Shown here: positions 1 through 64,000 of the stretch, one piece after another
Position numbering within the stretch: the first letter of the stretch is position 1
How the letters are laid out: every line of letters starts with the position of its first letter
NCBI GenBank assembly: GCA_964636885.1
Contig: CAZWVA010000002.1
Location: 22,050 to 86,049 of the forward strand
Length of the DNA: 64,000 nt
Direction of reading: 5' to 3'
Origin: an uncultured Spirochaetia bacterium
Lineage (GTDB): Bacteria > Desulfobacterota_D > UBA1144 > Nemesobacterales > CSP1-2
The notes under the pieces: model-generated
Told to the model about the DNA's origin: nothing
Databases searched by the model: none
What the model saw: only the letters and a program-made list of their open reading frames with translations
Program-made: the position numbers and the translations under genes

Positions 1-360
1 AAAGAGACTAAGAAACGACTTCGGCCAACGGAGATTTGCCCGGTTTGCAATTCTATTTCTGAAAAAACGGCCGTATGGATTGAGAATCTGCTCACGGATT
101 TAAAAGATGAAGAAATCAAAGGGCTCTACCTTAAGTCCTACGGACTATGTATGAATCACTTTAGCCAAGCCGTTGAATCCGCCTCCCCTGAGGTGGCGGA
201 AATACTGATTCAAAAGCAGGCCGAGGTGCTTAGAAAACTAAACAGCGACTTAGAGGAGTACTCTCGCAAGCTGGATTATCGCTATTCTCATGAACCAAAA
301 GGAGAAGAACAAACCGCCTGGATAAGGGCTATTAGGTTTTTTGCCGGTAAGAAACTATAG
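1..360 (+). CDS. Hypothetical protein, C-terminal part (the gene starts upstream of the window). It contains a CPVC...GLCxxH Cys/His motif and may be a zinc-binding accessory protein of the downstream phosphoesterase and dynamin unit.
   Basis: Frame 1 is open from base 1 through the stop at 358-360 (KETKKRLRPTEICPVCNSISEKTAVWIENLL...YGLCMNHF...). The Met at 151 is internal. A 40-nt gap separates it from the next gene on the same strand. Confidence 0.5.
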   Translation, partial: KETKKRLRPTEICPVCNSISEKTAVWIENLLTDLKDEEIKGLYLKSYGLCMNHFSQAVESASPEVAEILIQKQAEVLRKLNSDLEEYSRKLDYRYSHEPKGEEQTAWIRAIRFFAGKKL

Positions 361-399
361 GAGTTATAGAAATTTGTATTAGCACCAAGGGGTACCTCT

Positions 400-1107
400 A
401 TGAAGATTTTGATTCTTTCGGATATTCACGCAAATATTGAGGCACTGGAGGTTATAAAGGAAGGATATGATCATATTTTCTGTTTAGGGGATTTAGTTGA
501 TTATGGGCCGAATCCAAGAGAGTGCATAGATTTTATAAGGTGCAACGCTTATGCCGTTGTACGCGGAAATCACGATAACGCCGTAGCTTTCAAAGCGGAC
601 TGTAAATGCAGCGAAGCCTACAAACCGATGTCCGTAAAAACAAGAGAGCTTATGTGGAAGATTCTCGGAGAAGGAGAGATTACTTATTTAGGTTCCCTTC
701 CTCTAAATATGGCACTAGAACTCAGTGGAACAAAGTTTTTTCTTACACATGCAACACCAACCGATAACCTGTTTAAGTACCTACCGCCCGATTCACCCGA
801 TTACGTTTGGGAACGCGAGTTAGAAGGAGTGGATGCCGATTTTGTGCTCCTCGGTCATACCCATATCCCCATGATTAAGAGGATAGGGAAGACAACCGTT
901 ATCAATCCCGGTAGCGTCGGACAGTCAAAAGACATTCCGGCAGTGGCGTCTTATGCCGTATGGAATGATGGCGATGTAGAAATAAAGAGAGTCGCATACG
1001 ATATAAATAAGACGATAGAGAAGATCCTTTCAACTAAGCTTGATACTCGTATCAAAAGAGATTTAGTAACCGTTTTAGAATACGGGTATTTGAGAGATCC
1101 TTTATAG
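400..1107 (+). CDS. Metallophosphoesterase (calcineurin-like phosphoesterase, YfcE/MJ0936-type).
   Basis: N-terminal DIHAN motif, GDLVDYGP motif, GNHD motif and a late GHTH motif. Length 235 aa. Confidence 0.8.
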   Translation: MKILILSDIHANIEALEVIKEGYDHIFCLGDLVDYGPNPRECIDFIRCNAYAVVRGNHDNAVAFKADCKCSEAYKPMSVKTRELMWKILGEGEITYLGSLPLNMALELSGTKFFLTHATPTDNLFKYLPPDSPDYVWERELEGVDADFVLLGHTHIPMIKRIGKTTVINPGSVGQSKDIPAVASYAVWNDGDVEIKRVAYDINKTIEKILSTKLDTRIKRDLVTVLEYGYLRDPL

Positions 1108-1119
1108 GAGACGTGTTCC

Positions 1120-2883
1120 ATGTTGGAGTCCTACGTTAAAGCAAGAGACCATCTGTTAGAAAATCTGGATGATCTATATCGCCTGGCCTTTCATAGGAAG
1201 AAAGAAGGTGCTGGAAAAGCCATTCAAGAGCTAAAAGACAAGCTCTTGGAAGGACGTTTTAACCTGGCGGTTCTTGGACAGTTTAAGCGGGGGAAAACCA
1301 CGTTTATTAATGCCCTTCTAGGTAGCCAATTACTACCTACAGCGGTTGTTCCGCTTACCTCTATTATCACATTGATTAAGTATGGAAACAGCCTGCATAT
1401 AGAGGTTTTATTCAAAAACGGGGTTAGAAAAGAAATAACTATCGGGGAACTTCATGACTACGTGACCGAGAGAGGGAATCCAGAAAACCAAAAAGGGGTG
1501 CAGTACGTGGAAGTCCACTATGACTCTCCTTATTTAAGAGACGGGGTTCAGATTATAGACACTCCAGGAATAGGCTCCACTTACCAGCATAACACTGCCG
1601 TCACGTATAGTTATTTATCTAAAGTTGATGCCGCAGTGTTTTTGGTCGGTGTAGACCCGCCTATCAGCCAAGTCGAGTACGATTTCCTGAACGATATAAG
1701 GAAATACGTGGATAAAATCCTTTTCCTGCAGAACAAGATCGACCAGATGGATGAAAAAGATAGAGCTGAGTCACTGGAGTTTACAAAGCGAGTAATCGAA
1801 GAAAGGGTTGGCCTGAAGGACGTAAAAATCTTTCCACTATCGGCTAAGCAGGCTCTAGAAGGGAGATTAAATAACGATCGAGAAAAACTAGAGCGTAGTT
1901 TAATCGTGGATTTTGAAAGGGCTCTAAATGACTTTCTTATTAAGGAGAAAGGTAAAGCTCTCCTTAGTTCTGCGCTAAATAATACTCTTAAAATTCTCTC
2001 TGATGAGGTGATGTCTATAGAGCTTGAGATGAAGGGTATTTCTATGCCTTTAGAAGAGCTTAAAGAGAAGATAGATGAGTTCAATATTCAAAAAGAAAAA
2101 ATCCGTCAAGATAAGGAAGACTTCGACTATCTTCTAAAGGGGGAGAAGGAAAAACTCATCTCAGTCCTAGAGTCCGATTTAAAAGGTTTTGTAGAGGCAA
2201 AAGCTCCAGAGCTTATAAGAAAGATGGAAAAGCACTATAAAAAGCATGTGGATAAAGGTAAAATCGAACTTACAAAAGCAATAGACCAAGCGATGAGGCA
2301 AGAGGTTGAGAGTATTTTTAACGAGTGGCGTACCCTTGAGGAAGATAAATTAAGTCAGGGATTTGAAAATATATCAAGACGTTTTTCCTCTAAAGCCAAC
2401 GAGATAATAACCTATATTAAGAGACTCTCTTCGGATATCTTTGATATCGGAGTAGAAACCTTTAGCGGCGTAGAGACCCTTACCGGAGAGAGTTATTTTC
2501 ATTATAGGATAGAGTCCCTTTTCGACACTAATCTGGCTCTTGAGGTTCTGCCCTTTGCCCTTCCTGGGTTCTTGTTTCGAAGGATGGCCTTTGGCAGGAT
2601 GGTTGGGCAGTGTAGGGAAGAGCTAGACAGGAACGCTGGAAGGATTAGACACGATTTTGTGGAGCGAATAGAAAAAAGCATCGGAAGGTTTCGTGACGAG
2701 CTCTTTTCTAAGATCGATGCGACTCTATCTGGAATCGAATCCGCTCTTGAACGGGCTTTCTTAGAAAGCGAAGCCGGAGAAGAAAGGGTTATCCATGCAA
2801 AGAGAAATTTGGAAGAGCAGATCGGTGTGTTAAAACGAGTCAGAATGAATCTAATTAACATAGAGGAAAAGATTGTAAAGTAG
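1120..2883 (+). CDS. Bacterial dynamin-like GTPase (dynamin-family large GTPase).
   Basis: P-loop GQFKRGKTTFINALLG. DTPG switch motif. NKID G4-like motif (LQNKIDQ). A long alpha-helical, coiled-coil-rich C-terminal half. A 12-nt gap after the phosphoesterase gene. Confidence 0.75.
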   Translation: MLESYVKARDHLLENLDDLYRLAFHRKKEGAGKAIQELKDKLLEGRFNLAVLGQFKRGKTTFINALLGSQLLPTAVVPLTSIITLIKYGNSLHIEVLFKNGVRKEITIGELHDYVTERGNPENQKGVQYVEVHYDSPYLRDGVQIIDTPGIGSTYQHNTAVTYSYLSKVDAAVFLVGVDPPISQVEYDFLNDIRKYVDKILFLQNKIDQMDEKDRAESLEFTKRVIEERVGLKDVKIFPLSAKQALEGRLNNDREKLERSLIVDFERALNDFLIKEKGKALLSSALNNTLKILSDEVMSIELEMKGISMPLEELKEKIDEFNIQKEKIRQDKEDFDYLLKGEKEKLISVLESDLKGFVEAKAPELIRKMEKHYKKHVDKGKIELTKAIDQAMRQEVESIFNEWRTLEEDKLSQGFENISRRFSSKANEIITYIKRLSSDIFDIGVETFSGVETLTGESYFHYRIESLFDTNLALEVLPFALPGFLFRRMAFGRMVGQCREELDRNAGRIRHDFVERIEKSIGRFRDELFSKIDATLSGIESALERAFLESEAGEERVIHAKRNLEEQIGVLKRVRMNLINIEEKIVK

Positions 2884-3019
2884 ATCGATGGATTATGAAC
2901 CGAATCAACGCCAAGATAGAATATTCAATCGACATTTGTTTTCTCTAAATGAGGTGTTTTGGTAAAGAGCACACGGTTTAGCTTCGCTCCCTGTGACCGG
3001 TGATAAAAGGGGAATATCC

Positions 3020-4213
3020 ATGGGATATCGGCTAAAACCTCCGGAACAGAACGGTAGTGTTTTAAAAAGATCCGCTCTTAGATTCGTTATTTTACTGGGT
3101 GTGGTGAGCCTCCTTGCGGATATGACGTATGAAGGAGCCCGCAGTATTACCGGTCCGTTTCTCGCTGTACTCGGAGCGAGCGCGACGGTGGTAGGCATTG
3201 TATCTGGGTTTGGGGAGTTAATCGGTTACGGTCTTCGCCTTGTGTCGGGATACATTAGCGACCGAACCGGGAAATATTGGACTATAACGATCTTAGGGTA
3301 CGTCGTTAATATGCTGGCGGTCCCTCTATTGGCACTGGCGGGACGCTGGGAAGTCGCCGCTTTTCTCATGATTACGGAGCGCCTAGGAAAAGGGATTCGC
3401 ACTCCCGCCCGTGATGCGATGCTTTCACATGCCACTAAGGAGATCGGGCGAGGTTGGGGATTTGGTTTACATGAGGCTCTGGATCAAATAGGCGCGGTTA
3501 TCGGTCCTTTCATCGTTGCCATAGTTCTATACTTTAGGGAAGGCTATAAGATCGGCTTCGGTATTCTGGCTGTACCTGCCCTCTTGGCCTTAAGTGTCCT
3601 TTTGGCGGCACGACTCCTTTATCCGAGTCCTCGCGATCTGGAACCGGTCTCGGTCAAACTGGAAGGGAAAGGGTTTCCACGGGTATTCTGGCTCTATCTG
3701 GTTGCCGTTGCTTTGGTTGCGGCAGGCTATGCCGATTTTCCGCTTATCGCCTATCATTTCAAAAAGGTCTCAATTGCTTCTGATGGGTGGATTCCAATCT
3801 TTTATGCTGTTGCCATGGGAGTCGATGCCCTCTCAGCGCTTCTCTTTGGACGTCTCTTTGATCGAGTAGGTATTTCTATTCTGATCGTTGTCTCTCTTCT
3901 CTCATCGCTTTTTGCCCCTTTTGTATTTTTAGGGGGCTTTGGTTCTGCCCTCTTAGGAATGGCCCTTTGGGGTATAGGAATGGGGGCACAGGAGTCCATT
4001 ATGAGGGCGGCTGTGGCGGGTATGGTTCCTGCAAATAGGCGTGGCGCTGCATATGGGATTTTTAATACGGGCTATGGGGTGTTTTGGTTTCTGGGAAGTG
4101 CATTAATGGGCGTTCTCTATGATAAATCTATTCCCTCCCTAATTGCATTCTCGGTAGTGATGCAACTTGCCTCTGTCCCATTGCTTTTTGTGATCAGGAA
4201 AGGGCTTAAGTGA
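3020..4213 (+). CDS. MFS transporter.
   Basis: Twelve-helix hydrophobic profile with MFS-like loops (GRLxDRxG-like 'SGYISDRTGKY'). An RBS-like 'aaaagggg' lies 7 nt before the ATG at 3020. The ORF track opens at 2993. Confidence 0.75.
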   Translation: MGYRLKPPEQNGSVLKRSALRFVILLGVVSLLADMTYEGARSITGPFLAVLGASATVVGIVSGFGELIGYGLRLVSGYISDRTGKYWTITILGYVVNMLAVPLLALAGRWEVAAFLMITERLGKGIRTPARDAMLSHATKEIGRGWGFGLHEALDQIGAVIGPFIVAIVLYFREGYKIGFGILAVPALLALSVLLAARLLYPSPRDLEPVSVKLEGKGFPRVFWLYLVAVALVAAGYADFPLIAYHFKKVSIASDGWIPIFYAVAMGVDALSALLFGRLFDRVGISILIVVSLLSSLFAPFVFLGGFGSALLGMALWGIGMGAQESIMRAAVAGMVPANRRGAAYGIFNTGYGVFWFLGSALMGVLYDKSIPSLIAFSVVMQLASVPLLFVIRKGLK

Positions 4214-4369
4214 TTTCTTGCGGATGATACATGTACCTGTTTATTCAGCATGATAAACAATCACTAATCAGCTAGAATTGGTATAATATGTTATATGAAA
4301 CTGTACTACAAGTTTTTACTCAATCAACAACTTTTTATGTGTGAATTTGATGCTTTGTTGTGGTGAAAG

Positions 4370-5050
4370 ATGCGTATTTTAATCGTCGAAGATGAGAAGA
4401 AGACCGCCGCTTACCTCAAAAAGGGACTCTCGGAAAACGGCTTTATCGTGGACGTCACTGACCAGGGTGAAGATGGGCTTCGCTGTGCACTCAGGTTTGA
4501 TTATGACCTTATTATCCTCGATGTAATGCTCCCTAAACAGGATGGATGGTCGATTATTACCGAACTACGACGGAATGGCAAGCAAACCCCGGTTCTTTTT
4601 CTGACGGCTCGCGACTCGGTTCAGGATAGAGTCAAAGGATTGGAACTGGGTGCCGACGATTATCTGATGAAACCCTTTGCATTCTCAGAATTACTCGCTC
4701 GAGTGCGTTCCATTCTTCGACGTGGCCCAGCCCGGCAATCCGACATACTCCGCATCGCAGATCTAGAAATTGACTTTCTGCGACATAAGGTGATGCGAGG
4801 CGGAAATCGTATTGACCTGACACCAAAGGAGTTCGCTCTACTGTCCCTCCTAGCTCGACGAAGAGGCGAGATTTTGTCCCGGACTCTGATTGCGGAACAG
4901 GTCTGGGACATAAACTTCGACAGCGATACCAATGTAGTAGATGTAGCTGTTCGCCGACTTCGTAGAAAAGTAGACGATCCTTTCACAAGAAAGCTGATTC
5001 ATACGGTTCATGGGGTAGGGTATGTCCTCGAAGAGCGCGAAGATAGTTAA
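4370..5050 (+). CDS. cusR: Heavy-metal response regulator, OmpR family (CusR/CopR-like).
   Basis: Receiver domain (MRILIVEDE...[10 protein letters not shown]) plus winged-helix DNA-binding domain (GYVLEE...). Close similarity pattern to CusR/CopR. Overlaps the downstream kinase gene by 29 nt. Confidence 0.85.
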
Positions 5051-6491
5051 GAACACAAAAGATGCCGGTCGTGCATTGATCTTTCCTTGGTTCTGGTCAA
5101 TCACGGGAAGGTTAACTCTTTTATACACTTTATCGGCTTTCGGAGTGCTTGTTTTAGCCACTGTATTTTTATACTGGGTGCTTGTAAGCAATTTGGAAAG
5201 AGAAGACAATGAGTTCCTTGCTGACAAGATTCGTATTCTACGTGGTATTTTGCAGAAACACCCCGATAATATAGAAGCCTTAAAGGAGGAGGTAAAATGG
5301 GAAGGAGCCGCTCTCGAGCCTCCCGAATACTATATAAGGATTCTAGATGAAGAGGGGCGTACTTTGATGGAGACGCCTGGCATGAGTAGTATCATTACTG
5401 CTTCGTTGTTTCGGGCTACAATCAGTGCTGCGAAAGTACCAAAGAGAGGGATAAAATGGAAGTCGCATGATGGCAAGTTATATCTCTTGAAGGCAGCATG
5501 GGTAGAGTTTGATTCCTCTAGCAGGGATCGACAACAGCTTCAAGTAGCCCTGGACGTATCCGGCGACGAAGTTTTTATCGCGGACTATCGTCGAAAATTG
5601 TTGTTTGTGCTTATTTTGGGGATTTTATTCTCCACCGGAGCAGGCGTCGTCACCGCCCGTAAAGGGATGCACCCCTTAGAAGAGATAACAGAGGTTGCTC
5701 AACGGATTACGGCAACGAAGCTTCATGAACGAATTAATCCGGCAAAATGGCCAAACGAATTGACTGCACTTGCTACTGCCTTCGATGGGATGCTGAGCCG
5801 TCTTGAAGACTCTTTTACTCAACTGTCCCAATTTTCATCGGACTTGGCCCACGAATTGCGTACACCAATCAATAATCTCATAGGTGAAGCCGAGGTTGCT
5901 CTGTCCAGAGCCAGAACGCCAGAAGAGTACAGACAGGTTCTTGAATCAAGCCTTGAGGAGTATGGAAGATTGTCACGTATGATTGACAATTTGCTTTTTT
6001 TAGCTCGTGCTGAGAATCCAGAAACCGGGATAGAACGATCGCTGTTTGACGCCAGCAAAGAGATTGAAGCAGTTCGGGAATTTTATGATGCTATAGCTGA
6101 GGAGCAAGGAGTCAAGGTCATCTGCCAGGGAAATACGCTATTAAATGCAGACCCGATACTATTTCGGCGAGCGTTAAGCAACCTGCTTTCCAATGCTCTC
6201 CAGTATGCCCCACACGGTGGGAGGATCACCATCTCTGTCAAGCAGTTGGATGATCAATCCGTCGAAGTAAGCGTGAGTGACACTGGCTCTGGTATCGCTC
6301 CAGAAGACCTTCCTAGAGTTTTTAACCGATTCTACAGGGCTGACCGCGCCCGCTCCCAATACCCCCAGGGAACAGGTCTTGGACTTGCCATTGTCAAGTC
6401 CATTATGGACCTCCACGGCGGCACAGTCACGATCCAGAGTGAACTTGCGAAAGGAACTACAGTCATCCTAAGGTTTCCACCGCCAGCCTAA
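5022..6491 (+). CDS. cusS: Heavy-metal sensor histidine kinase (CusS/CopS-like).
   Basis: Two transmembrane segments, a HAMP region, an H-box '[16 protein letters not shown]', and N/G1/G2 boxes (DTGSGI...GLGLAIV). Confidence 0.85.
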
Positions 6492-6631
6492 GCCATAAGC
6501 ATTACAAAATTGTAATCTTTCTGTCATGTTCCTGTAAGCACCAGTTTAGTATAATTGCACTTTTAGATACTTGATAAAAGAGGATCCTACTAGGTTAACA
6601 CGAACGAAATGGATAGATAAGTGAGGGACAA

Positions 6632-7003
6632 ATGGTCAAGAAAAAGATATTAGAGAAAACCATCAAAGAAGCTTTTATTTTAGAGACAGAGAAGATAATA
6701 CACTTGTTAGCTCAAGAAATATCATTTGTTCTCAAATCTCTGAGATACAGGTTTGGGAAAGTGGCCACTCCTGGAATCAGAGAGTTTTCTAAAAAAGATG
6801 TGCTTATGGTTATTCTGGATGAATTGAAAGAAGTTAAGTGGGAACTCGAATCTGTTAAGAAACGTCTAAGAGGAATTGAGAAAACTTTAGAAGAAAGAAA
6901 AATTCAAGTAGCGGATACCGAACTTGGAGTAAAGCTTAAGCAATCTCTTTGGGGAGAAGATGAAGATAATGAAGATGGTCTATTCCTTTTTGGAGAAGGA
7001 TGA
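6632..7003 (+). CDS. Hypothetical small coiled-coil protein.
   Basis: A 123-aa ORF in the gap between cusS and the PAP2 gene. Lysine/glutamate-rich and helical. No recognisable family. Confidence 0.4.
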   Translation: MVKKKILEKTIKEAFILETEKIIHLLAQEISFVLKSLRYRFGKVATPGIREFSKKDVLMVILDELKEVKWELESVKKRLRGIEKTLEERKIQVADTELGVKLKQSLWGEDEDNEDGLFLFGEG

Positions 7004-7078
7004 ACGTCCTGATTAGAACGTAAACACGATGTTTGAGCCCTGAAAGATTAAGAATGGAATTGGATTAGGTATAAAAAC

Positions 7079-7882
7079 GTGGATAGAGCCTTAGAAGTAA
7101 ATAGAAAACCTTGCATAGCCTTTGTAATTATCATTTTTCTATTTTCTACATTACCTGCCCAAGCAGAAAAGGTTGAGACTAAAAAGACCGAAGAGGAAAG
7201 TTTTCCTGGGTACGTTTTTAAAACCCTTCCTAAGAACCTGTTGCTTGGAACTAAGGAAAGCCTCTGGGGATGGAATCTTGCCCTCCTTGGAGTAGGAGCC
7301 GGGACTGCAATAACTCTTTCTCAAACCGATGCCGACGATGATATACAAGACGATGTCAAAGGTTCGATAGGAGATTTTGCAGATATAGGAAACATATCAG
7401 GGAATGGGCTCACTGTAGCTGGAATAGCAATCTCGACGTATATATTAGGGAGAGTAATCAAGGATGAAAAAGTTATTGTAACAGGTAAAGCGCTTATTGA
7501 GGCGGAGATTATCACAGCGGTTATGACAAGCACAATAAAGATTTCTACCGGAAGAGAAAGGCCGGATGGAAGCGGTGACCGCCTTACTTCTTCTTTTCCA
7601 TCCGGGCATGCCTCAGGTACCTTTGCCCTGGCCTCTACTGTTGATGCCATGTATGGTCATAAAATAGGAATCCCACTTTACGCATTTGCTGGGTTTGTAG
7701 CATTCTCACGTCTCTCGGATAACAAGCATTTTTTGTCAGATGTATTAATCGGAGCAGCTATAGGAACAGCAGTTGGAAGAGGAGTGACAAGTATTCATAA
7801 GAAGAAAGACAATTCTAGGCTTTCTATTCTTCCTTATTCGGATGGAAATAGTGCAGGGTTGATGCTTACCCTATCGTGGTAA
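7079..7882 (+). CDS. PAP2-family phosphatase (phosphatidic acid phosphatase type 2), secreted or membrane-anchored.
   Basis: PAP2 motifs KxxxxxxRP ('KISTGRERPDG'), PSGH ('SFPSGHAS') and SRxxxxxHxxxD ('SRLSDNKHFLSDV'). N-terminal signal peptide. GTG start. Confidence 0.8.
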   Translation: MDRALEVNRKPCIAFVIIIFLFSTLPAQAEKVETKKTEEESFPGYVFKTLPKNLLLGTKESLWGWNLALLGVGAGTAITLSQTDADDDIQDDVKGSIGDFADIGNISGNGLTVAGIAISTYILGRVIKDEKVIVTGKALIEAEIITAVMTSTIKISTGRERPDGSGDRLTSSFPSGHASGTFALASTVDAMYGHKIGIPLYAFAGFVAFSRLSDNKHFLSDVLIGAAIGTAVGRGVTSIHKKKDNSRLSILPYSDGNSAGLMLTLSW

Positions 7883-7939
7883 AGAATGTTCAGGCACAGG
7901 ATATTAAAATGCATAATTAGAGGGAGGAAAAAGGCTTGC

Positions 7940-9259
7940 ATGAGGAAAACGCTATTTGCTGCATTCGTCATAGTCATTACAGGAGCTTCAACTGTTTTTT
8001 TTGCTTCTGTCTCAGATGCTGAAGAACCAATTCAAAGTTTAACAATTGATCAGGCAGTGGATATAGCACTTCGGGAGAATCGTGATCTCAGAGCAGCACG
8101 GATGCAGGTAGAAGAAGCCAGGGGGAGGTTGACGCAGGCTGGAATTTTCCCCAATCCATCTCTGGGATCTGACTTTAGCTTCGACTCTATTTTTGCCAAT
8201 GAAGGTGAGCGAAGTTTTTCTGCGGGTATTTCTCAACCGCTTCCTTTAAGCGGTCGAATAGGTGCTCAAAAAAGAGTAGCCCGTGTGGATATTAAAAGAA
8301 CGTTTGCCAACCTTGCTGATATGGAGCGTAGATTAATAAGGGATGTCCATCGTGCTTTTATCGAGCTTCTGGCAATTGATGAACAAATTAAATTGCAAGA
8401 CACTCTGATTAGCCTTAATAGTGAGCTAACTAAAGCAATCGAGGAGGGTATCAAAGAAGGGTTGGCTTCAGAAAAAGACCTTAACGCTGTAGCTATATCC
8501 CTTCAGCAAGCTAGACAGGAAAAAGAGGTTCTTATAGCCCAGAGAAAAAGTAAGATTCTTGAATTAAATAAGCTTTTGGGTAAGCCGCCAACCCTCTCCT
8601 TTTCGCCACAGGGAAAGCTTGAATACGAAGCCGCAAAGGATTTAACCCAGTATAATGTTGAAAAGGCATTTGCACAAAGACCGGATTTAAGGTCTGCGGA
8701 ACTTGATATCGAACTTGCAAAGACGAGCATGGATCTAGCAAAGGCTCAACGCTTTGAGGATATAACAGCAGGGATTTTTTACGAGCGTGATCGTACTATT
8801 CTCGATATCCCTGAAGGTAAAATTCCAGATACAGGTCAGCTTATTGGTTTTAAGCTGACTATTCCCCTGCCTCTCTTTGACCGTAAGCAAGGTCTTATTG
8901 CCGAGGCGCGTGCCCGTGAGAGAAGAGCGGAAGAGAGCGTCCAGGCTTTAAAGTTACAGATCAGTCAGGAGGTAACCGACGCTCTAAACCGGGTAACTAC
9001 ATTTTCGGCTCTCCTAGAAACTTATAGATCAGGAATTTTAAAGACAGCAGAGGACAATGTAAAGTTGGTTGAAAATAGCTTTAAACAAGGGCTTGTTGGT
9101 ATTGTTGATGTCATTCAGTCTCGTCAGCAGTTTACTACTCTGAAATCATCTTATATTAATACAGTTCGTGATTATCAACTTGCACTAAATGACCTTCAAA
9201 TAGCTGTGGGGACTTACCCAAATACGATTACTCTTGATAATGAGGGCGAAAACAAATGA
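7940..9259 (+). CDS. cusC: Outer-membrane efflux protein, TolC family (CusC/CzcC-like).
   Basis: Signal peptide MRKTLFAAFVIVITGAS, then TolC-like coiled-coil repeats. First gene of a C-B-A RND arrangement. The ORF track opens earlier at 7886. Confidence 0.8.
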   Translation: MRKTLFAAFVIVITGASTVFFASVSDAEEPIQSLTIDQAVDIALRENRDLRAARMQVEEARGRLTQAGIFPNPSLGSDFSFDSIFANEGERSFSAGISQPLPLSGRIGAQKRVARVDIKRTFANLADMERRLIRDVHRAFIELLAIDEQIKLQDTLISLNSELTKAIEEGIKEGLASEKDLNAVAISLQQARQEKEVLIAQRKSKILELNKLLGKPPTLSFSPQGKLEYEAAKDLTQYNVEKAFAQRPDLRSAELDIELAKTSMDLAKAQRFEDITAGIFYERDRTILDIPEGKIPDTGQLIGFKLTIPLPLFDRKQGLIAEARARERRAEESVQALKLQISQEVTDALNRVTTFSALLETYRSGILKTAEDNVKLVENSFKQGLVGIVDVIQSRQQFTTLKSSYINTVRDYQLALNDLQIAVGTYPNTITLDNEGENK

Positions 9260-10281
9260 GAACAGAAGAAAAGAAACTTTTTCACCCATTTTTAAGTATT
9301 ATTTTCATGTTTCTTCTCACCATAACGGTTTTACAATTCCTTTACGGCTGTGGTGAAGAACATGCGAATGAAAAAGATGAGGAAGGGAAAGCAACCTCCC
9401 CTCCTTCTATTAGCAATAATGTCGGCGTAGAACTTTCAGAGATTGCTCAAAAAAGCATAGGTCTTAAAGTAGCTGAAGCTGAAATAAGGCAAATCGAAGG
9501 CGTGCTCTTAGTTAACGGCGTGGTAAAGCCCGAACCTAATAGAGTTGCAGAGGTAAGCACAAGAGCTGAGGGTCGCATTCAGGAACTTTATGCGAACCTA
9601 GGGGACCGGGTTAAAAAAGGGCAAAAACTCGCTGCCATGCTACCACGTCAAATCGGCAATCCACCGCCTCTTGTATCAATTACAGCGCCACTCTCAGGAA
9701 TTCTTGTAGAAAGAAATGTCCTACTTGGCAGCACAGTAGTACCTAATACGATTCTTTTTCGGATTGCAGATTTATCGAAGGTAATTGTTGAGGGCGATGT
9801 ATTTGAAAGCGATGTTTCTAAAGTAAGACTGGGTCAGGATGCGCGTATAAGGCTGGATGCCTATCCCGATAGGGTGTTCAACGGCACAGTTAGCTTTGTT
9901 GCCAGTCAGCTTGACCCTCAGAAACGTACGCTACACCTCTGGGTTTCAGTAGATAACAAAGAAGGATTACTGAAGCCTGAGCTTTTTGCCAGGGTTGCTC
10001 TTGTAATTAAGCCCGGCAGGGAGGTTCTAGCTATCCCCTTAGAGGCAATTATTGACGATGGTGCAGAGAAATTCGTATTCGTAAAGAACGGAAACCAATT
10101 CATTCGCCAGGATGTTGCTACTGGGGCAAGTGACGACCGCTATGTTGAAATTACAGATGGTCTTTATCCAGGAGACCAGGTAGTCACGGATGGTAATCGG
10201 GAAATTTACACAAAGTGGTTGCTTGGTGGTGGTAATTTAAGGTTGGAAGAAGAAGGAGAAGAGAAGGAGGAGAAAGATTAA
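9256..10281 (+). CDS. cusB: RND efflux periplasmic adaptor (membrane fusion protein, CusB/CzcB-like).
   Basis: N-terminal transmembrane anchor. Biotinyl/lipoyl-like and beta-barrel MFP signatures (ATGASDDRYVEITDGL). A 4-nt overlap with the TolC gene. Confidence 0.8.
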   Translation: MRTEEKKLFHPFLSIIFMFLLTITVLQFLYGCGEEHANEKDEEGKATSPPSISNNVGVELSEIAQKSIGLKVAEAEIRQIEGVLLVNGVVKPEPNRVAEVSTRAEGRIQELYANLGDRVKKGQKLAAMLPRQIGNPPPLVSITAPLSGILVERNVLLGSTVVPNTILFRIADLSKVIVEGDVFESDVSKVRLGQDARIRLDAYPDRVFNGTVSFVASQLDPQKRTLHLWVSVDNKEGLLKPELFARVALVIKPGREVLAIPLEAIIDDGAEKFVFVKNGNQFIRQDVATGASDDRYVEITDGLYPGDQVVTDGNREIYTKWLLGGGNLRLEEEGEEKEEKD

Positions 10282-10311
10282 GTAATCAGCATTTACGTTA
10301 AAGTTCCTTAG

Positions 10312-13300
10312 GTGATAGGATATCAACCGATGTTTAATACAATAATCAGGTGGTCGCTAAATAACAAACTGTTACTCGTAGTGGCTACTGCTATCTTTCT
10401 TGGCTCTTCTATATATCTTGTCACACAAATGCCTGTGGATGTTTTTCCAGAATTTGCTCCACCTCAGGTTGTAATCCAGACTGAAGCGCCTGGACTCTCG
10501 TCTGAAGATATAGAGGCGCTAATCACCTTTCCAATCGAGAGCGCGGTAAACGGTACACCCGGTGTTGATATAGTTCGTTCATCATCTTCTGTAGGCCTTT
10601 CGACTATAACTGTTGTCTTTAAGTGGGGAACCAATATCTATACTGCTCGTCAGCTTGTAAATGAGCGTATCCAATCGGTGCAAAGACGATTTCCTCTAGG
10701 AACAAAACCTCCTTTAATGCTTCCCGTTACATCCGCTGTAGGCCGGATGATTGAATACAGCCTAACAAGTGATACACTCTCACCGATGGAACTCCGTACA
10801 ATCTCAGACTGGCAAATACGTCCAAGGATACTTGCAATTGGGGGTGTGGCTTCTGTTGTTTCAATGGGAGGTGAAGTCAAGCAGTATCAAGTTCTCATTG
10901 ATCCGCTGAAGTTACGCTCCTACGACGTGACTCTAGCTCAGGTAAAAGAGGCGGTAGAGAAATCAAACGTAAATGTTCCGGGTGGATTTCTATATAGAGG
11001 GGGTGAAGAGTTTGTTGTCACAGGAGTTGGACGAATTACTACTCTCGATGATTTAAAGGAGACTGTAGTGGCTGTTCGTGACGGAATCCCTATTACCTTA
11101 AGCCAGTTGGCTGAAGTTAGGATAGGTCCTGAGATAAAACGTGGAGACGGTGCCTTTATGAATAAACCCGCTGTTATTGGTACGATTTCAAAAGCTTATG
11201 GTGCCGATACGTTGACTACAACATACAAGGTTGAAAAGACCCTTGAAGAGATTAAAGCAAGTCTCCCTAAAGGGGTTGATATGAATTATCATGTCTTCAG
11301 GCAAGCGGATTTCATCGAATCCGCCATCAAAAATTTGAAGAATACCCTCTGGCAGGGTGGAATCATAGTAACGGTGATTCTCTTTTTATTCCTTTATAAT
11401 TTTCGTGCCTCTTTTATAAGCCTGCTTGCTATGCCACTATCGCTTCTTGCAGGGTTAATGGTTTTAAAAGCCTTTGGTATCGGGATTAATGCAATGACGC
11501 TGGGAGGACTTGCCATTGCCATAGGTATTGTGGTTGATGATGCAATCATAGACGTGGAAAACGTCTTTAGAAGACTGCGCCTTAACCGTGCCTTACCCCA
11601 TCCCGAACCTGTGCTTAGCGTCGTCTTTAAAGGTTCAACTGAGATCCGAAACCCTATAGTCTACGCCACATTCATTATCATAATTGCCTTTTTCCCTGTG
11701 TTTTTACTCTCCGGTACTGAAGGAAGAATTCTTACCCCGCTTGGGATCGCATTCATAGCGAGTGTCCTTTGCTCATTGCTTGTAGCTGTAACAACGACAC
11801 CTGTGCTTTGTTATTTACTTCTTACCCGTAAACATGAGAGAGAACATGACAGAGGATTAGCTCAAGCAGGGGTACCATTACTGCGGCCGGAAGCCGCTTT
11901 CAGTAATCCGGGAAACCCCTCGGATACGCCGGGTAGTTCTAGTGGCGAAGGCTCTAGTTACAAGATGGAAAAAGAAGCTACTCTTGTACGCCTTCTTAAG
12001 AAAGTTTACGAACGCATTCTGAACCGCTCGCTAAAGCATTTTTACCTGATAATCGGTATTTCAGTCATTCTGCTCATCGGCGCTCTCGTAATGACTCCCT
12101 TTTTCGGACGCTCATTTCTGCCCGAGTTCCGTGAAGGTAACTTCATCATACGCATAACAATGCTGCCAGGTACCTCACTCGAGGAATCTATGCGACTCGG
12201 TTCATTGATTCAAAAGAATCTAACCGACAAATCAAAATATCCGGAGATTATTTCAGTTGCACAGCGTGCAGGACGTGCAGAACTCGATGAGGATGCGTTG
12301 CCACCTAATATCAGTGAGTTTGATCTCGCAATCAAGTATGGAAAGAGATCAGCCGATGATTTAATTAATGCAATCCGATCTGACCTAAAAGAAATTCCTG
12401 GGGTTGCAGTAGAAGTCAACCAATTTATCTCCGAGCGAATGAATGAAGTGCTTTCAGGTATCCGTGCAGATGTGGCTATTAAGATCTTTGGTCCTGATCT
12501 TATAAAATTAAGAATTATTGGTGAACAGGCAAGAGACATTGTAGAAACTGTAAAAGGGGTTAAGGACTTACAACTAGAACAGCAGATTAATGTTCCTCAG
12601 GTCGTAGTTAAATACGACCGTGAGAAAGCTGCAAGGTACGGACTTAATGTTGGGGATTTAGCAGGGATCACAGAAACCTCCTTAAACGGCACTGCGGTCT
12701 CACAAGTGCTGGAAGATCAGAAGACTTTTGACCTCTTTATTCGGCTTAATGAAGAATCGAGAAGTAACATTGAGGCTACCAAGAACATCCTCATTGATAC
12801 CCTAACAGGGGCAAAGATTCCTCTTCGTGAGGTCGCCGATATACATCTTGAAAATCGCCCATACACGATAAATCGTGAACAGGTTCAACGCCGTATAGTG
12901 GTTCAATTTAACGTTGCCGGTCGTGACCTAAATAGTGTGATTACTGAGGCTAAACAGAAGATTGAATCCCAAGTGAAATTGCCTTCTTCAGACTACTTTA
13001 TTGAATACGGCGGCCAGTTTGAAAGCCAGCAAAGGGCGTCAAAGATTCTTACAATCTTCGGTATTGTGGCAATACTCGGAATTTTTATGATGCTCTTTCA
13101 TGCTTTTGGAAACGCACGCGAATCAATAATGGTAATGGTTAACCTTCCTCTTGCCCTTATTGGTGGTGTATATGCTGTGTTTCTTACGGGAGGCGAACTA
13201 AGTGTGCCTTCACTAATCGGTTTTATAACCCTATTTGGAATTGCTACTAGAAATGGGATTATTCTTATAAGCCATTATAAGCAATTAAGAAAAGATGGAT

Positions 13301-13548
13301 TCTCTATTCGTGATACAGTTGTTCAGGGCTCACTTGACCGGCTAAATCCTATTTTAATAACGGCCTCTGTCGCCGCGCTTGGTCTTATTCCGCTTCTGCT
13401 TGGCGAGCCGACTGGTAAAGAAATTGAGAGACCACTAGCAGTTGTGCTTCTGGGAGGTCTCTTTACCTCAACTTTTTTGAATCTCGTTGTTATTCCAACT
13501 TTATATAACAAGATTGAAGCTTGGCAGGAGAATAAAAAAACAAATTAA
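10312..13548 (+). CDS. cusA: Heavy-metal efflux RND transporter, CusA/CzcA family.
   Basis: 1078 aa. Characteristic CusA N-terminus (IIRWSLNNKLLLV). Twelve transmembrane segments and two large periplasmic loops. A Met-rich stretch (AFMNKP...). The true start may be the internal Met at 10330. Confidence 0.9.
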   Translation: MIGYQPMFNTIIRWSLNNKLLLVVATAIFLGSSIYLVTQMPVDVFPEFAPPQVVIQTEAPGLSSEDIEALITFPIESAVNGTPGVDIVRSSSSVGLSTITVVFKWGTNIYTARQLVNERIQSVQRRFPLGTKPPLMLPVTSAVGRMIEYSLTSDTLSPMELRTISDWQIRPRILAIGGVASVVSMGGEVKQYQVLIDPLKLRSYDVTLAQVKEAVEKSNVNVPGGFLYRGGEEFVVTGVGRITTLDDLKETVVAVRDGIPITLSQLAEVRIGPEIKRGDGAFMNKPAVIGTISKAYGADTLTTTYKVEKTLEEIKASLPKGVDMNYHVFRQADFIESAIKNLKNTLWQGGIIVTVILFLFLYNFRASFISLLAMPLSLLAGLMVLKAFGIGINAMTLGGLAIAIGIVVDDAIIDVENVFRRLRLNRALPHPEPVLSVVFKGSTEIRNPIVYATFIIIIAFFPVFLLSGTEGRILTPLGIAFIASVLCSLLVAVTTTPVLCYLLLTRKHEREHDRGLAQAGVPLLRPEAAFSNPGNPSDTPGSSSGEGSSYKMEKEATLVRLLKKVYERILNRSLKHFYLIIGISVILLIGALVMTPFFGRSFLPEFREGNFIIRITMLPGTSLEESMRLGSLIQKNLTDKSKYPEIISVAQRAGRAELDEDALPPNISEFDLAIKYGKRSADDLINAIRSDLKEIPGVAVEVNQFISERMNEVLSGIRADVAIKIFGPDLIKLRIIGEQARDIVETVKGVKDLQLEQQINVPQVVVKYDREKAARYGLNVGDLAGITETSLNGTAVSQVLEDQKTFDLFIRLNEESRSNIEATKNILIDTLTGAKIPLREVADIHLENRPYTINREQVQRRIVVQFNVAGRDLNSVITEAKQKIESQVKLPSSDYFIEYGGQFESQQRASKILTIFGIVAILGIFMMLFHAFGNARESIMVMVNLPLALIGGVYAVFLTGGELSVPSLIGFITLFGIATRNGIILISHYKQLRKDGFSIRDTVVQGSLDRLNPILITASVAALGLIPLLLGEPTGKEIERPLAVVLLGGLFTSTFLNLVVIPTLYNKIEAWQENKKTN

Positions 13549-13609
13549 AGAAGGTTGAAGGGAAAATAATTAGTTTTAACCCTCCGATCCATATATGTAA
13601 CGCTCTTTC

Positions 13610-14536
13610 TCATCCAACAAAGAAGTTCAGCAACCACCCAGAACCTATAGCAAAGACAAACCAGCTTACTACATAAAGTAGCGTCGCCTTTTTACCAATG
13701 ATTTTCTGAGCCATAATTATGGTCGGTATGCATGTGCCTACTGAACCCAAGAGAAATGTAAAGGCCGGTCCAACACCTAATCCGGCTTTTAGAAGTGCAA
13801 ATGTTATGGGAACCTCTTCTCCTTCACATACATAGATGGGTATTCCTACTATGGCAGCCACTAAATACGCTGCAAATCCTGAGAAGATGATATACTTAGA
13901 GATTGAATCCTCAGGAATAATCGTAGTTAAAACCGATGCAACTAGCATCCCTATCAGGAAGTATTTGGAAAGTCCTCTTATTATTGATACCAAGTTCCAC
14001 CAAAAGCTTTGGTTCTTTTCTATGTAGCAAGAGTTAGACGATATAGGATTTTCTTTAACAGAAAGAATTTGAATAAATTTAGGGTTGGGGTCTGAAATAC
14101 CGAATCCAGAAACTCTAGATTTTTCGAGATAGTTTAAAATCACACCAAGAGCTATAATGCCGATAAATGGAAATACCAATCTTGCCACCGTGATTTTCCA
14201 GCCTAACATTCCATAAGTCATCGCTATCGTGATGGGACTTAGAAGGGGTGACATCATTATGAATGCTGTTACAGTTCCTAAATTAGTTCCTTGCCTTTTA
14301 AGTCCTTCTGCCATAGGCATTGTAGCACAGGCACAACCCGGAAGAACGGCGCCCAGAATACTTGCATTCATTACTGAGAAGTTACCTCGACTAAGATATT
14401 TGGAGATTGAATCGGACTTCAGGTAAGTTTGAAGAGCCGCACCTAAAGCAGCCCCGAGTAGAAAGTATGGAATAACCTCAAGAGTCAAAGAAAAGAATTC
14501 TTTTAAAATTTGAAGAGTGATATCCAAAAATGCCAC
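13610..14536 (-). CDS. DUF318 / ArsP-like permease (putative metalloid or organoarsenical efflux permease).
   Basis: Polytopic membrane protein with a conserved 'LPGCACATMPMAEGL' Cys-x-Cys motif typical of the DUF318/ArsP family. It sits immediately downstream of an ArsR regulator. Confidence 0.65.
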   Translation of the reverse strand: MAFLDITLQILKEFFSLTLEVIPYFLLGAALGAALQTYLKSDSISKYLSRGNFSVMNASILGAVLPGCACATMPMAEGLKRQGTNLGTVTAFIMMSPLLSPITIAMTYGMLGWKITVARLVFPFIGIIALGVILNYLEKSRVSGFGISDPNPKFIQILSVKENPISSNSCYIEKNQSFWWNLVSIIRGLSKYFLIGMLVASVLTTIIPEDSISKYIIFSGFAAYLVAAIVGIPIYVCEGEEVPITFALLKAGLGVGPAFTFLLGSVGTCIPTIIMAQKIIGKKATLLYVVSWFVFAIGSGWLLNFFVG

Positions 14537-14541
14537 AGCAT

Positions 14542-14853
14542 TTAGTACCTGGTACAGCGATATATTCCTTCTCCTACCTCAGCAAGTATTGCTTCAGCTT
14601 CCGCAAGGAGTTTTAACACTTTTTTATTAGCCACTTGGTAATAAACGTATCTTCCTTTTTTCTCCTTTTTTACAAGCCTGCAGTCTTCGAGACAAGCTAG
14701 GTGTGCCGAGACATTGGGTTGAGAAAGATTGGTAAGTTCGACAATTTCAGAAACGCATTTCGATCCATTCCTTAATGCCTCAAGGACTGCTAATCGAGAT
14801 GTATCAGCAAAACCCCGAAATAATTTGGCCTTGAGTATATTATTATCAGGCAT
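14542..14853 (-). CDS. arsR: ArsR/SmtB-family metalloregulatory transcriptional repressor.
   Basis: HTH region 'LAVLEALRNGSKCVSEIVELTNLSQPNVSAHLACLEDCRLV' with Cys residues in metal-sensing positions. Five nt upstream of the permease gene. Confidence 0.85.
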   Translation of the reverse strand: MPDNNILKAKLFRGFADTSRLAVLEALRNGSKCVSEIVELTNLSQPNVSAHLACLEDCRLVKKEKKGRYVYYQVANKKVLKLLAEAEAILAEVGEGIYRCTRY

Positions 14854-15036
14854 GAATAACCTCTTTTATGTGTAGGAGTTATTGTATAAATATATAACTA
14901 TATAATTATATTTTAGGATCTTTTTTATAACTTGTCAAATAACAACAGGCGAAAACCGTCGGCTTACAAAACGGTCCAAAAATTAAAAATTCTTTGGAGA
15001 GTGCATAATGCTATAAGCATTAGCATTTTAGTTTCA

Positions 15037-15486
15037 TCACTTAACCACCATAACCGTACATGGGGCAAGGCGGGTGAGGGTTTGTGAAGTGCTTCCCCAG
15101 ATTCTTCCAAACACCTTCGAATGTCCCATAAAACCTATCACAAGAAGATCAAACTTTCCTTCGTTAACGTAACTGACGATTTTCTCTACCTCGTGTCCTG
15201 CAACGACCTTCGTGTGTAGTGTAACGCCTTCTTTTGAAGCAAACTCTATGGCCTCTTGGTTTACTTTATCAAAGTAAGCGTTTCTTTCATGCTTAGCCTC
15301 AACGACTTCTCCTACCGTGGCCGCATAATGAGGCAGATCCTCTTCTACGGATATTGAATGAATCTCAGCATCAAAGCGTTTGGCAAGTTCAACCGCTACC
15401 CGCAGGGCTTTTTTCGCCCCTTCCGAGCCGTCATTTGCAACAAGGATTTTATTAAATCTAAACATTTTTACCCTCCCCTTGGTCAA
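15037..15486 (-). CDS. Universal stress protein (UspA family).
   Basis: UspA fold signatures (ILVANDGSEGAKKAL...LLVIGFMGHSKVFGRIWGSTSQ). Overlaps the upstream antiporter gene by 29 nt and is likely co-transcribed with it under the fluoride riboswitch. Confidence 0.8.
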   Translation of the reverse strand: MTKGRVKMFRFNKILVANDGSEGAKKALRVAVELAKRFDAEIHSISVEEDLPHYAATVGEVVEAKHERNAYFDKVNQEAIEFASKEGVTLHTKVVAGHEVEKIVSYVNEGKFDLLVIGFMGHSKVFGRIWGSTSQTLTRLAPCTVMVVK

Positions 15487-16648
15487 TCACACTAAGTACT
15501 GGAATTTCTTTGACAGCTTTGCCACTTACCTCGATCTCCTCACTCAAATTCGGCTGGAACCAACGCTGAGCGATAAGTGTAGGCACTATAGCCGTGAGAA
15601 TTACTACAGTAACAAGCACAGAAAACTGGCCGATGTTAATAAACCCCGCTGAGAGTCCGTACATCGAAGATATCGTTCCAAAAGTGAGTCCGGTACTCAT
15701 AAGTAGTGTGGTATAAGTAGCGTTCTTTGGAATGTACTTCTTTGCAAGTGGATATACTCCTATTACCTTTGCTCCTATTTTCACTCCGAATAATACCAGA
15801 AGGAGTCCAAAATTAGCATAGATCTCCTTGAGAGAAACGTTCATGCCGCCTTTTATGAAGAAAAAAGGCGTTATCATGGCAAAGGCGATTATTCTCAACT
15901 TTCTTTGAAGCTCTCTATTCGAGCGGAGCGTATTTGAAAGCACAAGTCCAAGAATAAACACCGGAAGCACAGCATGGCTTGCACCGAGTTTGGCAAGGTA
16001 CATGAACAGAAAAAGAAGAAAGAACAAGAACTTAATCTCAGGCTCAATCACTCTATTCCCATACCTCTTGAGAATCGGAGACATAACCTTTGGGGAGAGG
16101 AAAATTATCACAGCGGAGCCGAAAACAAAAACCAGAGTAAACCAGTTTCCCTCAGCAAAGAGCAGGCTAAGTGCCAATGCAGTGCTAAAGTCCGTAACGA
16201 AACAGGATGCCATGATCGTTTTTCCGATCTTTGTCTCGGTAAGTCCTGTTTCTACTAGGACAGCGTAAACCACAGCTAAAGACGTAGTAGAAAGAGCGGT
16301 TCCCGCGATCTGAGAGGCTTTAAAACCCCATCCTGCTATTCCGTAGCAGTAGGCAAAAGTCAAAAGAAACGGTGCAAGAAATGAAATCCCACCGATGAGA
16401 AGGCTCTCTTTAAACTTCTCTTTCATGAGCTCGGGATCCGTTTCCGCTCCCGCCAGGAATGTAAGCAGAATTCCTCCAAAACCAGCAAGGAAGTCAATCC
16501 AGGGTGTAGAGTGAAGACCGAGAAAGTTTCCACCTATAACACCCATGGCGATTTCAATAATAGATACAGATATTGCGGCTTCGACCGAGATAAGGCTTGC
16601 GAGAAAAATTAGAAGTCCCATGATTAAGGTGACGTATGTGTTATCCAT
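15458..16648 (-). CDS. Cation:proton antiporter (CPA1/CPA2 Na+/H+ exchanger family), fluoride-regulated.
   Basis: A 396-aa polytopic protein with Na+/H+ exchanger family motifs. A strong SD 'GGAGGAG' lies just upstream. A fluoride riboswitch sits in its 5' leader. CPA antiporters are known members of the fluoride regulon. Confidence 0.8.
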   Translation of the reverse strand: MDNTYVTLIMGLLIFLASLISVEAAISVSIIEIAMGVIGGNFLGLHSTPWIDFLAGFGGILLTFLAGAETDPELMKEKFKESLLIGGISFLAPFLLTFAYCYGIAGWGFKASQIAGTALSTTSLAVVYAVLVETGLTETKIGKTIMASCFVTDFSTALALSLLFAEGNWFTLVFVFGSAVIIFLSPKVMSPILKRYGNRVIEPEIKFLFFLLFLFMYLAKLGASHAVLPVFILGLVLSNTLRSNRELQRKLRIIAFAMITPFFFIKGGMNVSLKEIYANFGLLLVLFGVKIGAKVIGVYPLAKKYIPKNATYTTLLMSTGLTFGTISSMYGLSAGFINIGQFSVLVTVVILTAIVPTLIAQRWFQPNLSEEIEVSGKAVKEIPVLSVIDQGEGKNV

Positions 16649-16662
16649 CGATTCTCCTCCGC

Positions 16663-16684
16663 AACCGATATATAAAAAAGCCCC
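16663..16684 (-). terminator. Intrinsic terminator forming the expression platform of the fluoride riboswitch.
   Basis: The minus strand reads GUAGCCCUGAAGGGGCU followed by UUUUUUAU. The stem 5' side (GUAGCCC) could alternatively pair with the aptamer's 3' CCUAC. Confidence 0.6.
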
Positions 16685-16716
16685 TTCAGGGCTACAAACC
16701 CCTTCTTTAAAGGATT

Positions 16717-16773
16717 TGATCTTTAGGTAGGAGTCATCAGCTATCTCGGTCGAGATAGCAGTTAAAGGCAGAA
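16717..16773 (-). ncRNA. Fluoride riboswitch (crcB RNA motif) aptamer in the 5' leader of the antiporter-usp operon.
   Basis: The minus strand reads GGCAAUGGAGUUCUGCC-UUUAA-CUGCUAUCUCGACCGAGAUAGCUG-AUGACUCCUAC. It matches the consensus GGCGAUGGAGUUCGCC...stem-loop...CUAAUGACUCCUAC. P1 is GGCA/UGCC. The pseudoknot is GGAGU/ACUCC. There is a perfect P3 hairpin. Confidence 0.85.
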
Positions 16774-16906
16774 CTCCATTGCCTTTACTAAGAGGGCATT
16801 ACACATAAATATAAAACGAGCCGAAATATTGTCAACCGGTTCCCCTTTTGGAAGCGTCGTGATTGACAATGCTCGATTTCACTATAGAGTTATGTGTGAT
16901 ATTTTT

Positions 16907-17002
16907 GCAATGAAGGTAAATGGTTCTGCCTACATACACTGTTCCAACCGGAACGGTTAACGACTCCTACTTAATACGAAATTTCACGGTAGTGGTGTTT
17001 TT
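16907..17002 (+). ncRNA. Second, divergent fluoride-riboswitch-like element plus terminator in the crcB leader.
   Basis: GCAAUGAAGGUAAAUGGUUCUGCC...CUGUUCCAACCGGAACGG-UUAACGACUCCUAC. The 3' half matches the consensus (P3 hairpin plus UAAYGACUCCUAC). The 5' half is degenerate: GG-UU where the reference has GGAGU. Downstream, GUAGUGGUG-UUUUU can pair with ACUCCUAC as a terminator. Confidence 0.45.
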
Positions 17003-17037
17003 CGATTCCGGAGATGAAATGAAATCGGGGGAAACGA

Positions 17038-17424
17038 ATGATAAAGGTACTCTTGGTTGCGCTCGGCGGAGCTATGGGAGCCCTACTCAGATATGCGATG
17101 TCAGGCTTTACATCCAGGTACCTGGATGGAGTCTTTCCATGCGGGACATTGATGGTGAACCTTGTGGGCTGCTTCGTAATAGGTTTTCTGTGGCAACTAT
17201 TCGAGATGGTAGTTGTTTCACCAAATGTAAGGACTTTTATCCTTATAGGTATTCTAGGTGCCTTTACGACCTTTTCCACTTATGGGCTGGAGAGTTTCAA
17301 CCTTATTCGGGAGGGTGAGTTCGGGTTTGCCGTATTAAACGTTTTAATGAGTAACGTTGTGGGGATAATGCTGGTTTTTTGTGGTTTCGTCGTTTCAAGG
17401 TATTTTATCGGTATTTTCAGATAG
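17038..17424 (+). CDS. crcB: Fluoride ion channel CrcB/Fluc.
   Basis: 128 aa and four transmembrane segments. Conserved motifs GAMGALLRY and GxxxxFTTFSTY (GILGAFTTFSTYGLE). Confidence 0.9.
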   Translation: MIKVLLVALGGAMGALLRYAMSGFTSRYLDGVFPCGTLMVNLVGCFVIGFLWQLFEMVVVSPNVRTFILIGILGAFTTFSTYGLESFNLIREGEFGFAVLNVLMSNVVGIMLVFCGFVVSRYFIGIFR

Positions 17425-17435
17425 GGGTCGATTAG

Positions 17436-17780
17436 ATGACTTTACCCGGAGAAGGACTACTACTTAGGATATTCATAGGGGAAACCGACAGTTATAAAGG
17501 AAAGGCGCTTTATGAACAGATCGTCCTTAAGGCAAGGGAGCTAAACCTCGCCGGGGCGACGGTTATTCGTGGGATAATGGGCTTTGGCGCCGATAGTCGT
17601 ATACATACGGCTAAACTCCTTCGACTCTCTGAGGACTTACCCGTCGTTATAGAGCTGGTGGATACGGAGGAAAACCTGAACAAGATACTTCCCTTTCTAG
17701 ATGAGACGGTAAAAGAGGGACTTGTCACGATGGAAAAGGTGAGAATCATTAAATACGGATACGCCAGTAAAAATAAATAA
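17436..17780 (+). CDS. DUF190-domain protein (commonly co-encoded with crcB).
   Basis: A 114-aa protein with a nitrogen-regulatory-PII-like fold signature (LLRIFIGETD...GATVIRGIMGFG). An 11-nt gap after crcB. Confidence 0.75.
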   Translation: MTLPGEGLLLRIFIGETDSYKGKALYEQIVLKARELNLAGATVIRGIMGFGADSRIHTAKLLRLSEDLPVVIELVDTEENLNKILPFLDETVKEGLVTMEKVRIIKYGYASKNK

Positions 17781-18122
17781 TGCCCTCTGCGTGATTACAT
17801 TTGCAGGCGGTTATGTGGAGAGGCACCCGTGGATTCATCTGTAATAGGGTGTGCAATCTTCTTCATTTTACTTACGTTTTTTGTCATCTTGTCCATTTTT
17901 TTTGCCTGTATGCTTCAAATAATATTCAATTGTTTCAGCTAGTTGTGTCTTAGGACCCTCTGGTATGGATATTGCATGAAGCATCGCGTGGATGATTACT
18001 GGGAAAACGGTGTGTTTGGGATTTAAGGATAAAGGCGAGTCGGTTTGTTTCCATATCATCTTCTCGATGTTTTCCCCGCCTCTGTGTGAATGCCATAGTT
18101 CTTAAACAAAAGGGGAGGAGAG

Positions 18123-18578
18123 ATGGAAACAATTGGAAAGGTACTTAGCTTAATCCTCCTTACGATCTTTGGGGCGGCGGGGGCGGTTATATACTTTACC
18201 GACCCCTATTCCCCCGGATTGGGTATTATCGAGTCTATATCTACCTTCCATAAAAGCGAATCGGACAGCGAGATAGACTATTCGGCCTACAGGGAGCGCT
18301 TGAGGAAAGGCTATGCCGAGACGGAACCGCCTAAGGATGCGGATTCCGAATCCCAAGAGGAGTCCTTATGGACAAATACATACCGTTATCCTCCATCCCC
18401 GGATGCCAGAGCCCTGGCCGAAGAGAACCCTATGACCGAGCTTAGTGAGAAGGCAAACTACTGGAAAAGCCGATACCACATGGCCCTGCGATCTGGAAAG
18501 AGAGAGGAAGCGGATGATGCGTATAAAAGATACAGGGTTTATAAAGAGGCCATTGAGATCAAGGAGGCCTCCGAGTAG
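18123..18578 (+). CDS. Hypothetical membrane-anchored protein.
   Basis: An N-terminal transmembrane helix followed by an acidic, charged soluble domain. No recognisable family. Confidence 0.45.
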   Translation: METIGKVLSLILLTIFGAAGAVIYFTDPYSPGLGIIESISTFHKSESDSEIDYSAYRERLRKGYAETEPPKDADSESQEESLWTNTYRYPPSPDARALAEENPMTELSEKANYWKSRYHMALRSGKREEADDAYKRYRVYKEAIEIKEASE

Positions 18579-18594
18579 CCTCTAAATCCTCCGG

Positions 18595-19371
18595 TTAAAA
18601 CATGAGAAAGAGCTTCGTAAGAAAAAAGTCCCCTATGATTATGAGAACAAGAGACAACACAACGGTAAGGGTCGTTGCCCTTCCCACTCCCTGGGTCCCC
18701 CCCTCTGTGTTCATCCCTATGTAGCATCCAAGAATAGCGACTATCAAGCCGAAAAAGACGGTCTTAAGAACCCCACTCAGAAGGTCTGAGATAAAGACCC
18801 AACCCACCATTCCCGAAATAAATAGCCTTGGCGTTACTCCGAGTTCTATCTCCGCCATGATTATGGCACCTATGATCCCCGAAAGATTGGCGATTAGGGT
18901 GAGAAAGGGAAACGAGATTATGGCCGCGATGAACCTAGGGACGACCAGCTTTTTTATCGGGTCTGCCCCGAGGGTTCTCAGGGCGTCTATCTGCTCCGTC
19001 ACACGCATCGAACCGATTTCCGCCGTTATTCCAGAGCCGACCCTACCTCCAACGAGAAGGGATGTAAGCACGGGGCCGAGCTCTCTTACGATTGCAAGCG
19101 AGACCACAGAGCCTACGAGGCTTTTTGCCCCGAACCTTCCAAATCCGTATGCGAGCTGTACCACCATAACCATCCCGATCGCCATAGCCGAGAGGATCAC
19201 TATAGGTATGGACTTAAACCCTATCTCGTCTATCTGCTCGATTATGAGCCTAAGGTTAAAGGGAGGGGTGAGGCTGGCATAGACGGTTCTATAAAGGAGG
19301 ATGCATAGCTCTCCTATACGCTCTAGTGTAGAGAGAAATAGCCTTCCGATCCGAATAATGAAATCCCTCAT
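18595..19371 (-). CDS. mlaE: MlaE-family ABC transporter permease (lipid asymmetry maintenance).
   Basis: Five to six transmembrane segments. Conserved MlaE/YrbE motifs (EQIDALRTLGADPI..., GTEGVGRATT-like 'GGTQGVGRATT'). Confidence 0.85.
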   Translation of the reverse strand: MRDFIIRIGRLFLSTLERIGELCILLYRTVYASLTPPFNLRLIIEQIDEIGFKSIPIVILSAMAIGMVMVVQLAYGFGRFGAKSLVGSVVSLAIVRELGPVLTSLLVGGRVGSGITAEIGSMRVTEQIDALRTLGADPIKKLVVPRFIAAIISFPFLTLIANLSGIIGAIIMAEIELGVTPRLFISGMVGWVFISDLLSGVLKTVFFGLIVAILGCYIGMNTEGGTQGVGRATTLTVVLSLVLIIIGDFFLTKLFLMF

Positions 19372-19949
19372 TTCCTTTCTATCAGCTTAAACTGAGAGAC
19401 GAAGCCCTTAAAATCGTTTAACCCTCTGTCAAACCCATCTGGCGAGGAGGCGTAGGTAAGGTCGTAGGCACAGTTCCTCCTTTTCATAACAACTGTGATT
19501 AGCTTCACCGGAACGTTATCGAGATTCCCGCTATAGACGCTCTGAAGGGCCTTCTCGCCGCTAACCGTTATCTCCTCCCTCTGTAATAACTCCTTATCTG
19601 TAATCCCTATAACGAGGGATTCGGAAAGCGCCTTTAGGTTATAGCCCATGTTCTTATCGTCCTTATTACAGGTTGAATTCACCGTTATCGTTGCCCCGAC
19701 CTTACCGTTCCAGAAGGCTAGGTCTCCTCCCTTAATACTTATCCTCTTCCAGTCTCCGTCGAGTTCTCCGATTTCGTAGCTCGTGTATGGTGTTTGATAA
19801 ACCCGTCCTCTGAGCTTGCCGGGTGAAGAATCGGCCGAGGCGTAGTAACGGGCAAACTTAACAATCGAACAGGAATTAAAAAAAACGACGCCTATAGACA
19901 GTATGAGAAGGAGTCTTTTCATGATTGGGTAAAGGCTTATTTTAATCAT
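19368..19949 (-). CDS. Hypothetical lipoprotein.
   Basis: Signal peptide with lipobox (LLLILSIGVVFFNSCS). An alternative start at the internal Met gives 19922. A 4-nt overlap with mlaE. Confidence 0.5.
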   Translation of the reverse strand: MIKISLYPIMKRLLLILSIGVVFFNSCSIVKFARYYASADSSPGKLRGRVYQTPYTSYEIGELDGDWKRISIKGGDLAFWNGKVGATITVNSTCNKDDKNMGYNLKALSESLVIGITDKELLQREEITVSGEKALQSVYSGNLDNVPVKLITVVMKRRNCAYDLTYASSPDGFDRGLNDFKGFVSQFKLIERK

Positions 19950-20006
19950 AATCCATTCTAAAAACCAGGGGATTTCGGCCCGGGCTTGGGGATATGCCGT
20001 TTTTCT

Positions 20007-21014
20007 CTAAGGGTTACCCTCTAAAAAGCCGAGTAAATAATAAACGAATCCCGCTATAGAAGCCGCAGCAGGAATCGTGAAGATCCATGCCCAGACGATC
20101 CTTAAGGTTATGCCCCAACGGACTGTTGAGAGCCCTTTGGATGCCCCAACGCCTGAGATCGCTCCTGTAATCACGTGCGTCGTACTTACCGGTATGCCGA
20201 AGTGTGTGGCAAGAAAGAGGCTCACCGCACTAGCGGTTTCTGCACAAAACCCATCAATCGGCCTTAGTTTGGTTATCTTCTGACCCATGGTCTTAACGAT
20301 CCTCCAGCCTCCTATAAGGGTTCCTAGACCTATAAACGCATGGGCGCTAAGCACCACCCAGAGTGGAACCCTGAATTCGTGAATCAGGCCCGCAGAAAAC
20401 AATAAACCCGTAATTATACCCATTGTTTTTTGTGCGTCGTTACCACCGTGACCCAGGCTGTAGAGAGCGGCGGAAATGAACTGGAACCGCCTGGACCACT
20501 TATTCACAAGGGCGGGGGTTTGTTTATAGACGAGCCACGTGGCTATGATTATAAATACCAGTCCCAAGAGTAGGCCTATTGTTGGGGCAAGGAAGATGAA
20601 GACCAATGTCTTATACCAGCCGTGAGGGATGATAACGCCGACACCCGATTTCGCAATGGCCGCTCCGGCATAACCGCCTATCAGCGCGTGTGAGGAGCTT
20701 GTAGGTAATCCTAGATACCATGTGATGAGATTCCAACCAATGGCCCCGATTAATCCGGCAAAGATGACCATCGGGGTCACCGTAGTAATATCAATCAAAC
20801 CGTTTCCGACCGTTTTTGCCACAGAGGTTCCGAAGACGAGAAAGGCGATAAAGTTGAAAAAGGCAGCCCACACAACCGCCTGTTTTGGGGTCAAAACCCG
20901 GGTAGAAACGATCGTGGCAATGGAGTTTGCCGCATCGTGAATGCCGTTTGTAAAATCGAAGAGGAGGGCGATAAAGATAACGAATACGACAAAAACCAAA
21001 CTCAGGTCAAACAT
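20007..21014 (-). CDS. pit: Inorganic phosphate transporter, PiT family.
   Basis: N-terminal PiT signature 'FDFTNGIHDAANSIAT', repeated as 'GHGGNDAQKTMGII' in the second half. Confidence 0.9.
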   Translation of the reverse strand: MFDLSLVFVVFVIFIALLFDFTNGIHDAANSIATIVSTRVLTPKQAVVWAAFFNFIAFLVFGTSVAKTVGNGLIDITTVTPMVIFAGLIGAIGWNLITWYLGLPTSSSHALIGGYAGAAIAKSGVGVIIPHGWYKTLVFIFLAPTIGLLLGLVFIIIATWLVYKQTPALVNKWSRRFQFISAALYSLGHGGNDAQKTMGIITGLLFSAGLIHEFRVPLWVVLSAHAFIGLGTLIGGWRIVKTMGQKITKLRPIDGFCAETASAVSLFLATHFGIPVSTTHVITGAISGVGASKGLSTVRWGITLRIVWAWIFTIPAAASIAGFVYYLLGFLEGNP

Positions 21015-21062
21015 GCTCAGCCGTTTTCCCCTTGGAATTGAAAAAGCACCACCGAATGAGTA

Positions 21063-21686
21063 TCAGGCATTCTCAACGACTATACCTTCTAGGACGTTTG
21101 CCACATCCTCGCAACGGTCGATAGCGTCCTCGAGCGTTTCGTATATGTCTTTCCACTTTATTATATCAACCGGGTCCGAGGGTGAATTAAATAGAACCGA
21201 AAGCGCATTCCTGAAAACCCTGTCCCCTTCGTTTTCTAGCCGATTGATCTCTATACATATGTTCAAAATCGAGCTGGAATTCTTTAGGTTTCTAAGCCCG
21301 CTTATACCCTTTGCCACCTGTTCTATAGACTTCTCTAGTATATCGATTAAGGCTATAGCCTCGGGTGTTGAGGTCTTTATCTTGTAGAGAAGAGTCCTTT
21401 CACAGGCGGAATCTATTAGGTCGAGAATATCGTCCATCCTCGTTATAAGGGCGTATATGGACTCCCGGTCGATCGGCGTGACAAAGGTTTTATGCAAACT
21501 GGATACGGTTTCATGTGTTACATGATCGGCTTCATGTTCGACCTCTTTTATCTGCCTGGCCTTCTCCTCTGCATTTGTCAGGTTCTGCATCATTTCCTTA
21601 AAAAGCCTTACCCCGCGAATCATCTTCTCCGATGCCCGATCGAAGTAGTCGAAAAACCTCTCCTCTTTTGGAAAAATCCTAACCAT
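21063..21686 (-). CDS. DUF47 / PhoU-like protein (TIGR00153-type PiT partner).
   Basis: A 207-aa helical protein with PhoU-like repeats. Located immediately upstream of pit. Confidence 0.8.
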   Translation of the reverse strand: MVRIFPKEERFFDYFDRASEKMIRGVRLFKEMMQNLTNAEEKARQIKEVEHEADHVTHETVSSLHKTFVTPIDRESIYALITRMDDILDLIDSACERTLLYKIKTSTPEAIALIDILEKSIEQVAKGISGLRNLKNSSSILNICIEINRLENEGDRVFRNALSVLFNSPSDPVDIIKWKDIYETLEDAIDRCEDVANVLEGIVVENA

Positions 21687-21871
21687 AGAGCCACCTTAAT
21701 ATTTTGATTTAAAAAAAGATAGATTACTTTAGGTTGAGGTACGTTTCAACTTTACTTGAGCGGGGATTAGTACTAGGGATAAGGAAAAAAGCTCTTTAAT
21801 ATCACTCCAGAATCTAGCTTGAGTCAATAGGTTCAGACGAGCAAACAGTAAGTCGGATAAGAGGCGAGGGC

Positions 21872-21945
21872 TGGCTGGGGCGGGTGGATTCGAACCACCA
21901 TAGCGGGCTCCAAAGGCCCGAGTCCTGCCATTAGACGACGCCCCA
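21872..21945 (-). tRNA. tRNA-Gln (anticodon UUG).
   Basis: Minus strand reads UGGGGCG-UC-GUCUAAUGGCAGGAC-UCGGGC-CUUUGGA-GCCCG-CUAUG-GUGGUUCGAAUCCACC-CGCCCCA-G-CCA. A 7-bp acceptor stem, a T-loop GGUUCGAAUCC, anticodon loop CUUUGGA, and an encoded CCA. Confidence 0.85.
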
Positions 21946-22044
21946 TCGTATCCGAGTGAGTTTAGCCTAATAAACCGCTAAAAGATGAGATTAACGTCTA
22001 GCATATTACCAATCTTTTCCCTTCGAGGCAAACGAAAAAGGGCT

Positions 22045-22911
22045 CTAAACCAGCCTGTGCCATCCGGAGATCCCTTGGACGAAAAATACCTTAAGTGTAT
22101 CGCTGTCCTTCATATAATCATAGATCGTCCTAGCCTTCTTCCAATCTCTGAAAACCCCAAATACCGTAGGGCCGCTTCCCGTCATTGATACCGCTTGGGC
22201 TCCCATAGAGATCAGCCTCTCCTTTAGATCCATTATCTCCGGATAGAGGATCGTGGCCGCCCTTTCCAGATCGTTCCTCAGGGGGAACATTCCCCGCTTA
22301 AAAAGAGAAAGAGTTTCCTCCAAGCCGACGTGTGTTATATCTTCTCTCCCTACTTCATCCCAGAGTTCGTAGACCCTATTCGTTGGCACCTGAAACCCAG
22401 GGTTTATGAGAACGTAATAGAAAAGGGGAAAGTCCCTTATCAGGGTGACCCTTTCTCCTATTCCCTGAACCACCCCGCTTCTACAATGAATAAAAAAGGC
22501 AACATCGGCCCCTATTCTCGGAGAAAGTGTTATAAGCTCATCTTTGCTCAGGCTCCCTGTAAGCCTATTCATGCCCACGAGAACAGCCGAGGCGTTGCCG
22601 CTTCCACCGCCTAGTCCCGCACCCACCGGGATTCTCTTCTTTATGGAGATCCTGACCTTGAGTTTGAGTCCGATCTCATTGATGAAGATATGGGCCGCCT
22701 TCCAGGCGAGGTTACGCTCCCCAAGGGGAACATCAAAGCCCGTGGATTCAACCTCTATCCCCTCGCCCTCTTCGAGCTCTATTGTCATTTCATCAAACAG
22801 GTTTACCGGTTGTATGATTGACCTGATCTCGTGATAGCCATCTGGCCTTTTTCCGAGGATCTCAAGGGTCAGGTTGATTTTTGCCGGAGAGAGAAGGGTT
22901 ATGGATTTCAT
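22045..22911 (-). CDS. ispE: 4-diphosphocytidyl-2-C-methyl-D-erythritol kinase.
   Basis: GHMP kinase motifs (KINLTLEILGKRPDGYHEI; PVGAGLGGGSGNASA). Confidence 0.9.
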   Translation of the reverse strand: MKSITLLSPAKINLTLEILGKRPDGYHEIRSIIQPVNLFDEMTIELEEGEGIEVESTGFDVPLGERNLAWKAAHIFINEIGLKLKVRISIKKRIPVGAGLGGGSGNASAVLVGMNRLTGSLSKDELITLSPRIGADVAFFIHCRSGVVQGIGERVTLIRDFPLFYYVLINPGFQVPTNRVYELWDEVGREDITHVGLEETLSLFKRGMFPLRNDLERAATILYPEIMDLKERLISMGAQAVSMTGSGPTVFGVFRDWKKARTIYDYMKDSDTLKVFFVQGISGWHRLV

Positions 22912-22991
22912 AATAGTATTTATATTACCCGAATTTACAAGAGAAGGGCCTCCATGAAAAGGATAAATACCGATTTAAGCCTTATTATCTT

Positions 22992-23726
22992 TTACGGTTT
23001 TTTTCCTTTATCGTCCAGGGAAAAGTCAAGAGACATCTTAAGCCCCCTTAGGTTCGTCTCTGCACTAAGCAATCTATCATCGTCATTTTGGAATCTGAAT
23101 CCCATCACAAGCTTGAACCCACCGCCATTTGACCCGGATTCTTCTTCCAGGCTGTAGAGATAGGTAAAAACCGCCGTATGTCCCGAATCCTGGATGGAAA
23201 AGGGGGCTCCAAGAACGGATACGACCTGTCCCTTCCTTGGAATCTCAAGTGAATCCTTTGCTTGAAACCTAGAACCCGCTCTCCGGTCCGACCTATCTAT
23301 CTCCGCACTACCCATAGAGGTAAACATCTTGATAAGGAGAGGTTTGGAAACATACCTGAGAAAACGCTCTGGAAACGTTATCTCTACTAGCTTGCCCTCT
23401 TTAAAGAGCATGAGAATAGGGATATCGAATCTGTCGTCCTCGCCCTTCTTTTCGGAGGGATACTCCTTCCTTAAAACGTATTTCCACAACTCCCCCCCGT
23501 CCTCTTTCTTCTTGGAAAGAGGAGCGCTCTCCATAAGCCACAAGATATCGCCCGTTAGGAGAACGGGCCTTAGGAATACCAGGGTGAGGCCGCCATCATC
23601 TTTAATCCGAAAATAGCCGTTGAACGAGGACAGCTGGTTCTTAACCTGTAGGAGCCTAAGATAAACACAACCGGTGGTTGAAATGACTAGGAATAAGAGT
23701 CCTATGTATAGGGATCTTCTTTTCAA
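22992..23726 (-). CDS. Hypothetical lipoprotein located upstream of ispE.
   Basis: Signal peptide and lipobox (LLFLVISTTGC). No recognisable domain. Confidence 0.45.
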   Translation of the reverse strand: MKRRSLYIGLLFLVISTTGCVYLRLLQVKNQLSSFNGYFRIKDDGGLTLVFLRPVLLTGDILWLMESAPLSKKKEDGGELWKYVLRKEYPSEKKGEDDRFDIPILMLFKEGKLVEITFPERFLRYVSKPLLIKMFTSMGSAEIDRSDRRAGSRFQAKDSLEIPRKGQVVSVLGAPFSIQDSGHTAVFTYLYSLEEESGSNGGGFKLVMGFRFQNDDDRLLSAETNLRGLKMSLDFSLDDKGKKP

Positions 23727-23870
23727 CTTTACCTTACCAGCTAAACTCTCTAAAACTTACCAGCATGGGGAGGGTATTTTCAACGGTTATCTAGTGGCCT
23801 GATTAGGGTGTTTGAGCATTCCATCCGGTGGCTGTATATTTATTGGTAACCCGTGGATTAAGGAGGAGAG

Positions 23871-24431
23871 ATGGGTAGAATAGGTTTACTAGGTATCGCG
23901 CCTATAGCGGTTATTTTTTTCCTCATACCGGGGTTAGGTATCACACAGATGACCGAAGGAACGGGGGCTGTCAATCGGGGCTCCGAGACAACCGTTCAGG
24001 GCACTCAAAACCAACCGAATGCTCCCTATATAGACAGTTCTGGCATAGTCTATCCTAGAGAGAACCTCGATCCCTTTGGATTGTCTACGATAGGGGAAAG
24101 TACGGAGTCGGGGCAAAGGGAGGCGGGAAGTACTTTTGGCAGGGAAACGAAGCGTAAGAGTAACCTGGAGGTAAATAAGCCAAGGGGAAAGGAGAAGGGC
24201 GAAGAAACGACGGCGGAAGAGGGTGCTCCTTCTACTGAAAGAGAGGCAGGCTCCGAGCCCGTTGAGGGTGGATATACCACCCCGGGTAAAAGGGGTGTTC
24301 TCTACACTTGGCGTGACGAAAAAGGGGTGGTACATGTAACAAACGACCTGGGCTCCGTTCCTCCAAAGTATCAGGATCAGATGCTAAAGGGGTATGAAGA
24401 AACCGGGGGTAAAGGATCCTCCAAGCCTTAA
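23871..24431 (+). CDS. DUF4124-domain protein.
   Basis: N-terminal transmembrane/signal segment. Low-complexity Gly/Glu/Thr linker. C-terminal 'YTWRDEKGVVHVTNDLGSVPPKY' matching the DUF4124 hallmark (YxWxDxxGxxHxSD). Confidence 0.55.
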   Translation: MGRIGLLGIAPIAVIFFLIPGLGITQMTEGTGAVNRGSETTVQGTQNQPNAPYIDSSGIVYPRENLDPFGLSTIGESTESGQREAGSTFGRETKRKSNLEVNKPRGKEKGEETTAEEGAPSTEREAGSEPVEGGYTTPGKRGVLYTWRDEKGVVHVTNDLGSVPPKYQDQMLKGYEETGGKGSSKP

Positions 24432-24463
24432 AAACCGCATAGGATCCAAGACGCCTCTCGTTT

Positions 24464-24733
24464 TTATTGTTCTTTCTTTCCATTATTGGATCCTTTCATT
24501 CTTTCTTCCAGGTTGTCCAGCCTGCCGGAAAGCCTTTTGAGTTGCCCCTCAATCGTATGAAGAGAGTCGTTTACCGTGTCTATCCTTTTAAGGAGAAGAA
24601 GACCCATTACGATTATAGGGATCAATATGAATATGATATGGAACCAATATCCAGCCCCCTGAGGCCCGGCGGCGCAACCATTAAGGGCCAATCCCGTAAG
24701 GATTATTGGGATTTCGCTTATAAAAGCCTTCAT
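24464..24733 (-). CDS. Hypothetical small membrane protein with a C-terminal coiled coil.
   Basis: One clear transmembrane helix (IIFILIPIIVMGLLLL) plus a heptad-like tail. Weak support. Confidence 0.3.
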   Translation of the reverse strand: MKAFISEIPIILTGLALNGCAAGPQGAGYWFHIIFILIPIIVMGLLLLKRIDTVNDSLHTIEGQLKRLSGRLDNLEERMKGSNNGKKEQ

Positions 24734-24745
24734 CTCTTTACCCTC

Positions 24746-25366
24746 CTATAGGCATTGTTTCTCGATCTTCCTAAACCTGATGTAATAGATTTCTCTTCCC
24801 TCTTCCCTAAATCCCATCTCGTATTTTGTCATGGGTCTATCGGGCAGGCTTTTTAAATAACCGGGCGGTGGAAAATCGCTCTTAAAAATCCCCGTATTCT
24901 CAAGTGCCTGCAGGGTATGAGAGATGTACTCCTTATGATCGCTTGCAATCTCAAGGGCGGCTCCCGGTTTCATTACGTCTGAAAGACTCTTTAAAAAAGC
25001 GTGGTTTATAATCCTGTGCTTCTTGTGTCGATCCTTGGGCCATGGGTCGGGAAAATTTATGTAGACCAGACTGAATGTATCCCTGGGAAAAACCTCTTCT
25101 ACGGCGATCTTCGCATCCATATGAAGGAACCTGACGTTTTTGATGTTTCCCCTCTCCGCCTTTTTTACCGCCTTTTCGAATCTTTTTCTTTTAATCTCGA
25201 TCCCGATGAAATTCCACTCTCTCTCCCTTATTGCCATCTCGATTATAAAACCGCCGTCTCCAAATCCAATCTCGAGTGCCGCTTTCCCCTCATTACCGAA
25301 TACCCTTGATATGTCAATGGGGAGGTGGTATTCCGTGATATCCAGGATAAGAGATGAGGTGCTCAT
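24746..25366 (-). CDS. trmB: tRNA (guanine-N7)-methyltransferase.
   Basis: SAM-binding motif LEIGFGDGGF and the TrmB signature 'VYINFPDPWPKDRHKKHRI'. Confidence 0.9.
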   Translation of the reverse strand: MSTSSLILDITEYHLPIDISRVFGNEGKAALEIGFGDGGFIIEMAIREREWNFIGIEIKRKRFEKAVKKAERGNIKNVRFLHMDAKIAVEEVFPRDTFSLVYINFPDPWPKDRHKKHRIINHAFLKSLSDVMKPGAALEIASDHKEYISHTLQALENTGIFKSDFPPPGYLKSLPDRPMTKYEMGFREEGREIYYIRFRKIEKQCL

Positions 25367-25401
25367 ATCGATTGGATTAAAGGATAGCCATTATATTACG
25401 C

Positions 25402-26502
25402 CTATATGCCGAGAATACTGGATATCAATCCCTCTTCGACCCTTATCCCGTAGCTTCCGTCGATCTCGGCCATATCCCCTAGCCTCTTTGGTAGAACCAT
25501 CTCTATCTTTCCACTCCTTGCCTTTTTATCGAGCTTCATCGTCTCTATAATGCGGTCTACGTTTAATGAGGAGGGAAACTCAGTTGGGAGCCCGGCTTTC
25601 TTAAGAAGGGAGGTCAACCTGTTGAATTCCCCCCTCTTCCATAAACCCATCTCCAAGGCTATTTTCCCTTCCGCCACCATACCTATGGATATCGCCCTTC
25701 CGTGCGATACCCTGTAATCGGATAGGCTCTCAACAGCATGTCCAATCGTGTGACCGAAGTTTAGTATCTTTCTGAGATTGGATTCCTTCTCGTCGAGTTC
25801 CACTATCTTCCCCTTTATCTCGCAACTCCTCTTTATAATATGGGTTAGGACGTCTGTGTCAAAGGAGAATACGAGAGTAACGTTTTCCTCAAGAAACCCA
25901 AACAGCTCCTCGTCCCTTATCACGCCGTATTTTATTACCTCTGCAAGGCCCTCTCTTATCTCACTCTCTGGCAGTGTTCCCAGGGTTCTAACATCTATAT
26001 AAACCCCCTTGGGTTGATGAAAAGCCCCTATCAGGTTCTTTCCATAAGGGGTGTCAACGGCCGTTTTTCCGCCGATCGAACTATCCACGCAGGCTACAAG
26101 CGTAGTTGGAACCTGAACGTATGGAATCCCTCTGTTGTAGGTTGCCGCAACGAACCCGGCGACGTCCCCAACCACTCCACCGCCTAGTGCGATCACAGCA
26201 GAGTCCCTTCCCATCTTGAGTCTTAACATCTCGTCTTCAAGCATGGCCTTGGTTTCCCTGTTCTTGTGCTCTTCTCCGGCAGGAAAGGGGATGAGATGGG
26301 CTTTAAGGTCTTGACGCTTAAATCCCTTAAGAAGTTTCTCCCCGTAAAGGTGGGCAACGGTTGAGTCCGTTATTATCACATACGAGTGGGCCAGCCTCTC
26401 CTTCTTTAGATCGAGGGGAATTCGATTGAGTAGTCCCTCTCCTATCAATATATCGTATGACTCGTCCTCTGTTTTCTTAAGATCGATCTTTACCCTCTCC
26501 AT
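25402..26502 (-). CDS. aroB: 3-dehydroquinate synthase.
   Basis: NAD-binding motif GGGVVGDVAGFVAATYNRGIPYVQVPTTL. Metal-binding His residues (HTIGHAVE). Confidence 0.9.
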   Translation of the reverse strand: MERVKIDLKKTEDESYDILIGEGLLNRIPLDLKKERLAHSYVIITDSTVAHLYGEKLLKGFKRQDLKAHLIPFPAGEEHKNRETKAMLEDEMLRLKMGRDSAVIALGGGVVGDVAGFVAATYNRGIPYVQVPTTLVACVDSSIGGKTAVDTPYGKNLIGAFHQPKGVYIDVRTLGTLPESEIREGLAEVIKYGVIRDEELFGFLEENVTLVFSFDTDVLTHIIKRSCEIKGKIVELDEKESNLRKILNFGHTIGHAVESLSDYRVSHGRAISIGMVAEGKIALEMGLWKRGEFNRLTSLLKKAGLPTEFPSSLNVDRIIETMKLDKKARSGKIEMVLPKRLGDMAEIDGSYGIRVEEGLISSILGI

Positions 26503-26662
26503 TTGCCTGTCCTGTTCTGGTTGCTTAAAATGAGTAGTTTCTAACTCCTTGCCTCTAAATGAGGTATCTCTACCTTTGAACCCGCTTCCAGTTTTATGTC
26601 GTTTGGCTCATCCGAGTCATAGACCCCTCTGTCGATTATGTATCCCCTGTTATCCTCTATCC

Positions 26663-26794
26663 TTAAGTGCCATTGTCGTTTGGGTATCTTTTTAGATCTT
26701 TGATGAGCGTTTTTTCTAAAGCCTTAGTCCGTTCTTGCATTTGCTTCTTGTCTAGATGGGCAAAGGGGTTAAATATGGCGCCGATTAGTTTCAT
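26663..26794 (-). CDS. Small 43-aa ORF (MKLIGAIFNPFAHLDKKQMQERTKALEKTLIKDLKRYPNDNGT) translationally coupled to apt.
   Basis: Its ATG overlaps the apt stop (ATGA). Found by manual translation. Below the ORF-track size cutoff. No family recognised. Confidence 0.25.
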   Translation of the reverse strand: MKLIGAIFNPFAHLDKKQMQERTKALEKTLIKDLKRYPNDNGT

Positions 26795-27312
26795 ACCGGA
26801 AACTCTAGGATAGACCAGACGGGATAGGGCTTTAGCCTCTCTCTGCCCTTAAGCTCTGTGAGTTCAACGAGGAATGAGTACCCGACTATCTCTCCACCCA
26901 GCTTCCTTACGAGATTGCCTACGGCCGCCGCTGTTCCACCCGTTGCGAGAAGGTCGTCCACCAAAACGACCCTGCTCCCACCCGAGATCGCATCTCTATG
27001 GACCTCAAGGACGTCTTTTCCGTATTCAAGATCATAAGAGGCATTTATGGTCTCATAGGGTAGCTTTCCCAGCTTCCTTATAATCACAAGACCCGTTCCC
27101 AGTTTGTACGCAAGGGCCGAGGCGAATATGAATCCCCTTGCCTCCACACCGATCAGGTATTCCACGCCCTTACCGTCTATCGTTTCGGCCATCCTATCTA
27201 TGGCGTTTCTGAATGCCTTTGGGTTTTGGAGAAGGGGGGTAATATCGTGAAATATTATTCCTTCCTTTGGAAAATTCGGTATGTCCCTTATATAGCTTTT
27301 TAGGTCTTCCAT
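26791..27312 (-). CDS. apt: Adenine phosphoribosyltransferase.
   Basis: PRTase motif 'VVLVDDLLATGGTAAAV'. Confidence 0.9.
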   Translation of the reverse strand: MEDLKSYIRDIPNFPKEGIIFHDITPLLQNPKAFRNAIDRMAETIDGKGVEYLIGVEARGFIFASALAYKLGTGLVIIRKLGKLPYETINASYDLEYGKDVLEVHRDAISGGSRVVLVDDLLATGGTAAAVGNLVRKLGGEIVGYSFLVELTELKGRERLKPYPVWSILEFPV

Positions 27313-27322
27313 GTTTTTCTCC

Positions 27323-27982
27323 CTATGGCAGATACTTTATCGGATCTACCGGTTTTCCTCCTTTTCTGATCTCAAAGTGGACGTGTGAACCACTGGCGTT
27401 TCCACTTGATCCAACCTCGGCTATAACCTCCCCTGCTTTTACACACTCACCCGCTTTTACGAGGTTTTTCTCGTTGTGGGCATAAACCGTCCTTATTCCG
27501 TCCCCGTGTTCTATGATTACAATTTTCCCATACCTTGAGTATCCGTCAAGGCTCTTTCCACTTACAACAACAAGACCCCCCGCTACGGCTTTAATTGGGG
27601 TTCCCTTAGGGGCGGGTATATCTATACCCGAGTGAAAATGTCTCCATCCTCTTTTCCCGAATCTCGATGAAACTCCGCCCCTTACCGGCCATATTAGGCT
27701 TGAAACACTACGTCTGGGAATGATTATCTTTTGACCGGTAGAGACCCGTGAGGGGTCGTCGATGCCGTTTACCCTTACGATCTCTTCCAGGCTAACACCG
27801 TAGGTTTTTGATATTCTATATAGGGTCTCTCCCTTCTGGACTACATGGTAGGCCTCTTTCTCGGGGAATGAGTGGTTTTTCCCGATGCACCTCTCCAGAT
27901 CCATCTTAATAATAGGGGTTGGAGGAACCGTGGTGGGACGCTTCGTACAGGCCTCACTAAAGCCGAGGACCAGAGAGAGCAA
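27323..27982 (-). CDS. M23-family metallopeptidase with an N-terminal LysM domain.
   Basis: LysM domain (YHVVQKGETLYRISKTYGVSLEEIVRVNGI). M23 motifs (HSGIDI; HVHFEI). Confidence 0.85.
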   Translation of the reverse strand: MLSLVLGFSEACTKRPTTVPPTPIIKMDLERCIGKNHSFPEKEAYHVVQKGETLYRISKTYGVSLEEIVRVNGIDDPSRVSTGQKIIIPRRSVSSLIWPVRGGVSSRFGKRGWRHFHSGIDIPAPKGTPIKAVAGGLVVVSGKSLDGYSRYGKIVIIEHGDGIRTVYAHNEKNLVKAGECVKAGEVIAEVGSSGNASGSHVHFEIRKGGKPVDPIKYLP

Positions 27983-28418
27983 AAGCCAAGCCCACAGCCT
28001 CTTTGGGAGTTGTGACTCTTCTAATCTCAGGCGACACCTCCCATGTACTTATTCCAATAACCGGAATCTCTAATTTTAAGGCAAAGGCGATTTCTGAAAG
28101 CGTCCCGTAGCCTCCGCCTATCGCAATTATAGCATCGCTTGAGCGAACGACTATTATGTTTCTCGCATGGCTCATTCCAGTAATCACTGGGATGTCGACA
28201 TAGGGATTGGCATCGGATTTACTAAAGCCCGGTATTATTCCTATTGTGAGTCCACCCTCTGATTTTGCTCCCCGGCAGGCGGCCTCCATTACCCCTCCGA
28301 GTCCGCCACAGATAAGAACCCCGCCTCTTTTGGCTATTTCTTTTCCCGTCTCCTCCGCTGTCTTACACTCGTCAACTGAGGCGCGATCTCCGCCTATAAC
28401 GCCTATAATGGTTTTCAT
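27957..28418 (-). CDS. LOG/TIGR00725-family Rossmann-fold nucleotide-binding protein.
   Basis: Motifs 'IGVIGG', 'GGLGGVMEAACRGA' and 'IAIGGGYGTLSEI', typical of the LOG / lysine-decarboxylase-like family. Overlaps the peptidase gene by 26 nt. Confidence 0.7.
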   Translation of the reverse strand: MKTIIGVIGGDRASVDECKTAEETGKEIAKRGGVLICGGLGGVMEAACRGAKSEGGLTIGIIPGFSKSDANPYVDIPVITGMSHARNIIVVRSSDAIIAIGGGYGTLSEIAFALKLEIPVIGISTWEVSPEIRRVTTPKEAVGLAFALSGPRL

Positions 28419-28669
28419 CGATTTTCTCTTTATTGCTCATAGTATAGCAGAATCATGGGTTATTATGTCCTCTAGTTTACATCCGTTTCTTTATTGATGG
28501 TATAGGTGTATATTCCCACGGGGCCTATACTATAGTCTAGGCCGGTTTCGATTTCCATTAAAGCGCTCCTCGACAAATCAAGAACCAAAAGAGCGTAAGG
28601 AAAGTTAATCTCTTACCTGTGCCGTATCTGGTTTTAGCTTGGTGAATGACCCCTTTTTAGGTTGTGTTT

Positions 28670-29413
28670 TCAGTCCAGTTTTAGTTTCTCGAGGAAGTCG
28701 TAGTCCGTGAGGTCGAGTTTTATGGGTGTTACGGATACGTATCCCTGTCTAACGGCGACTATGTCCGAATTCTCGATGTCCAAAGAGCCGAGGTCGTTTC
28801 CACCTATCCAGTAGTATTTCTTTCCTCTTGGGTCGATGTTTTCTACTATTGGCTCTCCATAGACGCGCTTTCCCTGCCTGGTAACCTTAACCCCTTTAAC
28901 CTCTTCCTTGGGAAGGTTTGGTATGTTTACGTTAAGGAGGGTGCCTTCTGGAAGCCCCCTTCTCAGAACGTATTTTGCGATCATAAGGGCATAGTGGGAG
29001 GCCGTATCGAAGTAAAAGTCCTTTTTGGTTGCAAGCGAGACCGCTATCGATGGGACTCCTAGAAGCGTTCCCTCCATGGCCGCACTCACCGTGCCCGAAT
29101 ACGTAATGTCGTCTCCTAGGTTTTCGCCTTTATTTATTCCTGAAACTATGAGATCCGGTTTTCTGTCCTTTAGGAGCCCATTTATCGCCAGGTTTATACA
29201 GTCCGTCGGAGTGCCGTCAACACTGTAGACGTTTTCAGCGATTTCTTCTATACGAAGTGGTCTATAGAGGCTAAGCGAGTGACTCACGGCGCTTTGATCC
29301 CGATCGGGAGCAACTATAAAGATCTCACCGAGCATCCTCAAGACCTCGCTAAGTGCAAAAAGCCCTGCCGAGTTTATTCCATCGTCGTTTGATATGAGGA
29401 TCCTTGCCGACAT
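28670..29413 (-). CDS. surE: 5'/3'-nucleotidase SurE.
   Basis: N-terminus 'ILISNDDGINSAGL', matching the SurE signature. Confidence 0.9.
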   Translation of the reverse strand: MSARILISNDDGINSAGLFALSEVLRMLGEIFIVAPDRDQSAVSHSLSLYRPLRIEEIAENVYSVDGTPTDCINLAINGLLKDRKPDLIVSGINKGENLGDDITYSGTVSAAMEGTLLGVPSIAVSLATKKDFYFDTASHYALMIAKYVLRRGLPEGTLLNVNIPNLPKEEVKGVKVTRQGKRVYGEPIVENIDPRGKKYYWIGGNDLGSLDIENSDIVAVRQGYVSVTPIKLDLTDYDFLEKLKLD

Positions 29414-29593
29414 GTTACTATTTGGTTACAAGAGGATATCGCTTTGCCGGAATAAAACGACCAGTGAATGTGCCTTCAGTATTCAAATCCCTTTACCAGT
29501 CCGATTTCTATAGGATGAATTTTTATTAGAGAATTTTACTTTTGTGTTCTTCTCTGTCAATTCACTGGCCGATCTCTACGTCGACATTAAAAA

Positions 29594-29669
29594 TGGTCGG
29601 GGTGACCGGACTCGAACCGGTGACCCCCGGCCCCCCATGCCGGTGCGCTACCAACTGCGCCACACCCCG
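29594..29669 (-). tRNA. tRNA-Pro (anticodon GGG).
   Basis: Minus strand reads CGGGGUG-UG-GCGCAGUUGGUAGCGC-A-CCGGC-AUGGGGG-GCCGG-GGGUC-ACCGGUUCGAGUCCGGU-CACCCCG-A-CCA. Cloverleaf with anticodon GGG and encoded CCA. Confidence 0.85.
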
Positions 29670-29711
29670 TTTCGTTTGTATGGTTTATGGGGAGAGGTAA
29701 ATGCAAGTCCG

Positions 29712-30068
29712 TTACTTTATACTCGCACTAATAGATTTTAACTCATTTAGGATTTCATGCAACAGCTCGTTTACCTTTGTACTCACGCGTTTCTTGTTCA
29801 TCTCTTCCTTGAGTTTCTTCTTGGCCCCCGCTATTGTGAAGCTCTGTTCGTAAAGCATGTGCTTGATCTTCATGATAGTATGGATCGTTTCCCTGTCGTA
29901 GAGCCTTTGGGATTTCCTCCTTATAGGTGTGATCTCCTGGAATTCACTTTCCCAATACCTTAGCACGTAGGGTTTTACCCCTGTAAATTCACTAACCTCT
30001 CCAATTCTAAAGTATATTTTATCGGGAAGCTTGATCTCTTCTGCTCTTTCGTCGAGCATAGAATACAA
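29712..30068 (-). CDS. MerR-family transcriptional regulator.
   Basis: N-terminal HTH 'YFRIGEVSEFTGVKPYVLRYWESEF' and a C-terminal coiled coil. Divergent from the GNAT cluster. Confidence 0.8.
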   Translation of the reverse strand: MYSMLDERAEEIKLPDKIYFRIGEVSEFTGVKPYVLRYWESEFQEITPIRRKSQRLYDRETIHTIMKIKHMLYEQSFTIAGAKKKLKEEMNKKRVSTKVNELLHEILNELKSISASIK

Positions 30069-30561
30069 GCTAGAATAAATCTAAAAAAAAGTCAAGGCCG
30101 ATTGCGTTCACCGGTTTCGTGTATCAGGGGCTCGTTAACCTGGCGAGTTCAGAGTTTAGTTCCTCCACGCGTTTTTCCAGATCACTATAGGCCTTTCGGA
30201 GTCCTTTCTCGACCTGCCTGAGCTCTTCGACCTGTTTTTTAGTTCCATGTCGTCCGGGATGTCCATTTAGTTGGCTATGTCATTTGGATTTTTTACGGAT
30301 TCTAGCATGATGGATCTCCGTAATTCATTTTTATTATTGAATAATTCGCAAGTTCTATGCCATGGTTTTTATAGGAGGTTATAAATCAGAGGCGCCTTTC
30401 CATTCTCCAAATTTGCCTGTGTGGGATATTATTTCTTAGAAATGACGATTTGGGACGGTCGCCGTCTTTTCTTCCGATCCTTAATGGAGGGAAGAGGAAA
30501 TAACCTCTGGAGTGATCCATAGGACTTGTATCGATTAAAAATCGCATCCAGAAAAAATCTA

Positions 30562-30590
30562 TTGACTTCATTTATTAAAGTTAATAAAAT
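30562..30590 (+). promoter_or_regulatory. Candidate sigma70-type promoter for the GNAT / AIR-synthase-like cluster.
   Basis: TTGACT, a 17-bp spacer, then TAAAAT. About 35 nt upstream of the GNAT start. Confidence 0.5.
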
Positions 30591-30623
30591 GTGAAATATA
30601 GTAGATGAAATCCTCTGCGGGGT

Positions 30624-31079
30624 GTGGGAATGTCGGAGTTTGTCTTTAAGATCGCCGAAACCGAGGAGGAATTAGAAGAGTACTTTCGTCTTCGACATGA
30701 GGTTTTTGTTAGAGAGCAGAGGATATTTCCCGAAACCGATGTGGATGAATACGACAAAGACGCCATACACATAATCGCTATAGAGGGGGCAAGCGGAAAG
30801 GTGGTGGGCGGGGTCAGGTGTTACAGGAAAGATGGGGACACCTGGTTTGGCAGTCGTCTTAGTGCTGATCCCGGTTATCGCAATGGAAGAGTCGGATCGA
30901 ATCTCGTAAGATTCGCTGTAAAAACGGTAAAGTCCAGGGGCTGTAAAACGTTCCTTGCGTATATACAGCCTCAGAACGTAAAGTTCTTCGAGAGGCTGGG
31001 CTGGAAGGCCATAGGGGATCAGGTTATATATCACGGCCTTCCCCATCAGCTTATGGAAGCCGATCTGGAATCGGGCTAA
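30624..31079 (+). CDS. GNAT N-acetyltransferase, MSMEG_0567/Sll0786 'nitrogen-starvation' family-like.
   Basis: GNAT fold. Its position directly upstream of a sll0787-type AIR-synthase-like gene supports the family call. GTG at 30624 or ATG at 30630. Confidence 0.65.
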   Translation: MGMSEFVFKIAETEEELEEYFRLRHEVFVREQRIFPETDVDEYDKDAIHIIAIEGASGKVVGGVRCYRKDGDTWFGSRLSADPGYRNGRVGSNLVRFAVKTVKSRGCKTFLAYIQPQNVKFFERLGWKAIGDQVIYHGLPHQLMEADLESG

Positions 31080-31165
31080 AGCGATGCGCCGAGGTTCCGA
31101 GTCAGGGTTTTGTTTAAGACCCTCTCTTTATGTCTTGACGTCTTAATATCTATCAGGAGAAACAG

Positions 31166-32131
31166 ATGCGAGAGCTGATTTCGGCCTTACGTTCCTCTCC
31201 CCGGTTGAATCAGAAGGGAAGGCTGAAAGAGCTATGGCGCTTACTTCCCCGCGTTTGTAAGGCTGACGGGAGCGACGTGGTTCTTGGCGACGATGCCGCT
31301 GCTATTAAGGACGGGGATGGTTATCTGCTCCTTGCCGCCGAAGGCGTCTATCATCCACTTTTAAAATCGAACCCTTACCTTGCCGGCCGTACCTCGGTTC
31401 TCACAAACGTAAACGATATATACGCTATGGGTGGAAGGCCGATAGCGATTGTGGACGTGCTTTTTGCGTCTGATTCTGAAGAGTCGGGTGAGGTGCTTCG
31501 CGGGATTAGGGATAATTCATCCCGTTACGGGGTCCCGGTGGTCGGTGGGCACTTGACCGAGGAGGCTACCTCCTCTTCCCTTTCCGTCTTCATACTGGGT
31601 AGGGCTAGGAAACTGCTCTCCGGTTTTAATGCCGAGGCGGGGGATGATCTGGTTTTTATCTCCAACCTCAATGGAAGGTTCTATCCGGGGTTTAATTTCT
31701 GGGATTCCTCTAGTGGTCTCAGCGATGGGGATGTCCTAACCCATTTGGAACTCCTTCCCCAAATAGCCGAGGAGGGGCTCGCCGATGCGGCAAGGGACGT
31801 GAGCATGGCGGGACTTATAGGCTCCACATTGATGCTCCTTGAGGGCTCTGGGAAGGGGGCTGAGATCCATATAGACAGGATTCCAGCACCCTTTGAGGTT
31901 CCCCTAAAGGAGTGGCTTCTTACGTTTCCAAGCTTTGGTTTCGTCTTATCCCTAAGACCGCAAAACACCCAAAGGGTTGAGGATAGGTTCAGACGATTGG
32001 GACTTGCATGCGAGAGGATCGGTAAGGTGACCTCTGAGCCCCTCGTGTTGTTCATCAACGATAAGGGTGAAAGGGGCCTCTTTTGGGATCTTAGCTCGGA
32101 GCCTTTAATCGGGCTTGGAGAGGTTAGGTAA
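31166..32131 (+). CDS. AIR-synthase-related (PurM-like) protein, Sll0787 family-like.
   Basis: PurM-like N-domain 'VLGDDAAAIKDGDGYLLLAAEG' and the C-domain. Confidence 0.7.
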   Translation: MRELISALRSSPRLNQKGRLKELWRLLPRVCKADGSDVVLGDDAAAIKDGDGYLLLAAEGVYHPLLKSNPYLAGRTSVLTNVNDIYAMGGRPIAIVDVLFASDSEESGEVLRGIRDNSSRYGVPVVGGHLTEEATSSSLSVFILGRARKLLSGFNAEAGDDLVFISNLNGRFYPGFNFWDSSSGLSDGDVLTHLELLPQIAEEGLADAARDVSMAGLIGSTLMLLEGSGKGAEIHIDRIPAPFEVPLKEWLLTFPSFGFVLSLRPQNTQRVEDRFRRLGLACERIGKVTSEPLVLFINDKGERGLFWDLSSEPLIGLGEVR

Positions 32132-32167
32132 ATGCAATATATATATCTGCTTCGATCGGGTGGTTAA

Positions 32168-32755
32168 ATGGCTGAAGAAAAGAACCAAGTGGATAGGATC
32201 ATCCTAAAACTGGGAGAGAAGATAAAAAGGCTTCGTATAGAAAAGGGCTGGTCCCTTCAGGATCTATCGAAAAAATCGGGTATCTCTGCAGCCGGGATCC
32301 ATAAGATCGAGTCTAACGGGATAATCCCTACCATAACCACCATGATGAAGATCGCCGATGCCTTGGGAAAAAGGGTTAGCTTCTTTATAGAGGAGGAGGG
32401 AGAAGAGGAGGATGCCGTTTTTGTTCCCGCGAAGGAGCGGGAGACGATCTTCACATTCAAGAAGGGGCTTGATCTTCAGGGTATCTCCGCAAAGAAATAC
32501 GGGGATTTCATTATGACGGCGGCTTATTCTATAGTTGATGTGGGGGCATCGAGTGGGAAAAAACCCATGGTGCATCGTGGGGAGGAATTGGTCTACTGTC
32601 TTCAGGGAAAGATGGAGTTCAAGGTGAAGGGCAAAACCTATGTCTTAAACCCTGGCGATAGCCTCCATTTTAGGACACACGTAGAGCATAGCTGGAGGAA
32701 TATAGGCGATATTCAGGCAAAACTGATATGGGTGCTCGCCGTCCCTCCATCATAA
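32168..32755 (+). CDS. XRE-family HTH transcriptional regulator with a C-terminal cupin domain.
   Basis: HTH 'LRIEKGWSLQDLSKKSGISAAGIHKIESN'. C-terminal cupin (HRGEELVYCLQGKMEFKV...HFRTHVEHSW). Confidence 0.8.
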   Translation: MAEEKNQVDRIILKLGEKIKRLRIEKGWSLQDLSKKSGISAAGIHKIESNGIIPTITTMMKIADALGKRVSFFIEEEGEEEDAVFVPAKERETIFTFKKGLDLQGISAKKYGDFIMTAAYSIVDVGASSGKKPMVHRGEELVYCLQGKMEFKVKGKTYVLNPGDSLHFRTHVEHSWRNIGDIQAKLIWVLAVPPS

Positions 32756-32785
32756 GGGATTCGTGAATGTCTACTCGGCAACCGA

Positions 32786-34111
32786 GTGGTTACGGGGTTA
32801 AGTCACATGGTATCTAGAACAAAGGGAAAGGAAGTGGGTGGCTTAGAAAGGTACTTGGGTGAGCGAATCATAAGGGCTAATCGGCTTGCCATAGAAAGGA
32901 TTCTTTCCGTTGAGCCTGTCCTTGTCGATGTGGATACCGCTCTTAACGTCATCCCAGGCATGACCCCAAATACGGTGCTTCACGCAGGCCCCCCAATAGA
33001 GTGGGAGAGGATGTGCGATCCTATGAAAAGGGCCGTTAGGGGGGCTTTGATATTTGAGGGGCTAGCGGCCGACGAAGGGGAGGCTGAAAAACTGCTTCTC
33101 ATGGATAAGGTTAAACTCTCTCCAAACCATCACCATGGTTCCGTAGGCCCAATGACTGGGGTCATTTCCCCTTCTATGCCCGTGGTTGTTACGAGGGACC
33201 CGACATTCGGCAGAACGGCCTACTCCACCTTTAATGAGGGCGGGGGAAAGGTCCTATGGTTTGGAGCCTTCGGAAAAGAAACCCTGGAGCGCCTCAGGTG
33301 GATACGGGATGTGTTTGGTCCCTTAATGAAGAAGGCGATTTCAAGAACCGGGGGGATCCCGATCTGGAATATACTGGCCCAGGGGATTCAGATGGGAGAT
33401 GAGTGTCATAACCGTCATGCGGCTTCTACGAACCTCTTCCTCAAGGGAATGGTAGAGCCCCTTTTTTCTTTGGATTCGTCGAAGGATGCCGTCCTTCAAG
33501 CCTATCGCTTTATAGCCGGAAACAGCCACTTTTTTCTTAACATCACAATGACGGCATGCAAACTCGCAATGGACGCCGCACGCTATATAGAGGACTCTAC
33601 CGTTGTGACTGCCATGTCCCGAAACGGAACAGATTTCGGGATACGTGTTAGCGGTCTTGGGGATAGCTGGTTTATAGCCCCTTCTCCCTATCTCCTTGAT
33701 GCCCTCTATAACCCGGGATACGGTCCCGACGACGGTGCGCCCGATATAGGGGATAGCTCTATTATCGAGACCATGGGGCTCGGCGGGTTTGCCATCGCCT
33801 CTGCCCCTGCCATGGCCTCATTTGCCGGAGGGGGTTTCCAGGAGGCCGTGGGTATCACGAAGCGGATGGAGCTAATAACCATCGCTAAGAATCCTAAGTT
33901 CGGAATTCCCGTTCTGGACTTTGAAGGAACCCCATTGGGGATCGATGTGCGCAGGGTCGTTGAAACGGGGATCCTCCCAAGTATAAACAGCGCTGTGATT
34001 CATAAGAGCTCGGGGGCTGGACAGATTGGAGCCGGGATTGTGAGGGCTCCCTATGAGTGCTTTAAAAAGGCCATCATGGCCTTTGGTAAGAGGTATAAGC
34101 TGGTGGCTTAA
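32786..34111 (+). CDS. DUF1116-domain protein (YlbE/AllG-like, FdrA partner subunit).
   Basis: A 441-aa protein resembling the E. coli YlbE family (conserved NHHHGSVGPMTG region). Immediately upstream of the fdrA-like gene. Confidence 0.6.
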   Translation: MVTGLSHMVSRTKGKEVGGLERYLGERIIRANRLAIERILSVEPVLVDVDTALNVIPGMTPNTVLHAGPPIEWERMCDPMKRAVRGALIFEGLAADEGEAEKLLLMDKVKLSPNHHHGSVGPMTGVISPSMPVVVTRDPTFGRTAYSTFNEGGGKVLWFGAFGKETLERLRWIRDVFGPLMKKAISRTGGIPIWNILAQGIQMGDECHNRHAASTNLFLKGMVEPLFSLDSSKDAVLQAYRFIAGNSHFFLNITMTACKLAMDAARYIEDSTVVTAMSRNGTDFGIRVSGLGDSWFIAPSPYLLDALYNPGYGPDDGAPDIGDSSIIETMGLGGFAIASAPAMASFAGGGFQEAVGITKRMELITIAKNPKFGIPVLDFEGTPLGIDVRRVVETGILPSINSAVIHKSSGAGQIGAGIVRAPYECFKKAIMAFGKRYKLVA

Positions 34112-34142
34112 TGCCACTTCGGACATTAGAAGGGGAAGGGAA

Positions 34143-35732
34143 TTGCCAGTAATAAGCACAGTCAAGAAGAACCACTACCAGGATTCCATGAAGCTCATGC
34201 AGATAAGCCAGAGGCTTAGTGCGCTTCCCGGTATAAGAAAGGCCTCGGCCATCATGGCGACAGAGGCCAATCTAAGGATGCTTAAGGAATCCGGATTAAT
34301 CGGCGAACCCCCGGACTCGGTGAGCGCAAACGATCTCATAGTGGCCATTGAGGCTGAATCCGAGAGCGCCGCAAGGGGGGCGATTGAGAGGCTGGACTCC
34401 CTCCTTACCCCTCCACGGACCGAGGTTATTGGAAAAGCGGAATATAGGAGCCTTGATTCAGCTCATTCGGCTCTTCCTCAGGCAAACCTCTTGGTGGTTT
34501 CCCTTCCCGGTCAGTACGCGAAGATCGAGGTGGCAAAGGCGATTGAGAGAGGACTCCATACGTTTCTCTTCAGCGATAACCTGACTGTGGAGGAGGAGAT
34601 AGAACTAAAGGAAAGGGCAAGGGAAAGAGGGCTTCTCGTCATGGGGCCTGGGTGCGGCACCGCGATAATAAACGGAGTAGGGCTTGGGTTTGCAAACGTT
34701 GTGAGAAGGGGACCGATCGGGGTTATTGCGGCTGCTGGAACCGGGATGCAGGAGGTTACAACCCTAATCCACAATATGGGCTCAGGGATCTCCCATGCGA
34801 TTGGACTCGGTGGGAGAGACCTATCGGAAAGGGTAGGCGGCATTATGGCGATGGAGGCGATAAGGATGCTCGAGAGGGATGAGAGCACCGAGGTTCTCCT
34901 TCTAGTTTCTAAGCCGCCTTCAGAAAGGATAGCGAAGACGGTGATTGACCTCATTCGTGATTATGGAAAACCCGCCGTCATCTGCTTTCTCGGAGAGGGG
35001 ATTCGGAGGAAAGAGGAGGGCTCAAGGATCCGTTTTTCATCCACCCTCGAGGGGGCGGCTCTTGAGGCCTTAAAATTCATAAGGGACTCTATAGGGATTC
35101 CCGATAAAAGGGGTCTTCTGGACTCCCGCTTGAGAAGGAGGGCCGAGGGGTTTATTAAATCCCTGGATCCAAAACAGCGTTACCTTCGTGGGTTGTTCTC
35201 CGGGGGTACCCTCTGCTACGAGGCCCAGCAGGTGCTTACCCCGATCTTGGGAAGGGTTTATTCAAACGCCCCCCTTCATAGAGAAAACAAGCTGGATGAT
35301 TCAAATCGGAGTAAGGGTCATACGTGTATTGACCTTGGTGAGGAAGAATTCACCGTGGGGCGTCCTCATCCTATGATGGATTCCACTCTAAGGAGCGAGA
35401 GACTCCTGAGGGAGGCGTCTTATCCGGGCACGGCCGTAATACTCTTTGACGTGGTTCTCGGATACGTGGCGAGTCCAGACCCAGCCGGTGACCTCCTCCC
35501 TGCGATTAAGGAAGCAAAAAGGATAGCGAGGAGTAAGGGACGTACCCTGGCTTTTGTGGCCCACGTCTGCGGGACGGAAGGGGACCCCCAGGGCTTAAGA
35601 TCGCAAGAAGAGAAACTTAGAAAGGCGGGGGTTTTGGTTTTTCCCACAAACGCCCTAGCCTCTAGGGTCGCAGGTTGGATTACGACAAGGGGTAAAAAGG
35701 GACTGGAGACCTTAAGGCAGGGCATACAATAG
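34143..35732 (+). CDS. fdrA: FdrA-family protein (succinyl-CoA-synthetase-like CoA-binding/ligase fold; AllF-like).
   Basis: N-terminus 'VKKNHYQDSMKLMQISQRLSALPGIRKASAIMATEANLRML' parallels E. coli FdrA. Proposed TTG start at 34143 with RBS 'gaaggggaaggg'. The ORF-track start at 34053 would overlap the upstream gene. Confidence 0.7.
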   Translation: MPVISTVKKNHYQDSMKLMQISQRLSALPGIRKASAIMATEANLRMLKESGLIGEPPDSVSANDLIVAIEAESESAARGAIERLDSLLTPPRTEVIGKAEYRSLDSAHSALPQANLLVVSLPGQYAKIEVAKAIERGLHTFLFSDNLTVEEEIELKERARERGLLVMGPGCGTAIINGVGLGFANVVRRGPIGVIAAAGTGMQEVTTLIHNMGSGISHAIGLGGRDLSERVGGIMAMEAIRMLERDESTEVLLLVSKPPSERIAKTVIDLIRDYGKPAVICFLGEGIRRKEEGSRIRFSSTLEGAALEALKFIRDSIGIPDKRGLLDSRLRRRAEGFIKSLDPKQRYLRGLFSGGTLCYEAQQVLTPILGRVYSNAPLHRENKLDDSNRSKGHTCIDLGEEEFTVGRPHPMMDSTLRSERLLREASYPGTAVILFDVVLGYVASPDPAGDLLPAIKEAKRIARSKGRTLAFVAHVCGTEGDPQGLRSQEEKLRKAGVLVFPTNALASRVAGWITTRGKKGLETLRQGIQ

Positions 35733-35751
35733 GGGTTAATGGAGAAATCGG

Positions 35752-36690
35752 ATGAAGGTGGCCGTGGTAGCGTTTGGTGGAAATGCCCTCATGGATTTTA
35801 GCGGCAAGAGCAGTTACGCCGAACAGGTGATGAAGGCCGAAAAGATGTGTAAAGAGATATTGAGTCTATTTGAACTCGGCTATGCCGTCATAATCACTCA
35901 CGGAAACGGTCCACAGGTCGGCAATCTCCTCATGCAACAGGAGTGTTTAGCTGGTTCCATTCCGCCTATGCCACTCGATGTCTGTGATGCGATGACACAG
36001 GGACAGATGGGTTATATGATAGAGCAGACGCTGAGAAACGCATTTACTAAGAATAGCATGAAGAAACCAGTCGTCTCTATCGTTACACAGGTGGTTGTTT
36101 CTGAGAACGACCCTGCCTTTAGGAATCCCACGAAGTTTATCGGCCCGTTCTTTAGTAAGGAGGAAAGCGAGTCGCTTAGGAGGGAAAGGGGATGGCAGAT
36201 GAAGGAGGATTCTGGAAGGGGTTGGAGGCGCGTTGTGCCGTCCCCAAGGCCGGTTGATATAGTTGAAAGAGACGAGATTGAGGAGATGGTAAAGAGGGAT
36301 TTTGTCGTAATAGCATGCGGGGGCGGAGGGATCCCGGTTCTTCAAGATAAGAAGGGAAGGCTTAAAGGTGTTGCCGCCGTAATCGATAAGGACTTTGCGG
36401 CCGAAAGGCTTGCAAGCCTTATAGGCGCGGAGATGCTCCTCTTAATCACATCTGTAAGTCAGGTATCCATCTTCTACGGGACCCCAAAGCAGAGGAGCAT
36501 AGAGAAGATGACGCTTAAGGAAGCCGAGAGGTATAGGGACGAAGGGCACTTTCCGCCTGGGAGTATGGGGCCCAAGATCGAAGCCGCTATTAAGTTTCTC
36601 CATTCGGGCGGCAAGAGAACGATCATAACCTCCTTAGAAAACATAAAAGCGGCGATAAGGGGGGAGGGTGGGACGGAGATAGTGCCATGA
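35752..36690 (+). CDS. arcC: Carbamate kinase.
   Basis: N-terminus 'KVAVVAFGGNALM...ITHGNGPQVGNLLM', matching the carbamate kinase signature. 312 aa. Confidence 0.85.
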   Translation: MKVAVVAFGGNALMDFSGKSSYAEQVMKAEKMCKEILSLFELGYAVIITHGNGPQVGNLLMQQECLAGSIPPMPLDVCDAMTQGQMGYMIEQTLRNAFTKNSMKKPVVSIVTQVVVSENDPAFRNPTKFIGPFFSKEESESLRRERGWQMKEDSGRGWRRVVPSPRPVDIVERDEIEEMVKRDFVVIACGGGGIPVLQDKKGRLKGVAAVIDKDFAAERLASLIGAEMLLLITSVSQVSIFYGTPKQRSIEKMTLKEAERYRDEGHFPPGSMGPKIEAAIKFLHSGGKRTIITSLENIKAAIRGEGGTEIVP

Positions 36691-36969
36691 TTAAAATGCG
36701 CGTAGAAAAGAGACAGGTGTTTGTTTCCGGTGCTTCGTGCTTAGGTATTAAGCATGAGTCATATGGGATTTCAAAAAAAATCGCTCTTTTTTATGTCTTA
36801 GGAGGGTCTTTGGATTGGTATGTTCTTTGCAAACGGGATATGAGGGAAGCGAAATGAAGGAATCGAAAGGCGGTGATTTAATAGATTGCTCTTTATTTGT
36901 TTTTATATTAAGATGGAGGATGCTAAAGCCCGGATTAAGAAATCCCATATAAAAGGAGGTGAAAGAGAG

Positions 36970-37815
36970 ATGAAGATAAATAGAAAGGTGTTTGATGCCC
37001 ATAGCCATATAGGCGAACTCCCCGCATACAGGTTCTATGACCTCAAGGAACCCGTAAAGCCGACGGTGATTGAGTATCCATCTTCAAAGGAATATCTGAA
37101 GCACATGGATGAATACGGTGTGGACAGGGCGATGGTCATATCCAATTACGGGGTTCCCGATTCGGGACAGCCGTTTACCCTAAACCCACTTGTAATCGAT
37201 AGCGTCCACAAGGCGGACAGACTCGTTGGCGCCATCTGGGTTTCTGGTATGGCAAAGGATAAAGAGCGAACGGAGGAGGCGCTAAGGCACGTAAAGGAAA
37301 AGGGGATAGTGGCATTAAAGGCTACGTGTCTCCTTGGAGGGACCTATAAGCCCAGCGAGTGGGACGAGACGACAAGGGGGATATGGGAGGGCATAGTGAA
37401 GGCGGCTGAGGAGAATAACCTCGTTCTACATATTCACACAAGCCCAGGAGGCGGTTCCGATGTGGGAAACGCATTCGAGTTTGTGAAGGAATATGGAAAA
37501 CGGATTAAGATCCATATAGTTCATATGGGAGGGGGTGTTAGTGGTCATATAAGGCTCGTTCCCAGGTTCATAGAACTCATTCAAGACGGTTATCAGGTCT
37601 ATACGGATACCACATGGGCTATCGGTTTTGGTTCTAGATGGTTGCTCTATGAGATTGAACGTACTGGTATAGGCACGGATAACGTGCTCTTTGCCTCTGA
37701 TACGCCCTGGGGGGATTTTCCGTCTGAGTACTGGAAGGTTGAGGGGGCAAAGATCTCGGAGGAGTTAAAGAACAAGATCTTCTGGGAAAACGCCCAGAGG
37801 CTTTATTCCAGATAG
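36970..37815 (+). CDS. Amidohydrolase-2 family (TIM-barrel metal-dependent hydrolase).
   Basis: N-terminal 'FDAHSHI' metal-binding motif with later His/Asp residues (HIHTSPGG; FASDTPW). RBS 'aaaaggaggtg' before the ATG at 36970. The ORF track opens at 36886. Confidence 0.7.
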   Translation: MKINRKVFDAHSHIGELPAYRFYDLKEPVKPTVIEYPSSKEYLKHMDEYGVDRAMVISNYGVPDSGQPFTLNPLVIDSVHKADRLVGAIWVSGMAKDKERTEEALRHVKEKGIVALKATCLLGGTYKPSEWDETTRGIWEGIVKAAEENNLVLHIHTSPGGGSDVGNAFEFVKEYGKRIKIHIVHMGGGVSGHIRLVPRFIELIQDGYQVYTDTTWAIGFGSRWLLYEIERTGIGTDNVLFASDTPWGDFPSEYWKVEGAKISEELKNKIFWENAQRLYSR

Positions 37816-37842
37816 AAATCCAAAGAAAGGAGGTAATAAAAG

Positions 37843-38334
37843 ATGGCGGTAGATAGGGTAAAAGGAGAGAGACCACAGAAGGGAAAGGCGATTGTCAATT
37901 ATGAGGAGAAGTTATTTCCCGATTATAAAGCGAATCCGGGAGAAAAGGCTCTATTCCTCGTCCACACGGTCCCGTATGAGGGCTCTGTGGCAGGTATAAA
38001 TATGCTTACGGCTATAAGGTGTAAGAGGAAGGGCTATGATACGAGCGTTCTTTTCTACGGCCCAGCCTCGGCCATACCTGTATACAGGGGCTGGCCCAAT
38101 ATAGGAGACGACGCATATGGCGCCGGGATACAGCTCTACCCCAATCTCGTTGAGAGGATGCTAAAGGAGGGAATAAAGGTCTATGCATGTCGCTTTTCAG
38201 CTGCCTGCCTTATAGGTGTGAGGGAAGAAGACATGCTGGAGGGTGTGACACCAATACATCCTACTGATATTCTAGATATAGTGATCGAACACCATAGGGC
38301 CGGTGCAATGATATTTAGTACGTGGACTGTGTAG
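37843..38334 (+). CDS. DsrE/DsrF-like protein, or MSMEG_0572/Sll0783 nitrogen-starvation family-like protein.
   Basis: 163 aa. Rossmann-like fold 'KALFLVHTVPYEGSVAGINMLTAIRCKRKGYDTSVLFYGPAS'. The family call rests on size and context and is tentative. Confidence 0.4.
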   Translation: MAVDRVKGERPQKGKAIVNYEEKLFPDYKANPGEKALFLVHTVPYEGSVAGINMLTAIRCKRKGYDTSVLFYGPASAIPVYRGWPNIGDDAYGAGIQLYPNLVERMLKEGIKVYACRFSAACLIGVREEDMLEGVTPIHPTDILDIVIEHHRAGAMIFSTWTV

Positions 38335-38440
38335 TACTTAAGGATTAGTTTAGATTAACTCCCTGTGGTCTAAAGAAACGGACCGCTTGGTTTAGAGCTG
38401 TCACTGGGATTTCGGATGTACCGATTGCGGTCTTGCGATT

Positions 38441-39619
38441 GTGGGTTTTGACCGGATCTTGGGGATCCGAGATCAGAAGGAGGGGATTATGGATTCAAGG
38501 ACCCTAAAAGTAGAGTTACAGAGTTATGGGCTTAGGATTCCCGATACGAGGGGCATAAGGAGGGGTGGAGCAGGACCTACGGGTGGGATCCATATCAAGA
38601 TCCTTCCCGACAGTGAGGGGAACGTGCCTGTTGTAGGCGATTTCGTTGATTCCTCTCCGTATTATCTGGACCGGATAAACGGTGAATACTGGGTTTTTAA
38701 AAACGACGTTGCCGTAGCTCAGGTAGAGCTCATGGGGGTGGCGAGGTTCTACGACTATAAGACCTCATCCGGGATACCGATGCAAAGGGTCGGACTCCTC
38801 CACTGCCCGACTACATTTGCCACAACGCTCCTTCAAACCTGCGATTTCTGGGAGGACGAGAGGCGTTGCAAGTTTTGCGGGATCGAACTCACGCTTAAGG
38901 ATAGGAGTACAGTAGGATTTAAGAACGCAAAGAGCCTGGTTGAGACCATACTCTGTGCAAAGGAACTAGATGGGATTACGAATATAGTTTTTACCTCCGG
39001 GGTTGCCAAGGACGAGGAAAAGGCACTCTCAAAATACGCCGAGATATGTTCGGAGGTGAAGAGATCGACCGATCTACCGATACAGCTTCAGATAATTCCA
39101 CCCGGGGACCTATCATGGCTTAAGAGGCTGAGGGATGCCGGTGTAGATGCCCTCGGTGTTCACATCGAAACCTTCGATCCAGACGTGTTTGAAAAGATAA
39201 CCCCTGGAAAGGCGAGGATCGGGTTTAATAGGTACGTTGAGACGTGGAAGGAGGCCGTGAACGTCTTTGGGAGGTGGCAGGTTAGTACATACGTGCTTGT
39301 TGGACTCGGGGAGAGACTAGAGACGATAATAGAGGGAACGGCCCTCTGCGCCGACATAGGGGTTTATCCGTTCATCGTTCCGTTTCGACCGATTGCGGGA
39401 ACGCCTATGGAGAATGTAAGGCCACCCGATCCCAAGGTGATGGAGTATGTCTATACAGAGGCCGCAAAGGTGCTTTCAAGGTATGATGGGGGCTCAAAGA
39501 GCAGTAAGGCGGGGTGTGTAAGCTGTGGTGAGTGCTCTGCGCTCCCCGATTTTGAAAGGGCTTTAAATCCCGGTGGGGTGGGATTTAAAAGGTTTGTAAA
39601 ACCGACTAACGTGATCTGA
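38441..39619 (+). CDS. Radical SAM protein with a non-canonical Cys motif (MSMEG_0568 family-like).
   Basis: Cys cluster 'HCPTTFATTLLQTCDFWEDERRCKFCG' (C-x8-C-x2-C rather than CxxxCxxC). TIM-barrel-like rSAM core (GITNIVFTSG; VLVGLGE). C-terminal CxxC. Confidence 0.65.
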   Translation: MGFDRILGIRDQKEGIMDSRTLKVELQSYGLRIPDTRGIRRGGAGPTGGIHIKILPDSEGNVPVVGDFVDSSPYYLDRINGEYWVFKNDVAVAQVELMGVARFYDYKTSSGIPMQRVGLLHCPTTFATTLLQTCDFWEDERRCKFCGIELTLKDRSTVGFKNAKSLVETILCAKELDGITNIVFTSGVAKDEEKALSKYAEICSEVKRSTDLPIQLQIIPPGDLSWLKRLRDAGVDALGVHIETFDPDVFEKITPGKARIGFNRYVETWKEAVNVFGRWQVSTYVLVGLGERLETIIEGTALCADIGVYPFIVPFRPIAGTPMENVRPPDPKVMEYVYTEAAKVLSRYDGGSKSSKAGCVSCGECSALPDFERALNPGGVGFKRFVKPTNVI

Positions 39620-39658
39620 TCTTTTTGGATTTGTATAAATGACTCCCTTCTTCCTCTC

Positions 39659-41071
39659 GTGGAAGTCGGAGGAGGTCTAAGAGGTGATGGTAAGATGACT
39701 CAAAACGATCTACGTATCATCGTGGTAGGAGGGGGTGCTGCTGGGATCTCAGCAGCATCCACGGCAAGGTCCGTAGCCCCTCAGGCCTCGGTTATCCTTT
39801 TTACCGAGTTTGAAGATGTGGCATATAGCCCCTGTGGTATTCCATTCGTTCATGGAAGGGAGATCCCTGATTTTAAGAGCCTTTTTCTTCAAACCCCTGA
39901 GCACTATGCCGAGATCGGAATAGACCTCAGGCTCCAAACAACCGTTACCGGGATAGATCTCGAAAAGCGTACTGTAAGTGTTGGCTCCCAGGTATTTCCC
40001 TGGGACCGTCTTGTTATCGCTACCGGATTCGAGTATGAAAAGCCTGCCATTCCGGGTGTAGACCTAGAGGGGCTTTACTATGTAAAAAACATCCGCCGCG
40101 CAATGGAGTTTGACAAGATACTCGATCAGGTAAAGAGGGTCGTCGTTGTATCGGCAACGCCACTGGGGATCGAGATGACTGGAAACCTCGCCCAGAGGGG
40201 GCTTGAGACGCACCTTGTGGATGAAGGCCCTTGGCTTATGTCAGAGGTTGCCGACCCGGACATAATGCAACCCGTGCAGAAGTCTCTCGAGGAACTTGGG
40301 GCAAGGATCTATCTGGGGACAAAGGTGCTTGAGTTTAAGGGGGAAAACGGAAGGGTAAGATCCATCAGCACCACGGCTGGGGACATAGAATGCGATGTGG
40401 TTGTTATCGCTACTCATAAGAAGCCGAATAACCGTCTTTCCCGCGAGGCGGGGCTAAAGATAGGGGCAACGGGTGGGATAATAGTGGACGACCATATGAG
40501 AACCTCTATGAAGGATGTTTATGCGGCCGGTGACTGCATAGAGGTCATTCACGGTGTGACCGATCTTCCCATTCAGGGGCTTTCCGGGAGTCACGCCTAC
40601 TCTCAGGGAAGGGTGGCGGGGGCCAACGCCGCGGGCGATGACCGGGCCTATGACCCGGTATATGTCCCTTGGGGAATGGTAGGGGGAAGGGTCCAGATCG
40701 GTGGGGTTTCTCTTGGAGAAACCCTGCATAAGGCCCTGGGGATACCACATATAGTAGCCGCCGCGCAGGGGATTTCGAGGGCGAGGTACTATCCTGGGGT
40801 AAGCAGGATCCTAGTAAAACTCATCGCCGACCCGAAAACGCTTCGCGTGATGGGTGCTCAAATGGCGGGTGGCGAGGGGATTAAAGAGAGGGCCGATTTT
40901 CTCGCATTTGCCATAAAGCGCGGGGCTACTCTCGAAGACTTTGCCTGGATGGAAAACGTCTATTCTCCTCCGATCGGGGCATTGATGGAGCCGATTGCCC
41001 TTGCGGCACAGGCTGGATTGGCTGAATTGAAGAAGCGAGGAGCCGAACCCCCCAAATTCGCTGGTGCATGA
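39659..41071 (+). CDS. FAD-dependent pyridine nucleotide-disulfide oxidoreductase (MSMEG_0569 family-like).
   Basis: Dinucleotide-binding motif 'IVVGGGAAGISAAS', a second Rossmann motif (VVVVSATPLGIEM), and 'AAGDCIEV'. Confidence 0.75.
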   Translation: MEVGGGLRGDGKMTQNDLRIIVVGGGAAGISAASTARSVAPQASVILFTEFEDVAYSPCGIPFVHGREIPDFKSLFLQTPEHYAEIGIDLRLQTTVTGIDLEKRTVSVGSQVFPWDRLVIATGFEYEKPAIPGVDLEGLYYVKNIRRAMEFDKILDQVKRVVVVSATPLGIEMTGNLAQRGLETHLVDEGPWLMSEVADPDIMQPVQKSLEELGARIYLGTKVLEFKGENGRVRSISTTAGDIECDVVVIATHKKPNNRLSREAGLKIGATGGIIVDDHMRTSMKDVYAAGDCIEVIHGVTDLPIQGLSGSHAYSQGRVAGANAAGDDRAYDPVYVPWGMVGGRVQIGGVSLGETLHKALGIPHIVAAAQGISRARYYPGVSRILVKLIADPKTLRVMGAQMAGGEGIKERADFLAFAIKRGATLEDFAWMENVYSPPIGALMEPIALAAQAGLAELKKRGAEPPKFAGA

Positions 41072-41085
41072 AAAGGGAAGGCTAA

Positions 41086-41349
41086 ATGTCAGAGAAAAGA
41101 TCATTCGGTGAGTGGTTGAGAAAAAACGCCGAAAAATACCTGCTCGAAGCCGCCGCAGATGAGATGGCAGTCCGTTACCCTGGTCTCTGTGTGAAACCCT
41201 ACAGAGAAAGGGGAATCGTCCCCTTCTTCTGGAGGAGCGTCTTTGTCCCCATTTATTCAAGGATCCCCTGGAGCATCCGCAAGAAGGTGATCCTTTTTAG
41301 CTCCTATCCCACTGGGGAACGCCCCCAGTGGAAGAGGCGGAGTTACTAA
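41086..41349 (+). CDS. Small 87-aa protein, MSMEG_0570 family-like.
   Basis: Size and position (after the flavin oxidoreductase and before the glycosyltransferase) match the small conserved member of the nitrogen-starvation cluster. Confidence 0.45.
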   Translation: MSEKRSFGEWLRKNAEKYLLEAAADEMAVRYPGLCVKPYRERGIVPFFWRSVFVPIYSRIPWSIRKKVILFSSYPTGERPQWKRRSY

Positions 41350-41394
41350 GACACGGGCCTGATTCTGGGATCTAGGGTATCTCCCCTGCCCTCT

Positions 41395-42417
41395 TTGGTT
41401 GTTGGATTTCTTGATATGCTAGTTGTCGCTGAGGCCATAGGTTACAAGGCACTAAAGGCGCTAAGAGGTTCCGGAGGAACGGCCAGGGTGTATAGCGCTT
41501 TTGATCACGCCCTTTATATAAGACCCCGCAGGGGTTCCCTTATAAGTGTGATTAGAGACAGGGACTACATAGGCCCAGCCTCAATATTGCTCAGGGAATC
41601 CAGTTATATGGATTTTAAGTCAATGGGTATTAATGAGGGGACGAGAATAGAGGTTAGAAATGATAGACTGGTCTTTCAGGGTAGTGTACTCACGATTGAG
41701 ATGGGTAGCCCCTCTATCTGGTTCCCTCCTCCCATTCCTCGGCGAAGCGAACTCGTGGGATTGGGGAGCATGAGCCTAAACCTCAGGGTCCTTAGGGATA
41801 TGATATACACCGCCCCGAGCCGGGAAGGGCTGGTTCCGCTCTTAGAGAACGTTGAGCTATACGGGCCCCTTCAGATCTTTCTTAAACCGCAAAAGCCCAC
41901 GCTTTCTGAGAGGACAAGACCCTATATAGAAACGCTCATGTGGGGGCTTTTTTGGGGCGATATCGATGCGATTATAAGTAACGCCCTACAGATACTCGGA
42001 CTCGGCCCTGGGCTTACCCCCTCATGCGATGATTTTCTAACGGGTTTAATCCTCGGTTTAGTCATAGGCGGGAAGGTGCTTCTAAGGGAGAGAAGGAAGG
42101 AGCTTGTTTTTTACAGAAGGGTTTCTTCCGAGATATGCCGGGCGGCGAAGGGTAAAACGACCATATACAGTGAGATCCTTCTAAACCAAGCCCGCCGTGG
42201 CGAAGGGCCTCATGCCCTAATCGGACTCATCCACGCCCTTCTCACAGGGGGACCGGATAGGGTTGCGAGCTTATCAAAGACCGTAATAGCCATGGGAGAG
42301 ACCTCTGGGGCGGATATTTCAATCGGGGTCTACTATGGAATCCGGTTTTTGGTTTCTAGACTAGAAAGGATGGAGGATCTACTCAGTTTAATGGATAGTC
42401 CAGATGGAATCGCTTAA
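41395..42417 (+). CDS. Hypothetical 340-aa protein. It may be a DUF2877 (YlbF/AllH-like) third subunit for FdrA/DUF1116, but this is speculative.
   Basis: TTG start. Soluble protein. The N-terminal region 'SAFDHALYIRPRRGSLISVIRDRDYIGPASILL' is reminiscent of YlbF-family proteins. Overlaps the glycosyltransferase gene by 14 nt. Confidence 0.35.
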   Translation: MVVGFLDMLVVAEAIGYKALKALRGSGGTARVYSAFDHALYIRPRRGSLISVIRDRDYIGPASILLRESSYMDFKSMGINEGTRIEVRNDRLVFQGSVLTIEMGSPSIWFPPPIPRRSELVGLGSMSLNLRVLRDMIYTAPSREGLVPLLENVELYGPLQIFLKPQKPTLSERTRPYIETLMWGLFWGDIDAIISNALQILGLGPGLTPSCDDFLTGLILGLVIGGKVLLRERRKELVFYRRVSSEICRAAKGKTTIYSEILLNQARRGEGPHALIGLIHALLTGGPDRVASLSKTVIAMGETSGADISIGVYYGIRFLVSRLERMEDLLSLMDSPDGIA

Positions 42418-43591
42418 AATCGCACTCCTTACCTATTCGACGAAGCCGAGAGGAGGCGTGGTCCATACCCTAAACCTGGCCGAGAGGTTGGTTCTTCTCA
42501 ATCACAGGGTTCATATATACGCCCTTAGTGGAGGGGAGGGCTTTTTTAGGCCAGTGGGCGTTCCGCATACTCTCATTCCTTGCCCGGTGGTAGCCGGTGA
42601 GGACATCGACGATAAGGTGAGAAGATATATCCGTATCTACTCCGAGTACATGGCTTCTATAAGGGAGGACTACGATATTTACCACGCACAGGACTGTATA
42701 TCCGCAAACGCCCTATTCGAGATCAGGAGTCGCGGTTTAATCAGGTTCTTTGTAAGAACCGTTCATCATATAGACGATTTCACATCTGAGTCCCTTATTG
42801 ACTGTCAGTTAAGAAGCATCGTAGAGCCCGATTACCTGATTGTTGTCAGTAGGTTTTGGGAGAGAGAACTCCGCTCCCGTTATTCCCTGAACTCCACCCT
42901 CATATATAACGGGGTGGATCTAGAGAGGTTTAGGGCAAACGAGAAGGCCTCAAAAGAAGAGGCAAAGGGGGATTTCTCTCTTAAAGGGTACAATGTGATG
43001 CTTAGTATAGGGGGGATCGAGCCTCGGAAAAACGCTCTTACCGCGCTCAGGGCGTTTGGTATCGCAAGCCGGTATTTTAAGGCAAGGGGTAAGCGCCTTG
43101 TGTGGTTGATAGGAGGAGGGGAGACGCTCTTTGATTACAGGGCCTATAGGGAAGGGTTCTTTTCCGAGATAAAAGAGCTCGGACTAAGAGTCGGTGAGGA
43201 TATAATCGTACTTGGAGCCGTTCCTGAGGACTCAATGGTTAAGCTCTACAGGGCAGCGGACGTCTTTGTCTTCCCCTCTATTAAAGAGGGATGGGGACTC
43301 GTCGTGCTTGAGGCCATGGCATCTGGGCTTCCCGTAATCGCCTCTGGTATAGAGCCTATGACGGATTACCTGATGGACGGGGAGAACGCCCTTTTGGTTT
43401 CCCCTATGGACCATGAGGGCTTGGCCGAAAGGATTATAGGTATCTTAGAGGAAGCCGGGCTTCGTGATAAACTGATTAGAAACGGAATGAAGACGGTCGA
43501 ATCCTATAGCTGGCAAAAGACCGCTTTAAAGCACTCGGAGTTTTATAGGGGAATTCTGGAGGGTATCGGACGGATTAAAGAGCGAACTTGA
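42404..43591 (+). CDS. Glycosyltransferase family 4/GT1 (MSMEG_0565 family-like).
   Basis: GT-B fold. C-terminal 'FVFPSIKEGWGLVVLEAMASGLPVIAS' EX7E motif. Confidence 0.8.
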   Translation: MESLKIALLTYSTKPRGGVVHTLNLAERLVLLNHRVHIYALSGGEGFFRPVGVPHTLIPCPVVAGEDIDDKVRRYIRIYSEYMASIREDYDIYHAQDCISANALFEIRSRGLIRFFVRTVHHIDDFTSESLIDCQLRSIVEPDYLIVVSRFWERELRSRYSLNSTLIYNGVDLERFRANEKASKEEAKGDFSLKGYNVMLSIGGIEPRKNALTALRAFGIASRYFKARGKRLVWLIGGGETLFDYRAYREGFFSEIKELGLRVGEDIIVLGAVPEDSMVKLYRAADVFVFPSIKEGWGLVVLEAMASGLPVIASGIEPMTDYLMDGENALLVSPMDHEGLAERIIGILEEAGLRDKLIRNGMKTVESYSWQKTALKHSEFYRGILEGIGRIKERT

Positions 43592-44066
43592 GATCTAACG
43601 CAAGTGGGATCCTCTGATACCTGGTTTGCCCAAAACAAGACCCGTATTCCGATTGAGTGACATAAGGGTTGCCTGACCACGCCTTGCATACCGCTTCGTC
43701 AGTATGTGATGACCTTACATACCGAAGAATGACGAGCTTTGATGTGGAGTGAGTTTTCTTATGGACGAGATTGTTGAACGACAAAAGGACGTTGAGACTA
43801 GTCAATGAAATATCTTGTGAAAGGTTAGACAGCAGCAGGTGATGGGATTGTTGTAGTCGCCAAAAAAGCCCTAGCGAAACCGGTTTCATCACCGTATGCC
43901 GTTTATAGCAAAGATCGGTTTCAGAAAAAGGAGGTCTTAAAAGTCTTGGCTACTGTTGCTTATTCCTGCCTTTAATCCGTATCGATACAAAAAGACGCTC
44001 GGTTTAAAGTCCGGGCCAGGGGTTAAAGGTGAGTTCTTTTGGTGAGATGGTATAATCAAGATACAG

Positions 44067-45842
44067 ATGAAAAAGAGGAATTTCTCAGATCTTCAGGATT
44101 TCATCGGGTATCTTGAGGCGATAGGGGATCTAAAGAGGATAAAGGCAGAGGTCGACCCCATACTCGAAATCACTGAGATCTCATCAAGGGTGATTAAGGA
44201 AAAGGGTCCGGCACTCCTATTTGAGAACGTAAGGGGCTCCTCATATCCCCTTGCGATTAACCTCTTTGGAACCGAGGAGCGGATGGAGCTTGCCCTTGGT
44301 AGGAAACCGAAAGAGGTGGGAGAAGAGTTGGTTTTCCTATTTGAAAAACTGAATCCCCCTTCTCTGATGTCCTTCTTTTCTATACTCCCCAGGGTATTTG
44401 GGTTCCTCTCCATGAGGACTAAGGATGTGAGAAGCGGGGTGGTTCAAGAGGTAGAGGAGGAGCCAGACCTGGACAGGCTACCCATAATAAAATGCTGGCC
44501 TAAGGATGGCGGCAGGTTCATAACGCTTGGTCTCGTTCTAACCCAGGACCCGGTTACGAGGAGAAGAAACCTTGGGCTCTACAGGATGCAGGTATATGAC
44601 AAGAGGACGACGGGTATGCACTGGCATCCACATAAGGGTGGTGCGGCTCATTACCACGAGGCAGCGAAGCTCGGGATCGACCTTGAGGCCGCAGTCGTTC
44701 TCGGAGGAGACCCAAAGATGATCTTCACAGCCGTTGCCCCGCTTCCCGAAGGCATGGACGAGATCGCCTTCGCGAGCTACCTCCGCGGGAGCCCTATCCC
44801 GATGGTTCGGGGAAAGAGCGTATCCCTTAGTGTCCCTGCAAACGCAGAGTTTGTGATAGAAGGCGTCGTTCCCCAGGGTGAGATAAGGCGTGAGGGTCCA
44901 TTTGGAGACCACTTTGGGCACTACTCGATGGAGGCCGATTTTCCGGTCTTTAGGGTGAGTGAGATAACACACAGGAATAACCCAATTTATCCGGCAACGG
45001 TGGTGGGGAAGCCCCCAAAGGAGGATTTATTCCTTGGGATCGCGGCGGCCGAGATGTTCTCCCCGCTTATAAGGATCATACAACCGGAGGTAAAGGGGAT
45101 GTGGGCATATCCGGAGGCCGGGTTCCACAACCTCCTTGTCGTCTCTGTTGACGAGAGGTATCCAAAGAACGGGATAAAGGCCATGCTCGCCCTCTGGGGT
45201 ACTGGACAGCTTCTCCTTACAAAGTGCATGATAACGGTCTCAAGCGATGTGAACCCGAGGGATTTTAGCGCCGTTCTTAGGGAGATAGGGGAGAACTTTG
45301 ATCCCAGGGAGGACTTTCTCCTCATTCCCTGGGCCCCATTAGATACGCTGGACTTTACGAGCGGGAAGCTGAACGTGGGAAGCAAGATGGGGATTAACGC
45401 CGTAAGGCGCCTAAACGGTTCGGGCAGAAAGCGGGAGGTTCCAAAGAGCGTTCCAGACCCGAGGGAGAAGATAGGAGAGGTTCTAGACCACAGGCTTCTT
45501 CCAGGGGGTTTCCTTGTCTTAAAGGTTAGGAAGAATCCTAAGGACACGATCCGTAGGGTTTTCGATTTGCCGGGATATGGAGACATAAGGATCGTTGCCG
45601 TCGTAAGCCCGGATATTGACATACACGATGACACGGAGCTAATATGGGGTATATTTACGAGGTTTGATCCATATCTCGACGTCGTATTCGAGGAGACGGA
45701 ACTCCGCGGCTCTGCTGTCGTTTACGGTGGGAGGATGGGGATAGATGCCTCTTTTAAGGAGTGGTATCCTGAGGTAATCGAGATGTCGGAAGACGTAAAA
45801 GGGAAGGTGAGAGAGAGATGGAAGGAGTACTGGAGAGAATAG
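44067..45842 (+). CDS. UbiD-family decarboxylase (prenylated-FMN dependent), likely menaquinone/futalosine-pathway associated.
   Basis: 591 aa with the UbiD N-terminus (DLQDFIGYLEAIGDLKRIKAEVDP...LLFENVRGS) and the conserved decarboxylase core. Confidence 0.8.
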   Translation: MKKRNFSDLQDFIGYLEAIGDLKRIKAEVDPILEITEISSRVIKEKGPALLFENVRGSSYPLAINLFGTEERMELALGRKPKEVGEELVFLFEKLNPPSLMSFFSILPRVFGFLSMRTKDVRSGVVQEVEEEPDLDRLPIIKCWPKDGGRFITLGLVLTQDPVTRRRNLGLYRMQVYDKRTTGMHWHPHKGGAAHYHEAAKLGIDLEAAVVLGGDPKMIFTAVAPLPEGMDEIAFASYLRGSPIPMVRGKSVSLSVPANAEFVIEGVVPQGEIRREGPFGDHFGHYSMEADFPVFRVSEITHRNNPIYPATVVGKPPKEDLFLGIAAAEMFSPLIRIIQPEVKGMWAYPEAGFHNLLVVSVDERYPKNGIKAMLALWGTGQLLLTKCMITVSSDVNPRDFSAVLREIGENFDPREDFLLIPWAPLDTLDFTSGKLNVGSKMGINAVRRLNGSGRKREVPKSVPDPREKIGEVLDHRLLPGGFLVLKVRKNPKDTIRRVFDLPGYGDIRIVAVVSPDIDIHDDTELIWGIFTRFDPYLDVVFEETELRGSAVVYGGRMGIDASFKEWYPEVIEMSEDVKGKVRERWKEYWRE

Positions 45843-46927
45843 AGACCCTTTGCAGGGACAGATCCCTTTTAGGGATACTCAAGAAGGTCGAAAGGGGCGA
45901 GAGGATAACCTTTGAAGACGGGCTAAGGATCCTTGAGACCCATGACCTAAACACGGTTGGTATGATGGCCGATTACGTGAAGAGGAAGAGGGAAGGGGAT
46001 AGGGTCTACTTTGTCGTAAATCGCCATGTGAATCCGACAAATATATGCGCTATATCGTGCAAATTCTGTGCCTTCGGGGTGACAAAGAGGTCTCCCGATG
46101 CCTATGAATTAACCCATGAGCAGATACTCTCCATGCTAAGCGAAGAGATAAGGGAGGTTCACATAGTGGGTGGGCTTCATCCAAACTGGGGATTTGATCA
46201 TTATCTGGGCATCGTGAGGCTTATTAAAGAAGCCTACCCAAAGACACACGTAAAGGCGTTTACCGCTGTTGAAGTGGACTGGTTTACGGAGATAAGCGGA
46301 AAGAGCGTAGAAGAGGTACTTCTAGACCTAAAGGAAGCCGGGGTGGATGCACTTACGGGAGGTGGTGCGGAGATCCTTCATCCGGACGTAAGGAAAAAGA
46401 TATGCGCTCCTAAAACGGTTGCAACGAGATGGGAGGAGATACACAAGCTCGCTCACAGGCTAGGCATACCGACAAACGCCACCATTCTCTACGGACACAT
46501 AGAGGAGCCATTTCATGTGGTTGACCATCTTGAAAGGCTAAGAAGGATAGAGGACGAATCGCCGGGGTTCTTTGCGTTCATTCCGGTACTCTTTCAGCCT
46601 GAAAATACAGGGCTCAAGAAACAGGTAAAGTTCGTTCCGGCCTCTTATGATCTAAAGGTGCACGCCCTTGCACGTCTCTATCTCGATAACTTCCCCCACA
46701 TAAAGGCCTACTGGATAACACTCGGCGAAAAACTAGCACAGGTCGCCCTCCACTACGGGGCAAGCGATGCAGATGGAACGATAATGAGGGAAAAAATAAT
46801 CCACGATGCCGGGGCACCGTCCGAGGTCGGCCATAGCAGGGATTTTATGGTCAATATGATAAAGAACGCCGGATACACCCCCGTTGAAAGGGACGCCCTT
46901 TACAATGTGGTCAGGGTTTATTCGTAG
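45818..46927 (+). CDS. Radical SAM enzyme of the MqnC/MqnE family (futalosine pathway).
   Basis: Motif 'CAISCKFCAFG' (CxxxCxxC, MqnC/MqnE-type). 369 aa. A 25-nt overlap with the UbiD gene. Confidence 0.75.
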   Translation: MEGVLERIETLCRDRSLLGILKKVERGERITFEDGLRILETHDLNTVGMMADYVKRKREGDRVYFVVNRHVNPTNICAISCKFCAFGVTKRSPDAYELTHEQILSMLSEEIREVHIVGGLHPNWGFDHYLGIVRLIKEAYPKTHVKAFTAVEVDWFTEISGKSVEEVLLDLKEAGVDALTGGGAEILHPDVRKKICAPKTVATRWEEIHKLAHRLGIPTNATILYGHIEEPFHVVDHLERLRRIEDESPGFFAFIPVLFQPENTGLKKQVKFVPASYDLKVHALARLYLDNFPHIKAYWITLGEKLAQVALHYGASDADGTIMREKIIHDAGAPSEVGHSRDFMVNMIKNAGYTPVERDALYNVVRVYS

Positions 46928-47052
46928 GGAGTGCATATACGCATACAAAGGAGTCATTCTTTCGACCTTGAGGTCGTAGGGTATGACGAATCTTCAGGCA
47001 CGTACTTACCTCCTCATTCTAAATGTGGAGGGTGATCTCCCTGATCTATCTC

Positions 47053-47442
47053 TTATATCGAAACCGCTATTTTACCCTCCTCAAAAAGGGGCCTTTGGAT
47101 TCCCCAACTCCAGACCCTCTGAGGCGTAATCTCGATGTAAAGACCCCTGCCGAATCTACCATCTCGCTCCACGATCTCAGCGGTGCCATGCACCTTTATT
47201 CCTCTTGGCCTCCAGGGATTTACGGATTCGAGATCGTCAATCACAAGGGCTACCTTCTTGTTTCCGCTCTTTATGTTCTTGTATTTAAGCGTTTTTTCCA
47301 TATTGAGGCTTGGGATTATGAATCTCTCCCCCTCGAATTCGTAACTTACGACGGCAACATCCGGCTGAAGGCCCTTTGAAACGGTTGCCACTCTTGCCAG
47401 TTTCTGTGATCTTAAGAAATCCACCTCTTTCTCAGAAAACAT
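47053..47442 (-). CDS. Pyridoxamine 5'-phosphate oxidase-like FMN-binding protein (PPOX class).
   Basis: Split-barrel signature 'LARVATVSKGLQPDVAVVSYEFEG...RPRGIKVHGTAEIV'. Confidence 0.7.
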   Translation of the reverse strand: MFSEKEVDFLRSQKLARVATVSKGLQPDVAVVSYEFEGERFIIPSLNMEKTLKYKNIKSGNKKVALVIDDLESVNPWRPRGIKVHGTAEIVERDGRFGRGLYIEITPQRVWSWGIQRPLFEEGKIAVSI

Positions 47443-47751
47443 GGATGTTTCCTCCCCTTAACAGTAGAGTTTAAGTCTATTTTAAATCGTTGTGTGTTGT
47501 AACTACATTTTTAGTTGTAGAATTTTGGGTGAATAGATTCAGAGAGCAACCCGCCGCTTGGCTGTATGCGGTATTTTCTGGTCTTCCGATTTGCCGGGCA
47601 TTTCGGAACATGGTAAAGTCAATTTCTAAGGGATTTCTAAATCCTATAAACGCCACGGTAAAGGCATGGCTCAAAGATCAACTGACTTAGGTTTTATTCC
47701 GATGGGATACCATGCCATACGTACTAAGTAAGGTGGACTGACTCTAGGAAT

Positions 47752-48408
47752 ATGCGGATCTTAAAACACCTATTGGATAACAACAGGGCGTGGGCTCAAA
47801 AGATGAAGGCCCAGAGGCCTGATTTCTTTGAGAGGCTTTCAAAACAGCAGGCACCCGAATACATGTGGATCGGCTGTTCGGATAGTCGCCTTCCTCCCAA
47901 CGATATTACGGGGCTTCTTCCAGGTGAGCTTTTCGTGCATCGCAACGTGGGAAACGTGGTCGTACATACGGATTTCAATTGCCTATCCGTGATGGAATAC
48001 GCCGTAGCGGAGTTAAGGGTAAAGCATATCATAGTGTGTGGACACTACGGGTGTGGTGGAGTGAATGCCGCTCTTAAAAACCTTGAACTGGGGTTGATTG
48101 ACAACTGGTTGCGTCACATCCGGGATGTCTATTTTAAACACGAGGCTCGTTTAACAATGATGGAAGATGAGTCAAAGAGATGGGATAAGCTATGTGAACT
48201 CAACGTGGTCGAGCAGGTATATAACGTGTGTAATACGACCATAGTGCAGAGCGCATGGAAGAGGGGACAGGAACTTGCCGTGCACGGCTGGATATACAGG
48301 CTTATAGACGGACTTTTGCATGACCTGGGTATCTGCATCATAAAACCGGAAGAGGTTCTGCCCATGTATGACGAGGCGATAGAGGGTCTTTTCATTTTGA
48401 AAGAATGA
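47752..48408 (+). CDS. Beta-class carbonic anhydrase.
   Basis: 'CSDSRLPP' and 'HYGCGGV' zinc-ligand motifs. Confidence 0.9.
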   Translation: MRILKHLLDNNRAWAQKMKAQRPDFFERLSKQQAPEYMWIGCSDSRLPPNDITGLLPGELFVHRNVGNVVVHTDFNCLSVMEYAVAELRVKHIIVCGHYGCGGVNAALKNLELGLIDNWLRHIRDVYFKHEARLTMMEDESKRWDKLCELNVVEQVYNVCNTTIVQSAWKRGQELAVHGWIYRLIDGLLHDLGICIIKPEEVLPMYDEAIEGLFILKE

Positions 48409-49078
48409 TTTCCGCGCTCTTTTTACCGCAATTAAGCAACATATCCAGTGTGGATAGATTGTATATAAAATCCCCCCAGAGCTGAGGATACACGGGAGGA
48501 TGGAAACTGGAAAACTCGATTCGGATTCCCGATTGGCTGAGTAGTGGGAGGTCTAGGTGTTTCTCCACTATCGGAAAGGTCATATAGGTATCGGCCTTCA
48601 GGTGCTTACATGTATTGATGATCAATTCCGTACCCTTTCCCGTGACCCCGAGTTCAGACTGTAGGTAGAGTTTGGTTTTAATAGCAAGGGCATCCCAGAA
48701 GAACCTTATTATACCCATATTGAGTTCGATAAGAAGGCGGTTCCCCTCCCCGTAGATGGATTCCAGGATTGGGAAGTATTCCCTAAGATAAGGGGCGTTG
48801 GCATAGCTTTGACGGATGGTTTGGAGATGCTTTTTTCGCCAGTCCCTTTCATCGCATATCTCGACATTACGGATTATCTGAAGCCCTCGCCTTTTTTTCC
48901 AGACGGGTACTGTGAGCCACAACTCCCCTCTTTCGTTTTTGATGCGGTTTCTATTAACCCAGCCACGGCCCTGAGGGAACTGCACGTCATCGAGTAGAAC
49001 CATGCAGTCGGCCTTCATGGCCTTAAAGAAGAACCCCGGCCAGGGTAGGAAGATGGGCTGGTGTGTGGTGACTATCAT
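48392..49078 (-). CDS. WbqC-like family protein.
   Basis: N-terminus 'TTHQPIFLPWPGFFFKAMKADCMVLLDDVQF', typical of PF08889 WbqC-like proteins. Confidence 0.7.
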   Translation of the reverse strand: MIVTTHQPIFLPWPGFFFKAMKADCMVLLDDVQFPQGRGWVNRNRIKNERGELWLTVPVWKKRRGLQIIRNVEICDERDWRKKHLQTIRQSYANAPYLREYFPILESIYGEGNRLLIELNMGIIRFFWDALAIKTKLYLQSELGVTGKGTELIINTCKHLKADTYMTFPIVEKHLDLPLLSQSGIRIEFSSFHPPVYPQLWGDFIYNLSTLDMLLNCGKKSAEIILSK

Positions 49079-49269
49079 GGTCTACTCTATCGAAGTAGCC
49101 ATTCCTACCTATATTCTATTACAGGAAGTGAATGTATTAAAATGGTGTCTGTAATTCACCCGGCTATTGAATTGGGGATAGGGCTTAAGTATACTGCTTC
49201 ACATTCCGTGAACCATAAAGCGGGTATCCATCCTCCGACGATTAGCGATCATAGAGGACTAGGCATACT

Positions 49270-50034
49270 ATGATAAGCGGATTTGAATTCGCCCTTGTCG
49301 GATTGTCTTCCGTAGCGGCGGGTATCGTGAATGCGCTTGCTGGTGGTGGTACGCTAATCACGTTTCCTACACTTATAGCCGTGGGGGTTCCTGCTGTCGC
49401 CGCAAACATCACAAATACGGTTGCCCTTTGCCCAGGTTACCTGGGGGCTACACTCGCCCAGTCAAACGACCTAAGGGGGCAGAGGGGGCGTCTTTTTCTA
49501 TCCCTTCCGGTCGCCATAATCGGTGGGGTCATAGGGGGTATCCTGCTCCTCAAAACAGGTGAGCGGATTTTTCGCACCCTTGTGCCCTTTCTCATTCTGC
49601 TTGCCTCGGCTCTCATCGCGGTTCAGGACCCACTGCGAGTATGGGTCATTCGCCGCTCCGGACAAATGGGGTCAACGACCGCATCCGAAAGATGGGCGGT
49701 ACTCCCACTCGGTATAGCGGCGATCTATGGGGGCTACTTCGGCGCCGGCCTCAGCGTGATCATGCTCGCTCTGCTTGGACTGATGCTCGAAGACTCCATA
49801 ACCCGGCTCAATGCCCTGAAGCAGACCGTATCGCTCAGCGTTAATGTCGCCGCTGCTGTCTTCTTCGTATTTTCGGGGCAGGTCGTGTGGCTGGCGGCTA
49901 TTGTGATGGCTGTGGGAGCGCTTATAGGAGGGGCACTGGGCGGTCGCCTTGCGGGTCGCATCAAACCGGGTATATTGCGCTGGATCGTGGTGACGATAGG
50001 GGTTGTGGTAGCCCTAATCTACATGGTGCGTTAG
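49270..50034 (+). CDS. TauE/SafE-family (sulfite exporter-like) membrane protein.
   Basis: Seven to eight transmembrane segments with duplicated 'GGGTLITFP' / '[12 protein letters not shown]' motifs. Confidence 0.8.
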
Positions 50035-50226
50035 AGGTGTCGTTATCTCTTTTTGAGACGTATTACGTTTAAATGGGGTTCACTATGAAGGAGGGTTCGC
50101 CCCAGAAATGTAAATAATTGACAAATTTTGTAATGATCGAAATACCTTAAGATAATATAACATATAATAAACACTAAATAAAATAGTTAAAATTTTTGGC
50201 ATGGGGTTTGCCTATCATGGGCACAT

Positions 50227-52059
50227 TTGATAAAAGAAACCCATTGCGCAGCCATGTCTAATGCCGAGGTAGTTGTCCTTGAAAATGAGATCGTTGAAGA
50301 CGGTTTTTATGATCCACTAACCGGATTCCCTAAAAGATCTATATTTTCTGAACACTTAGGGTGTAGTATCGAAAGGAGGAAACAGCACGACGATTATTCG
50401 TTTGCGGTGCTTTATCTCGATCTCGATCAGTTTAAATCCATAAACGATAAGCTTGGGGATAGGGTAAGCGATCTAATTCTAGTCGAGGTTGCCCGTAAGA
50501 TTAAGCGGTGCCTTCGTTCCGAGGACAAGGTTGCACGGGTTGGTCAAGATGAGTTTACGGTTCTACTTGACGACATTAAGGATTTTAGTGATGCGGCGCG
50601 TATAGCCGAGCGGATCCAAAAGTCACTCGAGAATCCCTTTAAGGTGGGTGGTCGTGAGTATCTTATAAGTGTGAGTATAGGCATTGCGATTAGTGAGAAG
50701 GGTCAAGACGATCCTACGGATTTAATACAGAAGGCCGAGATAGCGAAGAACCGCGCTAAATCTCGTGGTAAGGCACGACACGAGATGTTTAATTCCAATA
50801 CTCAAGCGGCTTCTAATGGGCTTATAAGATTGGAGAGTGCGCTCTGGCAGGCGTTGGAGCGTCAGGATTTTAGGGTTTATTATCAGCCTATCGTATCTCT
50901 TGAAACCGGAAGGATTATCGGAGCCGAAGCTCTAGTGCGCTGGCAACATCCGGACCGTGGCCTCCTTCCGCCTTCGGATTTCATCTCACTGGCAGAGGAG
51001 ACCGGATTGATAGTACCCATAAATGAATGGGTATTACGGACTGCCTGTATTCAGAGTAAGGAATGGCAAATCCCCGGTCATCCGCAACTCCATGTTGCGG
51101 TTAATTTTACGGCACGCCAGTTTCAACAGCCCGATCTGACGGGATTAATCAGGAAGGTGCTAAGGGAGACCGATACTCCTCCCCAAGCCCTTGAATTGGA
51201 AATAACCGAGAGTACGGCTATAAAAAACATCAATAACAGCGTTAGATTGCTTAAAGAATTAAGATCTATGGGATTGCAGATCTCCATAGATGATTTTGGT
51301 ACTGGCTACTCTTCGATGAGCTACCTGAAAGACTTTCCGGTTAACACGTTAAAGATCGACCGGTCTTTTGTCAGAGACATAGGGTGCAATGATAACGACC
51401 TAACCCTTATAAAAACGATCATATCTATGGCACACACGCTAAAGTTGAATGTTATAGCGGAGGGTGTAGAAACGGAAGATCAAATCGCCTTCCTGCTCTC
51501 GCATCATTGCGACCGGATCCAGGGGTTTCTGTTCAGCAGGCCTGTCCCCGCTGAGGAGTTTACAAAACTGATTAAGAGGGAGTATAAGCTCTCCTCCGAG
51601 ACACTAAAGAGGGCAAAAGCAGGCTGGAGGAAGAGGTTTTTAGGAGAGTTACTTCTAGAGTCGGGCTTCATAGATTCGGAAAAACTCGGCCGCGCTTTGA
51701 GGGAAAAAAATACCAGCAACGAAAAATTGGGTCAGATCCTCATGAGGTTCGGGTATATAAACGAGGATATCCTTGTAAAGTTTCTGGCAAAACAGCGCGG
51801 TTTTGAAGGTGTTAACCTATTCAAGATAGAAATAGACAAGAGTGTGGTTAATCTGATTCCCAGGGACGTCGCCGAAAAATACAAGGTTCTGCCGATTTGT
51901 TTTAAAATGGAAGGAGGAATGAAAAAGCTAGTTGTGGCTATGGCCAATCCCTCAGACTTGGGAGCGATCGACACTCTGGGATTCATAACCGGTCATGTTA
52001 TAGAACCCGTTTTTGCTAGAGAAGAGCAATTTACATGGATTATAAGGTACTTCTATTAG
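50227..52059 (+). CDS. Tri-domain c-di-GMP protein: GGDEF-like (degenerate GQDEF), EAL, and a C-terminal MshEN (T2SS-E N-terminal-like) c-di-GMP-binding domain.
   Basis: GGDEF region has 'RVGQDEF' in place of RxGGDEF. EAL domain has 'EALVRW', 'DDFGTGYSS' and other catalytic residues. The C-terminal about 130 aa, 'LGELLLESGFIDSEKLGRALREK...LGQILMRFGYINEDILVKFLAKQ', match the MshEN/T2SSE_N fold. Confidence 0.7.
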   Translation: MIKETHCAAMSNAEVVVLENEIVEDGFYDPLTGFPKRSIFSEHLGCSIERRKQHDDYSFAVLYLDLDQFKSINDKLGDRVSDLILVEVARKIKRCLRSEDKVARVGQDEFTVLLDDIKDFSDAARIAERIQKSLENPFKVGGREYLISVSIGIAISEKGQDDPTDLIQKAEIAKNRAKSRGKARHEMFNSNTQAASNGLIRLESALWQALERQDFRVYYQPIVSLETGRIIGAEALVRWQHPDRGLLPPSDFISLAEETGLIVPINEWVLRTACIQSKEWQIPGHPQLHVAVNFTARQFQQPDLTGLIRKVLRETDTPPQALELEITESTAIKNINNSVRLLKELRSMGLQISIDDFGTGYSSMSYLKDFPVNTLKIDRSFVRDIGCNDNDLTLIKTIISMAHTLKLNVIAEGVETEDQIAFLLSHHCDRIQGFLFSRPVPAEEFTKLIKREYKLSSETLKRAKAGWRKRFLGELLLESGFIDSEKLGRALREKNTSNEKLGQILMRFGYINEDILVKFLAKQRGFEGVNLFKIEIDKSVVNLIPRDVAEKYKVLPICFKMEGGMKKLVVAMANPSDLGAIDTLGFITGHVIEPVFAREEQFTWIIRYFY

Positions 52060-52174
52060 GTGTTTTAAGGTTTTAATAAAGCCATCTGATGAAAAACCAA
52101 TAAACTAGGGAAAAGGCAAGCAACAGGGTCGTGCCTCGAATGCATTGATTTTAAGACGAAATGATTGACCCATA

Positions 52175-53686
52175 TCACGCTTCCTTCGAGTAGTATCTGT
52201 ACCAGTCACTCTGGAACCGCCCTTCCGGGTCGTATTTCTCTTTCAACATGAGAAATTCTGCAAACCGCGGATAACAGGATTTGAGTTGCTCTGGGGTTGC
52301 GAACCTGTGGTTCGTGAGGTAATAACTCCCTCCACGTCGAATAGTCATGTCTATGAGTCGACGGAAGGTCTGACGTGAGTGCTCTATCCCTTGGGGGCTG
52401 TGTACGGTGTGTATGTGAAAGCTCACCCGTGCCCAAGGCCGTCTTGCATAGGTCAAGAAACCCTCATCGTCCTGCTCAATTACCCCTATGTCTCCAAAGA
52501 TCAAGTCCACGTTATTTTTAAGGAAATCCTTTCGTACCTCGTCCAAGAAATCCACGAGCGACTCCCGTGGAACGTATACCTCGGTTGGGATATCGGATGC
52601 CTGAGGGCCTCCGAGCATTCGATCGAGTTGGTGGTGGTAACCCTTGAGATAAACGCCCATCTGATGCGTGTCGGACCAATAGAGTCTGCCTGATGTAGAG
52701 AGGTAGTGGTCTCTTATTCTCTGGAAGTAAAGTTCCTTGTCCGCATGGGCCAGGTATCTGAGTTTTATCCACTCCTCATTAGAGGGCTGGTTTGGATAGT
52801 CGGGCACCGATCTTGCCGTATCCACGGGGCGGTGGCAGACGAGGATCCCCTTTCGGAGAAAATCCTCCGATCGGGTGTTGGCGGAGTAGAGAAATGTACC
52901 GTACAAAGAACCATCCGAGACGCGCTTATCAAAGGCCTCTATCAGATCCTCCACGCCTATAACCTCGACGATTCTCTCCACCTTTTGCCGTGGCACCAGG
53001 CGAAGCGTGACGGAGTAGATGACCCCAAACAAACCGTATCCCCCTATGGCGAGCCGAAAGAGTTCGGCGTTTTCCTTTCGACTGCACCTGTGCTCCTTCC
53101 CATCCGCATCAATGATAACAAAGGATTCGATATCCCGGATGATGGGCTTCATCTTTAGTCCCTGGCCGTGTATGTTGGAGGCGAGGCTTCCTCCGATAGA
53201 CAGCCAATCGGCTGACTGTTTTTGGGCGATTCCCCACCTTTTCGCCTCGCCTTCCTGAGCCCCAATTAGATAGCCGATAAGGAGCGGCCACTGGATTCCG
53301 GCTTCGACTTCGATGGTGCCCTCTTTGGGATCGAAACCGATCACACGGCTAAGGGCGGTCATATCGATCAGTACCCCGCCTGTTGCAAACTGCTGTGCCC
53401 CCATGGCATGCCTGGCGCCCGCGATGGAGATCACCTTCCCCTCTCGACCCGCGCTTCTAATGACCTCTCGGATTGCATCTATGGAATCCGGGTAAACGAT
53501 CCGGTCTACGAGGGTTGGGTTGAGTTCCGTATGGACATCGTTTACCAATAGGCCTTTGGTTTCTGTAGTCGTCGCCCTGGGTTTTTCGGTTTGACGTGCA
53601 AAACCGATAGTCCATACCGTAAGCCCGGAGGCTCCCCAAATAGCCCTCAAGAAGTCCCTTCGGTTCAATTCAGCCCTCCGCTTCAT
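52175..53686 (-). CDS. FAD-linked oxidase (PCMH-type FAD-binding, vanillyl-alcohol/gulonolactone oxidase superfamily) with a twin-arginine signal.
   Basis: N-terminus 'NRRDFLRAIWGASGL' (TAT motif). FAD-binding domain (ISIAGARHAMGAQQF). A C-terminal oxidase domain. Confidence 0.7.
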   Translation of the reverse strand: MKRRAELNRRDFLRAIWGASGLTVWTIGFARQTEKPRATTTETKGLLVNDVHTELNPTLVDRIVYPDSIDAIREVIRSAGREGKVISIAGARHAMGAQQFATGGVLIDMTALSRVIGFDPKEGTIEVEAGIQWPLLIGYLIGAQEGEAKRWGIAQKQSADWLSIGGSLASNIHGQGLKMKPIIRDIESFVIIDADGKEHRCSRKENAELFRLAIGGYGLFGVIYSVTLRLVPRQKVERIVEVIGVEDLIEAFDKRVSDGSLYGTFLYSANTRSEDFLRKGILVCHRPVDTARSVPDYPNQPSNEEWIKLRYLAHADKELYFQRIRDHYLSTSGRLYWSDTHQMGVYLKGYHHQLDRMLGGPQASDIPTEVYVPRESLVDFLDEVRKDFLKNNVDLIFGDIGVIEQDDEGFLTYARRPWARVSFHIHTVHSPQGIEHSRQTFRRLIDMTIRRGGSYYLTNHRFATPEQLKSCYPRFAEFLMLKEKYDPEGRFQSDWYRYYSKEA

Positions 53687-53730
53687 TCCCGGTATTGAAC
53701 TCGTAATGAAAAACGGTTTATTGTGCCCGT

Positions 53731-54144
53731 TTATCTACCGTGTTCTTCATACGGAATGTCTTTGAGTTCGATTATATAACCGTGTATCTCGTTGCTCCCT
53801 ATGTTCTCTACCGTGTGCTTTACCGGTCCTACCCAGATCGCTTCCCCCTGTTTTCCCTCCACCTCCACGGCCTTACCGTCTGGATTTGTGATCTTGACCT
53901 TGGTTGGGGTAAGCTCTATGTGTACGGTGGCCGGATGCGTGTGCATCGCCTGTTTATCTCCCGGTTTCATCCTGAACTCTAGAACACGCACGTGCTCGTT
54001 TTCAAGAAGCACCTTAAACTGCTCCGGCGCCACCTGCACTACATCCTGGGCCAATGCCGATTTGGTGATAAAGAGAAGTATAAGCGTGGCTAAAACGCGT
54101 ATGGTAAGATAGGTTGGGTTTCTCATAACTAGTGTCCTCCCCAC
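53731..54144 (-). CDS. Secreted cupin-domain protein.
   Basis: Signal peptide (LATLILLFITKSALA). Cupin motif 'PGDKQAMHTHPATVHI'. Confidence 0.65.
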   Translation of the reverse strand: MGRTLVMRNPTYLTIRVLATLILLFITKSALAQDVVQVAPEQFKVLLENEHVRVLEFRMKPGDKQAMHTHPATVHIELTPTKVKITNPDGKAVEVEGKQGEAIWVGPVKHTVENIGSNEIHGYIIELKDIPYEEHGR

Positions 54145-54493
54145 TTTGTTTGGTTCGAGTGTATGTCACATTTCGGCTATAATCGTTATATCATAAAGCC
54201 TATTCCTCCGCAATTTATGGGGCATCGATAAAGGCTAAACGTGGGTAGTTGTGTTTCTGATGATATCTTTTTATTGATTCAACTGTTAATAAGAACCGGA
54301 TAAGGGGAGCGGCTTAATTTGAATTATTTCTGAGCTTTGGTTTAAGGGTGGAGACCAGGTATGCAGGCGATTGTTCTAAGGAGGTCGGGTGTTTCCCTTT
54401 GATGGAGTCCCCGAAGTGCATAGGTTTATAGAATCTCGGAAAAGTACTGGTAAGGTTTTATTGAGACTATATGGTTAACTACGGGAGGTAAAG

Positions 54494-54985
54494 ATGAGCG
54501 AATCTCATAAGTCACAGTATTTGCTCCGGGCTGAGGATATAGAGGAAAAGAAGGTAAGCTTTTCTCATCCCTGGAACCCAAAATCGCATATAGTAGGGGT
54601 TCGACTCGGTCCTGAGGTGGGACTTAAGCGGATAGGGGTGAATGTGGCTACGATACCACCAGGAAAGGAATCATTCGTCTATCACTTCCATTATCGAGAT
54701 GAGGAGTGGATATACATTCTATCCGGTAAGGGTATAGCCGAGATAGACGGGAGGGAATATGAGGTTAAAGCCGGTGATTTTATGGGATTTTCTACCCCAC
54801 AGGTTGCACATCACCTGAGAAATGAAGGCGAAGAAGACTTGGTTTATCTGATGGGCGGAGAGAATAATGAGGTTGAAATTGTCGACTTCCCAAAACTCGG
54901 AAAGAGGATGTTTCGATTGGGGGACAAGGTAGAGGTTTACGAAATCTCCGATGCAAAGGGATTCGGGCCAATGGGAAAGAAATGA
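54494..54985 (+). CDS. Cupin-domain protein.
   Basis: Cupin motifs 'PPGKESFVYHFHYRDEEWIYILSGKG' and 'GDFMGF'. Confidence 0.65.
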   Translation: MSESHKSQYLLRAEDIEEKKVSFSHPWNPKSHIVGVRLGPEVGLKRIGVNVATIPPGKESFVYHFHYRDEEWIYILSGKGIAEIDGREYEVKAGDFMGFSTPQVAHHLRNEGEEDLVYLMGGENNEVEIVDFPKLGKRMFRLGDKVEVYEISDAKGFGPMGKK

Positions 54986-55005
54986 AATGAATACCTGAAG
55001 TTACA

Positions 55006-55377
55006 ATGGACAGGGAGAGATTCGAAGGGATAGTAGAAAGAGCCTATTATAGGATCCCCGAGGGATTCAAGGAGAAGATGGAAAACGTCGTCATAACGAT
55101 TGAGGATTTCCCCACTCAAGAGGACTTGGAACGGCTTAGGATCGGGGATAAAAGATCCCTCCTCGGATTCTACAGTGGTATTCCACTTCCAAAGAGGAGC
55201 GTTTGGCATGTCGTACGGTTCCCGGACAGAATCGTTCTCTTTCAGAAGAACATAGAGAGGGTATGCGGAAGCGAAAAGGAGGTTGAAGAGAGGGTCTACG
55301 AGATCCTATTACACGAGATAGGGCACTATTTTGGGCTTTCTGATAGGGAGATATACGGGCTTATGGGTGAGGATTAA
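55006..55377 (+). CDS. Metallopeptidase-family protein (minimal zincin, HExxH).
   Basis: C-terminal 'LLHEIGHYFGLSDREI' zinc-binding motif. Confidence 0.65.
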   Translation: MDRERFEGIVERAYYRIPEGFKEKMENVVITIEDFPTQEDLERLRIGDKRSLLGFYSGIPLPKRSVWHVVRFPDRIVLFQKNIERVCGSEKEVEERVYEILLHEIGHYFGLSDREIYGLMGED

Positions 55378-55386
55378 AGCCGGCTT

Positions 55387-55830
55387 CTATTTTCTTTTCT
55401 TTATAAGACCCTCTATCGTAGAGACTGCCTTCTTTAGTTGATCCATCCATTTTTCCTGAATCCTCCGAGAATTCTGTATGTACTCTGTAACCTTATCGGG
55501 TAAGCTGATGTCGGAGAGCATCTTGTTGGCTTCTTCCGCCAGTTTCTTTTGCTCTTCTATCATCTCACGCATCAGGCTCTCTATCGTTTCAACGATGTTT
55601 TGCACCCACGCTTCCTGAAATCTTTTAAATTCGCCTGTGAGTTTTTGCTGGTATTCCAGAATGGGCTTTGTCATCTTCTCCGTTCTTTGCTGATAATCGA
55701 GAAGGGGCCTTACCATCTTTTCCATTCGCTTAGGATAATCAAGTAGCGGTTTGGCGAGCCTCTCCAACTCCCTCCTCTGCCTTTCTAGGATCCTCATGAA
55801 CTCGCTAGACGGTTCCTTCTTTTTTGCCAT
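55387..55830 (-). CDS. Hypothetical helical protein with three tandem 14-aa repeats (phasin-like?).
   Basis: Repeats AKPLLDYPKRMEKM / VRPLLDYQQRTEKM / TKPILEYQQKLTGE. Highly charged. Start assumed at the Met of MAKKKEPS. The ORF track extends to 55890. Confidence 0.5.
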   Translation of the reverse strand: MAKKKEPSSEFMRILERQRRELERLAKPLLDYPKRMEKMVRPLLDYQQRTEKMTKPILEYQQKLTGEFKRFQEAWVQNIVETIESLMREMIEEQKKLAEEANKMLSDISLPDKVTEYIQNSRRIQEKWMDQLKKAVSTIEGLIKKRK

Positions 55831-56102
55831 GTCACTCACCCCCTTTTGTATTTTATACCTAAGAACAGAAACCCAAACTCCATCCCTCATTATTATCGCA
55901 CGATCGGTTCTGTTAAATCAAGTAGAGACGGGTAGACTCTCTGAAAACCAGACCGCTCGAATTCTCAACGGAAAGGAGTGGGGAGACCAAATTATTAACC
56001 TATAGACCGATTGCCTAACCGTTTAGGATAGTGGTAGTAAGGGCTGTGAGGGAAAGGAGGGAAAAGAAGACACCTTCTTTTCCCTCCTTATCGTTTACTT
56101 AT

Positions 56103-56831
56103 TTATAGAGTAGGTTTGCTTTCTTCATTAAACTTGAAGAAGATCCTTGCTCCTGGCATGGCTCCCGGTTTTACCGGAATAAACTGGGCCCTTCTATTCA
56201 GCTGATAGGCATCCTCCGTGGTCCCAGCGGCAAACTTCGATGTTTCACCTATCCCCTTGGCCTCTATCCTGCTGGGGTCGATTCCAAGCTTGACCAGGTA
56301 CGCCTTTGCCGCATCGGCTCTTCTCTGCGCGAGCCTTAGGTTATACTGTGGAGTACCCCTTAGGTCTGCATACCCTTCTATTACAACCTTAACGTCAGGG
56401 TTGTTCTTTAGAACCTCGGCGTTCTGCTGAAGAACTGGTTCTGCATCCGGTCTTATATTGTATTTATCAAAATCAAAGAATATATCGTTTAGAGCTACTC
56501 CCTCCATGGTTGGTCCCGGTGGAGGTGGAACCTCTGCCTTCTGGCACTTCGCCTTGGCTTCGTCGGCCTTTGCCTTTGCATCTATAAGAAGCCTGCGGGC
56601 CTCTAATTCACTGCAAAACTCACCGGCAAGGGCCTTTCCCCTATTCAGTGCGCTTTCTGCAGCCGCACATTCCTCAGGTGCACAAGACGGGCATCCCGCT
56701 TCCTTAGCCGCCGCAACCGCTGCCTCAGCATCAGCGAGCTCCTGTGTTGGAGGGGGAGTTGCACAACCTACGAGATAAAGCAACGCTAAAAACATAACGG
56801 GAAAAACCAGTAGAAGTTTATCCCTTTTCAT
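56103..56831 (-). CDS. pal: Peptidoglycan-associated lipoprotein (OmpA-family, Pal-like).
   Basis: Lipobox 'LLYLVGC'. C-terminal OmpA domain (NLRLAQRRADAAKAYL). Internal Cys-rich and Ala-rich helical segment. Confidence 0.8.
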   Translation of the reverse strand: MKRDKLLLVFPVMFLALLYLVGCATPPPTQELADAEAAVAAAKEAGCPSCAPEECAAAESALNRGKALAGEFCSELEARRLLIDAKAKADEAKAKCQKAEVPPPPGPTMEGVALNDIFFDFDKYNIRPDAEPVLQQNAEVLKNNPDVKVVIEGYADLRGTPQYNLRLAQRRADAAKAYLVKLGIDPSRIEAKGIGETSKFAAGTTEDAYQLNRRAQFIPVKPGAMPGARIFFKFNEESKPTL

Positions 56832-56877
56832 TTTACTGTACCTCCTTTAAGATTATTTACTCTCTATAATAATATTT

Positions 56878-57603
56878 TTAACGCCTTACTGCAAGCTCCC
56901 TTAGTTTTTCCCTTGCTATCCTGGCCTCATCGGATTTTGGGTATTTATCGATCAATGTCTGGAGAAAGAGCTTTGCTTCTTCGTTCCTCCCTATGTTTAT
57001 AAGAGAAAGACCCTGTTTCAGGTATGATAGTGGCACCCTCTCATCCCTTGGATATGTATCGATAAACCTCTGAAATTCCAGGATAGCCTCCTCGAACTTC
57101 CCTTCCCTATAATAAGACTCTGCTATCCAGTATTGAGCATCGTCTGCCTGTGCCGAATTCGGGTAACTGCTGAGAAACAACTTAAATCGATCCCTTGCTC
57201 CCTTGTAATCCCCTTCGGTGAGCTTCTGATAGCCATCGTTAAACATACGGGGTTCCGGTTGAGGAGAACCCTGCTCACCCCCTGTAACGCCTCCCGGTTG
57301 AGGGGCGGGAGGAACGGAGGAAACCGTCCTTCTTTCTAGATTATCCACCCTCGTACTCAATTCCGAATAGGACTGTTGCAGGTTTGCTAGGTTCTCTTGG
57401 ATCTGTGCTATCTGTTGCTCATTGCTTCCCATTTCCTTTGACTGTTTCTTGAGCGATTCAACGTCTTGATATATGCGCTCTACCCTTGCCTCAAGCCGGG
57501 TTTGTCTCGCATATATCCCTCTTACGTCATCCGTTGTGGCAACACATCCATAAAACATCAGATTAAAGACACACAAAGCAAGGATAACCGATTTAAATCT
57601 CAT
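56878..57603 (-). CDS. ybgF: Tol-Pal system protein YbgF/CpoB-like (coiled coil plus TPR).
   Basis: Signal peptide. N-terminal coiled coil (QQIAQIQENLANLQQSYSELSTRVDNLE). C-terminal TPR repeats (AQYWIAESYYREGKFEEAI...). Adjacent to pal. Confidence 0.7.
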   Translation of the reverse strand: MRFKSVILALCVFNLMFYGCVATTDDVRGIYARQTRLEARVERIYQDVESLKKQSKEMGSNEQQIAQIQENLANLQQSYSELSTRVDNLERRTVSSVPPAPQPGGVTGGEQGSPQPEPRMFNDGYQKLTEGDYKGARDRFKLFLSSYPNSAQADDAQYWIAESYYREGKFEEAILEFQRFIDTYPRDERVPLSYLKQGLSLINIGRNEEAKLFLQTLIDKYPKSDEARIAREKLRELAVRR

Positions 57604-57966
57604 TTGTTCTACCTAGAAACTCTAGAAGACAAGGGTAAGCGATAGTCAGAATTACCGCCCCAAAGGCCTCTTCGCTTTTCATAAGATGTGACCTTTCCTC
57701 CTGTCGCTCCTTCTCAGTGCTATCCGTTTGTGACTTGAGATTCCTTGAACCCTCACTCCATCAGATTCTTACCTCATTTTGCCCTTCAAGTCAAGAGATC
57801 TCTTGCCGATTTTTGTAAAAATCAACGTGGAGTTAATTGGGTTTTGGTTACACGACTTCTATATTAAGCTATAGACAGTCTTACAATTAACTGGTAGTCT
57901 TTTATTCCACTTTTGTTATATGGTCTACTATTCCCCAAGATCTCCTCAAGGTACCTTGGTCTAAAT

Positions 57967-57995
57967 TTGACATCCGCCCGATTCCCAGTTAATTT
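57967..57995 (+). promoter_or_regulatory. Candidate sigma70 promoter of the rrf2-suf operon.
   Basis: TTGACA, a 17-bp spacer, then TAATTT. About 50 nt upstream of the rrf2 start. Confidence 0.45.
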
Positions 57996-58046
57996 AAACA
58001 TTGTGGATGCAAAAAGTCCATAATATAGAGACGGGAATAAAGGGGC

Positions 58047-58460
58047 ATGCAGGTAAGCAAAACTCTGGATTACGCGGTGAGGTCCCTAACCTATATGGGC
58101 AGGTATCCCGTAAAAAGGTTCAGCATGAAAGAGATTTCGGAGAATCAGCATATCCCCTTGAACTACCTGGCCAAGATCATGCGAAGGCTCGTGAATAGGG
58201 GTCTTGTAAGATCAACGGTTGGACCGGACGGTGGTTATGCACTTAGGAAGCCTCCAAGGGAGATAAACCTAAGAGAGGTATACGAGGCCATCGAGGGTGA
58301 ATTCAGAATGATCGAGTGTATGGACAAGGATACGATCTGCGCTCTATACGAGGCTTGTCCTCAGCTTCCCGTCTGGGATAAGATCCAGGTATCTATGATC
58401 AAGATACTTGAAAGCACTACTTTAGAGGATATGTTAAACCGGAATAGGAATGTGACTTAA
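58047..58460 (+). CDS. Rrf2-family transcriptional regulator (IscR/SufR-like, 3-Cys).
   Basis: N-terminal HTH 'LDYAVRSLTYMGRY'. Cys residues at ...ECMDKDTICALYEACP... positioned for an Fe-S cluster. Confidence 0.8.
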   Translation: MQVSKTLDYAVRSLTYMGRYPVKRFSMKEISENQHIPLNYLAKIMRRLVNRGLVRSTVGPDGGYALRKPPREINLREVYEAIEGEFRMIECMDKDTICALYEACPQLPVWDKIQVSMIKILESTTLEDMLNRNRNVT

Positions 58461-58509
58461 GTACATTTAAAGACGGATAACTTAGGAAAGACACTAGAGT
58501 AGGGAGGCC

Positions 58510-59952
58510 GTGAATATGAGCGTTAATTATGATGAGTTGACGAATCGAGAGTACAAATACGGTTTTGTTACGCCGATCGAAGAGGAGATCGCACCTCGCG
58601 GACTGAATGAGGACATCATCCGTTTGATCTCGGCAAAGAAGAACGAGCCGGAGTGGTTGCTAGAATGGCGACTAAGGGCTTACCGGCATTGGATCACCAT
58701 GGAAGAGCCTAAGTGGCAGAACGTACACTATCCGCCCATAGACTATCAGGGCATCAGCTACTATGCGGCGCCAAAGCAGAAGAGTAAACCAAAGAGCATT
58801 GAAGAGATAGACCCAGAAATCCGGGCGACCTATGAAAAACTCGGAATACCTCTGGAAGAGCAGAAGTTGCTTGCAGGGGTTGCCGTGGATGCGGTCTTTG
58901 ATAGCGTCTCTTTGATCACGACATTTAAAGAGAAGCTCGCCGAATTGGGCATCATCTTCTGTTCCATCTCCGAGGCGGTGGCCGAGTATCCTGATCTGGT
59001 TAGAAAGTACCTCGGTTTTGTTGTACCATATAACGACAACTTCTTTGCGGCACTTAACTCTGCGGTATTTACTGATGGGTCTTTCGTGTACGTCCCGAAG
59101 GGGGTTCGCTGTCCCATGGAGTTATCCACATACTTCCGTATCAACGCTGAGAACACGGGGCAGTTTGAACGTACCCTTATAATCGCCGATGAAAGTAGCT
59201 ACGTGAGTTACCTAGAAGGATGCACCGCACCGAAGCGCGACGAGAACCAACTCCACGCTGCTGTAGTAGAGCTTATCGCTCACGACAATGCCACAATCAA
59301 GTACTCCACGATTCAGAACTGGTATCCTGGGGATAAGGACGGTAAGGGTGGTATATACAATTTCGTCACAAAGCGCGGCAGATGCCTGGGTAAGAACTCC
59401 CGCATCTCCTGGACTCAGGTTGAGACCGGTTCGGCTATAACCTGGAAATACCCAAGCTGTATACTGGAGGGTGATAATTCCGTTGGGGAATTCTATTCGG
59501 TGGCACTAACCAATAACCTTCAGCAGGCGGACACTGGTACAAAGATGATACATATAGGCAAGAATACCAGAAGCACAATCGTTTCCAAGGGTATTTCTGC
59601 TGGCTACGGCCAGAATACCTACCGCGGATTGGTCAAGATCGCCAAGAGCGCAAGAGGGGCACGTAACTACACCCAGTGTGATTCCCTTCTTATCGGCGAC
59701 AAGTGTGGTGCTCATACCTTTCCTTACATAGAGGTGAATAACTCAACCGCCCGAATGGAACATGAGGCTACCACATCGAAGATAGGTGAGGATCAGATAT
59801 TCTACTGTCAGCAACGCGGTCTTTCAGCCGAAAACGCGGTCTCTCTAATCGTCAATGGCTTCTGTAAGGAAGTGTTCCGGGAACTACCCTTTGAATTCGC
59901 CGTCGAGGCGGAGAGGCTTCTAAGTATTAGCCTTGAGGGAAGCGTCGGCTGA
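58510..59952 (+). CDS. sufB: Fe-S cluster assembly protein SufB.
   Basis: 480 aa with strong SufB-family similarity throughout (e.g. '[21 protein letters not shown]'). Confidence 0.9.
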
Positions 59953-59984
59953 GGTGTCCAGAAGATCTATCAAGATTAACTCAA

Positions 59985-60782
59985 ATGACCAACTTAGTGG
60001 GAGGAGCTATGCTCGAGATTAAAAACCTACATGTAAGGGTGGACAATCAGGAGATTCTTAAAGGCGTTAACCTGAGGATAGGCGCCGGTGAGGTTCATTC
60101 CATAATGGGCCCAAACGGCTCTGGAAAGAGCACCCTGGCGCAGGTCCTGGCTGGCCGAGAGACATATGAGGTTACGGATGGTGAGGTAATATATCAGGGG
60201 AAAAACCTGCTTGAGATGTCTCCGGAAGAGCGTGCCTGCGAAGGGGTTTTCATGGCCTTTCAGTACCCGGTTGAGATTCCCGGGGTTGCAAATACGTACT
60301 TTCTTAGAGAGGCCCTAAACGCCATCCGAAGGTACCGTGGCCTTGAACCCCTAAAGCACATAGAATTCGTCAAGATGGTAAAGGAAAAGATGAAGCTTCT
60401 GGATATAGACGAAGCCCTACTTCAGCGCTCCGTTAACGAAGGCTTCTCAGGTGGGGAGAAGAAGCGTAACGAGATCTTCCAGATGGTAGTGCTTGAGCCC
60501 AGGCTTTGTATCTTGGATGAGACCGATTCCGGCCTCGACATCGATGCCCTGAGAATCGTCGCCAAGGGCGTTAACTCGATGCGGAGTAAAGAGCGTGGGT
60601 TTCTCGTCATTACCCATTATCAGCGTCTTCTTAACTACATAGTCCCCGATTATGTTCACGTGCTTATCGATGGAAGGATCGTTAGGTCAGGCGGTAAGGA
60701 GTTGGCACTTGAGCTTGAAGAGAAAGGCTATACACGTTGGGTTCAAAGCGAAGCGGAGAGCACCCAAGCAACAAACGCTTAA
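59985..60782 (+). CDS. sufC: Fe-S cluster assembly ATPase SufC.
   Basis: Walker A 'GPNGSGKST', ABC signature 'FSGGEKKR', Walker B 'LCILDETDSGLD'. The start is possibly at MLEIKNL (60009). Confidence 0.9.
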   Translation: MTNLVGGAMLEIKNLHVRVDNQEILKGVNLRIGAGEVHSIMGPNGSGKSTLAQVLAGRETYEVTDGEVIYQGKNLLEMSPEERACEGVFMAFQYPVEIPGVANTYFLREALNAIRRYRGLEPLKHIEFVKMVKEKMKLLDIDEALLQRSVNEGFSGGEKKRNEIFQMVVLEPRLCILDETDSGLDIDALRIVAKGVNSMRSKERGFLVITHYQRLLNYIVPDYVHVLIDGRIVRSGGKELALELEEKGYTRWVQSEAESTQATNA

Positions 60783-60797
60783 CGAGGGGAGAGGGCT

Positions 60798-62141
60798 ATG
60801 GAAACCATTAGCATGAGAGAAAAACAGGGTTACTTGGAGGGCTTTTCACTCTTCGAGAAAGACGCCCCGGGAAACGACCTAGCGTGGCTGCGGGAGGTTC
60901 GACAGGAGGCGATCTCCTGCTTCTCTGAGATCGGATTTCCAACCCCTAGGGACGAGGATTGGCGTTTTACCAACCTGGCTCCGATTACCCGAACCCCCTT
61001 CCAGATAGCGAGAAACAACGGGGGAGGGTTATCGTTCAAAGAGATTGAGCCGTTTATGATTCCGGGACCTACCTCTGACCTGCTTGTGTTTGTAAACGGT
61101 CGGTATCTAACGGGGGTTTCTTCATCGGGATCGCTTCCTGGTGGCATAAAGGTCATTAACCTTACCCAGGCCCTTAAGGAAGAGAGGGAGATACTAGAGC
61201 TGCACCTCTCACGGTACTCGGATTATAGGAAGGACCCTTTTTCGGCCCTTAATACCGCCTTCATGGAAGACGGCTCCCTTGTCTATATCCCAAGTGGTAC
61301 GGTTCTCGAAGAACCGATTCACCTTCTCTACATATCGGTCACGACCGATGGTCCTATAGTAGTCCATCCCCGTAACTTGATTGTAATGGGGGATAACAGC
61401 CAGGCGACCATCGTAGAGCAATACGCCTCGATTAGTGAGAACGTCTATTTCTCCAATGTGGTTACAGAGGCCGTGGTTGGAAAAAACAGCGTTCTTAATC
61501 ACTTCATGATCGAGCGTGAGAGCAAGAGGGCTTTTAACATCTCAACCCTTCGGGTCCAGCAGGACCGAAGCAGTAGCGTCACCTCCAATTCCATATTACT
61601 AGGAGGCGCCTTGGTACGGAATAACGTTCACCCGGTTCTGGCCGGTGAGGGCTCCGAATGCTATATAAACGGCCTTTTCATGTCAACCGGAAGACAACAT
61701 ATGGATAACTACATGAAGGTTGAGCACGCAAGCCCACACTGCGATAGCCGCCAGCTATATAAGGGTGTTCTCGACGGCAGGTCACACGGGGTTTTCCACG
61801 GTCGAATCATCGTGCATAAAGGCGCTCAAAAGACAGACGCCAAGCAGACCAATAGGAACCTTCTGCTTTCGGACGAAGCCCAGATTGATACAAAGCCCCA
61901 GCTTGAGATCTATGCTGATGATGTAAAGTGCACACACGGGGCTACCATAGGCCAGCTCGACGAAAACGCCATCTTCTACCTGCGTTCACGAGGGATCCCC
62001 CTCGATTCGGCGCGCTCTCTTCTCCTTTTTGCCTTTACGAGCGAGATAATAGAGCGCATTAAGGAAGAACCGATACGTAGGTATCTAGAGACCCTGGTTA
62101 CGGACTGGTTTATTCAGGGAAAACTCATTGAGAGGGCGTAG
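60798..62141 (+). CDS. sufD: Fe-S cluster assembly protein SufD.
   Basis: SufBD-family C-terminal beta-helix. Lies between sufC and sufU. Confidence 0.85.
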   Translation: METISMREKQGYLEGFSLFEKDAPGNDLAWLREVRQEAISCFSEIGFPTPRDEDWRFTNLAPITRTPFQIARNNGGGLSFKEIEPFMIPGPTSDLLVFVNGRYLTGVSSSGSLPGGIKVINLTQALKEEREILELHLSRYSDYRKDPFSALNTAFMEDGSLVYIPSGTVLEEPIHLLYISVTTDGPIVVHPRNLIVMGDNSQATIVEQYASISENVYFSNVVTEAVVGKNSVLNHFMIERESKRAFNISTLRVQQDRSSSVTSNSILLGGALVRNNVHPVLAGEGSECYINGLFMSTGRQHMDNYMKVEHASPHCDSRQLYKGVLDGRSHGVFHGRIIVHKGAQKTDAKQTNRNLLLSDEAQIDTKPQLEIYADDVKCTHGATIGQLDENAIFYLRSRGIPLDSARSLLLFAFTSEIIERIKEEPIRRYLETLVTDWFIQGKLIERA

Positions 62142-62208
62142 TGATGGAAGGGAGGATCGACATAATGGTCCGTGGGCTGACACATAGAACCGACTTAGAG
62201 GGGCTTAG

Positions 62209-62598
62209 ATGAGTTTAGACCAAATGGAGTACATCCTCGACCATTATAAGAACCCGAGGAACTATGGGACGCTTCCGGAACCGGATATATCACATGAGGA
62301 GGGAAACCCCTCCTGTGGAGATGTTATAAGGATCGACCTAAGAGTTAGGGATAACAGGGTGGTTGAGGCGAGGTTCTCCGGAAAGGGGTGCGCAATAAGT
62401 CAGGCCGCGGCTTCTATTCTGACCGAGATGATAGTCGATAAGAGCCTAGACGAGATAAAGGCCATAACCAAGGATGATATGCTGAGCGCTTTGGGAATAA
62501 CGATAAGTCCAATAAGGTTTAAGTGCGCCACTTTGGCCCTAAAGGTTTTAAAATCCGGTCTCTATGGGATAAAAATATGGCCTGGGGAGGAGAAGTGA
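62209..62598 (+). CDS. sufU: SufU/IscU-like Fe-S scaffold (NifU N-terminal domain type).
   Basis: Three conserved Cys residues (NPSCGD; GKGCAIS; RFKCATLA). Confidence 0.8.
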   Translation: MSLDQMEYILDHYKNPRNYGTLPEPDISHEEGNPSCGDVIRIDLRVRDNRVVEARFSGKGCAISQAAASILTEMIVDKSLDEIKAITKDDMLSALGITISPIRFKCATLALKVLKSGLYGIKIWPGEEK

Positions 62599-62673
62599 TT
62601 ATAAATGTGTTGGAAATGTCCGGCCGCTAACAAACCTTCGTGTTTTGGTGGATAAATCTTAAGGGTTATTAGA

Positions 62674-62988
62674 ATGGCTGAGTTTGTGAAGGTAGCAAAG
62701 ACATCCGACATACCTCCTGGAGAGGTGAGATCGTTTGTGGTTGATGGTGAGGTTATTGCGATTTGTCACGTGGATGGAAGGTTTTACGCTATTAAAGACG
62801 AGTGCACGCATATGGAGTATCCGCTTTCAGACGGAGTATTGGAGGGAGAGGTTATAACCTGTGCCTATCACGGAGCGGAATTTAACGTGAGAACAGGAGA
62901 GGCCCTCTCTTTACCGGCCATTGAACCGGTTGAGACCTTTAAATTGAAGTTAGAAGGCGACGATATATACGTTTTGTTGGAGTATTGA
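62674..62988 (+). CDS. Rieske [2Fe-2S] ferredoxin.
   Basis: 'CTHMEYPL' ... 'CAYHGAEF' CxH...CxxH motif. Confidence 0.85.
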   Translation: MAEFVKVAKTSDIPPGEVRSFVVDGEVIAICHVDGRFYAIKDECTHMEYPLSDGVLEGEVITCAYHGAEFNVRTGEALSLPAIEPVETFKLKLEGDDIYVLLEY

Positions 62989-63019
62989 TCTGATTTAGAT
63001 CCAATAACTGGTGAGACCT

Positions 63020-64000
63020 ATGGGAAAGACCTATCCGGGTTTAGCGAATCTTGACCCTTACGAAATCAGGGAGGATTTCCCCATATTCAAGCGTAAGATC
63101 AGGGGAAAGCCGCTCATATACCTCGATAACGCCGCAACCACACAAAAGCCAATGGCCGTGATTGAGGCCGAAAAGAGGTTCTATGAAGAAACGAACGCTA
63201 ATATACACAGGGCGGTTCATACCCTGAGCTATGAATCCACGGTTTTATATGAAGAGGCGCATAAAAAGGCCGCCGAGTTTATAGGTGCCAAAAGCTGGCG
63301 AGAAGTCATCTTCACAAGAAACGCCACGGAATCGATAAACCTCGTCGCATACGGATGGGGGCTCCATAACCTCAAGGAGGGAGACGAGGTTCTTATCACG
63401 ATTATGGAACACCATTCCGATATAGTTCCCTGGCAGATGCTAAGGGATCTAAAGGGGATAAGACTCAGATTCTTGGACGTAGACGACGAGGGCAAACTGA
63501 AGCTGGAAGAACTCCCCAGGCTTCTTACTGAGAGGACAAAGCTCGTCGCTATCATCCACGCATCGAACGTTCTGGGGGTGTTGAATCCTATAAAACACGT
63601 TATCGAGGAGGCAAAAAGGGTTGGGGCATTGACCCTACTGGATGCCGCACAGTCCGTTCCGCATGTTCCCATAAACGTTACCGAGATTGGTTGTGACTTC
63701 CTTGTAGCCTCAGGTCACAAGATGCTTGCCCCTACGGGAATCGGGTTCCTCTATAGCCGCCGTGAACTCCTTGAGAGTATGGAGCCTTTTCTCTATGGAG
63801 GGGACATGATAGAAACCGTAACCGTGGAGAAGGCCACTTGGAACGAGTTGCCGTGGAAATACGAGGCGGGAACGCCCAATATCGCCGGTGGGATTGGGCT
63901 GGGTGCCGCTATTGACTATCTGAGTGGACTCGGAATGGAGAGGATCGTAAATCACGAAAGAGAACTCCTTAACCATGCACTTAGGAGCCTATCGGATTTC
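63020..64000 (+). CDS. sufS: Cysteine desulfurase SufS (class II aminotransferase V), 3' end truncated by the window edge.
   Basis: Manual translation from the ATG at 63020 gives MGKTYPGLANLDPYEIREDFPIFK...YLDNAATTQKP...ASGHKMLAPTGIGFLY. The frame is open to the end of the window. Confidence 0.85.
   Translation, partial: MGKTYPGLANLDPYEIREDFPIFKRKIRGKPLIYLDNAATTQKPMAVIEAEKRFYEETNANIHRAVHTLSYESTVLYEEAHKKAAEFIGAKSWREVIFTRNATESINLVAYGWGLHNLKEGDEVLITIMEHHSDIVPWQMLRDLKGIRLRFLDVDDEGKLKLEELPRLLTERTKLVAIIHASNVLGVLNPIKHVIEEAKRVGALTLLDAAQSVPHVPINVTEIGCDFLVASGHKMLAPTGIGFLYSRRELLESMEPFLYGGDMIETVTVEKATWNELPWKYEAGTPNIAGGIGLGAAIDYLSGLGMERIVNHERELLNHALRSLSDF

Follow-up and report, generated by a model that had tools for sequence, protein, structure and literature searches.

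A dynamin-like GTPase, a metallophosphoesterase and a DUF6062 protein as probable distal members of a fluoride-riboswitch operon

Accounts of the fluoride regulon have until now invoked exporters and spare copies of the enzymes that fluoride inhibits, and Baker et al. 2012 reportedly described crcB/eriC-F units under fluoride-riboswitch control. Among the bacterial dynamin-like proteins (DLPs), whose roles are mostly unclear and whose inducing signals are poorly defined, IniA is a stress-induced, drug-responsive membrane protein, and some others give protection against phages. The crcB/eriC-F units are recognized as fluoride-riboswitch resistance units (PMC7266159), and the Enterobacter cloacae FRM fluoride-riboswitch operon has the order ppaC-uspA-eno-gpmA-crcB-orf5249 (PMC5533749). 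Full-text searches found no paper joining dynamins and fluoride riboswitches, and the word “dynamin” is absent from Weinberg 2010 and, out of its 438 supplementary files, from the first 200; Baker et al. 2012, which lay outside the scope of these searches, may already list the link.

The locus described here opens a 64,000-nucleotide stretch of bacterial DNA (the window). Open reading frames and Pfam matches confirm the three co-oriented, tightly spaced plus-strand genes of the original prediction: the 3' half of a DUF6062 gene, running open at the window edge (1..360; 119 codons and the stop of a 237-aa protein); a gene for a YfcE-like metallophosphoesterase of 235 aa with a Metallophos_2 domain (MPE; 400..1107); and one for a DLP of 587 aa with a Dynamin_N domain (1120..2883). 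Intervals of 39 nt and 12 nt separate them. The three had been read as an operon of their own that begins outside the window. The start does lie outside, and the trio proves to be the 3' part of a same-strand run of about ten genes headed by a fluoride riboswitch. This upstream extension comes from the metagenome contig L001, which is identical to window positions 1-12883 (0 mismatches over 12,883 nt) and whose coordinates minus 8881 give window positions. On its plus strand, a sigma-70-like promoter (L001 4788-4817; an 11/12 promoter match) stands 11 nt upstream of the aptamer (L001 4828-4896; Rfam RF01734, 57.2 bits, gathering score 34). The aptamer, known from this contig, lies about 4 kb ahead of the window, with 3.6 kb between it and the start of DUF6062. 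Behind it come a small leader ORF (L001 4958-5248, plus strand), a 136-aa protein, a protein combining a zinc ribbon with HEAT repeats, a HEAT-repeat protein and a decayed enolase, followed by two small coiled-coil proteins and then DUF6062, MPE and DLP. A gene for an MFS transporter (2993..4213, plus strand; Pfam MFS_1, 88.5 bits), the start of which is either GTG 2993 or, as called on a JGI contig, ATG 3311, is probably the last of the run. All genes of the run lie on the plus strand with short gaps or overlaps, except where the enolase remnant (L001 7135-7693), 560 nt of non-coding sequence, intervenes between the genes nearest the riboswitch and the final five.

The adjacency of the trio, for which the original prediction had proposed a conservation check, is not incidental. 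The order DUF6062-MPE-DLP recurs in five close relatives (L010, L090-L092 and L089, the last of which ends after MPE). In L010 and L090-L092 the 5' part of the operon reads riboswitch, (pyrophosphatase), u136, HEAT, HEAT, enolase, and the 3' part cc126, cc145, DUF6062, MPE, DLP, MFS; most genes are separated by short gaps or overlap, and the runs are uninterrupted. The MFS gene has orthologs 3' of the DLP in these four loci and in L009. The pyrophosphatase of the relatives is absent from the operon of our genome, in which the enolase has decayed; transcription here may nevertheless continue across the remnant. A separate observation concerns the 136-aa protein, one 17-residue segment of which matches the N-terminus of a second DLP paralog (E 0.001), no more than a Rosetta-stone lead.

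The riboswitch assignments made with our own fluoride-riboswitch model (R1) were checked by re-scanning 18 loci with Rfam, and all matches of at least 24.8 bits cleared the gathering score. The 123 aptamer matches covary: the helices are 94% paired, and double-sided changes number 120, whereas shuffled alignments give 29. In L001 the aptamer ends in the 3' strand CUCCUACC, which can base-pair with the leader ORF's ribosome-binding site, GGUAGGAG; the predicted ligand-free fold forms this pairing. Without fluoride, the aptamer strand would be expected to occlude that ribosome-binding site; with fluoride bound, it would be locked in the aptamer pseudoknot and leave the site free. A T-tract follows 53 of the 66 proximal aptamers of DLP loci, and in the examples read the preceding hairpin uses the aptamer 3' strand. 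In most other lineages, in which the DLP gene comes directly behind the aptamer, the terminator overlapping it would make a transcriptional ON switch.

The linkage of the DLP to this RNA extends well past the close relatives. The genome collection yielded 580 confirmed relatives, and our census took the best 80 of these together with 4 others, giving 84 loci from several bacterial phyla with orthologs at 38-100% identity. A validated fluoride riboswitch lies upstream on the same strand in 77 of these 84. In 66 of the 77 the distance to the DLP start is at most 400 nt (median 75 nt), and in the other 11 the riboswitch stands earlier in the gene run. Three of the remaining seven show sub-threshold matches and four show none, one of these four being without upstream DNA. 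The DLP is the first ORF behind the riboswitch in 68 loci. We consider the regulatory link between the DLP clade and the fluoride riboswitch well supported by this comparative genomic evidence. The clade as a whole is present in 580 or more species-level genomes, among them those of Desulfobacterota, Nitrospirota, Acidobacteriota, Firmicutes and Dadabacteria-like lineages; its cultured carriers include Thermincola potens JR, Desulfoferrobacter suflitae, Desulfacinum hydrothermale and Desulfallas sp. Bu1-1. The families next to the DLPs are those of the classic fluoride regulon, namely MFS, Na_H_Exchanger, Usp, enolase, CrcB, DUF190, HAD and His_Phos_1, with MFS_1 the commonest (9 of 137 same-strand neighbors of the 84 loci). 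Large ORFs 3' of the DLP in ten loci were considered and rejected, having proved to be unrelated housekeeping genes.

The DLP matches Pfam Dynamin_N (PF00350) at 97.1 bits against a cutoff of 27. The complete set of G1-G4 motifs attributed to it at the outset is present: G1 GQFKRGKT (53-60), the switch-I T80, G3 DTPG (147-150) and G4 NKID (205-208), all invariant in an alignment of 16 orthologs. An AlphaFold2 model (pLDDT 79.7) finds its best Foldseek matches in BDLP (2j69/2j68; E 2e-23, TM 0.74-0.76) and then IniA (6j72; TM 0.63-0.66), with a helical neck and a trunk that folds back onto the GTPase domain. On the strength of this model, the protein is assigned to the BDLP/IniA structural class. 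Confidence is low for residues 447-481 (pLDDT below 50; about 33 in the paddle region), which lie between helices 381-441 and 483-552. At the modeled tip of the trunk, the segment LALEVLPFALPGFLF (residues 472-486) exceeds all others beyond the GTPase domain in hydrophobicity and contains a conserved LP motif.

The MPE clears the Pfam Metallophos_2 cutoff easily (85.8 bits against 27) and shows the motifs D8xH10, G30D31 and G56NHD59; its closest solved structures are 3rqz (E 3.3e-20), 2gju and 3qfm. Its initial description as a YfcE-type phosphoesterase holds for the broader Metallophos_2 family and falls marginally short for the specific NCBIfam model YfcE TIGR00040 (55.7 bits, under the cutoff of 56.25). 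Homologs at least 53% identical occur in riboswitch-led clusters with DLPs (L102, L103); those at 53-55% identity cluster with DLPs in differing gene orders (two of the three also with DUF6062). Homologs at or below 51% identity sit in unrelated contexts without the riboswitch. Only 4 ORFs with Metallophos_2, from 3 of the 84 loci, are found among the 137 same-strand DLP neighbors. The MPE is a partner of the DLP only in a subset of lineages, and the notion of a dedicated phosphoesterase partner survives to that extent; the near-constant partner of the DLP is the fluoride riboswitch.

The cysteine-motif protein at the window edge belongs to the Pfam family DUF6062 (PF19538). The 119-residue fragment, with CPVC at residues 13-16 and GLCMNH, aligns to profile positions 123-239 of 243 (51.2 bits, E 1.5e-13), and the full 237-aa protein (L001 8528-9241) scores 86.6 bits against a cutoff of 27. 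Zinc binding is suggested for this protein, since in full length it carries two CPxC...G[FL]CxxH half-motifs, in which C23, C26, C61, H64, C131, C134, C168 and H171 are invariant in our alignment. The structure prediction proposed for it at the outset gave an unusable model (pLDDT 50.6 from a six-sequence alignment), and the DUF6062 profile has no match below E 0.3 among PDB sequences. Full-text searches returned no paper naming DUF6062. Genes of this family stand behind fluoride riboswitches in L090-L092, L096, L097, L099 and L102. Among metagenome loci, a clear same-strand aptamer is found in 6 of 11, with a weak match in one and one cut at its 5' side, L102 being additional; these statistics are thin because the search with the six-sequence alignment returned only 11 loci. 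Both DUF6062 and the MPE sub-clade of at least 53% identity are linked to the riboswitch independently, in other gene arrangements.

MFS genes preceded by their own fluoride riboswitch are seen in L008 and L103, and in L099 an MFS gene is third in a riboswitch-led run. On the minus strand of the window, a second fluoride riboswitch aptamer (16721..16792; RF01734, 57.2 bits, gathering score 34, and 68.9 bits with R1) is followed by genes for a Na+/H+ exchanger (15458..16648; Pfam Na_H_Exchanger, E 5.4e-37) and then a universal stress protein (15037..15486; Pfam Usp, E 1.1e-26). On the plus strand are crcB, coding for a Fluc-type fluoride channel (17038..17424; Pfam CRCB, E 4.1e-28), and a gene for a DUF190 protein (17436..17780; Pfam DUF190, E 1.9e-40), a frequent partner of crcB. 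A weak riboswitch-like element precedes crcB (16906..16976, plus strand; R1, 25.1 bits, E 3e-5). It is not reported by Rfam at the gathering score and is possibly a degenerate fluoride riboswitch, to be treated as a candidate. With the second riboswitch and its exchanger and Usp genes, and with crcB and DUF190, the region can therefore be described as a fluoride-resistance island.

With the riboswitches, the gene order, its conservation and the fold class in hand, we infer fluoride induction and the functions of all these proteins. DUF6062, MPE and DLP are quite likely distal genes of a fluoride-inducible operon and thus members of the fluoride regulon. As cytoplasmic fluoride rises, the DLP may act as a membrane-binding GTPase of the BDLP/IniA kind that remodels or reseals the cytoplasmic membrane, beside the co-regulated CrcB channel, Na+/H+ exchanger, MFS transporter and Usp. 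This role in membrane repair is offered tentatively. The MPE could be an induced copy of a fluoride-inhibited enzyme class, following the same logic as the enolase and pyrophosphatase of the sister operons, and DUF6062 could be a zinc-binding accessory protein. It is conceivable, though we would not press it, that the widespread DLP clade is a dedicated fluoride-stress effector with DUF6062, the MPE sub-clade, the HEAT/zinc-ribbon proteins and an AAA_16 NTPase as accessories.

The same regulation would also fit a DLP that is induced because fluoride poisons its enzyme class, as would hold for enolase, pyrophosphatase, HAD phosphatases and the MPE; instead of repairing membranes, the induced copy would stand in for an inhibited GTPase or out-titrate it, or would be an effector that responds to fluoride. 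GDP-AlFx or GDP-MgF3 traps GTPases, an established metal-fluoride effect, and dynamin G domains dimerize on these analogs. The classic fluoride targets pyrophosphatase and enolase are present in the sister operons, HAD-like and His_Phos_1 phosphatases are among the DLP neighbors, and the E. cloacae operon has been explained by the same logic (PMC5533749). However, riboswitch control in 77 of 84 loci is unlike that of a second copy of a housekeeping enzyme, and the DLP therefore looks like a dedicated fluoride-response gene; we regard the poisoning of its class as a somewhat unlikely reason for its induction. For this genome alone, the decay of the enolase might have broken the operon, leaving cc126-cc145-DUF6062-MPE-DLP under a promoter of their own or on the way to being lost. 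The 560-nt remnant bears frameshifts and internal deletions, and the pyrophosphatase of the relatives is also missing, signs of an operon in erosion; the trio could be uncoupled from fluoride by Rho-dependent polarity at the remnant or by an internal promoter. Set against this, no convincing terminator or strong plus-strand promoter is predicted within the remnant, the five ORFs 3' of it are intact and 60-81% identical to the relatives' versions, and three or more independent assemblies match the window at 100% protein identity, all of which makes a broken operon improbable.

The original prediction had also raised a stress or defense module. Its stress half is right in spirit, the stress being fluoride, and its defense half would correspond to an anti-phage dynamin system of the Eleos/LeoABC kind with the MPE as effector. 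The PADLOC check proposed there matches the DLP with the LeoA model (E 3.7e-23) and the LeoBC model (E 3.3e-16), but these matches reflect generic DLP homology and reveal no Leo-type set. The PADLOC matches of the other two proteins are weak and at chance level (LmuB, E 0.0016; PDC-S10, E 0.0009), and we reject the defense reading. The DLP gene is single, without adjoining defense genes, its family comes immediately after fluoride riboswitches across several bacterial phyla, and its neighbors are ion transporters and fluoride-target enzymes; an anti-phage function is accordingly most improbable.

Membership of the trio in a fluoride-inducible operon would enlarge the fluoride regulon by three protein families or more, namely the DLP, DUF6062 and the MPE sub-clade, with the HEAT/zinc-ribbon, u136/u156 and AAA_16 proteins as further candidates, and would give DUF6062, a family without an assigned function until now, its first functional context. 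Since this DLP clade is in nearly every case under an RNA sensor specific for fluoride, NaF could serve as a clean trigger when a bacterial dynamin is studied in vivo. If the clade is indeed a dedicated fluoride-stress effector, a bacterial dynamin gains a physiological trigger that is well defined and open to laboratory control, and either fluoride toxicity has a membrane component countered by GTP-driven remodeling or metal-fluoride complexes modulate the DLP. On the practical side, fluoride toxicity has been discussed as a barrier to microbial defluorination of organofluorines, a process limited by fluoride tolerance (PMC11777429).

Compared with the described fluoride operons, the locus shares with the E. 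cloacae and crcB/eriC-F units an RF01734 aptamer at the head of a multi-gene unit. As in E. cloacae, its sister operons carry pyrophosphatase, enolase, Usp and transporters, and, as in known fluoride units, crcB and the Na+/H+ exchanger with Usp stand nearby behind their own aptamers (that of crcB being the weak candidate). It departs from them, as far as the descriptions consulted go, in its DLP, DUF6062, MPE, HEAT/zinc-ribbon and two small coiled-coil proteins, and from the E. cloacae operon in its decayed enolase and absent pyrophosphatase. The modeled DLP resembles Nostoc punctiforme BDLP (2j68/2j69) and Mycobacterium smegmatis IniA (6j72/6j73) in its N-terminal GTPase, helical neck and trunk, and hydrophobic tip; it is only 17-18% identical to them and, at 587 aa, does not reach the length of BDLP (about 690 aa), and fluoride-riboswitch control is not known to be described for either. 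With LeoA/LeoBC, Campylobacter DLP1/DLP2 and B. subtilis DynA it shares a Dynamin_N GTPase with a helical stalk, and, like paired DLPs, some related fluoride loci (L011, L103 and JGI 3300075153) have a second, longer DLP paralog downstream. Unlike Leo-type sets, window positions 1-6000 and L001 hold one Dynamin_N gene, the product of which is matched by both PADLOC Leo models, and LeoA itself is a remote structural match of the DLP (Foldseek rank 33, TM 0.33). The MPE has the Metallophos_2 fold and metal-binding motifs of the YfcE/SapH types (3rqz, 3qfm), from which it differs in scoring under the NCBIfam YfcE cutoff and in belonging to a sub-clade tied to fluoride riboswitches and DLPs.

Three + strand ORFs lie within window positions 1-2883, as the original prediction held, and are separated by gaps of 39 and 12 nt. 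The first (1-360) is a DUF6062 fragment comprising the C-terminal 119 residues (Pfam DUF6062 E 1.5e-13), and its product carries the CPVC and GLCMNH elements of the Cys motif noted for it. The DUF6062 protein displays two CPxC...G[FL]CxxH half-motifs, in which the Cys and His positions are invariant; a search for a solved homologue found none, and structure prediction gave no usable model. The second gene (400-1107) codes for a 235-aa metallophosphoesterase (MPE) of the Metallophos_2 family, although it falls marginally under the NCBIfam cutoff for the proposed YfcE type (55.7 vs 56.25 bits). The third (1120-2883) specifies a 587-aa dynamin-like protein (DLP) with a Dynamin_N domain (97.1 bits), whose G1-G4 motifs are complete, as had been claimed, and invariant across 16 orthologues.

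That the operon begins outside the window is borne out by L001, a 35.8-kb JGI metagenome contig retrieved by exact-protein look-up, in which positions 8882-21764 equal window 1-12883 with 0 mismatches (L001 position minus 8881 gives the window position). Ahead of the trio, this contig holds further + strand genes and a fluoride riboswitch aptamer (RF01734) at L001 4828-4896, scoring 57.2 bits vs a gathering score of 34; an 11/12 match to a sigma-70-like promoter ends 11 nt upstream of it. In the predicted ligand-free fold of the leader (-49.2 kcal/mol, z -3.0), the aptamer 3' strand CUCCUACC pairs with GGUAGGAG, the ribosome-binding site of a small leader ORF (L001 4958-5248), a predicted layout that would be expected of a translational ON switch. 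Small basic ORFs also directly follow the riboswitch in four relatives (L010 284-550, L009 301-552, L091 1076-1309 and L092 2383-2655). Counting that of L001, the products are 77-96 aa long, weakly conserved (24-40% identity) and share the motifs M.HP.N.L and LELRKNHS; the ORF may encode a real protein or be only a regulatory leader.

The leader ORF of L001 is followed on the + strand by genes for a 136-aa protein with no Pfam family (5268-5678), a zinc-ribbon and HEAT_2 protein (5675-6172), a 320-aa HEAT_2 protein (6172-7134), two coiled-coil proteins of 126 aa (7694-8074) and 145 aa (8071-8508) that overlap by 4 nt, and the complete 237-aa DUF6062 protein (8528-9241). The N-termini of the coiled-coil proteins (window about -1187 to -373) resemble ribbon-helix-helix domains, with a β strand and two helices, though no Pfam match supports this reading. 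The 560-nt non-coding stretch between the HEAT_2 and coiled-coil genes is, judging by its residual sequence, a decayed enolase gene (L001 7168-7678; window about -1713 to -1203), which matches residues 3-98, 232-260 and 372-423 of a 427-aa enolase and has a frameshift and two internal deletions. Since this decayed gene lies inside the operon, transcription may or may not still reach the trio in this genome.

The closest relatives (L010 and L089-L092; DLP 75-81% identity) retain the long operon, usually in a more complete form. It runs from the riboswitch and small ORF through a family I pyrophosphatase, the 136-aa protein, two HEAT proteins, a 136-aa paralogue or PhoU_div protein, intact enolase and two coiled-coil proteins to one or two DUF6062 genes, MPE, DLP, hemerythrin (in some) and an MFS transporter. 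Enolase is intact in L010 and L089-L091 and shortened in L092; the pyrophosphatase, present in L090-L092 (Pfam-confirmed for L091), is absent from the L001 operon. In L009, another relative, DUF6062 is missing and the MPE is split. The three-gene operon reading thus stands insofar as the trio is kept within the long operon of close relatives, but it is part of a longer run.

Our main interest lies in the DLP clade, less in the window's three-gene arrangement. Distant DLP orthologues (43-47% identity) from Thermincola potens, Desulfoferrobacter suflitae and a Terriglobales genome have as neighbors CrcB, DUF190, enolase, a Na+/H+ exchanger, Usp and MFS, the genes classically found with fluoride riboswitches, and an Rfam scan confirmed the link that these neighbors suggested. 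RF01734 directly precedes the DLP (start 7001) in T. potens (L004 6854-6924) and D. suflitae (L006 6796-6862); in the Terriglobales locus (L008) it comes first in a run, ahead of a Na+/H+ exchanger, DUF6062, Usp, a 156-aa protein, the DLP and an AAA_16 protein.

A pattern scan that took one genome from each species yielded 580 confirmed DLP relatives, of which the best 80 were kept. A covariance model built from seven Rfam-confirmed aptamers was run on 84 loci totaling 1.13 Mb, with a threshold of 24.8 bits: when 18 loci were re-scanned with Rfam, all matches of at least 24.8 bits passed its gathering score, and the three weakest (17-23 bits) fell below it. In 66 of the 84 loci an aptamer lies no more than 400 nt from the estimated start of the DLP and on its strand (median 75 nt), and in 11 others it is farther upstream, heading a multi-gene run; three have only sub-threshold matches ahead of the DLP, and four have no match to our model, one of these contigs beginning at the DLP. 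In 68 loci no other ORF intervenes between aptamer and DLP. Both helices covary across 123 aligned matches, with pairing in 94% of cells and 120 double-sided changes vs 29 in shuffles. A T-tract lies 3' of the aptamer in 53/66 proximal cases, and in the examples inspected the hairpin before it is built with the aptamer 3' strand, as is standard for a transcriptional ON switch. Record titles place the loci in Desulfobacterota, Nitrospirota, Acidobacteriota, Firmicutes and other groups; they also include two archaeal-binned contigs (L049 and L058, from Woesearchaeota and Methanosarcinales MAGs) that have the same DLP directly downstream of an Rfam-confirmed fluoride riboswitch; binning error or horizontal transfer could account for these.

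Same-strand neighbors at the 84 DLP loci (n=137) include MFS_1 (9), Na_H_Exchanger (7), HEAT_2 (7), Usp (5), a prenyltransferase-like toroid (5), enolase (4), DUF6062 (4) and Metallophos_2 (4). All four Metallophos_2 cases come from L001, L009 and L010; therefore, the MPE is not a general DLP partner. Its association does recur, with homologues of 53-55% identity found in three arrangements with DLPs. One locus (L102) has a riboswitch before DUF6062, Usp and MPE and a second before the DLP; another (L103) has a riboswitch before a DLP and a second before MFS, MPE, AAA_16 and a second DLP. A JGI contig, known here from its genes alone, encodes DLP, HEAT, enolase, MFS, DUF6062, an unknown protein, MPE, AAA_16, another unknown protein and a second DLP. 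MPE homologues of at most 51% identity occur in unrelated contexts with no riboswitch. Among the DUF6062 loci of a metagenome scan, L090-L092, L096 (three DUF6062 genes, then DLP), L097 and L099 have a same-strand aptamer, L093 a weak match, and L094, L095 and the short L098 none. Found separately with riboswitches, the DLP, the MPE sub-clade and DUF6062 are hence each independently tied to them.

Several other proteins recur beside the DLPs. Those of 136-156 aa with no Pfam family (L001 5268-5678, L008 6526-6996, L012 6295-6765) have a motif, LRGYGEVP, that is also present in the N-terminal extension of a second DLP paralogue (L011 5450-7309, 619 aa; pairwise E 0.001 over 17 residues); read as a sign of domain fusion, this may mark the smaller proteins as DLP partners. 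Small zinc-ribbon and HEAT_2 proteins (126-167 aa), including that at L001 5675-6172, are recurrent in Nitrospirota and the window's lineage, immediately 3' of the DLP in L028, L042, L046, L054 and L055, and in some loci precede a HAD-like protein of ~156 aa. A ~260-aa prenyltransferase/squalene-hopene-cyclase-like α-α toroid lies directly 3' of the DLP in L013, L020, L079, L082 and L084. Small AAA_16/nSTAND6-like NTPases of 221-268 aa (L008 8791-9540, L011 9744-10493, L054 2826-3632, L103 10720-11394) either come straight after the DLP (in L008 the gene overlaps the DLP stop codon) or lie between MPE and a second DLP.

Elsewhere in the window, a second RF01734 aptamer (16721-16792, - strand, 57.2 bits) precedes a Na+/H+ exchanger and Usp. 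Diverging from this unit on the + strand are crcB (17038-17424) and DUF190 (17436-17780), preceded by a weak aptamer-like element (16906-16976, +; 25.1 bits with our model, under the Rfam gathering score). The region forms a fluoride-resistance island in which as many as three units led by riboswitches lie in about 22 kb. Beyond Usp, the - strand has genes for ArsR (14542-14853) and an ArsP-type permease (13610-14536). The stretch 3' of MFS (4370-13548) codes for an OmpR-type response regulator, a HAMP/HisKA kinase, a PAP2 phosphatase and an OEP/MFP/RND-type efflux system; with the ArsR and ArsP genes added, it looks like a general ion/metal resistance island.

Neither the fluoride riboswitch nor the diversity of its regulon is new. 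A full-text literature search covering about 8 million papers returned none for "fluoride riboswitch" with "dynamin", nor for "fluoride", "riboswitch" and "dynamin", and no mention of DUF6062; the supplement of Baker et al. 2012 may list the link. Neither the original motif paper nor the first 200 of its supplementary files (438 in all) mentions dynamin, one later review has neither "dynamin" nor "GTPase", and the fluoride-riboswitch passages of another do not list regulated genes.

Beyond the riboswitches, expression platforms, gene order, conservation and fold class established in this analysis, we infer fluoride-triggered expression and a membrane role for the DLP. A rise in cytoplasmic fluoride would switch on the operon, and the DLP would then bind the cytoplasmic membrane and remodel or reseal it, keeping fluoride and protons out together with the co-regulated CrcB, Na+/H+ exchanger and MFS transporter. 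The MPE may be an extra copy of a fluoride-inhibited enzyme class, by analogy with E. cloacae, where experiments bore out this logic for enolase, pyrophosphatase and phosphoglycerate mutase (PMC5533749). The same logic supplies the main rival for the DLP's role, namely that it could serve as a compensating copy or else as an effector modulated by fluoride. This could be so because dynamin-type GTPases are trapped by GDP-metal-fluoride complexes.

The best structural match of the AlphaFold2 model of the DLP (pLDDT 79.7) is Nostoc BDLP (2j69/2j68; E 2e-23, TM 0.74-0.76), followed by IniA, Campylobacter DLP1/2, SynDLP and mitofusins, with LeoA a remote match; the nearest solved relatives of the MPE are uncharacterised MPEs and SapH. 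At the trunk tip, the position of the BDLP paddle, the DLP model places a low-confidence loop (447-481) and a hydrophobic segment, LALEVLPFALPGFLF.

Follow-up and report, generated by a model that had tools for sequence, protein, structure and literature searches.

The intergenic region shared by a cation:proton antiporter gene and crcB in the 64,000-nucleotide stretch of DNA analysed here (the window) holds two back-to-back, divergently transcribed leaders of the fluoride-riboswitch type, one on the minus strand in front of the antiporter (the CPA side) and the other on the plus strand in front of crcB. It is likely that the minus-strand element is a working fluoride riboswitch, as predicted from its sequence, that the plus-strand element is a decaying relic paralogue, and that loss of the crcB module from this locus is under way.

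Organization of the intergenic region

The features of the region are given below, with positions counted from the first letter of the window.

15037–16648, minus strand: genes for a CPA2/KefB-type cation:proton antiporter (15458–16648) and a universal stress protein (usp, 15037–15486), assigned by Pfam
16654–16660, minus strand: Shine–Dalgarno (SD) sequence GGAGGAG of the CPA gene, complementary to CUCC of the aptamer tail
16673–16693, minus strand: intrinsic terminator of the CPA leader, hairpin AGCCCUGAAGGGGCU (16693–16679) followed by U6, from the terminator scan and folding
16721–16792, minus strand: canonical fluoride riboswitch aptamer (RF01734, 57.2 bits; clade model R1, 77.7 bits)
16808–16835, minus strand: promoter-like site of the CPA–usp leader, TTGACA-16-TATATT, 11 of 12 consensus matches
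16863–16890, plus strand: promoter-like site of the crcB leader, TTGACA-16-TAGAGT, 10 of 12 consensus matches
16884–17429, plus strand: 546-nt segment missing from the relatives L177 and L178 (blastn), comprising part of the –10 box, the putative relic leader and the whole of crcB
16906–16976, plus strand: degenerate fluoride aptamer, the putative relic (RF01734, 12.5 bits; R1, 27.0 bits)
16989–17002, plus strand: weak terminator-like 3' strand GUAGUGGU followed by GU5, complementary to the aptamer tail with one C–U mismatch
17038–17780, plus strand: crcB (17038–17424), encoding a Fluc fluoride channel, and DUF190 (17436–17780), assigned by Pfam

A preliminary description of this region had assigned the CPA antiporter, usp and crcB genes correctly, and the sequence features that it listed are all present at the positions it gave. 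Pfam searches match the antiporter to Na_H_Exchanger (5e-37), the stress protein to Usp (1e-26), the product of the open reading frame at 17038–17424 to CRCB (PF02537; 4e-28, 98.2 bits against a cut-off of 32.9) and the product of the next gene to DUF190 (2e-40). The intergenic sequence is identical across five independent contigs, all of which encode an identical CrcB, and therefore an assembly error is excluded; for the same reason, population variation says nothing about constraint.

A canonical fluoride riboswitch in the antiporter leader

A search of the whole window with the covariance model RF01734 gives the minus-strand aptamer (16792–16721) 57.2 bits (E = 3e-13) against a gathering score of 34, and the clade-specific model R1 gives it 77.7 bits. 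The aptamer is composed of P1 (GGCA/UGCC), the loop L1 (AUGGAGUUC), an 8-bp P3 and the tail GACUCCUAC, and GGAGUU of L1 forms with GACUCC of the 3' tail an intact 6-bp pseudoknot with a duplex energy of –8.4 kcal/mol. The hairpin AGCCCUGAAGGGGCU with its U6 tract is the only terminator called by the terminator scan within 16400–17300; it has a folding energy of –7.8 kcal/mol and is paired with a probability of 0.81–0.93 in the ensemble. The covariance match, the sole terminator call and the Pfam assignments bear out the earlier view of a near-textbook fluoride aptamer that is followed by a terminator hairpin and a U-tract and precedes the CPA antiporter and usp. The SD sequence of the CPA gene has a pairing probability of 0.84 in the minimum free energy (MFE) fold of the minus leader, and alifold pairs CUCC of the tail with GGAG of the SD sequence in 6–7 of 7 orthologous leaders.

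The unit is conserved among relatives, which keep the –35 box and the promoter spacing. An Rfam scan of 20 CPA loci places RF01734 ahead of the CPA homologue in 19, every CPA orthologue at 83–98% identity has the riboswitch upstream, and all close relatives have a riboswitch orthologue in front of CPA, with covariation in P3. The clade model yields 102 matches in about 180 loci, all on the CPA strand. Across the family there is covariation in P1, P3 and the pseudoknot helix, with 99.8% of cells paired in the last of these; none of 500 shuffles reaches the observed values. Na+/H+ antiporters and usp are known cargo of fluoride riboswitches (PMC11139923; PMC5533749). These observations identify the minus-strand element as a canonical fluoride riboswitch aptamer that is predicted to bind fluoride and to switch, and indicate that the CPA2 antiporter and usp genes form an operon to which this riboswitch is native and which it is predicted to regulate.

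We infer the following switching path for the minus unit. When fluoride is absent, ACUCC of the tail would be free and could pair with the downstream AAGGGG segment and with GGAGG of the SD sequence, the GCCCU/GGGGC hairpin with U6 would form, and expression would stay low. When fluoride is present, the tail would be locked in the L1 pseudoknot around a Mg–F cluster, so that the terminator would be bypassed and the ribosome-binding site freed, allowing the antiporter and Usp to be made.

The crcB leader as an inverted paralogue of the antiporter unit

The plus-strand element consists of P1 (GGUA/UGCC, 16915–16918/16927–16930), L1 (AAUGGUUC, 16919–16926), J1/3 (16931–16937), an 8-bp P3 hairpin (16938–16945/16950–16957), the junction UAACG (16958–16962) and the tail ACUCC-UAC (16963–16970), and junction and tail together read UUAACGACUCCUAC (16957–16970). 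The configuration of the element can be written as AAUGGUUC / UUAACGACUCC. P1 and P3 appear in both the MFE and the centroid folds and are aligned by the clade model. This strand had been said to keep the 3' half of the motif, namely the P3 hairpin and the tail, and to lack the GGAGU partner of the pseudoknot in its P1 loop. Both statements hold: the P3 hairpin and the tail are found at 16938–16970, the 9-nt tail GACUCCUAC is fully conserved, and the GGAGU strand is missing from L1.

The RF01734 search, which had been proposed for both strands, stays below threshold on the plus strand, where a search of 421 nt gives 12.5 bits (E = 0.84), a shortfall of 21 bits from the gathering score, in a local alignment that skips most of L1 and P3; the clade model still supports homology, with a full-length alignment scoring 27.0 bits (E about 1e-4 in 0.54 Mb). 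The scores of R1 range from 34 to 78 bits for clear members and from 22 to 25 bits for four intact but divergent members. On this evidence, the plus-strand element is a true homologue of the fluoride riboswitch.

The plus copy agrees with CPA-type units in the distance between its –35 box and P1 and is colinear with them all the way from that box to the tail. This spacing, the TTCTGCC loop signature, the CPA-type P3 and the CTCCTAC tail are hallmarks of CPA-type units, and they mark the plus copy as an inverted paralogue of the neighbouring CPA promoter–riboswitch unit; judged by these hallmarks, the two intergenic promoter–leader units are inverted paralogues of each other. The plus leader aligns with scores of 113–122 to the CPA-type units of relatives, 94 to the minus copy of the window and 83–86 to crcB-type leaders. 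An inverted-repeat finder does not report the paralogous arms of the plus and minus units because they are too diverged. Orthology of the plus copy with the canonical crcB-type riboswitch of L086 and L087 was considered and rejected on spacing and signature positions.

Lesions of the plus-strand aptamer

The invariant pocket nucleotides compared are AUGG-G-U in L1, AA in J1/3 and U-G/A-A-U-G/A in the junction. The plus-strand aptamer carries four states that none of the 79 other distinct members of the family shows: a deletion of 2 nt from the 5' strand of the pseudoknot (alignment columns 18–19), unique among the 80 distinct sequences, an inserted A in L1 (column 14), an A-to-U change in J1/3 (U16934) and a U41-to-C change (C16961) at a position that is U in 79 of 79 others. 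A further change, G39-to-A, is shared by 7 other members and is tolerated. The deletion removes two of the six pseudoknot nucleotides, and the loop–tail duplex that is left, at –1.6 kcal/mol and out of register, is the weakest of the 102 matches (median –8.35); other low-scoring matches keep the pseudoknot by covariation. No alternative upstream partner for the plus tail was found, the best candidate having 3 bp and –3.5 kcal/mol. With the lesion repaired, L1 would read AAUGGAGUUC instead of AAUGGUUC. The pseudoknot is the core of the fluoride pocket (PMC10687018). The plus-strand element thus appears as a degenerate relic, and it is degenerate at the features that define the family.

The rest of the aptamer is well preserved. 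The letters of the linchpin pairs A40–U48 and A10–U38 are kept (columns 115 A, 123 U, 15 A and 113 U), and P1 (4–8 bp) and P3 are perfectly paired with only two G–U wobbles and with compensatory differences from the paralogues. The chance that neutral decay leaves zero broken pairs is about 0.06 by our rough estimate, which is marginally improbable. Since the intact P1, P3, tail and linchpin letters exceed what long neutral decay would leave, either the element was inactivated recently or selection still acts on the hairpins.

Terminator-like hairpin and predicted expression of crcB

Downstream of the plus-strand aptamer lie GUAGUGGUG-U5 (16989–17002), crcB and DUF190. The terminator-like pairing of ACUCCUAC with GUAGUGGU, followed by U5, has 7 pairs, a C–U mismatch and an 18-nt loop, and the forced hairpin reaches –3.3 kcal/mol. 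It is present in one of two MFE folds, and the terminator scan of 16400–17300 makes no call on the plus strand. The overlapping terminator noted earlier is present as a sequence, but its strength is marginal compared with the –7.8 kcal/mol of the minus hairpin. The tail GACUCCUAC is complementary to GUAGUGGU and also to GGAG/GGGG near the start codon, and the thermodynamic folds of the two full leaders do not discriminate between switching pathways, which for the plus leader are termination, SD occlusion and read-through.

Because of the pseudoknot deletion and the mutations of U41 and of the J1/3 adenosine, canonical fluoride sensing by the plus unit is not expected. This unit would be a relic of a CPA-type promoter–leader unit standing in front of crcB–DUF190, with its tail-complementary terminator weakened as well, and transcription of crcB is most likely independent of fluoride, either constitutive or weakly attenuated. 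Only about 15% of Flucs are riboswitch-controlled (PMC11139923).

Probable loss of the crcB module among relatives

In L177 and L178, in which CPA and DUF190 are 98% identical to those of the window, the segment 16884–17429 is absent, and the blastn alignment breaks exactly there with flanks that are 97–98% identical. L097 and L181 retain only about residues 81–114 of DUF190, abutting the CPA promoter and followed by rpiB–asd, and L098 and L182 have no crcB–DUF190 remnant at the locus. The gene order in L091–L095 is crcB–DUF190–rpiB–asd. The plus element is not found in L177/L178 (98%), L180–L183 (90–91%) or L097–L100 (86–88%) even at E<=5, a threshold at which the intergenic regions of relatives contain no second fluoride-like element at all. 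L091–L096, with CrcB at 63–67% identity, have no riboswitch and were used only for gene order and as outgroups. A CrcB scan of 185k species genomes has best matches of 41–64% identity, mostly without a riboswitch: one is present in 2 of 20 of the best matches by Rfam, and in 2 of 80, with one further weak match, by the clade model. These matches were of no use as orthologues.

From parsimony, we infer that the 546-nt indel is a deletion in L177 and not an insertion in the lineage of the window. The crcB module at this locus would then be in the course of loss across this Thermodesulfobacteriota clade, the leader and crcB having been deleted in the sister lineage, and the leader, crcB and most of DUF190 in more distant relatives. 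Importance had been attached to the fact that crcB, the core fluoride exporter, lies behind the weaker copy of the riboswitch. This arrangement is real in the present genome, but since crcB at this locus is dispensable in sister lineages, the argument loses force.

The surviving CrcB appears to evolve faster than its neighbour DUF190. CrcB is 70–71% identical to its nearest homologues, DUF190 on the same contigs is about 85–90% identical, and no closer CrcB is found among 5.8 billion clusters. In relative-rate tests, whose outgroups are not independent tests, the unique changes of CrcB are 19:7, 18:5 and 16:7 (p = 0.019, 0.007 and 0.06), the extra changes falling on the branch of the window with L091, L093 and L095 as outgroups; the signal is gone with the most distant outgroup (9:11), and DUF190 is symmetric. 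The core motifs GGxxGAxxRY, GTLxVN and GxFTTFSTY are intact in the CrcB alignment. Given the intact reading frame and Fluc motifs and the good promoter, crcB is probably still in use.

Alternative explanations

An explanation that keeps the loss of fluoride sensing but sees selection behind the surviving helices deserves some attention, although it is rather unlikely. The plus element would be maintained as a structured leader setting a low, fixed expression of crcB–DUF190, with P1 and P3 as stabilising 5' hairpins and the tail pairing with the weak terminator or the SD sequence as a constitutive attenuator. The absence of mismatches in P1 and P3 despite many changes in unpaired regions, the conserved tail GACUCCUAC, which could pair with GUAGUGGU and with GGAG/GGGG close to the start codon, and the intact crcB reading frame and promoter are consistent with it. 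However, the closest relative has deleted the leader together with crcB and no relative keeps the element, the plus-leader fold is no more stable than shuffles (z = –0.96), and a recent inactivation explains the intact stems equally well (the estimate of about 0.06 above).

It is also doubtful that the indel records an insertion into the lineage of the window, for instance by recombination with a divergent donor, and not a deletion in L177. The leader would then have arrived already diverged, and the divergence of CrcB would reflect foreign origin and not faster evolution. The lower identity of CrcB than of DUF190 to the nearest homologues, the lack of any closer CrcB among the 5.8 billion clusters and the exact coincidence of the indel boundaries with leader plus crcB would fit this. 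Nevertheless, crcB–DUF190 is a standard pair with a spacer of 11–12 nt both here and in relatives, the remnants of DUF190 beside the CPA promoter of L097 and L181 show that an ancestral crcB–DUF190 operon was removed there by deletion, the leader bears the hallmarks of the clade's own CPA-type unit, which argues against a distant donor, and the extra CrcB changes fall on the window branch with the three outgroups L091, L093 and L095.

The preliminary description had left open whether the plus copy is a decaying duplicate or a variant aptamer, and the CPA-type hallmarks, the lesions and the lack of conservation favour the duplicate. A functional variant, that is, a sensor of fluoride with a reduced pseudoknot or of an altered ligand that regulates crcB through the GUAGUGGUG-U5 terminator, is improbable. 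Its architecture, tail, linchpin letters and tail-complementary terminator are kept, the changes cluster in the strands of the ligand pocket while the helices are spared, and the downstream gene encodes a fluoride channel. On the other hand, the pseudoknot cannot form (–1.6 kcal/mol, out of register), U41, invariant in 79 of 79 others, is changed, a clear switch would need a stronger terminator, no second example exists among the 102 matches in about 180 loci, no relative conserves the element, and the sister lineage has discarded it.

Finally, a chance match of short motifs with no homology, to which the low Rfam score (E = 0.84 even in 421 nt, with most of L1 and P3 skipped in the local alignment) might point, is hardly credible and is effectively refuted by the full-length clade-model match of 27 bits (E about 1e-4 in 0.54 Mb) and by its exact colinearity, –35 box through tail, with the CPA-type unit; the element also lies between a good promoter and crcB, directly upstream of the latter.

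Implications

The minus element, if working, is nothing new in kind, being a standard RF01734 riboswitch with already known cargo. The value of the locus lies in the pair and its history: a riboswitch apparently in decay, whose lesions strike exactly the pseudoknot that defines the family and an otherwise invariant nucleotide of the junction, and sister genomes that hold the later stages of loss, in which sensor and channel and then DUF190 are deleted. The locus may therefore serve as a natural mutant set for asking which features of the aptamer are indispensable, and it warns annotators that a crcB gene with a "riboswitch-like" leader need not be regulated by fluoride. There is a hint that, in this clade, conservation is stronger for the antiporter–Usp response than for Fluc at this locus.

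A stepwise loss of sensor, channel and then DUF190 with retention of the riboswitch-controlled CPA2–Usp operon is more likely than a new variant class. If it is true, what these Thermodesulfobacteriota conserve as the core of their fluoride defence would be the antiporter–Usp response and not Fluc export at this locus. A plus-strand derivative of the fluoride aptamer with a reduced pseudoknot, under selection and regulating crcB through a remodelled pocket or another ligand, would represent the first class of variants to have arisen from the fluoride riboswitch; we give this little credence.

Comparison with known systems

The minus copy matches RF01734 riboswitches such as those of Bacillus cereus crcB and Thermotoga petrophila (4ENC) in all the features compared, namely score, P1, P3, the 6-bp pseudoknot, the invariant L1 and junction nucleotides and the downstream intrinsic terminator. 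In B. cereus the terminator directly overlaps the tail, whereas the tail of the minus copy would have the intermediate AAGGGG segment and the SD sequence as its partners. The plus copy shares with RF01734 P1, P3, the tail, the A40/U48 letters and the design of a tail-complementary terminator, but it lacks the 5' strand of the pseudoknot and U41 and stays 21 bits below the gathering score.

Known riboswitch variants show conservation over many genomes and preserve the tertiary architecture. The plus element differs from them: it is a singleton from which a tertiary helix has gone, and the sister lineage has deleted it. Variant classes such as the ykkC subtypes and the guanine-class variants keep the scaffold and change pocket nucleotides (reviewed in PMC7266159 and PMC5473149), and the plus element is like them in that its helices are kept and its changes lie in the conserved single-stranded strands of the pocket.

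Antiporters are the second most common cargo class of fluoride riboswitches (Baker et al. 2012, as summarised in PMC11139923), and in the ppaC–uspA–eno–gpmA–crcB operon of Enterobacter cloacae FRM fluoride induces uspA 120-fold (PMC5533749). The window likewise has a CPA antiporter and usp behind the switch, but here they form an operon of their own, divergent from crcB, and, unlike in the known antiporter and usp operons, the antiporter–usp unit of this clade keeps its switch while crcB appears to lose its own. Among Flucs, about 85% are Fluc/crcB genes without a riboswitch (PMC11139923). The crcB genes of L091–L096 belong here, and so does that of the window, provided that the relic is inert; the latter differs from the rest in that it visibly comes from a riboswitch-controlled state, the remains of which are still present.

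A canonical riboswitch and a probable relic share one intergenic region

The 389-nt intergenic region 16649-17037 separates two divergent operons, and probably carries a working fluoride riboswitch on CPA-usp and a non-sensing relic ahead of crcB. The region is not an assembly error, because its sequence is identical in five independent assemblies. The window itself belongs to a metagenome contig of 214 kb from JGI. The NCBI names of close antiporter homologues point to a lineage in Thermodesulfobacteriota.

Genes and promoter-like sites around the intergenic region
15458-16648, minus: CPA2/KefB-type cation:proton antiporter gene (Pfam Na_H_Exchanger, 5e-37), with usp next
17038-17424, plus: crcB (Pfam CRCB, 4e-28), with DUF190 next
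16835-16808, minus: promoter-like site TTGACA-16-TATATT, facing outward
16863-16890, plus: promoter-like site TTGACA-16-TAGAGT, facing outward

The Rfam fluoride riboswitch family RF01734 covers 16792-16721 of the minus strand over the full model (57.2 bits, E=3e-13; gathering score 34). The P1 loop L1 (AUGGAGUUC) forms a 6-bp pseudoknot duplex with the 3' tail GACUCC (-8.4 kcal/mol), and the sole terminator-like site of the region, AGCCCUGAAGGGGCU plus U6 (-7.8 kcal/mol), lies 25 nt 3' of the aptamer. The preliminary description had seen a near-textbook fluoride aptamer with a terminator here, and both the significant cmsearch match and these elements bear it out; judged by its sequence, the element is a canonical fluoride riboswitch. 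An Rfam scan places RF01734 directly upstream in 19 of 20 homologous CPA loci, the exception having an upstream sequence of merely 109 nt. A clade-specific covariance model, R1, built from 24 of the CPA-locus riboswitches, gives 102 matches in 90 sources, every one on the strand of the CPA gene. Across 80 distinct sequences, pairing holds in 95.3% of the cells of P1, P3 and the pseudoknot, and double changes occur at 13 of 17 pairs; none of 500 shuffles reaches the observed pairing and covariation values, and pairing drops to 32-62% in slid controls. The riboswitch is thus native to the CPA-usp operon. Two minus-strand tRNA genes at 21875-21945 and 29597-29669 (Rfam 59.5 and 62.1 bits) are unrelated to the riboswitch pair.

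Complementarity between the tail CUCC and the Shine-Dalgarno (SD) sequence GGAG is shared by seven orthologous leaders. In the folding ensemble of the window's minus leader, pairing reaches 84% at the SD and 81-93% at the terminator. A second possible partner of the tail is an AAGGGG segment that, when not bound to it, competes for the terminator's 5' strand. On the most economical reading, the tail would be free in the absence of fluoride, with the terminator formed and the SD occluded, and fluoride would lock the tail in the pseudoknot, relieving both. Equilibrium folding of the minus leaders does not resolve the exact switching pathway.

Lesions of the plus-strand element

The alignment of the plus-strand leader with RF01734 is fragmentary (12.5 bits; E=0.84 over 421 nt searched). 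R1 aligns it end to end with 27.0 bits (E=4e-7 for 2 kb and about 1e-4 for 0.54 Mb), a score above chance that falls short of clear members (34-78 bits). The cmsearch check is thus negative with the Rfam model and positive with the clade model. The element is a true homologue, but a degenerate one. P1 (GGUA/UGCC), an 8-bp P3, the tail GACUCCUAC and the A40-U48 linchpin letters are retained. A column-by-column comparison with the 79 other distinct members reveals four states absent from all of them.

States unique to the plus copy
L1: extra A inserted
Pseudoknot 5' strand: two central nucleotides deleted
J1/3 'AA': A-to-U
Position 41: U-to-C (U in 79/79 others)

G39-to-A is off consensus too, but is present in seven other members. 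The best L1-tail duplex of the plus copy is out of register and, at -1.6 kcal/mol, the weakest among the 102 R1 matches (median -8.35, 5th-95th percentile -10.3 to -5.6 kcal/mol), confirming the earlier remark that the P1 loop lacks its pseudoknot partner; no segment within the plus leader is a suitable replacement for the lost strand. The other four low scorers (relatives' loci L164, L174, L143 and L067) are intact aptamers in which covariation preserves the pseudoknot (GAAGU/ACUUC or GGAGC/GCUCC, for instance). The pseudoknot, which the plus copy has lost, forms the core of the Mg-F pocket (PMC10687018), so canonical fluoride sensing by this copy is very unlikely. As for the overlapping terminator described earlier, complementary strands and a U5 tract do exist (ACUCCUAC / GUAGUGGU + U5), but the candidate has a C-U mismatch, an 18-nt loop and only -3.3 kcal/mol, is not detected by the terminator scan of the region, and is present in one full-leader fold and missing from another.

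L164:1150-1235 and L174:1521-1613 represent a divergent yet intact aptamer subtype with L1 GUGAAGUUA, junction CCAAUAACUUC, a 40-50 nt insert in P3 and a terminator perfectly complementary to the tail (GGUAGAAGUUUUUUU in L164). Because this subtype scores merely 23-24 bits with R1, its copies may escape standard thresholds.

Origin of the plus copy

Between its -35 box and its tail, the plus unit aligns colinearly with CPA-type promoter-riboswitch units, and its TTGACA-to-P1 offset equals theirs. It carries the clade-specific TTCTGCC signature (9-nt loop, A-U closed), a P3 (ACUGUUCC-AACC-GGAACGGU) near to that of L098 and L181, and the tail CUCCUAC. Its alignment scores are 113-122 against relatives' CPA-type units, 94 against the window's minus copy and 83-86 against the crcB-type leaders of L086/L087, in which the promoter is 12 nt nearer P1 and the tail is CUCCUCG. 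Colinearity, signatures and scores favour a CPA-type source: the pair thus arose when the promoter-riboswitch unit of CPA was duplicated in inverted orientation, in line with the duplicate proposed earlier. The two -35 boxes, 27 nt apart, form an 8-nt inverted repeat (ATTGTCAA ... TTGACAAT; 16828-16870), as a result of the inverted duplication. The duplication is not very recent, because the plus P3 is closer to relatives' CPA-type P3 than to the window's own derived P3. The tail-complementary terminator of the plus copy is unlike the CPA-type expression platform, which suggests that this copy was once an independent working switch.

The canonical crcB riboswitch platform (AAUCCUUAAAAUAAGGGCUGUUAGCC) in the relatives with 70-71% CrcB identity (L086:140-240, L087:177-278) lacks a U-run, lies ~100 nt from the start codon and resembles the CPA-leader platform (window 16649-16720), so that CPA-type and crcB-type leaders of the clade share ancestry beyond the aptamer. 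Many CPA loci (L107, L116, L124, L136, L137, L140, L148, L156, L158, L163, L164, L165, L130-L133) are multi-operon fluoride islands with two or three same-strand fluoride riboswitches within 2-3 kb; none of these has a divergent pair like that of the window.

Probable loss of the crcB module in related lineages

Relatives whose CrcB is 63-67% identical have the order crcB-DUF190-rpiB-asd-bPH3-dapA; in antiporter relatives at 86-91% identity, CPA-usp diverges from rpiB-asd-bPH3-dapA without crcB. In two of these loci (L097:2727-2828, L181:3229-3315), a DUF190 pseudogene (about 28-34 aa; identity to the intact protein 71-79%), corresponding to C-terminal residues about 81-114, lies flush against the CPA promoter and is followed by rpiB-asd. 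These stumps are what is left of a deleted crcB-DUF190 operon; L098 and L182 lack even a stump. In the 98% relative L177/L178, DUF190 is intact and flanks are 97-98% identical, and segment 16884-17429, which begins within the -10 box, takes in the relic leader and ends just beyond the crcB stop codon, is missing. Neither antiporter relatives nor L177/L178 have a second fluoride-like element, even at E<=5. By parsimony, the ancestral arrangement would be CPA-usp / crcB-DUF190-rpiB, with the crcB module deleted at least twice and the window most parsimoniously holding the sole surviving crcB copy at this locus.

At the junction in L177 (L177:2740-3000, window 16884/17430), DUF190 starts about 26 nt past the plus-strand -35 box (TTGACAATGATCGATTTCACTGAAGTGATTAGATG), with no good -10 box and no leader left ahead of it; a short TCGATT repeat stands on both sides of the deleted segment in the window. 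About 10.8 kb past usp (4187-15031), including arsR (14542-14853), an ArsP-type permease gene (13610-14536) and a 1078-aa ORF (10312-13548), is missing in L177 and L097-L100, where the sequence directly after usp corresponds to the window from ~4200 downward. Since L182/L183 do have arsR-arsP after usp, the stretch is a variable region rather than a simple insertion. The split of rpiB into 128-aa and 43-aa ORFs in L180:2673-3187, against one 172-aa ORF in the near-identical L181:2669-3187, is probably a frameshift or sequencing error.

The nearest homologues of the window's CrcB share 70-71% identity with it, against about 85-90% for DUF190 of the same contigs. Tajima relative-rate tests on CrcB give 19:7, 18:5 and 16:7 unique changes with the excess on the window branch (p=0.019, 0.007 and 0.06), the most distant outgroup being uninformative; no asymmetry is found for DUF190. 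The CrcB ORF and core motifs are intact despite this excess. One lineage-specific substitution behind the accelerated rate is FPCGTL in place of the LPWGTL of 7/7 compared relatives (17071-17082, residues ~33-36), which is probably tolerated, since E. coli CrcB has L at the W position.

Interpretation and comparison with known systems

The crcB module is under relaxed constraint, and sister lineages are already without it. The main caveat to a non-sensing relic is that P1 and P3 remain fully paired in it: the element either lost its activity recently or still makes use of these hairpins. That they still serve some purpose in a structured leader would fit the unbroken pairs but is rather unlikely, as recent inactivation accounts for them alternatively. 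Arrival of leader and crcB together by insertion is doubtful, being less parsimonious given the DUF190 stumps and at odds with the clade-specific hallmarks of the leader. The preliminary description left open a decaying duplicate or a variant aptamer; the four unique lesions support the decaying duplicate, and a functional variant is highly improbable for an element that has lost its pseudoknot, carries a change at the invariant U41, is a singleton and is deleted in a sister lineage. Chance resemblance is effectively excluded by the end-to-end R1 alignment (27.0 bits, E about 1e-4 in 0.54 Mb).

The non-sensing relic would be a well-documented case of riboswitch decay with intermediate stages preserved in relatives, helpful in annotation and as a set of natural mutants, but no new mechanism. 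Both the canonical element and its cargo belong to known biology. Among the gene classes that fluoride riboswitches control, Na+/H+ antiporters are reported to rank second in frequency (PMC11139923), and fluoride induces uspA 120-fold in Enterobacter cloacae, where the gene is part of a riboswitch operon (PMC5533749); the CPA antiporter and usp resemble this known cargo. Fluoride probably no longer influences crcB expression, and in this the gene is like about 85% of genes for the CrcB fluoride channel Fluc (PMC11139923).

Follow-up and report, generated by a model that had tools for sequence, protein, structure and literature searches.

The locus analyzed here is related to the Nit1C (gpr, Sll0783-0787) clusters, which are regulated by nitrogen starvation and without which cyanide does not support growth as a nitrogen source (PMC6039565, PMC7815647, PMC11049912). 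All 24 canonical loci included in the comparison encode the nitrilase and NitG/MSMEG_0570, and most also encode NitH/MSMEG_0569. The second relevant system is the AllFGH enzyme of E. coli, which reversibly converts oxalurate and Pi to oxamate and carbamoyl phosphate, has a Km for oxamate of 37 mM and acts together with a carbamate kinase of catabolic function (PMC11326118, PMC9843812). This Km suggests that phosphorolysis is favored in vivo; because the reaction is reversible in vitro, its direction cannot be read from sequence. In nitrifiers, allFGHK modules adjoin biuret/triuret genes (PMC12625717), so the module serves as a transferable outlet for ureido nitrogen.

A literature search turned up no paper that ties AllFGH, DUF1116 or DUF2877 to Nit1C, and no description of a nitrilase-free form of the cluster was found in the searchable literature, in agreement with the first-pass annotation of this DNA, which did not recognize the architecture as a described system. 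Such a form is found in the 64-kb stretch of DNA analyzed here (hereafter, the window). It is a real 13-gene operon, kept across several bacterial phyla, that retains five core genes of the Nit1C cluster and in which the nitrilase is replaced by a complete carbamoyl-transfer and carbamate-kinase module.

The Nit1C-family core

The 13 ORFs (30624-43591) are all encoded on the plus strand, as the first-pass annotation had described, with intergenic gaps of -14 to +279 nt; all are intact, and comparison across loci shows that they are conserved at the protein level. When the predicted proteins were scored against the curated cut-offs of NCBIfam and Pfam, most of the first-pass labels passed, including those of the GNAT, the sll0787-type protein, the radical SAM enzyme and the glycosyltransferase, and two, discussed below, failed.

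Five core families score above the NCBIfam cut-offs. The FeeM-like GNAT acyltransferase of the MSMEG_0567/Sll0786 (NitE) family (30624..31079; TIGR04045, 157 bits against a cut-off of 68) matches Acetyltransf_1 and FeeM in Pfam and is 62-87% identical across eight syntenic loci. The AIR-synthase-like protein of the sll0787 family (NitF, PurM superfamily; 31166..32131; TIGR04049, 353 against 321; Pfam domains AIRS and AIRS_C) forms a tight clade, given that the best 120 homologs listed are all at least 62% identical and that a library clustered at 50% identity contains only one close representative. The ORF at 37843..38334, initially labeled DsrE-like, is properly assigned to the hallmark Sll0783/MSMEG_0572 (NitB) family (TIGR04044, 183 against 110); the likeness to DsrE stands as a distant one, with weak matches in Pfam and PDB. 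Its Cys116 (YACRF) is invariant in 12 sequences from both canonical and variant clusters. The radical SAM enzyme of the MSMEG_0568 (NitD) family (38441..39619; TIGR04043, 337 against 304) contains the atypical cysteine motif noticed earlier, CX9CX2C, accompanied by a C-terminal CX2CX2C; in a motif comparison over 13 loci, the canonical members have CX10CX2C. The GT4 glycosyltransferase of the MSMEG_0565 family (42404..43591; TIGR04047, 397 against 260) has MshA/BshA-like models as its next-best matches.

Replacement of the nitrilase

The reported absence of the nitrilase is confirmed within the 64-kb window, where neither tblastn nor a 24-sequence nitrilase HMM run on six-frame translations detected one (best E-value 6.1; positive control, 602 bits), and nitrilase was not detectable in 11 related loci either. 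This is not the sole loss: NitG/MSMEG_0570 and NitH/MSMEG_0569, the other two canonical genes missing here, are also absent from all 12 variant loci. Conversely, AllFGH, carbamate kinase, the Amidohydro_2 enzyme, the CoADR-like flavoprotein and a small protein are never present in the 24 canonical loci, so that the variant-only set comprises AllF, AllG, AllH and these other four or, counting the HTH-cupin regulator in the lineage of the window, seven or eight genes. The nitrilase module and the AllFGH/carbamate kinase module are strictly mutually exclusive (24 canonical versus 12 variant loci).

All three subunits of an oxamate carbamoyltransferase-type enzyme are encoded in the operon. The trio of fdrA, DUF1116 and carbamate kinase proposed in the first-pass annotation scores above the curated cut-offs throughout. 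AllG (DUF1116; 32786..34111; PF06545, 278 bits) is 44% identical to E. coli YlbE/AllG over 413 aa. AllF (FdrA; 34143..35732; NF004760, 474 against 433) matches CoA_binding and Ligase_CoA in Pfam and is 40% identical to E. coli FdrA; the ORF is readable from 34053, homology begins at about residue 36, and the true start is likely near 34143. The carbamate kinase of the ArcC/AllK type (35752..36690; TIGR00746, 408 against 358) is 41% identical to E. coli YbcF/AllK. What had been called a possible DUF2877-like ORF is AllH (41395..42417; PF11392, 72 against 25), which shares a GPGLTPSxDD motif with E. coli YlbF and 25% of the residues over an alignment of 292 aa (E = 1e-13). The trio has not been inserted into an otherwise canonical cluster: the order of the core genes is itself changed (GNAT-AIRS...Sll0783-rSAM...GT, compared to Sll0783-nitrilase-rSAM-GNAT-AIRS-GT), and AllH is interleaved five genes away from AllG and AllF, its end overlapping the start of the glycosyltransferase gene by 14 nt. 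Because AllF, AllG and AllH are only 25-44% identical to the E. coli enzyme, the substrate may be a compound other than oxalurate.

The most conserved variant-specific gene, often located beside Sll0783, encodes a metal-dependent TIM-barrel enzyme of the Amidohydro_2 family (36970..37815; PF04909, 61 against 26), with an HxH motif (DAHSH), a conserved Asp and 54-63% identity among the four lineages compared (window, Chloroflexota, Actinomycetota and marine). The alignment with its homologs starts at residue 29 of the long ORF, and the true start is likely at 36970. The suggestion that this protein stands in for the nitrilase agrees with its position and co-occurrence but not with its predicted fold: the folds most similar to the AF2 model (pLDDT 91.6) are those of non-oxidative decarboxylases, hydratases and lactonases (gamma-resorcylate decarboxylase, ACMSD, LigW, IDCase, LigJ, LigI) rather than of amidases, and in one locus (L004) the enzyme was not seen within 10 kb.

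Two further genes had been taken for cluster hallmarks, and neither identification holds. The protein encoded at 39659..41071 (Pyr_redox_2 and Pyr_redox_dim) is a FAD/NAD(P)H flavoprotein of the NADH-oxidase/CoA-disulfide/CoA-persulfide reductase class, with a single Cys in YSPCG, best PDB relatives among NADH oxidase, CoADR and CoA-persulfide reductase, and 60% identity to the Chloroflexota counterpart. Its best NCBIfam match is CoADR, below the cut-off (277 against 579); the MSMEG_0569 model, TIGR04046 (cut-off 498), is outside the top 25 models, none of which scores below 59 bits, and tblastn with a genuine MSMEG_0569 found nothing. The ORF at 41086..41349, proposed to be MSMEG_0570-like, encodes a conserved, variant-specific protein of 82-87 aa that is unrelated to MSMEG_0570 (hhalign probability 1% for the 87-aa ORF) and has no match in Pfam or NCBIfam. 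It has 38 invariant columns over seven loci and weak homologs in an Actinomycetota locus (44% over 45 aa, at a contig edge) and the Chloroflexota locus (30% over 54 aa).

The flavoprotein, with its single active-site Cys, and the invariant Cys of the NitB-like protein invite a different interpretation of both cluster forms, namely, that they serve mainly to produce and regenerate a redox metabolite or carrier that contains sulfur, with AllFGH/carbamate kinase or the nitrilase only supplying precursors or energy. The radical SAM enzyme, which matches LipS2, BioB and LipA models, would insert sulfur, the NitB-like protein would be the carrier, the flavoprotein would be the disulfide/persulfide reductase, and OsmC, encoded within the Chloroflexota and marine versions, the dependent peroxidase. 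Canonical NitH weakly matches the YpdA bacillithiol-disulfide-reductase model, and in M. smegmatis the cluster provides resistance to peroxide and increases NADPH/NADP (PMC6039565). Nevertheless, every link to sulfur is a weak or superfamily-level similarity, no enzyme that mobilises cysteine or sulfur (desulfurase, rhodanese) is conserved in the cluster, and the strict retention of either the full AllFGH/carbamate kinase set or the nitrilase is left unexplained, making this interpretation rather improbable.

Distribution and regulation

The gene-neighborhood census shows that the merger recurs across phyla, in 12 variant loci that represent at least four lineages and differ in internal order. 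Eight independent metagenomic loci of the Thermodesulfobacteriota/Dadabacteria type share one gene order although their flanks are unrelated, so the arrangement is not due to chance. Rearranged equivalent sets are found in Chloroflexota (L089), a marine lineage (L091) and Actinomycetota (L032 and L034), where L032 belongs to a cultured carrier, Kribbella orskensis. Some components went unobserved in individual loci: AllH in L089, the AIR-synthase-like gene in L091, and AllF, AllG, AllH and carbamate kinase in L034, a short locus from an Actinomycetota MAG. The clear homology of AllF, AllG, AllH and AllK to the E. coli proteins could also mean that an ordinary oxalurate/allantoin operon (allFGHK) landed beside a decaying, nitrilase-free Nit1C cluster. 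This scenario is extremely unlikely and effectively refuted by the synteny: the genes are interleaved, intact and conserved as proteins, the combination persists in the 12 loci, two promoters are conserved, and no allantoin genes (AllC/D/E, GlxK) are present in the window or the variant loci.

The HTH_3 and Cupin_2 regulator inside the cluster (32168..32755; NCBIfam and Pfam profile matches), correctly recognized at first pass, has a PuuR-like architecture and occupies the identical position in all eight close loci; it is absent from the Chloroflexota, Actinomycetota and marine versions. The MerR regulator matches its profile but is not conserved with the cluster and is not part of the conserved unit. 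Upstream of the GNAT gene, a consensus scan identified promoter P1 (30562..30590, plus strand; TTGACT-17 nt-TAAAAT), which has 24 invariant columns across the eight loci, whose proteins are 62-90% identical. The invariant spacer holds an imperfect inverted repeat (ACTTnA-N5-TnAAGT, 30565-30581), likely an operator that is probably bound by the HTH-cupin regulator. A promoter-like internal element, P2 (36886..36914, plus strand; TTGCTC-17 nt-TAAGAT), lies in the 279-nt gap 3' of the carbamate kinase gene, with AGGAGG at ~36954. Its -35 TTG and -10 TAnnAT are invariant in the eight loci regardless of whether the next gene is Amidohydro_2 or Sll0783, suggesting that P2 acts as a promoter.

A possible nitrogen-releasing pathway

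The conserved merger of the Nit1C relatives with AllFGH and carbamate kinase suggests a common pathway that involves a carbamoyl or ureido group and coupling to carbamoyl phosphate and ATP, as the first-pass annotation had anticipated. We tentatively propose, with not quite even confidence, that the whole locus functions as one unit and represents a second form of the Nit1C cluster, one that lacks the nitrilase and from which nitrogen exits via carbamoyl phosphate as NH3, along with CO2 and ATP. The five common core enzymes (the NitB-like Cys protein, the atypical radical SAM enzyme, the FeeM-like GNAT, the PurM-like ATP-dependent enzyme and the GT4 glycosyltransferase) would perform the same small-molecule chemistry in both forms, whereas the step that releases nitrogen at the end of the pathway has been exchanged. 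The nitrilase of canonical clusters converts R-CN to R-COOH and NH3; in the variant, AllF-AllG-AllH would phosphorolyze an N-carbamoyl (acyl-urea/ureido-type) intermediate to carbamoyl phosphate, from which the adjacent carbamate kinase would yield NH3, CO2 and ATP. The Amidohydro_2 enzyme could be a decarboxylase or hydrolase acting on the carbon skeleton, and the CoADR-like flavoprotein might serve as redox partner in place of the NitH flavoprotein. The two conserved promoters would drive expression, P1 being controlled through its palindromic operator, and nitrogen limitation might induce it.

Several observations run against a catabolic direction. The GT4 glycosyltransferase, the FeeM-like GNAT, the BioB/LipA/PylB-like radical SAM enzyme and the PurM-like enzyme look more biosynthetic; SARP/BTAD-AAA-TPR regulators, typical of biosynthetic clusters, adjoin the Kribbella (L032) and Chloroflexota (L089) versions; and no transporter is conserved with the cluster. 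Accordingly, the cluster could make a specialised metabolite, for example, a glycosylated, N-acylated and carbamoylated one, with carbamate kinase feeding carbamoyl phosphate to AllFGH for carbamoylation of a scaffold amide or amine, and with the nitrilase as the alternative tailoring enzyme in canonical clusters. Carbamoylation was the direction assayed for the E. coli enzyme, and Jones et al. remark that NCBI calls Nit1C possibly biosynthetic (PMC7815647). We consider this possible but less likely: carbamate kinases of the ArcC/AllK type usually work in the direction of ATP formation, efficient synthesis is hard to reconcile with the high Km of AllFGH for its amide acceptor (37 mM oxamate), and the in-operon PuuR-like regulator is of a type common in catabolic operons. 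Furthermore, canonical clusters are responsive to nitrogen starvation and aid the assimilation of nitrogen, and a nitrilase and a carbamoyltransferase are not obvious tailoring alternatives, whereas both are ammonia-releasing exits. This form of the cluster, with its swapped enzymes, provides a new comparative clue to the role of the long-unexplained Nit1C nitrogen-starvation cluster.

Gene content of the nitrilase-free cluster

The cluster encompasses 13 ORFs, every one on the + strand (30624-43591), with spacing that ranges from a 14-nt overlap between the AllH and glycosyltransferase genes to a single 279-nt gap between the carbamate kinase and Amidohydro_2 genes. Family assignments are based on curated NCBIfam cut-offs, complemented by Pfam. 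The GNAT protein (MSMEG_0567/Sll0786, 30624-31079; TIGR04045, score 157 vs cut-off 68), the sll0787 AIR-synthase-like protein (31166-32131; TIGR04049, 353 vs 321), the MSMEG_0568 radical SAM protein (38441-39619; TIGR04043, 337 vs 304) and the MSMEG_0565 glycosyltransferase (42404-43591; TIGR04047, 397 vs 260), which the first-pass annotation had named as hallmarks of the nitrogen-starvation (Nit1C) cluster, all score above these cut-offs. The ORF at 37843-38334 had been included in the cluster as a DsrE-like protein but is in fact another Nit1C hallmark, Sll0783/MSMEG_0572 (TIGR04044, 183 vs 110), a family with a Cys residue that is invariant across the canonical and variant forms. The atypical Cys motif previously noticed in the radical SAM protein is CX9CX2C instead of CX3CX2C, accompanied by a C-terminal CX2CX2C; the corresponding motif in canonical Nit1C is CX10CX2C.

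The assignments of DUF1116 (AllG, 32786-34111; PF06545, 278 bits), FdrA (AllF, 34053-35732; NF004760, 474 vs 433) and carbamate kinase (35752-36690, beginning 19 nt past AllF; TIGR00746, 408 vs 358) likewise pass the Pfam or NCBIfam thresholds. The possible DUF2877 protein at 41395-42417 proves to be AllH (PF11392, 72 vs 25), so that the AllF-AllG-AllH set is complete. The remaining ORFs encode a regulator containing HTH_3 and Cupin_2 domains (32168-32755; Pfam), an Amidohydro_2 protein (36886-37815 in the longest form of the ORF; PF04909, 61 vs 26), a flavoprotein with Pyr_redox_2 and Pyr_redox_dim domains (39659-41071; Pfam) and an 87-aa protein without a Pfam or NCBIfam match (41086-41349). 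For AllG, AllH, the Amidohydro_2 subfamily and the small protein specific to the variant, NCBIfam offers no model.

Two of the original labels do not hold. The flavin oxidoreductase had been taken for a Nit1C hallmark, but TIGR04046, the MSMEG_0569 model (cut-off 498), is missing from its 25 best models, none of which scores below 59 bits, and a genuine MSMEG_0569 query, the flavoprotein of a canonical Paraburkholderia locus (TIGR04046, 688 bits), has no detectable similarity in tblastn to anything within the window. The protein belongs to the NADH-oxidase/CoA-disulfide/CoA-persulfide reductase class (PDB relatives at E = 4e-60 to 1e-54) and contains one Cys, in YSPCG; its score on the CoA-disulfide reductase (CoADR) equivalog models is far below the cut-off (277 vs 579), so the assignment extends to the class only. 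The 87-aa ORF, thought to be MSMEG_0570-like, is genuine, 38 alignment columns being invariant across 7 loci, but it has no NCBIfam match to MSMEG_0570 (TIGR04042), a verified member of that family finds nothing by tblastn, and comparison of its profile with that of ten verified MSMEG_0570 proteins yields an hhalign probability of 1%. The MerR regulator (29712-30068), encoded divergently from the cluster, is found in none of the 11 related loci.

In E. coli, AllFGH is a three-subunit enzyme that catalyzes the reaction oxalurate + Pi <-> oxamate + carbamoyl phosphate and, together with a catabolic carbamate kinase, produces NH3, CO2 and ATP (PMC11326118, PMC9843812); the identification of AllFGH, encoded in the allFGHK operon, dates to 2024 (Kim & Kim 2024, PMC11326118). 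All four proteins of this operon have homologs in the window (AllF 40%, AllG 44%, AllH 25% and AllK 41% identical to those of E. coli K-12). Unlike in E. coli, the genes are not contiguous, with AllH encoded five genes downstream of AllG-AllF-carbamate kinase, and are embedded among those for radical SAM, GNAT, PurM-like and glycosyltransferase proteins. In comammox Nitrospira and ammonia-oxidizing archaea, allFGHK adjoins biuret/triuret hydrolase genes (PMC12625717), which indicates that the module is portable; both there and in the window, AllFGH and carbamate kinase are attached to a pathway for nitrogen compounds other than allantoin. The partners differ, being isochorismatase-family hydrolases and nucleoside transporters in the nitrifiers and the Nit1C core genes in the window, and no biuH/trtA/atzF homolog is seen inside the window cluster. 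Homologs of AllC, AllD, AllE, GlxK and YbbY are absent at E <= 1e-4 from the window and the 11 variant loci, and allB is not found nearby in the window. Given this absence of allantoin genes from the window and every variant locus, oxalurate derived from allantoin is an unlikely substrate. The window AllFGH probably acts on a substrate other than oxalurate, which an identity of 25-44% to the E. coli subunits leaves unfixed.

Conservation of the variant and its relationship to canonical Nit1C

Homologs of the AIR-synthase-like protein form a tight clade. They comprise at least 120 distinct 90%-identity clusters at 62% identity or higher, the named sources being Thermodesulfobacteriota, Candidatus Dadabacteria and 'Deltaproteobacteria' MAGs; a library clustered at 50% identity contains a single close representative, the next being at most 49% identical. 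Eight genomic contexts were taken across this clade, from 84% down to 61% identity. All eight have the order GNAT - AIR-synthase-like - HTH-cupin - AllG - AllF - carbamate kinase - [Amidohydro_2] - Sll0783 - radical SAM - CoADR-like flavoprotein - small protein - AllH - glycosyltransferase, within unrelated flanks. What changes between these loci is the placement of the Amidohydro_2 gene: it follows the carbamate kinase gene in 3 loci and the window, is located divergently upstream, together with a Zn-ribbon gene, in 4 loci, and is not seen within 10 kb in one (L004).

Rearranged versions are present in other phyla. The Chloroflexota locus (L089) reads Zn-ribbon - Amidohydro_2 - Sll0783 - radical SAM - GNAT - AIR-synthase-like - CoADR-like flavoprotein - small ORF - OsmC - AllG - ? 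- AllF, and the marine locus (L091) reads Amidohydro_2 - Sll0783 - radical SAM - GNAT - OsmC - AllG - carbamate kinase - AllF - GlcD/GlcF-like - AllH, with a FAD/Fe-S pair as the GlcD/GlcF-like insertion between AllF and AllH. The genes for AllH, AllG, AIR-synthase-like, GNAT, radical SAM, carbamate kinase, AllF and glycosyltransferase are encoded together in Kribbella orskensis VKM Ac-2538 (L032), and an Actinomycetota MAG (L034) combines AIR-synthase-like, GNAT, radical SAM, Amidohydro_2 (59% identity), Sll0783 and the small protein. The ORF between AllG and AllF in the Chloroflexota locus and the one upstream of the carbamate kinase gene in Kribbella were considered as cryptic AllH, and both were ruled out by hhalign; the Kribbella AllH sits downstream of AllG. 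In the Chloroflexota and marine versions (L089:16834-16995, L091:13508-13621), the AllG N-terminus matches the final ~40-55 residues of E. coli AllF; a short segment has shifted from one subunit to the other, as is consistent with both subunits forming one complex. The Zn_ribbon_8 and OsmC accessory genes of these versions are both absent from the window.

Chance juxtaposition of two unrelated gene sets can be excluded because the genes are interleaved and the combination is conserved across phyla. A Thermococci locus (L027) in which ABC-transporter and pilus genes intervene between AIR-synthase-like and carbamate kinase genes is apparently coincidental and was discarded. A Thermodesulfobacteriota MAG carries a minimal version (L024:7909-10834), without nitrilase and without AllFGH, in which an apparent fusion ORF, consisting of a weak Sll0783-like segment, radical SAM and GNAT, is followed by an AIR-synthase-like gene and then by a polyprenyl-synthase-like gene. 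In one further variant locus (L088:1-1178), urea transporter and isochorismatase-family genes are located ~9 kb upstream, on the opposite strand; this pair may or may not be tied to ureido-compound metabolism.

The absence of the Nit1C nitrilase, proposed from the sequence alone, holds within the 64-kb window, which is the portion of this genome that was searched, and within the 11 variant loci. The queries were verified Nit6803-family members of canonical loci (TIGR04048, 564 bits); two of these, used in tblastn, detect no such nitrilase in the window and the related loci, and an HMM trained on 24 such nitrilases, searched without filters over all six reading frames of the window and the 11 variant loci, yields nothing better than E = 0.72, compared with 602 bits for the positive control.

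The Amidohydro_2 enzyme, which had been suggested to stand in for the nitrilase, is the variant-specific component with the highest conservation; its homologs from Chloroflexota, Acidimicrobiales and marine samples share at least 58% identity with it. Its metal ligands H11, H13 and D244 (N-terminal HxH, C-terminal Asp) are invariant in 30 homologs. In sequence-only PDB searches, this protein and Sll0783 yield marginal matches only. The AF2 model is a confidently predicted TIM barrel (pLDDT 91.6) for which Foldseek retrieves gamma-resorcylate decarboxylase, ACMSD, LigW, IDCase, LigI and LigJ (TM 0.63-0.71). The nearest folds are thus non-oxidative decarboxylases, the LigJ hydratase and a LigI-type lactonase, at 13-19% identity, so that the fold lends no support to an amidase replacing the nitrilase.

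Canonical loci were collected by a scan of one genome per species and, among the matches listed, come from Cyanobacteria, Alpha-, Beta- and Gammaproteobacteria, Bacteroidota and Verrucomicrobiota. Their order, in 24 loci, is Sll0783 - nitrilase - radical SAM - GNAT - AIR-synthase-like, followed by glycosyltransferase, MSMEG_0570 or MSMEG_0569; the MSMEG_0565 glycosyltransferase is frequent in canonical clusters without being universal. None of the 24 encodes AllF, AllG, AllH or carbamate kinase within 10 kb, and the same is true of the Amidohydro_2 enzyme, the CoADR-like flavoprotein, the small protein and the HTH-cupin regulator. Conversely, nitrilase, MSMEG_0570 and MSMEG_0569 are absent from all 12 variant loci, including the window. 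These reciprocal absences indicate that the two forms share five genes and differ by a three-gene versus a seven- or eight-gene module. The shared part, compared with Pseudomonas nitBCDEFGH, Synechocystis sll0783-0787 and gpr (MSMEG_0565-0572, the M. smegmatis version of Nit1C), consists of NitB (Sll0783), NitD (radical SAM), NitE (GNAT), NitF (AIR-synthase-like) and the MSMEG_0565 glycosyltransferase, in a core order that differs from the canonical one. The window lacks the Nit6803-family nitrilase, NitG (MSMEG_0570), NitH (MSMEG_0569) and the sigma-54 NitA-type regulator of Nit1C, and instead possesses AllFGH, carbamate kinase, Amidohydro_2, the CoADR-like flavoprotein, the new small protein and the HTH-cupin regulator. 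For the core proteins of the window lineage, identity is 35-50% whether the comparison is with canonical proteins or with other variants, and the proteins of the Chloroflexota, marine and Actinomycetota clusters fall in between. The cluster-associated AllF, AllG and carbamate kinase are 38-52% identical to each other, only slightly above the 38-44% identity to their E. coli counterparts.

Promoters and genomic surroundings

A generic scan for promoters and terminators did not rise above the shuffled expectation, and the two promoter elements of the cluster were picked out solely by cross-locus conservation. The first (P1, TTGACT-17-TAAAAT, 30562-30590), upstream of the GNAT gene, is almost invariant in eight aligned loci. 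Exactly between its -35 and -10 boxes lies an inverted repeat, ACTTnA-N5-TnAAGT (30565-30581; imperfect in the window, ACTTCA-TTTAT-TAAAGT), which is invariant in the eight loci and, with the geometry expected of a repressor site, is likely an operator. The HTH-cupin protein of the operon is the obvious candidate to bind it. The second, promoter-like element (P2, TTGCTC-17-TAAGAT, 36886-36914), within the 279 nt that follow the carbamate kinase gene, is conserved regardless of whether Amidohydro_2 or Sll0783 comes next. The cluster therefore probably consists of two transcription units. The conservation of P2 also implies that the TTG start of the Amidohydro_2 ORF at 36886 is spurious and that the gene starts at ATG 36970, after AGGAGG.

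The flanks of the cluster are ordinary housekeeping genes. Upstream are genes for SurE, a TIGR00725 protein, an M23/LysM peptidase and adenine phosphoribosyltransferase. Downstream, after a 475-nt gap, there are two menaquinone genes of the futalosine pathway (44067-46927, +), encoding an SCO4490-type UbiD-family decarboxylase and the aminofutalosine synthase MqnE. Rfam detects no riboswitch in or adjoining the cluster; a fluoride riboswitch unrelated to it (crcB motif, RF01734; 57 bits vs a gathering threshold of 34) is located at 16721-16792 (-). Two tRNA genes occupy 21875-21945 (-) and 29597-29669 (-), the second just downstream of the MerR gene.

Possible functions of the two cluster forms

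We tentatively favor the interpretation of this cluster as a second, nitrilase-free form of the nitrogen-starvation cluster, with an exit through AllFGH phosphorolysis and carbamate kinase. Under this scheme, AllFGH would phosphorolyze an N-carbamoyl intermediate, and carbamate kinase would act next. This interpretation is preferred because both alternative modules end in ammonia, because nitrogen status governs the canonical clusters, which contribute to nitrogen assimilation, because the catabolic direction is favored both by carbamate kinases of the ArcC type and by AllFGH kinetics, and because the type of regulator encoded in the operon is common in catabolic operons. Induction by nitrogen starvation, or a role in the assimilation of cyanide nitrogen, is documented for canonical clusters only (PMC6039565, PMC7815647).

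The main rival is that the cluster is biosynthetic, with AllFGH installing a carbamoyl group. The core enzymes are biosynthesis-like, a conserved transporter is lacking, and large SARP/BTAD-AAA-TPR regulators adjoin the Kribbella (L032, 4494-7709) and Chloroflexota (L089, 5589-9191) versions. Such regulators typically govern the gene clusters of secondary metabolism. Set against the points that favor catabolism, namely the ammonia-yielding modules, the kinetics and the nitrogen control of the canonical form, the biosynthetic interpretation appears somewhat unlikely.

Several parts lend both cluster forms a thiol/redox character: the invariant Cys of the Sll0783 family, a flavoprotein of a class that reduces disulfides or persulfides, and the OsmC-family (thiol peroxidase-like) genes inside two versions (L089, 16418-16822; L091, 13107-13502). 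In the same vein, the cluster of M. smegmatis makes its host resistant to peroxide and increases NADPH/NADP (PMC6039565). It is distinctly improbable, albeit conceivable, that both forms of the cluster make or use a redox metabolite. Such a role would account for the thiol-related parts but leaves unexplained the strict retention of either AllFGH and carbamate kinase or the nitrilase.

The most speculative possibility, to which we assign a low likelihood, is that the nitrilase and AllFGH/carbamate kinase are two exits of one previously unrecognized pathway. A one-carbon C-N unit would ride on a carrier made by the cluster enzymes, possibly thiol-bearing and glycosylated, and the PurM-like enzyme would interconvert carbamoyl/carboxamide and cyano groups by an ATP-dependent dehydration such as that catalyzed by HypE. 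At the nitrile exit, the nitrilase would hydrolyze the nitrile; at the carbamoyl exit, AllFGH phosphorolysis would give carbamoyl phosphate and, from it, ATP and NH3. The carbamoyl-to-cyanide chemistry of HypF and HypE in [NiFe]-hydrogenase maturation provides a bridge between carbamoyl and nitrile groups. The likeness, carbamoyl phosphate chemistry combined with an ATP-dependent enzyme of the PurM superfamily, is one of analogy only: a HypF homolog is absent here, and the C-terminal Cys of HypE is missing from the AIR-synthase-like protein, whose last residues are ...GLGEVR and whose NCBIfam matches include no HypE model. If true, this scheme would link cyanide/nitrile metabolism to carbamoyl phosphate and explain the 20-year-old Nit1C puzzle, including the redox phenotypes.

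The Nit1C/gpr cluster was described in 2005, and the individual families discussed here are already known; what is new is the combination of AllFGH with Nit1C, for which we infer the functions outlined above. The initial impression that this architecture is not a described system agrees with the open literature (subscription-only papers being outside its scope), where we found no link between AllFGH, DUF1116, DUF2877 or FdrA and Nit1C, sll0783/sll0787 or MSMEG_0567/0568, and no report joining AllFGH, DUF1116 or DUF2877 with radical SAM/GNAT/AIR-synthase clusters. The context is widespread, encompassing Thermodesulfobacteriota/Dadabacteria, which by themselves account for more than 100 protein clusters at 90% identity, as well as Chloroflexota, Actinomycetota and marine lineages. 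One carrier, Kribbella orskensis VKM Ac-2538, is in culture, which opens the question to experiment. These observations should be of interest for research on Nit1C, on cyanide and nitrogen scavenging, and on carbamoyl-phosphate enzymes. For the three-subunit AllFGH carbamoyltransferase, the new metabolic context implies a broader substrate range. For the cluster itself, evolution has put AllFGH, carbamate kinase, Amidohydro_2 and a CoADR-like flavoprotein in the place of the nitrilase, NitG and NitH, and this exchange strongly constrains what the shared core enzymes make or consume: the pathway intermediate must be able to yield ammonia either via a nitrile or via a carbamoyl group.
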